Assembly (NCBI GenBank): GCA_029858565.1
Contig: JAOUEV010000058.1
Span: 1-19,759, forward strand
DNA length: 19,759 nt
Reading direction: 5' to 3'
From: Nitrospirota bacterium
GTDB taxonomy: Bacteria; Nitrospirota; UBA9217
Part shown: piece by piece, positions 1 to 19,759 of the stretch
Layout of the letters: each line of letters opens with the position of its first letter
Position numbering within the stretch: position 1 is the first letter of the stretch
Program-made: the position numbers and the translations under genes
The notes under the pieces: model-generated
Seen by the model: the letters and a program-made list of their open reading frames with translations, nothing else
Databases searched by the model: none
What the model was told of the DNA's origin: nothing

Positions 1-1
1 T

Positions 2-268
2 GCCCAGGAACTGAGCTCCCAGGCCGAGCAGCTGCAGGAGACGATCTCGTTCTTCAAGGTGGACGGCGCGGACCGCGAGGCGGTGCGGAAGATCGCGGGC
101 AAGAAGGAGAAAGCCGCCAAGGCGACGCACCAGGTCCATGTGGCGCACCTGGCCCAGGCAGCGGCAAAGGCGAAGCAGGCGCTCCAGCCCGCGGGCGTGG
201 CGCTTAATCTCGGTCACAACGGCCACGGCAAGGGCGACGGGAAGGACGAGGAGTTCGAGAAATTCTGA
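2..268 (+). CDS. Methyl-accepting chemotaxis protein, C-terminal fragment (5' end outside window)
   Basis: Frame from position 2 reads [20 protein letters not shown], the end of an MCP signalling domain, followed by a flexible linker and terminal EFEKF, which fits the x-[FWY]-x-x-[FWY] CheR/CheB tethering pentapeptide. Confidence 0.9.
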   Translation, partial: AQELSSQAEQLQETISFFKVDGADREAVRKIAGKKEKAAKATHQVHVAHLAQAAAKAKQALQPAGVALNLGHNGHGKGDGKDEEFEKF

Positions 269-616
269 GATGGCGACAAGCGACAGGAGATGAGAGGCGA
301 GAGATGACGAGACGGTGAAGCTGATCCGTTGAGAAGTCCTCGCTGCGTGTCACCTTTGAAGATCGAAGACAAGCGGGCCTACGTCGAGCGGTATGAAGAT
401 CTGATCGTAGGCTGCGGAATTTATAACTTAGGATGGCTGGGCCAGAAAACGGCAGATGGCCGCGGATAAAGTGATCTTTCACGCAGCAGCAGGTATTTCA
501 AGATCCGTATCAATCCGCGAAAAAACCGAGGCGGATTGCTATTCAGGATGCGGGGGCGGCAGGGCGGCCGGCGGCACCTTGCCGCCGCACCTGCCGTTTG
601 CCGGATGAGGATCGTC

Positions 617-1455
617 ATGAGTTCTGAACACAGATTTCGGGACCTCTCGATGATGAAAAAGATGCTGATAGCCCCCTCGCTCATCATCGTATTGCTGCTG
701 CTGTTCGGATTCGTTTCCTACCTCGGGCTCTCGCAGCAGAAGAAAGCGCTGCACGACATCTACGCCGTCCGGTTCAAAAGCTACCAGTCCAGCTCAACGG
801 TCGTCAAGGACCTGAACGCGGTGCACGCGAATGTCTACCGCCTGCTGAGCTGGGAAGTCGCCCGGTATGAGCGCGCCAGGATCGACGCGCTGGGCACAGA
901 GCAGCTTGCCACGCTGGAGCGCTCGGTGAACGCCATGAAGAGCGGCGCCGGATCGGCCACGGCCACGGAAGAGGAACAGCGTATCTACCAGACAATACTT
1001 GCCGATCTGCTGGAGTATCAAAAAGCGATCGCGTCGGCAATAGATCTGTCCTCGTCGGACCTGAATTTATCGACCATGTATATGGGCACTGCGGACGAGA
1101 AATTCCGGAAGCTCGAAAAGATCATGAAGGAGCTCCTGGAACTGGAGACCCGGATGAGCGAGGACACCCACGCGAGCGCTCTCCGGACCTTCAGAAGACG
1201 GCGGAACTGGTGCAGGAGATCAGCGCATCATCGAAGGAACAGTCTTCAGGAGCCGACCAGATCAACGGCGCGGTCCAGCAGCTGAACCAGGTGGTGCAGC
1301 AGAACGCCGGAGCTGCCGAGGAGATGGCGACTGCTGCCCAGGAGCTTGCTGCGCAGGCTGAGCAGCTTCAGGAAACCGTCGCTTTCTTCAGGTTGGACGG
1401 GACGGACCAGGAGGCGGTAAAAAGGCTGGGTGTCAGGCAGAGTACGGTAGCATAA
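617..1455 (+). pseudogene. Methyl-accepting chemotaxis protein with large internal deletion and frameshift
   Basis: ATG 617 follows GAGG and gives RFRDLSMMKKML, TM1 and a four-helix-bundle-type sensor region up to about 1190. A different frame then carries [28 protein letters not shown]...QLQETVAFF (MCP C-terminal helix) to TAA 1455. TM2, HAMP and the signalling hairpin tip are absent. Confidence 0.85.
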
Positions 1456-1574
1456 GTGCCTCTCATGATCAGCATTGTCCCTGTTGTCAAAAAGCCCTGC
1501 TGCCTCCCTCGGGGAAGCAATTGTCTTTCCTTTGCAAGCAGAAACAGAATGGCGTCGTAGAAAGTAAAAAAATC

Positions 1575-1652
1575 ACCACAGGCACGGAGGCAGAGGGAAA
1601 AACTTTTTGCTACTTTAGGAGATTCTTTCCCTGCTTTTTGTGCCTCTGTGGT
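1575..1652. repeat. Imperfect inverted repeat, REP/MITE-like element
   Basis: ACCACAGGCACGGAGGCAGAGGGAAA (from 1575) is largely complementary to TTTCCCTGCTTTTTGTGCCTCTGTGGT (ending 1652); flanked by A-tracts in an AT-rich intergenic region. Confidence 0.6.
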
Positions 1653-2255
1653 AAAAAAACAAATAGTTACCGATGGTTATCAATCTTGCGGAAATCAAAA
1701 TTATGCTTTTAATAGGTACTTTTACTGATTAAAACATACGGAATTGATGGGACGCACTTTCCAAAAGAGGCTGATATAGTTTTCTCTATGTCGGCCACGC
1801 GGCCGGATCGTATGTTCCGGACCCTTTCTGGAAAGAATGAGGCAGGTGGATCTTCTGCCGAGGGCCCTATGAGAAAACTGAACTCCCGGAAATATATAAA
1901 AAATGCGGCCGTGGCCTGCAGGAACGCCGGGAAAAACGGGGCTTGTGCCCGGCGATGACCATGGCGGCGCTGCAGGGCGTACACGGAGGAGCGCAGGGCG
2001 GCCGGTCCTGCCGGGTCATTGAAGGCGCCCTGCGCGGCGGCGGCAGGAATACGAGCCCGGCCCTGGAAAATAAATATTCAACCTGCTCGTGCTGCGATTT
2101 CTAAAGCTTGGTTATGCTGGAGGAAGGAGCGGAATTCCTGCTGTCAGCGGAGCTGATCAGCAGAGTGCTGGAAGTCGGCGCATCCGTGAAAAGCGCCGAT
2201 GATAAAGAATAGGTGAATCTTGCGGCGTGATCCAATTCGGAACAGGAGGCATAGC

Positions 2256-2777
2256 ATGAGCGCAGAGACCATAACAGGAACGACCCAGTACCTGACCTAC
2301 ACGCTGGCCGATGAAGTGTTCGCCCTGGACATCAACAAGGTGCGGGAGGTGCTGGACTTCACCGACCTGACCAAGGTGCCGAACATGCCGGACTTCATGC
2401 TGGGCGTGATCAACCTCCGCGGCAGCGTGGTGCCGGTGGTGGACCTGCGGACGCGGTTCCGCATGCCGAAAAGCGAGCAGACGGTGAACACCTGCGTGAT
2501 CATCGCCGAGGTGAGTGTGGACGGCGATACCACGGTGCTGGGCTGCCTGGCGGACTCGGTCCGGGAGGTGGTCGACCTGGAATCGAACCAGATCGAGCCC
2601 GCGCCGAAGATCGGCACGAAACTGCGGAATGAATTTATTCGCGGCATGGGGAAGCACAACAACCAGTTCATCATCATTCTGGATATCGACAAGGTCTTTT
2701 CCGCCGACGAGGTGCTGCTGGCCGAGATCGTGGGCGCGGGCGCCGAGTGCCCGCTGATTCACCACCAGGCGGCGTAA
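2256..2777 (+). CDS. cheW: Chemotaxis coupling protein CheW
   Basis: AGGAGG before ATG 2256; motifs QYLTYTL, VREVL, TKVPNMPDFMLGVINLRGSVVPVVDLR, ADSVREV and IIILDIDKVF. Confidence 0.96.
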   Translation: MSAETITGTTQYLTYTLADEVFALDINKVREVLDFTDLTKVPNMPDFMLGVINLRGSVVPVVDLRTRFRMPKSEQTVNTCVIIAEVSVDGDTTVLGCLADSVREVVDLESNQIEPAPKIGTKLRNEFIRGMGKHNNQFIIILDIDKVFSADEVLLAEIVGAGAECPLIHHQAA

Positions 2778-2981
2778 AGCCGGACGCTCCCGGATGTTGA
2801 GCAAAGGAACGTGCAAGGAGGAACGGACATGGCAAGACAGCAGCAGAGCCGCGCGGTGGTCAGGCAGCGGAGCGAACACTCCCTGCCGGTAAGACGCCTG
2901 GCATCGTGGATGCCGGTACCGCACCCGGCATCCCGGACGTCGGGCGTGCGCGGGCGCATTCCCTGGAGCGAGGTAGTCAAC

Positions 2982-3377
2982 ATGAAGACCATATTGCTCG
3001 TGGACCACAATGCGGAGCACCTGCTGGAGCACAGCGATCTGTTGAGCCGGGCGGGTTACCGGATCGTGACCGCCCAGGACGGTAAATCCGCGCTGTTCAT
3101 CATCGAGAGCGGCATGCTCCTTGACCTGATCGTGACGGAATATACCATGCCGGACATGGAGTCCAAGCAGTTCCTGGCGACGGTCAGGAAGGAAGCGCCG
3201 GCAGTGCCGGTGATCGTGGTGACCTGCTGCGATTCCGTGGAATGCTATATTCACGCGGTCAACATGGGAGTGTACGAGTATCTGAACAAGCCGCTGCTGC
3301 CGGGCGAACTGCACCGGATCATCAATTCGGCTTCCCATGCCAGGCAAACAGGCAATTTGCCGGCGGGGCTGGCGTGA
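2982..3377 (+). CDS. Single-domain response regulator, atypical (phosphoacceptor Asp replaced by Glu)
   Basis: MKTILLVDH...LDLIVTEYTMPDM...VIVVT...GVYEYLNKP follows the receiver pattern. GAGG precedes ATG 2982; an in-frame ATG 2829 with AAGGAGG is an alternative start. Confidence 0.85.
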   Translation: MKTILLVDHNAEHLLEHSDLLSRAGYRIVTAQDGKSALFIIESGMLLDLIVTEYTMPDMESKQFLATVRKEAPAVPVIVVTCCDSVECYIHAVNMGVYEYLNKPLLPGELHRIINSASHARQTGNLPAGLA

Positions 3378-3454
3378 ACAGGGGCGTCCGCGAACAACAG
3401 GACGCTGTATATCCCTGACGATCAAGCGTGATCGTGCGGGAAGGGGGAGCGTGT

Positions 3455-3877
3455 ATGGAACCGTGCAGACGGAAACAAACGGGACGGACGGCGGGCGCGA
3501 ACTGGGACATCCTTCTGATCGACGAAACCGCCCGGCTGGCTGCTGACAAGCTGGTGCATGTAGAAGAGTGTGACGGCATGACCATCATAACTGCGTGCAG
3601 CGAGGAAGCGGCGATTGACGTCCTGCAGGTGGCGTCAGTGGATGTGATTTACAATTTCCCTGCGTCGGGCAAACGGGTGCAGGCGGAGAAGTTCCGCGCT
3701 CATATTTCGGAGCGATATCCCCATATCCGGATTCAGGATCTGTGGACGCCTCCTTCTCAGCAGGACGGCGGGGGAATACATCATGTTCCGCCGCTGTTCC
3801 TGCGGGAGGTATTCGATTGCGATGCGCGACGGCAGATGTCGCGGAGCGGGGTGCATGCGGACAGCGTGCGCCGCTGA
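3455..3877 (+). CDS. Hypothetical protein with degenerate receiver-like domain
   Basis: GGGGGAG before ATG 3455; DILLID...GMTIITACSEEAAIDVL...VDVI...YPHIRI follows the receiver beta1-beta4 pattern, but the phospho-Asp and KP motifs are not recognisable. Confidence 0.6.
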   Translation: MEPCRRKQTGRTAGANWDILLIDETARLAADKLVHVEECDGMTIITACSEEAAIDVLQVASVDVIYNFPASGKRVQAEKFRAHISERYPHIRIQDLWTPPSQQDGGGIHHVPPLFLREVFDCDARRQMSRSGVHADSVRR

Positions 3878-3999
3878 AAAACCGCTGCCGCTTCCGAAAA
3901 CGCGGAAAAGACGAAAGCAAGCTTGATGCCCGGCGATGAGCGGAAGGCCGAGGCGGGGATGGCCGCACGGGCCGTGCTCAAGGAAAAGCGGGAGATGTT

Positions 4000-4230
4000 A
4001 TGATCTGTCCATTCCAGGATCCGGCGAGCAGATCACTTTGTTTGGTACTGCGGATCGCAGGCGATGTTCCGCCGTTGTGCACGAAGGAGCTGTCCGACAG
4101 CGACAGGGACCGTGAATACCGCCGCTGCGGCTATTATGGAACAGCGATCCTCGGCGGTCTGGAGAGGATCCTTCAGCTCGCCCGCAGGGACCGTGACCGC
4201 GGCGATCCGGAGCGGGAGGCGGCGGCATGA
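4000..4230 (+). CDS. Small four-Cys protein (MxCPF family, paralog 1)
   Basis: GGGAG before ATG; C3-x10-C14...C27...YRRCGYY; its stop overlaps the cheD start (ATGA); Cys register shared with the ORFs at 5165 and 5386. Confidence 0.7.
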   Translation: MICPFQDPASRSLCLVLRIAGDVPPLCTKELSDSDRDREYRRCGYYGTAILGGLERILQLARRDRDRGDPEREAAA

Positions 4231-4751
4231 CAGCCCGGTCCTGCACACAGCCGACGATCTACCTCAAAATGGGCGAGATGGCTTTTGCTGATCAGCCTTC
4301 GACCATTACGACGGTCCTGGGGTCCTGCGTGGCGGTCACGCTCTTCGACAGCAGACAGGGACACAGCGCCATGTGCCACGGAGTGATGCCGTTCTGCGCG
4401 TCGGCCGGCGTGTGCGCGAGCGAGTGTCCGCGCCAGGGGTACTACGTGGAATGTTCGGTTCTCGCCATGGTAAACCGGTTCAGGTCCTCCGGCTTGCGAA
4501 CCGAGGACATCGAAGCGCGGGTGTTCGGCGGCGCCCAGCTGTTCACGACGCCGAGCCGTCTCCGGAGCCTGCTCGCCGTCGGTCCGCAGAACATAGAGGC
4601 TGCGAGGCGCGCATTGAAGCGCATCGGGATCGCGGTGAACTCGATGATCGTCGGAGGCAGGACAGGGTGCAGGGTCAACTTTAACACGATGTCCGGCGCG
4701 GTGTCCGTGCAGCGGCTCGATTCCGTTTTCAGCGCAGACGGCAGGAATTAA
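4227..4751 (+). CDS. cheD: Chemoreceptor glutamine deamidase CheD
   Basis: IYLKMGE, TTVLGSCVAVTLFD (catalytic Cys), AMCHGVMP (His), ARVFGGAQ, VGPQNIEAAR and VGGRTG motifs. Confidence 0.93.
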   Translation: MTARSCTQPTIYLKMGEMAFADQPSTITTVLGSCVAVTLFDSRQGHSAMCHGVMPFCASAGVCASECPRQGYYVECSVLAMVNRFRSSGLRTEDIEARVFGGAQLFTTPSRLRSLLAVGPQNIEAARRALKRIGIAVNSMIVGGRTGCRVNFNTMSGAVSVQRLDSVFSADGRN

Positions 4752-4784
4752 TGCAGCGATGCGGGCAGGGGAGAGGATACTGCC

Positions 4785-5126
4785 ATGATGTATCTCGTCG
4801 TGAAGAACTCCGGCCAGGCAGGCGAGCTCAGGCTCCAGGGAACGCTTGTGGGGGGGGAAGTAGAGGAACTGAAGCTGTATCTGTGCCAGGCCATGCGCTA
4901 CGTCACCGATCTCACCATCGACTGCTCGGCTGTCACTGCGGTTGACGCGGCATGTTTGCAGCTTTTGTGCTCGGCCTACCGCTTGTCCCGGCAACAGCTC
5001 AGGAAATTCACGCCCATAGGCCATTCCCGGGAGGTCTTTCTGCAGGCGGCGCATAACGCGAACTACGCGCACTGCGTAGGCTGCGGACTGGATGGCGAAC
5101 GGGGATGCGTGTGGGGCGTCTGTTGA
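4785..5126 (+). CDS. STAS domain (anti-sigma antagonist-like) protein with Cys-rich tail
   Basis: LRLQGTL...IDCSAVTAVDAACLQLLCSAYR is a STAS pattern; tail HCVGCGLDGERGCVWGVC; RBS GGAGAGGA. Confidence 0.85.
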   Translation: MMYLVVKNSGQAGELRLQGTLVGGEVEELKLYLCQAMRYVTDLTIDCSAVTAVDAACLQLLCSAYRLSRQQLRKFTPIGHSREVFLQAAHNANYAHCVGCGLDGERGCVWGVC

Positions 5127-5164
5127 AGGCGCAGGAATCATCATGCTTGAGGAGGAACAGGTCC

Positions 5165-5365
5165 ATGCACTGCCGATTTGTCAAATCCGGGAACGGCATC
5201 ATCTGCACCGCGGTCAGCGCGCACTATCTGCCGAGCGATTTTGAGAAGCAGGAGTATTGCCTGGCCGACCGGCACCGTATGTGCCCGTTTTACTGCATGA
5301 TCAGGACCGACGGCGCATTTGATCTGAGCGGAATGGAGCTGCAATCACGCACGGCGGTCTGTTGA
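5165..5365 (+). CDS. Small four-Cys protein (paralog 2)
   Basis: GAGGAGG before ATG 5165; MHCRF-x8-C-x-A-x4-YLPSDFEKQEYC-x7-CPFY. Confidence 0.8.
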   Translation: MHCRFVKSGNGIICTAVSAHYLPSDFEKQEYCLADRHRMCPFYCMIRTDGAFDLSGMELQSRTAVC

Positions 5366-5385
5366 CGACAAAAAAGGAGGGGGCC

Positions 5386-5619
5386 ATGACCTGTCCGTTT
5401 GCCGCTGGAAAATACATGCTGTCCTGCGATGCATCGCGGATCTCGTACGTCCCGAGCGACGAGGAAAGCAGCGAGTACTGCACCGACGGAAAGCATGAAC
5501 GGTACCGGCTTTGCGCCAATTACCGGTACGCCGTATGGAACGGCCTGACGCCTGTGCCGTTGCCGGAACCGCGACAGCGTCCTGACAGCGGCTGCCAGAG
5601 GAAACGGGAAATATTGTGA
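5386..5619 (+). CDS. Small four-Cys protein (paralog 3)
   Basis: AAGGAGG before ATG 5386; MTCPF-x8-C-x-A-x4-YVPSDEESSEYC-x10-CANY, colinear with paralog 2. Confidence 0.8.
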   Translation: MTCPFAAGKYMLSCDASRISYVPSDEESSEYCTDGKHERYRLCANYRYAVWNGLTPVPLPEPRQRPDSGCQRKREIL

Positions 5620-5681
5620 ACGAGGGAGTCCGGAAAGACGACGGCGCGGCCGCTCCTGAACCGATCGACGGGGAGCGGATC

Positions 5682-6074
5682 ATGAAGACCGTCATCATCG
5701 TCGATCCTGATTACGCGATAAACGACATCGGGGGGATGATCAGCGGTCAGGGATTCATGGCTCTCGTCATGACGGAAGCCCGCACCGCGCTGAACAGCCT
5801 GCGGAATGAGATGCCCGTGGACCTGGTCATCACGGAGTTGCTGCTGCCGGACATGGATGGCATGGAATTCCTCCGGGCGATCAAGATGAAGGCGCCAAAC
5901 CTTCCGGTCCTCATCGTCACGATGGAACATTCGATCGAAAGCTATTTGCAGGCGATGAGCGCCGGCGCTTTCGATTATCTGCACAAACCGGCGCGGTTCG
6001 CCGACCTCTGTCAATGCGCCCGGTATGCCGTCAATCGACCCGGTCCCGGGCCGGTTTTCGTCCGGGCAGCATAA
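5682..6074 (+). CDS. Single-domain response regulator, atypical (phosphoacceptor Asp replaced by Glu)
   Basis: GGGGAG before ATG 5682; MKTVIIVDP...VDLVITELLLPDMDG...VLIVT...GAFDYLHKP; paralogous to 2982-3377. Confidence 0.88.
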   Translation: MKTVIIVDPDYAINDIGGMISGQGFMALVMTEARTALNSLRNEMPVDLVITELLLPDMDGMEFLRAIKMKAPNLPVLIVTMEHSIESYLQAMSAGAFDYLHKPARFADLCQCARYAVNRPGPGPVFVRAA

Positions 6075-6123
6075 GGGATGTCGAGGGCCGGCGATGCTTT
6101 CGCACTGTTGAGCGCGGACAGGG

Positions 6124-9100
6124 ATGGTTCAGGGGGGGATCGTGTCACAGAACAGCCACTCCATCCTCTTTCTGGGAGGCGAATCCGGAGAGGCCGGGAC
6201 AGTCCGGGATGCGCTGCGGGAACTCGCGGAGCAGTTCGAATTATCCGTTGTCCCGGATATCGCCGACGCCCTGCATGCGATAGAATCCGGGCAGTTCGAT
6301 ATCGTGTTCCTCGATGTAAGCGGCATGAATGGCGGGCTCCGGGAAGTCATCACCCGGATCAAAAGCCGGGGCTGCGAATCGCCGTCCGTGATCGCCCTTG
6401 CGGTGCGGGACCGTCCCGAGGGTGATTCGCTTCTCCTGTCCGGCGCCTGCGATTACCTGCTTGCGGGCCGGGGCGATCCGGCTTCGCTTCTCGGCGCCGT
6501 CCGCTCCGTCATTGAACGGCGAAAGCTCACGAAAGCGCTCGCGTTCAGCAATGAACGCTATTCCCGCCTGCTCGGCTCCGTTACGGATTATACCTACTCC
6601 GTGGTCATCAGGGACAACCGGCCGGTCACTTCCTCCCACAGCCCCGGCTGCGCCGCGGTCACGGGATATACGGTCGATGAGTACCATGCAGATCCTCATC
6701 TCTGGTTTCGCATGATCCACCATTCCGACCGTCAGGCGGTCCTCCACATGGTTTCTCAGGTGCTGTGCGGCGGAAATCCCGCTCCCTTGGAGCACCGTAT
6801 CATTCATAAAACAGGCGATATCCGCTGGATCAGGAACACGCCCATGCCCCGCTACGACCAGCAGGGCATCCTCATTGCCTACGACGGGCTGGTGACCGAT
6901 ATCACCGCCCGCAAGCGGGCAGAAGAGGCGCTTCTTGAAAGCGAAACGCGGTACCGGACGCTCGTGGACACGACACCGGACACCATCTTCCTTGTGGACC
7001 GGGACCTCCGGTTTCTTTTTGTGAACAATGCCGGATCCCGCATGATCGGGAAGCAATCCGATGAGTTGACCGGCAAGAAGCATGGGGACGTCTTCCCACC
7101 GGACGTCGCCCGGAAGCAGGAGGTTCTGATCCAGCGGGTGTTTTCCACCGGTGCGCCGCTGGAGACCGACATCAGGCATTGCGTGGGATCGCGGGAGGTA
7201 TGGAACTTCGCGCGCCTCGTGCCGATGTTCGACGACGGCGGTTCGGTTTCCACGGTGCTCGGCGTGGTCATGGACATCACTGACCGGAAGCTCGCGGAAG
7301 AGGCGCTTCGTCAGAGCGAACAACTGCTCCAGCGGGAGTTCCTGAACGTTCAGCGGGCCAAGCAGGAATGGGAGATCACCTTCGACACGATCTCCGATCC
7401 CATTTTCATCCATGACAAGAACTGCCGGATCATCAGGGCGAACAAGGCCTATCAGGAGGTGGCCGGCATACCCTTTCAGGATATCATCGGGAAACCCTTT
7501 CCCGAGATCTTCCCGAATATCGACAACACCGTGGATGTCGAGGGGGGCGACGTGATCAGGCTTGACGCAAGACAGCCCAACTATTATGTCGAGGAACTGG
7601 CCATGCCGTCGCTCTCCCGCGTATTCAGGGGAAAGACCTATCCCATTTATGATGATGCAGGCGAACTTCTTCATTGCGTCCAGGTGCTCGAGGATATCAC
7701 TGAAACGAAACGGGCCGAGGACGCGATGAAGCAGGAAATGGAGATCTCCGCGAACCTGCTGATGCTCGCCGAGGCTGCGACGGACAGCCTGGATCCCGGC
7801 AAACTGATGGAGTGGATGACCGTGTACTGCCGGAAAGTCCTGAACGCCGGTTTCCTGCTCTCCTATCTGTGGGACGGAGCAACGAACAGCTACCGCCCGG
7901 AGCGGCAGCAGGGTCTATCGTCCGTGGTGACGCCCCTGTTCAAGACCGAGCCGCTCGACCCGCGGCGGGACGGCGTTGCTCCCCTGGTTGCCGCAAAACG
8001 GCCTGTTGTTTTGGCGGCCCTTGCGGAGCAGCCGGATGCAGGCCGGTCCCGGCGATTCACGGTTGTCCCGGTCGAGACCGGCGCGACTGCCGCCGCCGAG
8101 ACGGTCGTCGAGGCTCCGTTCGACTGGATGAGCCGTCATGCCATGTGTATCGTCATTCCGCTGGTGGGAAAGGCAGCTCCCCTGGGCCTGCTGGTGGCGG
8201 GGTTTGACGACCATCGGATATTGAGCGATCGCGACCGGAAACTCATCGGCGGCATCGCCCGACAGGCGTCGCTCGCGCTCGACGAAGCGTCGCTCTACCA
8301 CACCGCCATGGAACGGTCCATGGCGCTGGCCCATAAAGTGGAAATACTCAAAGTGATCCATGAGATCGATATGAACATCCTGTCGAGCCTCGAACCGAAG
8401 GAGGTTGTCGAAACAGCGCTGCAGAACATCACCAAGGTCATCCCGTGCGACCGGGCAGAGGCAATGATACTCGACGTCGAACAGCATTTGCTGGTCCGTT
8501 ACCCGGGCAGCGGCGGCAGTGAAACCGGCGGACGCATCCTGTCGATTTCCGATACCAGCGCTTCGGAAGTGCTGGCATCCTGCCGCACGCGCTACGATCC
8601 GGATATCGGGGCCGACGACGGGCTTCGGAAGGAGGAGGCCGGTCTGCTGATGGACGGTTTCCGGTCCCTGCTTCGCACGCCGCTCATCGTAAAGGGAAGC
8701 GCCGCGGGATTCGTAAGCCTTGCGAGCAGGCGGCGGGCGGCCTTCACGTTCGAGGACCTCGGATCCCTGGAGCAGCTGGCCGGATTGATCGGCATTGCTT
8801 TTGAGAACATTCGCCTGGTAACGGACATGCAGGAGCTGTTTTTCGGAACGGTAAAATCCCTCTCCAGCGCGATCGACGCAAAGTCCTCCTGGACCGCCGG
8901 TCATTCCGAACGGGTCACACGATATGCGCTCATGCTGGGACAGGAAACGGGCATGAACGGGCCTGAGCTCCGGTCCCTCGAAATGGCGGCGCTGCTGCAT
9001 GATGTGGGGAAGCTGGGGACCTACGACATGATACTGGACAAAGAATGCAGTCTTACCGCTGATGAGTACGAGATCATCAAGCGACATCCTGTGCGGGGAG

Positions 9101-9414
9101 CGGAGCTCCTGAAGCCCATCAAGCAGATGAGGCATATCCTGCCCGCGGTCCTGCATCACCACGAGCGCTATGACGGGTCGGGATATCCTGACGGTCTCAA
9201 GGGATCGGATATACCCGGTCTGGCACGGGTACTGGCCGTTGCGGATGCCTTCGACTCCATGACGGCATGGCGGCCCTATCGCAGGACGTTTACGTGCCAG
9301 GAAGCGATCGCAGAGCTGCGGCGCTGCGCAGGGACCCAGTTCGATCCCGTGCTCGTGGAGGCATTCATCGCCAGCTTGCAGAAACTCGACCAGGATCCGG
9401 CGCGCGCAGCATGA
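6124..9414 (+). CDS. HD-GYP cyclic dinucleotide phosphodiesterase (degenerate REC, 3 PAS/PAC, 2 GAF, HD-GYP)
   Basis: Three PAS/PAC ends (DITARKRAE, DITDRKLAE, DITETKRAE); two GAF-like segments (IPLVGK...LGLL, TPLIVKG...GFVSL); GHSERV, HDVGK, HHERYDGSGYPDGL, ADAFDSM, RPYR and GTQFDP motifs. Start could alternatively be GTG 6142. Confidence 0.93.
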   Translation: MVQGGIVSQNSHSILFLGGESGEAGTVRDALRELAEQFELSVVPDIADALHAIESGQFDIVFLDVSGMNGGLREVITRIKSRGCESPSVIALAVRDRPEGDSLLLSGACDYLLAGRGDPASLLGAVRSVIERRKLTKALAFSNERYSRLLGSVTDYTYSVVIRDNRPVTSSHSPGCAAVTGYTVDEYHADPHLWFRMIHHSDRQAVLHMVSQVLCGGNPAPLEHRIIHKTGDIRWIRNTPMPRYDQQGILIAYDGLVTDITARKRAEEALLESETRYRTLVDTTPDTIFLVDRDLRFLFVNNAGSRMIGKQSDELTGKKHGDVFPPDVARKQEVLIQRVFSTGAPLETDIRHCVGSREVWNFARLVPMFDDGGSVSTVLGVVMDITDRKLAEEALRQSEQLLQREFLNVQRAKQEWEITFDTISDPIFIHDKNCRIIRANKAYQEVAGIPFQDIIGKPFPEIFPNIDNTVDVEGGDVIRLDARQPNYYVEELAMPSLSRVFRGKTYPIYDDAGELLHCVQVLEDITETKRAEDAMKQEMEISANLLMLAEAATDSLDPGKLMEWMTVYCRKVLNAGFLLSYLWDGATNSYRPERQQGLSSVVTPLFKTEPLDPRRDGVAPLVAAKRPVVLAALAEQPDAGRSRRFTVVPVETGATAAAETVVEAPFDWMSRHAMCIVIPLVGKAAPLGLLVAGFDDHRILSDRDRKLIGGIARQASLALDEASLYHTAMERSMALAHKVEILKVIHEIDMNILSSLEPKEVVETALQNITKVIPCDRAEAMILDVEQHLLVRYPGSGGSETGGRILSISDTSASEVLASCRTRYDPDIGADDGLRKEEAGLLMDGFRSLLRTPLIVKGSAAGFVSLASRRRAAFTFEDLGSLEQLAGLIGIAFENIRLVTDMQELFFGTVKSLSSAIDAKSSWTAGHSERVTRYALMLGQETGMNGPELRSLEMAALLHDVGKLGTYDMILDKECSLTADEYEIIKRHPVRGAELLKPIKQMRHILPAVLHHHERYDGSGYPDGLKGSDIPGLARVLAVADAFDSMTAWRPYRRTFTCQEAIAELRRCAGTQFDPVLVEAFIASLQKLDQDPARAA

Positions 9415-9531
9415 ATTGCCGCGGATGTCGTCACGGACGCCGTTTCCCGCATGTTCACGCGCAAGGTCCCGCTGCTTGTCAATCCGCCTGCCAGGCCTGT
9501 TCATCTCCTCCCCGGAGTGCGCCGGCCGAAA

Positions 9532-9586
9532 TTTACCGCATCTTAACACCCATTAACGCCACATTTACGCCTTCCGGGGGTATCGT
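9532..9586 (+). promoter_or_regulatory. Four TT(A/T)AC direct repeats plus putative -10 box (TATCGT)
   Basis: TTTAC 9532, TTAAC 9543, TTAAC 9553, TTTAC 9564, then TATCGT 9581; same layout as 12690-12743. Confidence 0.7.
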
Positions 9587-9632
9587 TGAAGCAAGAAAAG
9601 CACATGATGTCGGACGTGTAAAGGAGCAGGTC

Positions 9633-10439
9633 ATGAGATATTTGGGTATCGCTCTTCTCGCAGGCTTCCTGGTGTTCGCCGGATCGCCTACCGTATCCGG
9701 CCAGACCGGGATCAAGAAAAAACGATCTTCTGCCCAGGACTATGGAAAGGTCGTCATCAATACGGCGAACTCGGAACGCTACGGACTGGGGCCGGTGCAG
9801 TTCGACCACTGGCTCCACAGGACCAAGACCACCTGTCGTGTCTGTCATGTGGACATCGGATTCGCCATGAAGGCGGGCGGGACCGGCATCCGTGCCGAGG
9901 ATAACATGGCGGGCTACTATTGCGGTTCCTGCCATAATGGAAAGCCTTTTCAGGGGAAGGTCGTGTTCGAGTCCTGCTCCCGGGAGTTCAGGACCGGCGA
10001 ATTGAAACGTTGCGAACGATGTCATTCGCTGGGGAAACAGGTAAAGCTCGAAAATTCGTTCGCTGCCGTCACCGGCGACCTTCCGAAGGAGCGGTATGGG
10101 AACGGGATCGACTGGGTGAAGGCGGAATCAGCCGGGGCGGTGAAGCCGGTAAGGCATCTCGAGGGAGTGTCGCCGAGGGCCTCGTCCTTGCCGGTGCAAA
10201 AAGACTTTTTGCTCAATCCGAAAGTGGCCGGCATGCCGGAGATCATTTTTTCCCACCAGAAGCACACGGCATGGAACGGTTGTCAGGTGTGCCATCCCGA
10301 GATATTCATCGGCGTGAAGAAGGGCACCACCAAATATTCAATGGTCGAGATATTCGACGGGAAGTTCTGCGGCGTGTGCCACGGGAAGGTCGCATTCCCA
10401 CTTATGGATTGTGAACGATGCCATACTCAACCCGTATAA
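9633..10439 (+). CDS. Periplasmic hexaheme cytochrome c (two c7-type triheme domains)
   Basis: AAGGAG before ATG 9633; Sec-type signal peptide; six CxxCH (CRVCH, CGSCH, CERCH, CQVCH, CGVCH, CERCH); F-x-H-x-x-H before each triad. Confidence 0.92.
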   Translation: MRYLGIALLAGFLVFAGSPTVSGQTGIKKKRSSAQDYGKVVINTANSERYGLGPVQFDHWLHRTKTTCRVCHVDIGFAMKAGGTGIRAEDNMAGYYCGSCHNGKPFQGKVVFESCSREFRTGELKRCERCHSLGKQVKLENSFAAVTGDLPKERYGNGIDWVKAESAGAVKPVRHLEGVSPRASSLPVQKDFLLNPKVAGMPEIIFSHQKHTAWNGCQVCHPEIFIGVKKGTTKYSMVEIFDGKFCGVCHGKVAFPLMDCERCHTQPV

Positions 10440-11212
10440 TAAGGTATGTGCTGATCCTGGCGGCCGGCCTGGCGGCTCCCTGTCTTGCGGAAGCCCAGGG
10501 CGGCGCGTCGCGTCTGGAATTTCCTGAAGCGAAACCGCCGGAGATCTACGGCACGATCCTCATCGACCGGACGTCGACCCTGAAGGGGGTGAAGCCGGTG
10601 ATCTTTTCGCACTGGCTCCATCGCCGTACGCACACCTGCCGGGTCTGTCATTTTGAACTTGAGTTCAACATGAAGGCAAACTCGACCGAGATCACGGAAA
10701 ACGAGAACCGTTCCGGGAAGTACTGCGGCGCTTGTCATGACGGCAGGGAACACGACGGCAAGGTCCTGTTCGGACATGAGAACAGCGCGGATTGCGGGAA
10801 GTGTCATACCGGCGACCTAACTGCGGGAAGCGGGAGATACAAGGAACTCGCCAGGCTGCCCCGGTCCTCGTCCGGCAACAAGGTGAACTGGTCCAAGGCG
10901 CTTGAAAAAGGAATGATCACGCCGCAGCATGAGCTGCACATCAAGGCCGCTGATATGAATTACGACAAAAGCATCAAGCTGGAGGCCGAATGGTGGAATA
11001 TCCCGCCGGCCCTGTTCCCGCATGACCGTCACATCAAATGGCTCGACTGCAACAACTGCCATCCTGATATTTTCAATATTAAGAAAAAGACGACCAAGCA
11101 CTTTCTTATGACACGCATCCTGTCCGGGGAATTCTGCGGTGTCTGTCACATGACCGTCGCGTTCCCGATCACCGATTGCAGAAAATGCCATCCCGCGATG
11201 AGGGAGCAGTGA
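10418..11212 (+). CDS. Periplasmic hexaheme cytochrome c (two c7-type triheme domains), paralog of the preceding gene
   Basis: Signal peptide; six CxxCH (CRVCH, CGACH, CGKCH, CNNCH, CGVCH, CRKCH); shares HWLHR..TCRVCH, GN..[DN]W.KA and FCGVCH..VAFP with the upstream gene. Confidence 0.92.
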   Translation: MPYSTRIIRYVLILAAGLAAPCLAEAQGGASRLEFPEAKPPEIYGTILIDRTSTLKGVKPVIFSHWLHRRTHTCRVCHFELEFNMKANSTEITENENRSGKYCGACHDGREHDGKVLFGHENSADCGKCHTGDLTAGSGRYKELARLPRSSSGNKVNWSKALEKGMITPQHELHIKAADMNYDKSIKLEAEWWNIPPALFPHDRHIKWLDCNNCHPDIFNIKKKTTKHFLMTRILSGEFCGVCHMTVAFPITDCRKCHPAMREQ

Positions 11213-11215
11213 AAC

Positions 11216-11656
11216 ATGCACGCACTGAATCCTGACAGCGGACGGACTGCCGTGCCGACAGCGTCCTGCGCGATCATGCTCCTGATACGCGCCACGACGA
11301 TTGCCGTGTTCCTGCTCTCGTCCCCGGCGGCCGCGCGGCAGAACGGAACGATCGATATCGGCGCCGGAGAAAAAGACTGGCGGACGGAATTCGACGACAT
11401 CTGTTCGCTTGTAGACACTGCAATGGAGATGAGCCCCGCGGAGTTGGAAGAGCTCCTTTTTCGCTGCCAGGCGCTGGAACCAAGGATCGAAAAGCTTCCT
11501 GAAACACCGAAAAAGGTATTTGGCCGCAAGCTCCGGATGTGCAGGGATCTCTATCGATTCGTACTTGACAACAAGTACGGAAAAAACAGCGCAGACGGCA
11601 GCGGCGCTGGGGTTCACGGTGAGGCCGGAACAAAGGGAAAGGCTGTGGGTAAATGA
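11216..11656 (+). CDS. Hypothetical exported helical protein
   Basis: Fills the gap between cytochrome genes; hydrophobic signal-like stretch ending SPAAA; amphipathic core WRTEFDDIC...RC...MCRDLYRFVL. Start uncertain (ATG 11277 possible). Confidence 0.7.
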   Translation: MHALNPDSGRTAVPTASCAIMLLIRATTIAVFLLSSPAAARQNGTIDIGAGEKDWRTEFDDICSLVDTAMEMSPAELEELLFRCQALEPRIEKLPETPKKVFGRKLRMCRDLYRFVLDNKYGKNSADGSGAGVHGEAGTKGKAVGK

Positions 11657-12621
11657 GCATGAAAGGAAAGAAGGCCTTGCGAAGGTTCTTCAGCGCCGCT
11701 GCCGCGGCGTGCTTCCTGATGATCCACCTGGCCGCATCCGCAGAGCAGGCCGATCTGGCGGTCTTGCACCCCAGGGATCGGTCGCTAGCCGGAGCCACGA
11801 TCAGCGTGGTGCTGAATCCGGCAGCGGAGAAATTGCCGGGGCCGTTCTTTCAGTTGACCATCGGCGGCGAACGCGGTCCGGTTGTAAATGCGGAAACGAT
11901 GCCGCACGCGGTACGGAACGTCGGACTCCATCCGGGTGAGAATAGGATCGTTGTGACGTTCTTTAAACAGCAGGCGTTCTTTGGGAAGCTCAGGAAGATC
12001 GCTTCGCAGGAGTTGACCGTATTCAGCGGAAAATACCCCTCTGGGGAGGCAGCGGTCCCGCCGCATTTCAGCAGAAGGACGTTCCACCAGGACGGCTGCG
12101 GAACGGCATGCCTGCAGTGCCACGGCATCGGACACCTGGCAGCGGACGGTTCGCTTATCAGTTCGCCGGGGAAGGCCTGTCTTTCCTGTCATTCCTTTGT
12201 CACGTCCCGACGGCATGTGCACAGTCCGGTCGCGGCTTCCTCCTGTACTGCCTGTCATGATGTCGATGGAAAACGGCAGGTCGTCGTGACTGCTTCGCTT
12301 GGAGCCATCCCAAGGCAGCGGGAGCAGAACGCCTTGTGCGGACGATGCCATGAAAGAACGCTTTCGAACCAATTCACCCATGGGCCGGTAGCAGCGGGCT
12401 TGTGCATCCATTGTCATGACCCTCATTCCGGAACCCATGCCGCACAGCTCAGAAAACCGGCGAGCGAGCTTTGCATGGAGTGCCATGAAGCGCGTTCGTT
12501 GCAAACCTGCGCTGCCAGGACCACAAGCGCGTCAGGTGGCGCAGTTGAATGCACGATGTGCCACGATCCGCACGGTTCAAGCAACAGCAGACTGCTTTTA
12601 ACAAAGGTCGTCATACGCTGA
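11653..12621 (+). CDS. Multiheme cytochrome c (seven CxxCH, paired-CxxCH type) with N-terminal non-heme domain
   Basis: Signal-like N-terminus; CLQCH, CLSCH, CTACH, CGRCH, CIHCH, CMECH, CTMCH; H-x-PV...CxxCHDPH repeat units. Confidence 0.9.
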   Translation: MSMKGKKALRRFFSAAAAACFLMIHLAASAEQADLAVLHPRDRSLAGATISVVLNPAAEKLPGPFFQLTIGGERGPVVNAETMPHAVRNVGLHPGENRIVVTFFKQQAFFGKLRKIASQELTVFSGKYPSGEAAVPPHFSRRTFHQDGCGTACLQCHGIGHLAADGSLISSPGKACLSCHSFVTSRRHVHSPVAASSCTACHDVDGKRQVVVTASLGAIPRQREQNALCGRCHERTLSNQFTHGPVAAGLCIHCHDPHSGTHAAQLRKPASELCMECHEARSLQTCAARTTSASGGAVECTMCHDPHGSSNSRLLLTKVVIR

Positions 12622-12689
12622 CCAATATGATCGCAGAGTTCAGCGAGGACAGCTCGGGACCACCGGCTGTTGTTGCAGGTGACAAGAGC

Positions 12690-12743
12690 TTAACCGGAAT
12701 TAACAGCCATTAACAGCAAATTTACCCGCCAACGCAGTATAGT
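12690..12743 (+). promoter_or_regulatory. Four TT(A/T)AC direct repeats plus putative -10 box (TATAGT)
   Basis: TTAAC 12690, 12700, 12710, TTTAC 12721, then TATAGT 12738; same layout as 9532-9586. Confidence 0.7.
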
Positions 12744-12907
12744 TTTGCTATAGTTACACTCATCAAATATTCCGGGCATGACGATTTGAGCAGCATGAGC
12801 ACAAGATATCCAAAACGTTCAGAATCATGCGATTCTTGAAATAGCAGCTAAAGTATGATGGTCAGCTTATCAGTCACGATCGAGCAAATCACGACCTAAG
12901 GAGGCAG

Positions 12908-14599
12908 ATGATGATGAAAAAAGTTCTGGTTGCAAGCATTCTTGTACTGGCGGTTGCTTTCATGTTCGGCATGTATACCGGCAATGCGGATGCACAGTAC
13001 AAGGCTGCTCCAGCGGCTAAGGCCGCGGAGAAGGATGTGAATGTGAGCACCTGCTACGGGTGCCACGATCCGATCAAGGAGCTGCACACCATGGGCAAGC
13101 ACGGGAAGGTGAACTGTGCGAAGTGCCATAGCGGCCTGCAGAAGCACATGGCCAGCCCCGGACCGGACACCCGTCCGGTTACCAATACGGCCTGGGAGGC
13201 CTGCGGCCAGTGCCACAAGGACCAGTTCGAGAGCTTCAATCAGATCGCCATGCACCGGCCGGCGCGGGACGAGAAGTCCCAGCTCACGAACCGTTCGCCT
13301 AATCCTTTCTGGGAGAAGCTGATGGCCGGCCACGGATTCACCAAGGAGCACAACCTCACCCGCAGCCACGTCGCCATGCTGACGGACCACCTGATCGTGG
13401 ACCGCGCCTACGGCGGCCGGTTCCAGGCAAAGGACGGCTGGAACTATATTTTTGAAAAAGGCAAAGCCTGGGACATCCTGACGGACACCCATCATGAGAC
13501 CAAGGAGCACAAGGCTTTCATTCCCCAGAGCGCTGCTGCTGCCAACCCGGTCTGCCTCCAGTGCAAATCCCAGGACCAGATCCTGAAGTGGTCTTATATG
13601 GGAGACAAAGTGGAAGGCAAGACCACCTGGGACCGCACATCGAACGTTGTTGAGTTCGTGAAAGACCTGAACCACGGCCTGAACTGTTTCACCTGCCACG
13701 ATCCCCATGCTGCAAAGCCCCGTATCGTGCGCGACGGCCTGATCCAGGCGCTCACCCGGCCCGAGGCGGACACGCTCTGGCACAAGGACCCCAAGCACAC
13801 GAACATCAAGGTCATCGATATGGGACTCCGGGGATTCACCCGCAAGATAGCGATCCTGGACAAGTACGACACCCGGCTCCAGTGCGGCCAGTGCCACGTG
13901 GAGTACAACTGCAATCCCGGCACGGACACCAAGACCGGCGAAAAGGTCACGATGGCTGACCAGCGGACGAATCACTTCCCCTACAAGGACGTGTTCGGCC
14001 TCTACGAGCATTACAAGAACCAGATCAATTTCCTCGACTTCAAGCACGCGATCACCGGCGGCCTGCTCTGGAAGGCCCAGCATCCCGAGGCGGAGAGCTT
14101 CTACAACTCCAAGCATGCCAAGGCCGGCGCTGGCTGCGACTCCTGTCATTCGCCCAAGATGAAGAACAAGCAGGGCAAGACCTTCACCTCGCACTTCGTG
14201 GTGACCCCGAAGGCCGTGCTGAAGCAGACCTGCCTCACCTCAAAGTGCCATCCCAAGTGGAACGAGGAACAGGCGAAATACGCCATCGATTCCATCAAGG
14301 CGCACATCAGGGGCAAGATGCGCAAGGCCGAGTTCCGCATCTCCGTGCTGATCGACAAGATCGTGGCTGCGAAGGCGGCGGGCGTGGATCCTGAAGTGAT
14401 CAAGCAGGCCCAGGACCAGCACCTGAAGGCGCACATCCTCTGGGAGTACTGGACCGCTGAGAATTCCGACGGCTTCCACAACCCCGAGATGGCCAAGGAA
14501 GCTATGACCAAGTCTGCTGATGAGGCGTTCAAGGGCATCAAGATCATCGATGATGCCATGGCAGCCAAGACCGCATCGGCTGCCCCGGCTGGCAAATAA
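12908..14599 (+). CDS. nrfA: Ammonia-forming cytochrome c nitrite reductase, octaheme (ONR/TvNiR-type) form of the NrfA family
   Basis: AAGGAGG RBS; signal peptide; three N-terminal CxxCH, active-site CLQCK (13553-13567), three further CxxCH and one CX4CH; catalytic-type motifs TRSH, CHVEYNCNPG, KAQHPE and AENSDGFHNP. Confidence 0.93.
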   Translation: MMMKKVLVASILVLAVAFMFGMYTGNADAQYKAAPAAKAAEKDVNVSTCYGCHDPIKELHTMGKHGKVNCAKCHSGLQKHMASPGPDTRPVTNTAWEACGQCHKDQFESFNQIAMHRPARDEKSQLTNRSPNPFWEKLMAGHGFTKEHNLTRSHVAMLTDHLIVDRAYGGRFQAKDGWNYIFEKGKAWDILTDTHHETKEHKAFIPQSAAAANPVCLQCKSQDQILKWSYMGDKVEGKTTWDRTSNVVEFVKDLNHGLNCFTCHDPHAAKPRIVRDGLIQALTRPEADTLWHKDPKHTNIKVIDMGLRGFTRKIAILDKYDTRLQCGQCHVEYNCNPGTDTKTGEKVTMADQRTNHFPYKDVFGLYEHYKNQINFLDFKHAITGGLLWKAQHPEAESFYNSKHAKAGAGCDSCHSPKMKNKQGKTFTSHFVVTPKAVLKQTCLTSKCHPKWNEEQAKYAIDSIKAHIRGKMRKAEFRISVLIDKIVAAKAAGVDPEVIKQAQDQHLKAHILWEYWTAENSDGFHNPEMAKEAMTKSADEAFKGIKIIDDAMAAKTASAAPAGK

Positions 14600-14614
14600 C
14601 GGAAGATACATTCA

Positions 14615-14651
14615 CGCGAGGCGGGGCATGCTCCCGCCTCGCGCCTTTTTT
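14615..14651 (+). terminator. Rho-independent terminator-like hairpin
   Basis: Perfect 11-bp stem CGCGAGGCGGG/CCCGCCTCGCG with a 7-nt loop, followed by CC and T6. Confidence 0.8.
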
Positions 14652-14690
14652 CCCACCTCACAACAAGGAAGCAATCAGCAAGGAGGCAAT

Positions 14691-15071
14691 ATGAAACGGT
14701 TTGTATTGGTGCTTCTGATGCTCGTTCTCCCGATCTCCGCGTACTCTGCCGGCAAGACCCACATGAAGACCGACGGCCAGGACTGTGTCGAATGCCACGG
14801 CAACCAGGAGCAGGTGTGGCTGGACGGCAAGCACGGGCTCATGAACGTCAAATGCGTGGTGTGCCACGGAAATCCCGAACAGAATTTCGCACCCAAGCCC
14901 GGATTGAGCCGCTGCCGCGGCTGTCATGCCGAGAAGGTCGCTGATGTGGAAAAGAAACTATCCGCAAAGGAGCGCACCTGTTTCCTTTGCCATGACAACC
15001 ACCGGGTCACCGTGAAGGACACGGCCAAGGTCAAGAGCGGATTCCATCAGGAAGGAGGAGCGCCGAAATGA
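14691..15071 (+). CDS. napM: Small periplasmic tetraheme cytochrome c, NapM-like
   Basis: AAGGAGG before ATG 14691; signal peptide; CVECH, CVVCH, CRGCH, CFLCH; ATGA overlap with napA, the position napM holds in Desulfovibrio napCMADGH. The symbol rests on heme count and synteny. Confidence 0.75.
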   Translation: MKRFVLVLLMLVLPISAYSAGKTHMKTDGQDCVECHGNQEQVWLDGKHGLMNVKCVVCHGNPEQNFAPKPGLSRCRGCHAEKVADVEKKLSAKERTCFLCHDNHRVTVKDTAKVKSGFHQEGGAPK

Positions 15072-17380
15072 AGATGACCAGAAGACAGCTCCTGAAATAT
15101 TCGGCGGCCGTAGCGGCCGCGTCGGCGATCGGACTTGATATCGCGCTGCCCAAGGAACTTATGGGCGCCGAAGCCGATGTCGAGAAGTGGGTCAAAGGCG
15201 TTTGCCGTTATTGCGGCGCCGGATGCGGTGTCTATGCAGGCGTGAAAGGCGGAAAGGTCGTCGCGGTCAAAGGCGACAAGGACAACTGGAATAAGGGATT
15301 TCTCTGCCTCAAGGGCAACTTCCTGCCTGCGATCATGACCTCCCCGGACCGGGCGAAGTATCCCTTGCTCCGGAAAGGGAACGATTTCGTCAAGATCTCC
15401 TGGAAAGAGGCCATGGATCTCATGGTCGATAAGTTCGCTGCGGCCTACACTGCCGATCCCCAGTCCGTGGCGTTCTACGGGTCCGGTCAGGCTTATACCG
15501 AAGAGTCCTACTTCATGAACAAGGTGTTCAAGGGCGGCCTCGGCACGAACAATATCGACGGCAATCCCCGTCTCTGCATGGCTTCCGCGGCCGTGGGCTA
15601 TGTGTCGACCTTCGGCAAGGACGAGCCCATGGGCGCCTATGACGACATGTACCATGCCGACTGTTTCTTCATTGTCGGCTCGAACATGGCCGAGGCCCAT
15701 CCCGTGATCTTCCGCATCGTGAACGAGCAGAAGAAACGGGGGGCCAAGATTATCATGGTCGATCCCCGGAAGACCCTGTCCGCGAAGATCGCCGACCTGC
15801 ACATGAGCTTTACGCCGGGCACCGACCTGGCGATATTGAACGCCATGGCCCATGTGATCGTGAAGGAAAACCTCTACAGCAAGGAGTACGTGGAGAAGTA
15901 CACGGTCTTCAAGACCATGACCGATCCCGGTCCGCCGCCGAAGATCGAGAAGACGGACTGGAACGGTTATGTGAAGTTCCTGGAGGACTACTCTCCCGAG
16001 GCTGCGGAGAAGATCTCCGGCTGTCCCAAGGAGGACATCATCAAGGCCGCGCATCTGTTCGTCAAGTCCAAGGCGACCATGAGCTTCTGGTGCATGGGCC
16101 TGAACCAGCGCACCCGCGGCGTCTGGGTGAACAATATGATGCACAACCTCCATTTGCTCACCGGCCAGATCAACCGGCCCGGGGCAACGTCGTTCTCGCT
16201 CACCGGCCAGCCCAATGCCTGCGGCGGCGTGCGCGACGGCGGCCTTCTGAGCCATCTGCTGCCCTACGGCAGGCTGATCGCGAACGAGAAAGACCGCGAG
16301 GACATGGAGAAATTCTGGGGAGTTCCGGCGGGCCGGATCCAGCCCAAGCCCGGACCCACAGCGGTTGAGATGTTCCGGGACTTCGGCACAGGCAAGATCA
16401 AGGCAATGTGGATCGCCTGCACCAACCCCGGCCAGAGCCTGCCGAATGTGGACGCCTACCGGAAGGGCATGGAGTCGAACAATACCTTCCTGGTGGTTTC
16501 CGAGGCTTACCACCCGACCAAGACATCCGAACTGGCGGATCTGGTGCTGCCTGCAGCGCTCTGGGTCGAGAAGGACGGCACCTACGGCCAGTCCGAGCGG
16601 CGGTATCAGTACGTGGAGAAGGCGATCAATCCGCCGGCCGAGGCCCGTCCGGACCTGGACGTGATGATCGAGTTCGCGAACAAACTGTTCAAGAAGCTCG
16701 ATCTGGAACATGAGGCCAAAAAGCTATTCGCGTACAAGAACTCAGAGGATGTGTGGAACGAGATCCGGCTCTGCTCAAAGGGCACTGCCTACGATTTCAT
16801 GGGCATGACACGTGCGCGCATGAAAAAGGCCCACGGCATCCAGTGGCCCTGCCCCACGGAAGACCATCCGGGCACGCTGCGCCGCTACACGGCAAAGCAC
16901 GGCGATCCGCTGGTCAAGAAGTTCGATCCCAAGGCCGAAGACGTCTCCTTCTACGGCGCCAAAGGGGACGGCAACCGGGCCACGATCTGGCTCCGGCCCC
17001 ACAAGGGACCGGCAGAGCCGCCGGACGCGGAATATCCCTTTGCGCTCACCACGGGCCGCCAGATCGAGCACTGGCATACCGGCACCATGACGCTCAAGGT
17101 TCCGGAGCTGAAGCGGTCCGCGCCGACGGCCTACGTGGAGATCAACCCCCGCGACGCGGCGAAGCTGGGCGTCAAGTCCAAGGACAAGGTAAAGATCACC
17201 TCCCGGCGCGGTTCCATCGTGCTCGAGGCCAAGGTCATGGACGTGCCGCGCGACGGGCTGGTGTTCGTACCCATGCATTATCCTGACAAGATGATCAACA
17301 GTCTCACGAACGACGCCTTCGACGCCTTGTCCAAACAGCCGGAGTACAAGATCTGCGCGGTCAAGCTCGAAAAGGCCTGA
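15068..17380 (+). CDS. napA: Periplasmic nitrate reductase catalytic subunit
   Basis: Tat leader MTRRQLLK; [4Fe-4S] motif CRYCGAGC...CLKG; NPRLCMASA (Mo-ligating Cys); SLTGQPNACG; LTTGR...HWHTGTMT; SKQPEYKICAV. Confidence 0.96.
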   Translation: MKMTRRQLLKYSAAVAAASAIGLDIALPKELMGAEADVEKWVKGVCRYCGAGCGVYAGVKGGKVVAVKGDKDNWNKGFLCLKGNFLPAIMTSPDRAKYPLLRKGNDFVKISWKEAMDLMVDKFAAAYTADPQSVAFYGSGQAYTEESYFMNKVFKGGLGTNNIDGNPRLCMASAAVGYVSTFGKDEPMGAYDDMYHADCFFIVGSNMAEAHPVIFRIVNEQKKRGAKIIMVDPRKTLSAKIADLHMSFTPGTDLAILNAMAHVIVKENLYSKEYVEKYTVFKTMTDPGPPPKIEKTDWNGYVKFLEDYSPEAAEKISGCPKEDIIKAAHLFVKSKATMSFWCMGLNQRTRGVWVNNMMHNLHLLTGQINRPGATSFSLTGQPNACGGVRDGGLLSHLLPYGRLIANEKDREDMEKFWGVPAGRIQPKPGPTAVEMFRDFGTGKIKAMWIACTNPGQSLPNVDAYRKGMESNNTFLVVSEAYHPTKTSELADLVLPAALWVEKDGTYGQSERRYQYVEKAINPPAEARPDLDVMIEFANKLFKKLDLEHEAKKLFAYKNSEDVWNEIRLCSKGTAYDFMGMTRARMKKAHGIQWPCPTEDHPGTLRRYTAKHGDPLVKKFDPKAEDVSFYGAKGDGNRATIWLRPHKGPAEPPDAEYPFALTTGRQIEHWHTGTMTLKVPELKRSAPTAYVEINPRDAAKLGVKSKDKVKITSRRGSIVLEAKVMDVPRDGLVFVPMHYPDKMINSLTNDAFDALSKQPEYKICAVKLEKA

Positions 17381-17501
17381 TCGTTTCCGTGTCGCTATGG
17401 TAGCAGGATGCTGGACGCTGATGGGGCAGTGCCGCCCCCCCTCAGCCGACGGTCGCCCTGTCGGCGTTCAGCGGTTGTTCCCCAGGGAGAAAGGCGGAGG
17501 C

Positions 17502-17729
17502 ATGCCCGTTACGAGCGTCGTCGTAGAGGTTATAGAAGGAGTGAACGAAGACCTCCTCGGCCGCATCGCGCGCATACCGCGCGTCAACGTGTTCGGGATG
17601 AAGGGACAGCAGATCGTTACGGTGATCGAGGGGGACAACGTCCGGGACGTCGAGGACGTTGTCAGGACGATCCTGGAGATCGAGGGCGTCATCGGGGTCT
17701 ACCCCGTCTACTCAGGCGATTATGAATAG
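17502..17729 (+). CDS. napD: NapA-specific chaperone NapD
   Basis: GGAGG before ATG 17502; MPVTSVVV...QIVTVIEG...IEGVIGVYPVY matches the NapD pattern; directly follows napA. Confidence 0.88.
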   Translation: MPVTSVVVEVIEGVNEDLLGRIARIPRVNVFGMKGQQIVTVIEGDNVRDVEDVVRTILEIEGVIGVYPVYSGDYE

Positions 17730-18201
17730 CAAGCCGCTCAGGCCGCCGGGCGCGATTGCCGAGACAGATTTCCTGGCAACCTGCATCCGCTGCGGAAAAT
17801 GCGCACAGATCTGCCCCTACGGTTCCATCAGGACCGCGGGGTTCCTTGACGGCCCGGTGATGATGGGAACGCCGGTGATCGTTCCGCGAAGCAAGCCTTG
17901 CTATCTTTGCATGAAATGCCCGCCGGTCTGCCCGTCCGGAGCGCTTCGGCGCGAGATGAAACGGAAAGAGGATGTCCGGATGGGCATCGCGAAGATCGAC
18001 GACAAGGAGTGCCTTGCCTGGCAGGGGACTCTCTGCCGCAGCTGCTATGACGACTGCCCGCTCTTCGGCGAGGCGATCGTCATGGACAAGGAGCTGCGGC
18101 CGGTCGTCGATGAGAAGAAGTGCGTCGGCTGCGGCATCTGCGAGAACGTCTGTCCGGTGGAGGAACCGACCATCAAGGTCAGGCCGGGAGGACGAACGTG
18201 A
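17722..18201 (+). CDS. napG: Ferredoxin-type protein NapG (MauM/NapG family), no Tat leader
   Basis: LRPPGA...F..TCIRCGKC..ICP followed by three more four-Cys groups; MGIAKID...CLAW motif. Confidence 0.87.
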   Translation: MNSKPLRPPGAIAETDFLATCIRCGKCAQICPYGSIRTAGFLDGPVMMGTPVIVPRSKPCYLCMKCPPVCPSGALRREMKRKEDVRMGIAKIDDKECLAWQGTLCRSCYDDCPLFGEAIVMDKELRPVVDEKKCVGCGICENVCPVEEPTIKVRPGGRT

Positions 18202-18992
18202 CCATCCGTCGGGCCCGCAGGGCCGTCCAGATCCTGACGCTCGGCATGATCGTGCTCATCCCGATCCTGAACAGGGCCGAGATCACCTTCCTGTCGGGAA
18301 CGTTCTATTCCCTCGCCATCGGGCCGGTCTGGATCACCGATCCCATTATCGGGTTCCAGACGATGCTGACCTCGCTCAGGATCGACAAGGCATTGCTGCT
18401 GTCGATGGTCATCCCGCTGGCGGCCGCCGCGGTGCTCGGAAGGGTCTTCTGCAGCTGGATGTGCCCGCAGAACACCCTTTCCGAGTGGGTTGACCATCTT
18501 GCCGACCGGCTGAGCAGCAAGAGGATGTTCACGTTCCGGACACCCCGCCATGTGCGGACCGCGGTGACCGCAGCCGTGGTCCTGGCGGCGCCGCTGGCCG
18601 GTTTTCCCCTTGCCAGCCTGCTCTCGGCGCCGGGCATCATTTCCGCCCAGACCGCGCGGTTGATCAAGGAAGGAGCGGTCGGCGCCGAGGTCATCCTGAT
18701 CGCGGTGATCCTCATCGCCGAGCTGTTCGTGGCGAGGCGTGTCTGGTGCTCGACGCTCTGTCCCGTGGGCGGGTTCCTGGCGCTGTTCCGGTTCCGTCGA
18801 ACGATGCGGGTGGCGCTCGTGGAGGACGCGCAGCATCACTGCGGCCGCTGCCATGCCTGCGACGAAGCCTGCCAGCTGGGCCTCGCTCCGATGGCCGGGG
18901 ACATCCAGCCGGTCTGCCACAACTGCGGCGATTGCATCGATACCTGCGCACGGCTGCAGCACGGTGCGCGGCCGCTGGTCTTCAAACGCTAG
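18198..18992 (+). CDS. napH: Membrane ferredoxin-type protein NapH (MauN/NapH family)
   Basis: GTG start overlapping the napG stop (GTGA) after GGGAGGA; hydrophobic helices; GRVFCSWMCP and WCSTLCPVG motifs; two CxxCxxCxxxC motifs. Confidence 0.9.
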   Translation: MTIRRARRAVQILTLGMIVLIPILNRAEITFLSGTFYSLAIGPVWITDPIIGFQTMLTSLRIDKALLLSMVIPLAAAAVLGRVFCSWMCPQNTLSEWVDHLADRLSSKRMFTFRTPRHVRTAVTAAVVLAAPLAGFPLASLLSAPGIISAQTARLIKEGAVGAEVILIAVILIAELFVARRVWCSTLCPVGGFLALFRFRRTMRVALVEDAQHHCGRCHACDEACQLGLAPMAGDIQPVCHNCGDCIDTCARLQHGARPLVFKR

Positions 18993-19013
18993 TCCGCTGA
19001 AGAGGGGGTGCGC

Positions 19014-19679
19014 ATGGAGGATCGGACGACTGCCGTCCCGGCGGTCAAACAGGGATTCGAACAGGTCCTCGCGGAATCCGCCCGGACCCACGGTCATCTC
19101 TGCCCGGGGCAGGTGCTGGGGGTGCGGATGTCCCTGCTCGGACTGCGGGAGATCGGCATCGAGGACCCGAAGGGGCGGGACCGGAAGAACATCATCGTGT
19201 TCGTCGAGATGGACCGGTGCGCCACCGACGCCGTGCAGTCCGTGACCGGGTGCACGCTCGGCCACCGGACCATGAAGTTCCTGGACTTCGGAAAGATGGC
19301 GGCGACCTACGTCAATCTCAGGACCGGCAGGGCCGTGCGCATTGTTGCCCGTGACGATTCGCGGGAGCGGGCGCGGGAGCTGTTCCTGGGGATCGGCGAC
19401 AAGCACCGGGCGCAGCTTGAGGCGTACAAGATCATGTCCGATACGGAGCTGTTCATCACCCGGGAGGTGAGGGTCGAACTCCGGCCCGAGGATCTGCCGG
19501 GGCGGCCTCTGCGCCGCGTGCCCTGCGAGGCCTGCGGGGAGCAGGTCCAGGACCTGCGCGAAGTGGTCCGCGACGGCTCCGTCCTGTGCAGGGCATGCGC
19601 CGGGCAATCCTACTACACCACGGCCGGGAGTCCGGACGAAGAGCCGCTCCAGGCACCGGGAGGCGTCCATGTGCGATAG
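19014..19679 (+). CDS. FmdE family protein with C-terminal zinc finger
   Basis: HGHLCPGQVLGVRM, VEMDRCATDAVQ..TGCTLG, DFGKMAAT, and CEACGE...CRAC finger. Confidence 0.9.
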   Translation: MEDRTTAVPAVKQGFEQVLAESARTHGHLCPGQVLGVRMSLLGLREIGIEDPKGRDRKNIIVFVEMDRCATDAVQSVTGCTLGHRTMKFLDFGKMAATYVNLRTGRAVRIVARDDSRERARELFLGIGDKHRAQLEAYKIMSDTELFITREVRVELRPEDLPGRPLRRVPCEACGEQVQDLREVVRDGSVLCRACAGQSYYTTAGSPDEEPLQAPGGVHVR

Positions 19680-19759
19680 TCACGGCAGTGAGCAAAGCGC
19701 TTGCGGGAGCGCGGGCAGCGTCCCGGTGCACGAGGCGGTCGGCATGGTCCTGGCGCACG
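19669..19759 (+). CDS. Probable molybdopterin-binding (MoeA-like) protein, N-terminal fragment
   Basis: GGGAGG before ATG 19669; reads MCDSHGSEQSACGSAGSVPVHEAVGMVLAH to the window edge. VPVxEAVGMVLxH(D) resembles the start of molybdopterin-binding proteins; only 30 codons are visible. Confidence 0.6.
   Translation, partial: MCDSHGSEQSACGSAGSVPVHEAVGMVLAH

What the first reader, a model, noticed from the sequence alone, without database searches (positions are those of the whole stretch)
9532..12743. Shared four-repeat TT(A/T)AC promoter architecture links the multiheme cluster to the nitrite/nitrate reductase operon
Seen: 9532 TTTACcgcatcTTAACacccaTTAACgccacaTTTAC-12nt-TATCGT and 12690 TTAACcggaaTTAACagccaTTAACagcaaaTTTAC-12nt-TATAGT. 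Repeat periods are 11/10/11 and 10/10/11, the cores TTAACACCCATTAAC and TTAACAGCCATTAAC match at 14/15, and the distance to a -10-like hexamer is identical, with no canonical -35. Established: helically phased direct repeats replacing -35 typify OmpR/PhoB-family activators (Bacillus PhoP binds TT(A/T/C)ACA repeats). Inference: one regulator, not encoded in this window, co-activates both operons, which differs from NarL/NarP, FNR or sigma-54 control.
Basis: partly seen in the sequence, partly recalled or inferred. Interest (0 to 1): 0.75.

Follow-up and report, generated by a model that had tools for sequence, protein, structure and literature searches.

The report
Heme-sensor switch for nitrate ammonification
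Two promoters here carry the same four short DNA repeats, a pattern that recurs before nitrate- and nitrite-respiration genes in many related bacteria and travels with one heme-motif sensor kinase and its partner regulator, which likely binds the repeats to switch these genes on, probably on sensing nitric oxide.

Summary
The likely regulator lies on another contig: an OmpR-family response regulator behind a kinase with a c-heme Cache (Tll0287/sCache_heme) sensor. In 401 genomes of the phylum, 41 have both array and regulator, 5 the array only, 11 the regulator only. The pair often sits beside the octaheme nitrite reductase-nap genes, and the link recurs more weakly in a second phylum. The layout matches the Firmicute Pho box, but this genome's PhoB-like regulators and pstS promoters are distinct. 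The multiheme-cluster link is not conserved: 0 of 27 homologous clusters carry the array, so it looks like a recruit in this lineage. Binding, activation and the signal (NO most likely) are untested. My 10 paper searches found no description of this system. The scan noted the same array earlier in another Nitrospirota genome (e1-2886607).

The parts
9532..9568 (+). Array 1: four TT(A/T)AC repeats, periods 11/10/11; likely two head-to-tail regulator dimer sites
   Evidence: PWM 46.1 bits
9581..9586 (+). -10-like hexamer 12 nt after the last repeat; start site predicted near 9593
   Evidence: position conserved in relatives
9633..10439 (+). c7-type hexaheme cytochrome A (6 CxxCH)
   Evidence: PF14522, TIGR04257 over cut-off, motif count
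10418..11212 (+). c7-type hexaheme cytochrome B (6 CxxCH)
11216..11656 (+). 146-aa protein of no known family; nearest Atlas clusters unnamed, score below 0.9
11653..12621 (+). paired-CxxCH multiheme cytochrome (7 CxxCH)
   Evidence: PF09699
12690..12725 (+). Array 2: four repeats, periods 10/10/11; first repeat one base off the usual register
   Evidence: PWM 52.1 bits; orthologous arrays
12738..12743 (+). -10-like hexamer 12 nt after the last repeat; start site predicted near 12750
12746..12754 (+). second TATAGT preceded by TG-n; possible extended -10 basal promoter
   Evidence: sequence; untested
12908..14599 (+). octaheme cytochrome c nitrite reductase (ONR): 6 CxxCH, 1 CxxCK, 1 CX4CH-like site
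   Evidence: PDB 8rv0/2zo5, E about 1e-153
14691..15071 (+). tetraheme cytochrome, NapM-like by heme count and position
   Evidence: napMADGH order in PMC5276818 passage
15068..17380 (+). periplasmic nitrate reductase NapA-like (Tat signal; below NCBIfam NapA cut-offs)
17502..17729 (+). NapD
   Evidence: PF03927 over cut-off
17722..18201 (+). NapG-like ferredoxin
18198..18992 (+). NapH-like membrane ferredoxin
19008..19679 (+). FmdE-family protein, also behind napH in G240 and G215

Best explanation
The two arrays are likely operator sites of one OmpR-family response regulator (G000:C142:60576-61247), which is encoded behind a sensor kinase with a c-heme-motif Cache domain and would activate the octaheme nitrite reductase-napMADGH genes, and in this genome the multiheme cluster too, most likely when the heme binds nitric oxide. 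Steps: (1) Shown: arrays, gene content, domain architecture, co-occurrence and synteny. (2) Inferred: the periplasmic sCache_heme domain binds NO made from nitrite or by neighbours and signals through HAMP to the kinase, which phosphorylates Asp53 of the regulator. (3) Inferred from OmpR/PhoB precedent (recalled): two head-to-tail dimers occupy repeats 1+2 and 3+4 (11-bp period in a pair, 21 bp between pairs) at about -61 to -25; the proximal dimer covers the missing -35 and recruits sigma-70 polymerase at the -10 hexamer. (4) Inferred: the third site induces a heme-sensor HD-domain protein, probably a cyclic-dinucleotide phosphodiesterase. Odds: regulator binds the array 0.85; it activates 0.8; the 9532 site is functional here 0.7; signal is NO 0.5, nitrite or heme redox state 0.4.
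For: Regulator = PF00072+PF00486; kinase = PF11845+HAMP+HisKA+HATPase; CxxCH in 120 of 120 listed kinase homologs. Of 16 ONR loci examined independently of the motif, 5 carry the array; kinase-regulator genes flank the ONR-nap operon in G009, G006, G036. In 41 relatives: array in 5, regulator in 4, all 4 within the 5. In 401 phylum genomes: array 46, regulator 52, both 41, neither 344; backwards-read control 9 hits in 8 genomes against 72 real hits. Of 33 array loci from other genomes, 29 precede ONR, nap, NrfH-like or octaheme HAO-like genes. -10 positions outside the search pattern read T 84%, A 93%, T 96% in 32 sites. A PWM from other genomes scores only three G000 sites (52, 46, 43 bits; next 15.7; control 13.0). 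Second phylum: regulator 35 of 401, array 21 of 401, both 11; 13 of 21 array loci have the kinase or a regulator of at least 50% identity within 1.5 kb. The 22 regulators form one clade (SH-aLRT 100, quick tree) with an invariant DVHxxH core in the recognition helix, also seen in a Bacillus PhoP-like protein. A signalling sCache_heme protein binds NO with slow off-rate and forms no stable oxy complex (bioRxiv 10.64898/2026.02.01.703092, parts 1-4 of 6 read).
Against: No binding, start-site or expression data. 0 of 27 scored c7-cluster homologs have the array, including 4 regulator-bearing genomes; 0 of 122 metagenome array loci hit c7A/B, though 52 are under 2 kb. Five genomes have the array but no regulator: G010 and G212 are fragmented or incomplete, G099 is likely chance, G343 keeps only a broken kinase remnant, G353 (99% complete) is unexplained. 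Three regulator-bearing genomes of one genus keep only two good repeats. In the second phylum 24 of 35 regulator genomes lack the strict array. Kin are not independent, so co-occurrence overstates. The NO data come from a Pseudomonas sensor-HAMP protein, not a kinase of this clade. G000 has about ten sCache_heme domains. PWM scores of the core repeats are partly circular.
Confidence: 0.75

Rival explanations
1. Same regulator and sites, but the kinase heme senses nitrite directly, sulfide, or periplasmic redox state rather than NO.
For: Targets are mostly nitrate and nitrite reductases and their electron-transfer partners; one target is a NIT-domain chemoreceptor (L364). Desulfovibrio NrfS is thought to sense nitrite (PMC5701242 passages).
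Against: The one tested signalling sCache_heme protein behaves as an NO sensor. The kinase sensor has no cysteine beyond CxxCH to serve as a distal ligand. A cytochrome cd1 nitrite reductase, which makes NO, is also a target in G157 (L341).
Confidence: 0.4
2. The arrays are Pho boxes read by one of the genome's PhoB-like regulators, tying these genes to phosphate limitation.
For: The B. subtilis Pho box is four TT(A/T/C)ACA-like repeats at 11-bp period, and the Lc. paracasei pstS box shows the same 11/10/11 layout (PMC11870197 passages). G000 has two PhoB-like regulators.
Against: PhoB-like matches occur in 25 of 41 relatives against 5 with the array. The two pstS-like promoters of G000 carry GTAA(T/C) repeats and no array. 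The PhoB-like proteins have a different helix and fall in another clade.
Confidence: 0.04
3. The 9532 array is a non-functional leftover of a promoter duplication or rearrangement; only the ONR-nap site works.
For: Absent from all 27 scored homologous c7 clusters; the central 15-mer matches the ONR site at 14 of 15; a relic array seems to persist in G343 after kinase decay.
Against: Flanks and the 12-nt spacer have diverged while all four pentamers, the register and the TA..T bases are kept; 46 bits on a PWM from other genomes; the regulator is intact in G000; other genomes also add lineage-specific targets.
Confidence: 0.25
4. The regulator represses these promoters by covering the -35 region and is released by the signal.
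For: The array overlaps the -35 position; a possible extended -10 at 12746-12754 could fire without an activator.
Against: No -35 consensus is present to be blocked; the fixed 12-nt gap to the -10 across many genomes is what a polymerase-contacting activator needs and a repressor does not.
Confidence: 0.1

Closest known systems
B. subtilis PhoP and the Firmicute Pho box (PMC11870197, passages)
   Same: OmpR-family regulator; four TT(A/T)AC(A)-like direct repeats at about 11-bp period; similar recognition helix in a Bacillus PhoP-like protein
   Different: Targets are respiratory nitrogen-oxide reductases, not phosphate genes; the kinase has a periplasmic c-heme Cache domain; the regulator is its own clade
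sCache_heme (DUF3365/Tll0287, PF11845) Cluster 2 signalling proteins (bioRxiv 10.64898/2026.02.01.703092, parts 1-4 of 6 read)
   Same: CxxCH Cache domain fused to HAMP and a signalling output; enriched in Nitrospirota and Desulfobacterota
   Different: The main text has no occurrence of nitrite, nitrate, response regulator or operon; no target genes are given for these kinases. Its datasets (supplements closed) may list this kinase.
NrfS-NrfR of Desulfovibrio (PMC5701242 passages; PMC12285233 section 12)
   Same: A dedicated two-component system thought to coordinate nap and nitrite reductase genes; napMADGH operon type
   Different: NrfR is sigma-54-dependent; this regulator is OmpR-type with sigma-70-like promoters and tandem repeats
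NarXL/NarQP with FNR (E. coli, Shewanella); Nss regulators (Wolinella)
   Same: Activate nap and nrf
   Different: Heptameric inverted repeats and Crp-FNR or NarL-type proteins; none of these sites is in the window (FNR/CRP scan)
ResDE of B. subtilis (PMC8139620 passages; OmpR family membership recalled)
   Same: Two-component control of nitrite reductase genes responsive to O2 and NO
   Different: Different organism group and enzyme set; a ResD-like protein lies outside this clade (L421, identity assigned by neighbours and recall)

Membership tests
OmpR/PhoB-family response regulator (C142 gene) | Receiver domain plus winged-helix Trans_reg_C domain | tested here: met
   PF00072 and PF00486 over cut-off; D53 and K103 invariant in 4 of 4
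OmpR/PhoB-type activated promoter | Tandem direct repeats at 10-11-bp period in place of -35, fixed distance to -10 | tested here: met
OmpR/PhoB-type activated promoter | Phosphorylation-dependent binding and activation | not testable with these tools
   needs EMSA, footprint, reporter
Pho regulon (PhoB/PhoP) | Box present at pstS promoters | tested here: not met
   pstS-like promoters lack the array
Pho regulon (PhoB/PhoP) | Regulator is PhoB/PhoP with a PhoR-type kinase | tested here: not met
   NCBIfam PhoB 197 bits, below 296 cut-off; separate clade; PF11845 sensor
sCache_heme Cluster 2 sensor | PF11845 domain with CxxCH fused to HAMP and an output domain | tested here: met
sCache_heme Cluster 2 sensor | Stable NO binding, exchangeable distal site | not testable with these tools
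   only the lack of a third Cys in the sensor was seen
Octaheme nitrite reductase (TvNiR/TaNiR) | Eight heme motifs with a CxxCK catalytic heme; full-length homology | tested here: met
   6 CxxCH + 1 CxxCK, eighth as CX4CH aligned to a heme motif of 8rv0; E 8.5e-154
NrfS-NrfR (sigma-54) | -24/-12 promoter and enhancer-binding regulator | tested here: not met
   no sigma-54 consensus within 1 mismatch in the window; regulator has no AAA domain
FNR/CRP/HcpR control | TTGAT-N4-ATCAA or TGTGA-N6-TCACA palindrome (FNR motif recalled; HcpR1 motif) | tested here: not met
   none within 1 mismatch in the window
NarXL/NarQP | NarL-type regulator binding inverted heptamers | not tested
   no heptamer scan was run; the arrays are direct repeats

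The most novel reading that the evidence does not exclude
A widespread, undescribed two-component system uses a periplasmic c-heme as an NO sensor to switch on nitrate ammonification (ONR, NrfHA, Nap, octaheme HAO-like enzymes, in one genome also NirS) in Nitrospirota and Thermodesulfobacteriota, through an operator that converged on the Firmicute Pho box; in this genome it also wires in a c7 multiheme electron-supply cluster and a heme-sensor cyclic-dinucleotide phosphodiesterase.
Probability: 0.4. Interest if true: 0.68.

Novelty: new variant of a known kind. Interest (0 to 1): 0.52.

Why it matters
Nitrate ammonification keeps nitrogen in soils, sediments and aquifers. The 2025 review section I read (PMC12285233, section 12) tabulates regulators for four organisms only, none from these phyla. 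This supplies a regulator, kinase, operator and target list for two deep-branching anaerobic phyla, and a first candidate output for the newly defined sCache_heme kinases. Each link can be tested with purified proteins and reporters, without culturing the organism. The array also predicts which uncharacterised octaheme cytochromes and porins serve nitrate respiration.

Tried and rejected
The genome-contig scan with the regulator alignment returned only generic OmpR proteins at 38-46% identity; it served only for outgroups and for a centre in the second phylum. No RNA holder was listed for 9300-14600, so no reads were laid. No Rfam match in the window. No sigma-70 pair or convincing terminator between the clusters (5 terminator-like sites against 4.1 in shuffles), so read-through from 9593 into ONR is open. 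The array pattern in one Bacillus genome gave 2 hits against 9 in the control, uninformative. The Atlas gave no named family for the 146-aa protein. A Fisher test (p 4e-40) is not used as evidence because kin are not independent. Both trees are quick trees without bootstrap. A direct tally of complete -10 hexamers was left out; column frequencies stand in. G389 (regulator only) was not examined further. No structure or complex prediction was run. Ten paper searches showed no description of this system; subscription papers, bioRxiv supplements and Supplementary Table S1 of PMC5701242 (nap clusters and motifs) were not seen and may bear on novelty.
Full report
Observation. The third copy, C82:32750, keeps the same 12-nt gap and precedes a PF11845-HAMP-HD protein. 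A metagenome locus has the array before a similar sensor-HAMP protein (L223).

Genes. Array 1 leads two c7-type hexaheme cytochromes, a 146-aa unknown and a seven-heme paired-CxxCH cytochrome. Array 2 leads an octaheme nitrite reductase (E about 1e-153 to TaNiR/TvNiR structures) and napMADGH plus an FmdE-family gene. Named homologs of the kinase described below are mostly Nitrospirota.

Finding the regulator. I took 16 ONR loci found by protein search and read their upstream DNA without using the motif. Five carry the array (G000, G009, G010, G006, G036); the four from other genomes are all 11/10/11 with a hexamer 12 nt on. In G009 and G006 the gene ending just upstream is an OmpR-family regulator preceded by a kinase; in G036 the same pair lies just downstream of napH. 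The G000 ortholog is on contig C142: regulator PF00072+PF00486, kinase PF11845+HAMP+HisKA+HATPase, with CxxCH in 120 of 120 listed homologs.

Co-occurrence. In 41 relatives the array is in 5 and the regulator in 4 of those 5. In 401 genomes of the phylum the fixed 11/10/11 pattern (one mismatch) is in 46 and the regulator's DNA-binding domain (E at most 1e-22) in 52; 41 have both and 344 neither. The backwards control gave 9 hits against 72. Of the 11 regulator-only genomes I examined 10: G173 and G229 have 11/11/11 arrays before ONR, three genomes of one genus keep two good repeats, and five have matches with 2-3 mismatches of uncertain standing, of which the G261 one precedes an octaheme gene beside the kinase. 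Of the 5 array-only genomes none has a close regulator: two are fragmented or incomplete, one looks like chance, G343 has a broken kinase remnant beside nap, and G353 is unexplained. In the phylum of G401 (Thermodesulfobacteriota by its record) the regulator is in 35 of 401, the array in 21, both in 11, with 9 control hits; 13 of the 21 array loci have the kinase or a close regulator within 1.5 kb. In metagenomes, 56 of 122 exact-match loci (41 of the 70 of at least 2 kb) contain the regulator or ONR/nap genes; many of the rest are simple repeats or short loci. Related genomes are not independent, so these counts overstate significance.

Targets. Of 33 array loci from other genomes, 21 precede ONR, 1 a truncated ONR-like start, 4 napM or napA, 2 NrfH-like genes and 1 an octaheme HAO-like gene; 4 gave no ORF call. 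Further sites lead NapD-like genes, more octaheme proteins, a cytochrome cd1, a NIT-domain chemoreceptor, porins, Rieske proteins and, in G214 and G157, regulatory genes. The conserved core is nitrate ammonification, with lineage-specific additions.

Promoter geometry. In 32 sites from other genomes the -10 positions, which were not in the search pattern, read T 84%, A 93% and T 96%. With the hexamer at -12 to -7 the repeats span about -61 to -25, and the -35 position falls between repeats 3 and 4. Two 11-bp pairs 21 bp apart fit two head-to-tail dimers on one face of the helix. That the proximal dimer recruits sigma-70 is inferred from PhoB precedent (recalled). The PWM finds only the three G000 sites (52.1, 46.1, 43.0 bits; next 15.7; control 13.0), with the caveat that the core columns derive from the same pattern.

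The multiheme cluster. Of 29 homologous c7 clusters fetched (33 of 64 genomes had a match), 27 had enough upstream DNA; none has the array (best fit 4-9 mismatches, random background 5-11), including G009, G204, G215 and G240, which have the regulator. Orthology among these paralog-rich clusters is not established. The 9532 site keeps every pentamer, the register and the -10 bases while its flanks differ from the ONR site, which favours a functional, recently recruited site over a decaying copy. The cluster's likely role, periplasmic electron supply to the reductases, is inference from heme content and position.

Pho rival. The layout equals the Firmicute Pho box (PMC11870197 passages), and a Bacillus PhoP-like protein shares the DVHxxH helix core. 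But PhoB-like proteins occur in 25 of 41 relatives, G000's two pstS-like promoters carry a different repeat, and the 22 regulators form their own clade apart from both (quick tree). The system works like PhoP on its box; it is not a Pho regulon.

Signal. A 2026 preprint defines PF11845 as sCache_heme, enriched in Nitrospirota, and reports that a HAMP-fused member binds NO with a slow off-rate and no stable oxy form (parts 1-4 of 6 read). Its main text never mentions nitrite, nitrate or response regulators. The kinase here has no extra cysteine in the sensor. NO is my first choice (0.5); nitrite or redox sensing is close behind (0.4).

Known systems and novelty. DNRA regulators in the review section read are NarXL/QP, FNR/Crp, NsrR, Nss and NrfSR; NrfSR is sigma-54-dependent. 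Passage searches of two papers on napMADGH or octaheme ammonifiers found no occurrence of two-component, regulator or sensor. Ten searches showed no paper on this system (listings and abstract starts only, unless stated). The scan itself noted the array and a neighbouring OmpR-type regulator in another Nitrospirota genome (e1-2886607), seen after my reading was fixed; it is a repeat, not independent evidence. The parts are known kinds and the combination appears undescribed: a new variant, interest 0.52.

Noticed in passing
L013, L015, L016, L017, L019, L020, L021, L032, L033 (ONR upstream regions): 9 of the 11 ONR loci without the array carry an upstream TATGA-N6-TCATA palindrome, against 0 of 5 with the array; in most it lies about 22 nt before a TT(T/A)AAT hexamer, like a class II Crp/Fnr-family site. 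G009 has one ONR of each type. The two promoter types are not cleanly split on the ONR tree. G000 has 15 exact copies elsewhere, none in the window.
   Followed up: partly
G000:C82:32750 and L001:8903-10393: Third array site, before a sensor-HAMP-HD protein whose heme domain is 49% identical to the kinase sensor: possible coupling to cyclic-dinucleotide turnover.
   Followed up: partly
window 12746-12754: Second TATAGT with an upstream TG-n, a possible extended -10 giving basal ONR transcription.
   Followed up: no
L366:4925-6363 (G343): Kinase remnant with an internal stop, cut off before the heme motif, beside a nap operon that keeps a perfect array: apparent regulator loss with a relic site.
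   Followed up: partly
L397-L400, L415: In the second phylum the array drives, divergently from the kinase, a gene like the Rieske protein of L198: a likely bc-type module in the regulon.
   Followed up: partly
L332, L342 (G214, G349): Three arrays within a few kb before napA, a NapD-like gene and an octaheme HAO-like gene, suggesting that this octaheme replaces ONR.
   Followed up: partly
L335 (G214:C86): A perfect array precedes an RpoD-like sigma factor gene.
   Followed up: no
G000:C126 about 26450-26490 and C2 about 6190-6230: pstS-like promoters carry GTAA(T/C) repeats at 11-bp period, a candidate Pho box for the PhoB-like regulators.
   Followed up: partly
window 536-1455 and 2220-6074: A chemoreceptor-like gene that seems split or truncated (536-1285, 1210-1455), then CheW-, CheD- and STAS-like ORFs and lone receiver domains, read from the translations only.
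   Followed up: no
window 6124-9414: Receiver-PAS-GAF-HD signalling protein ending 118 nt before array 1 (receiver part read by eye).
   Followed up: no
G000, eight further loci (C144, C109, C74, C36, C89, C127): About ten sCache_heme domains in this genome, fused to diguanylate-cyclase-like and kinase outputs by their tails.
   Followed up: partly
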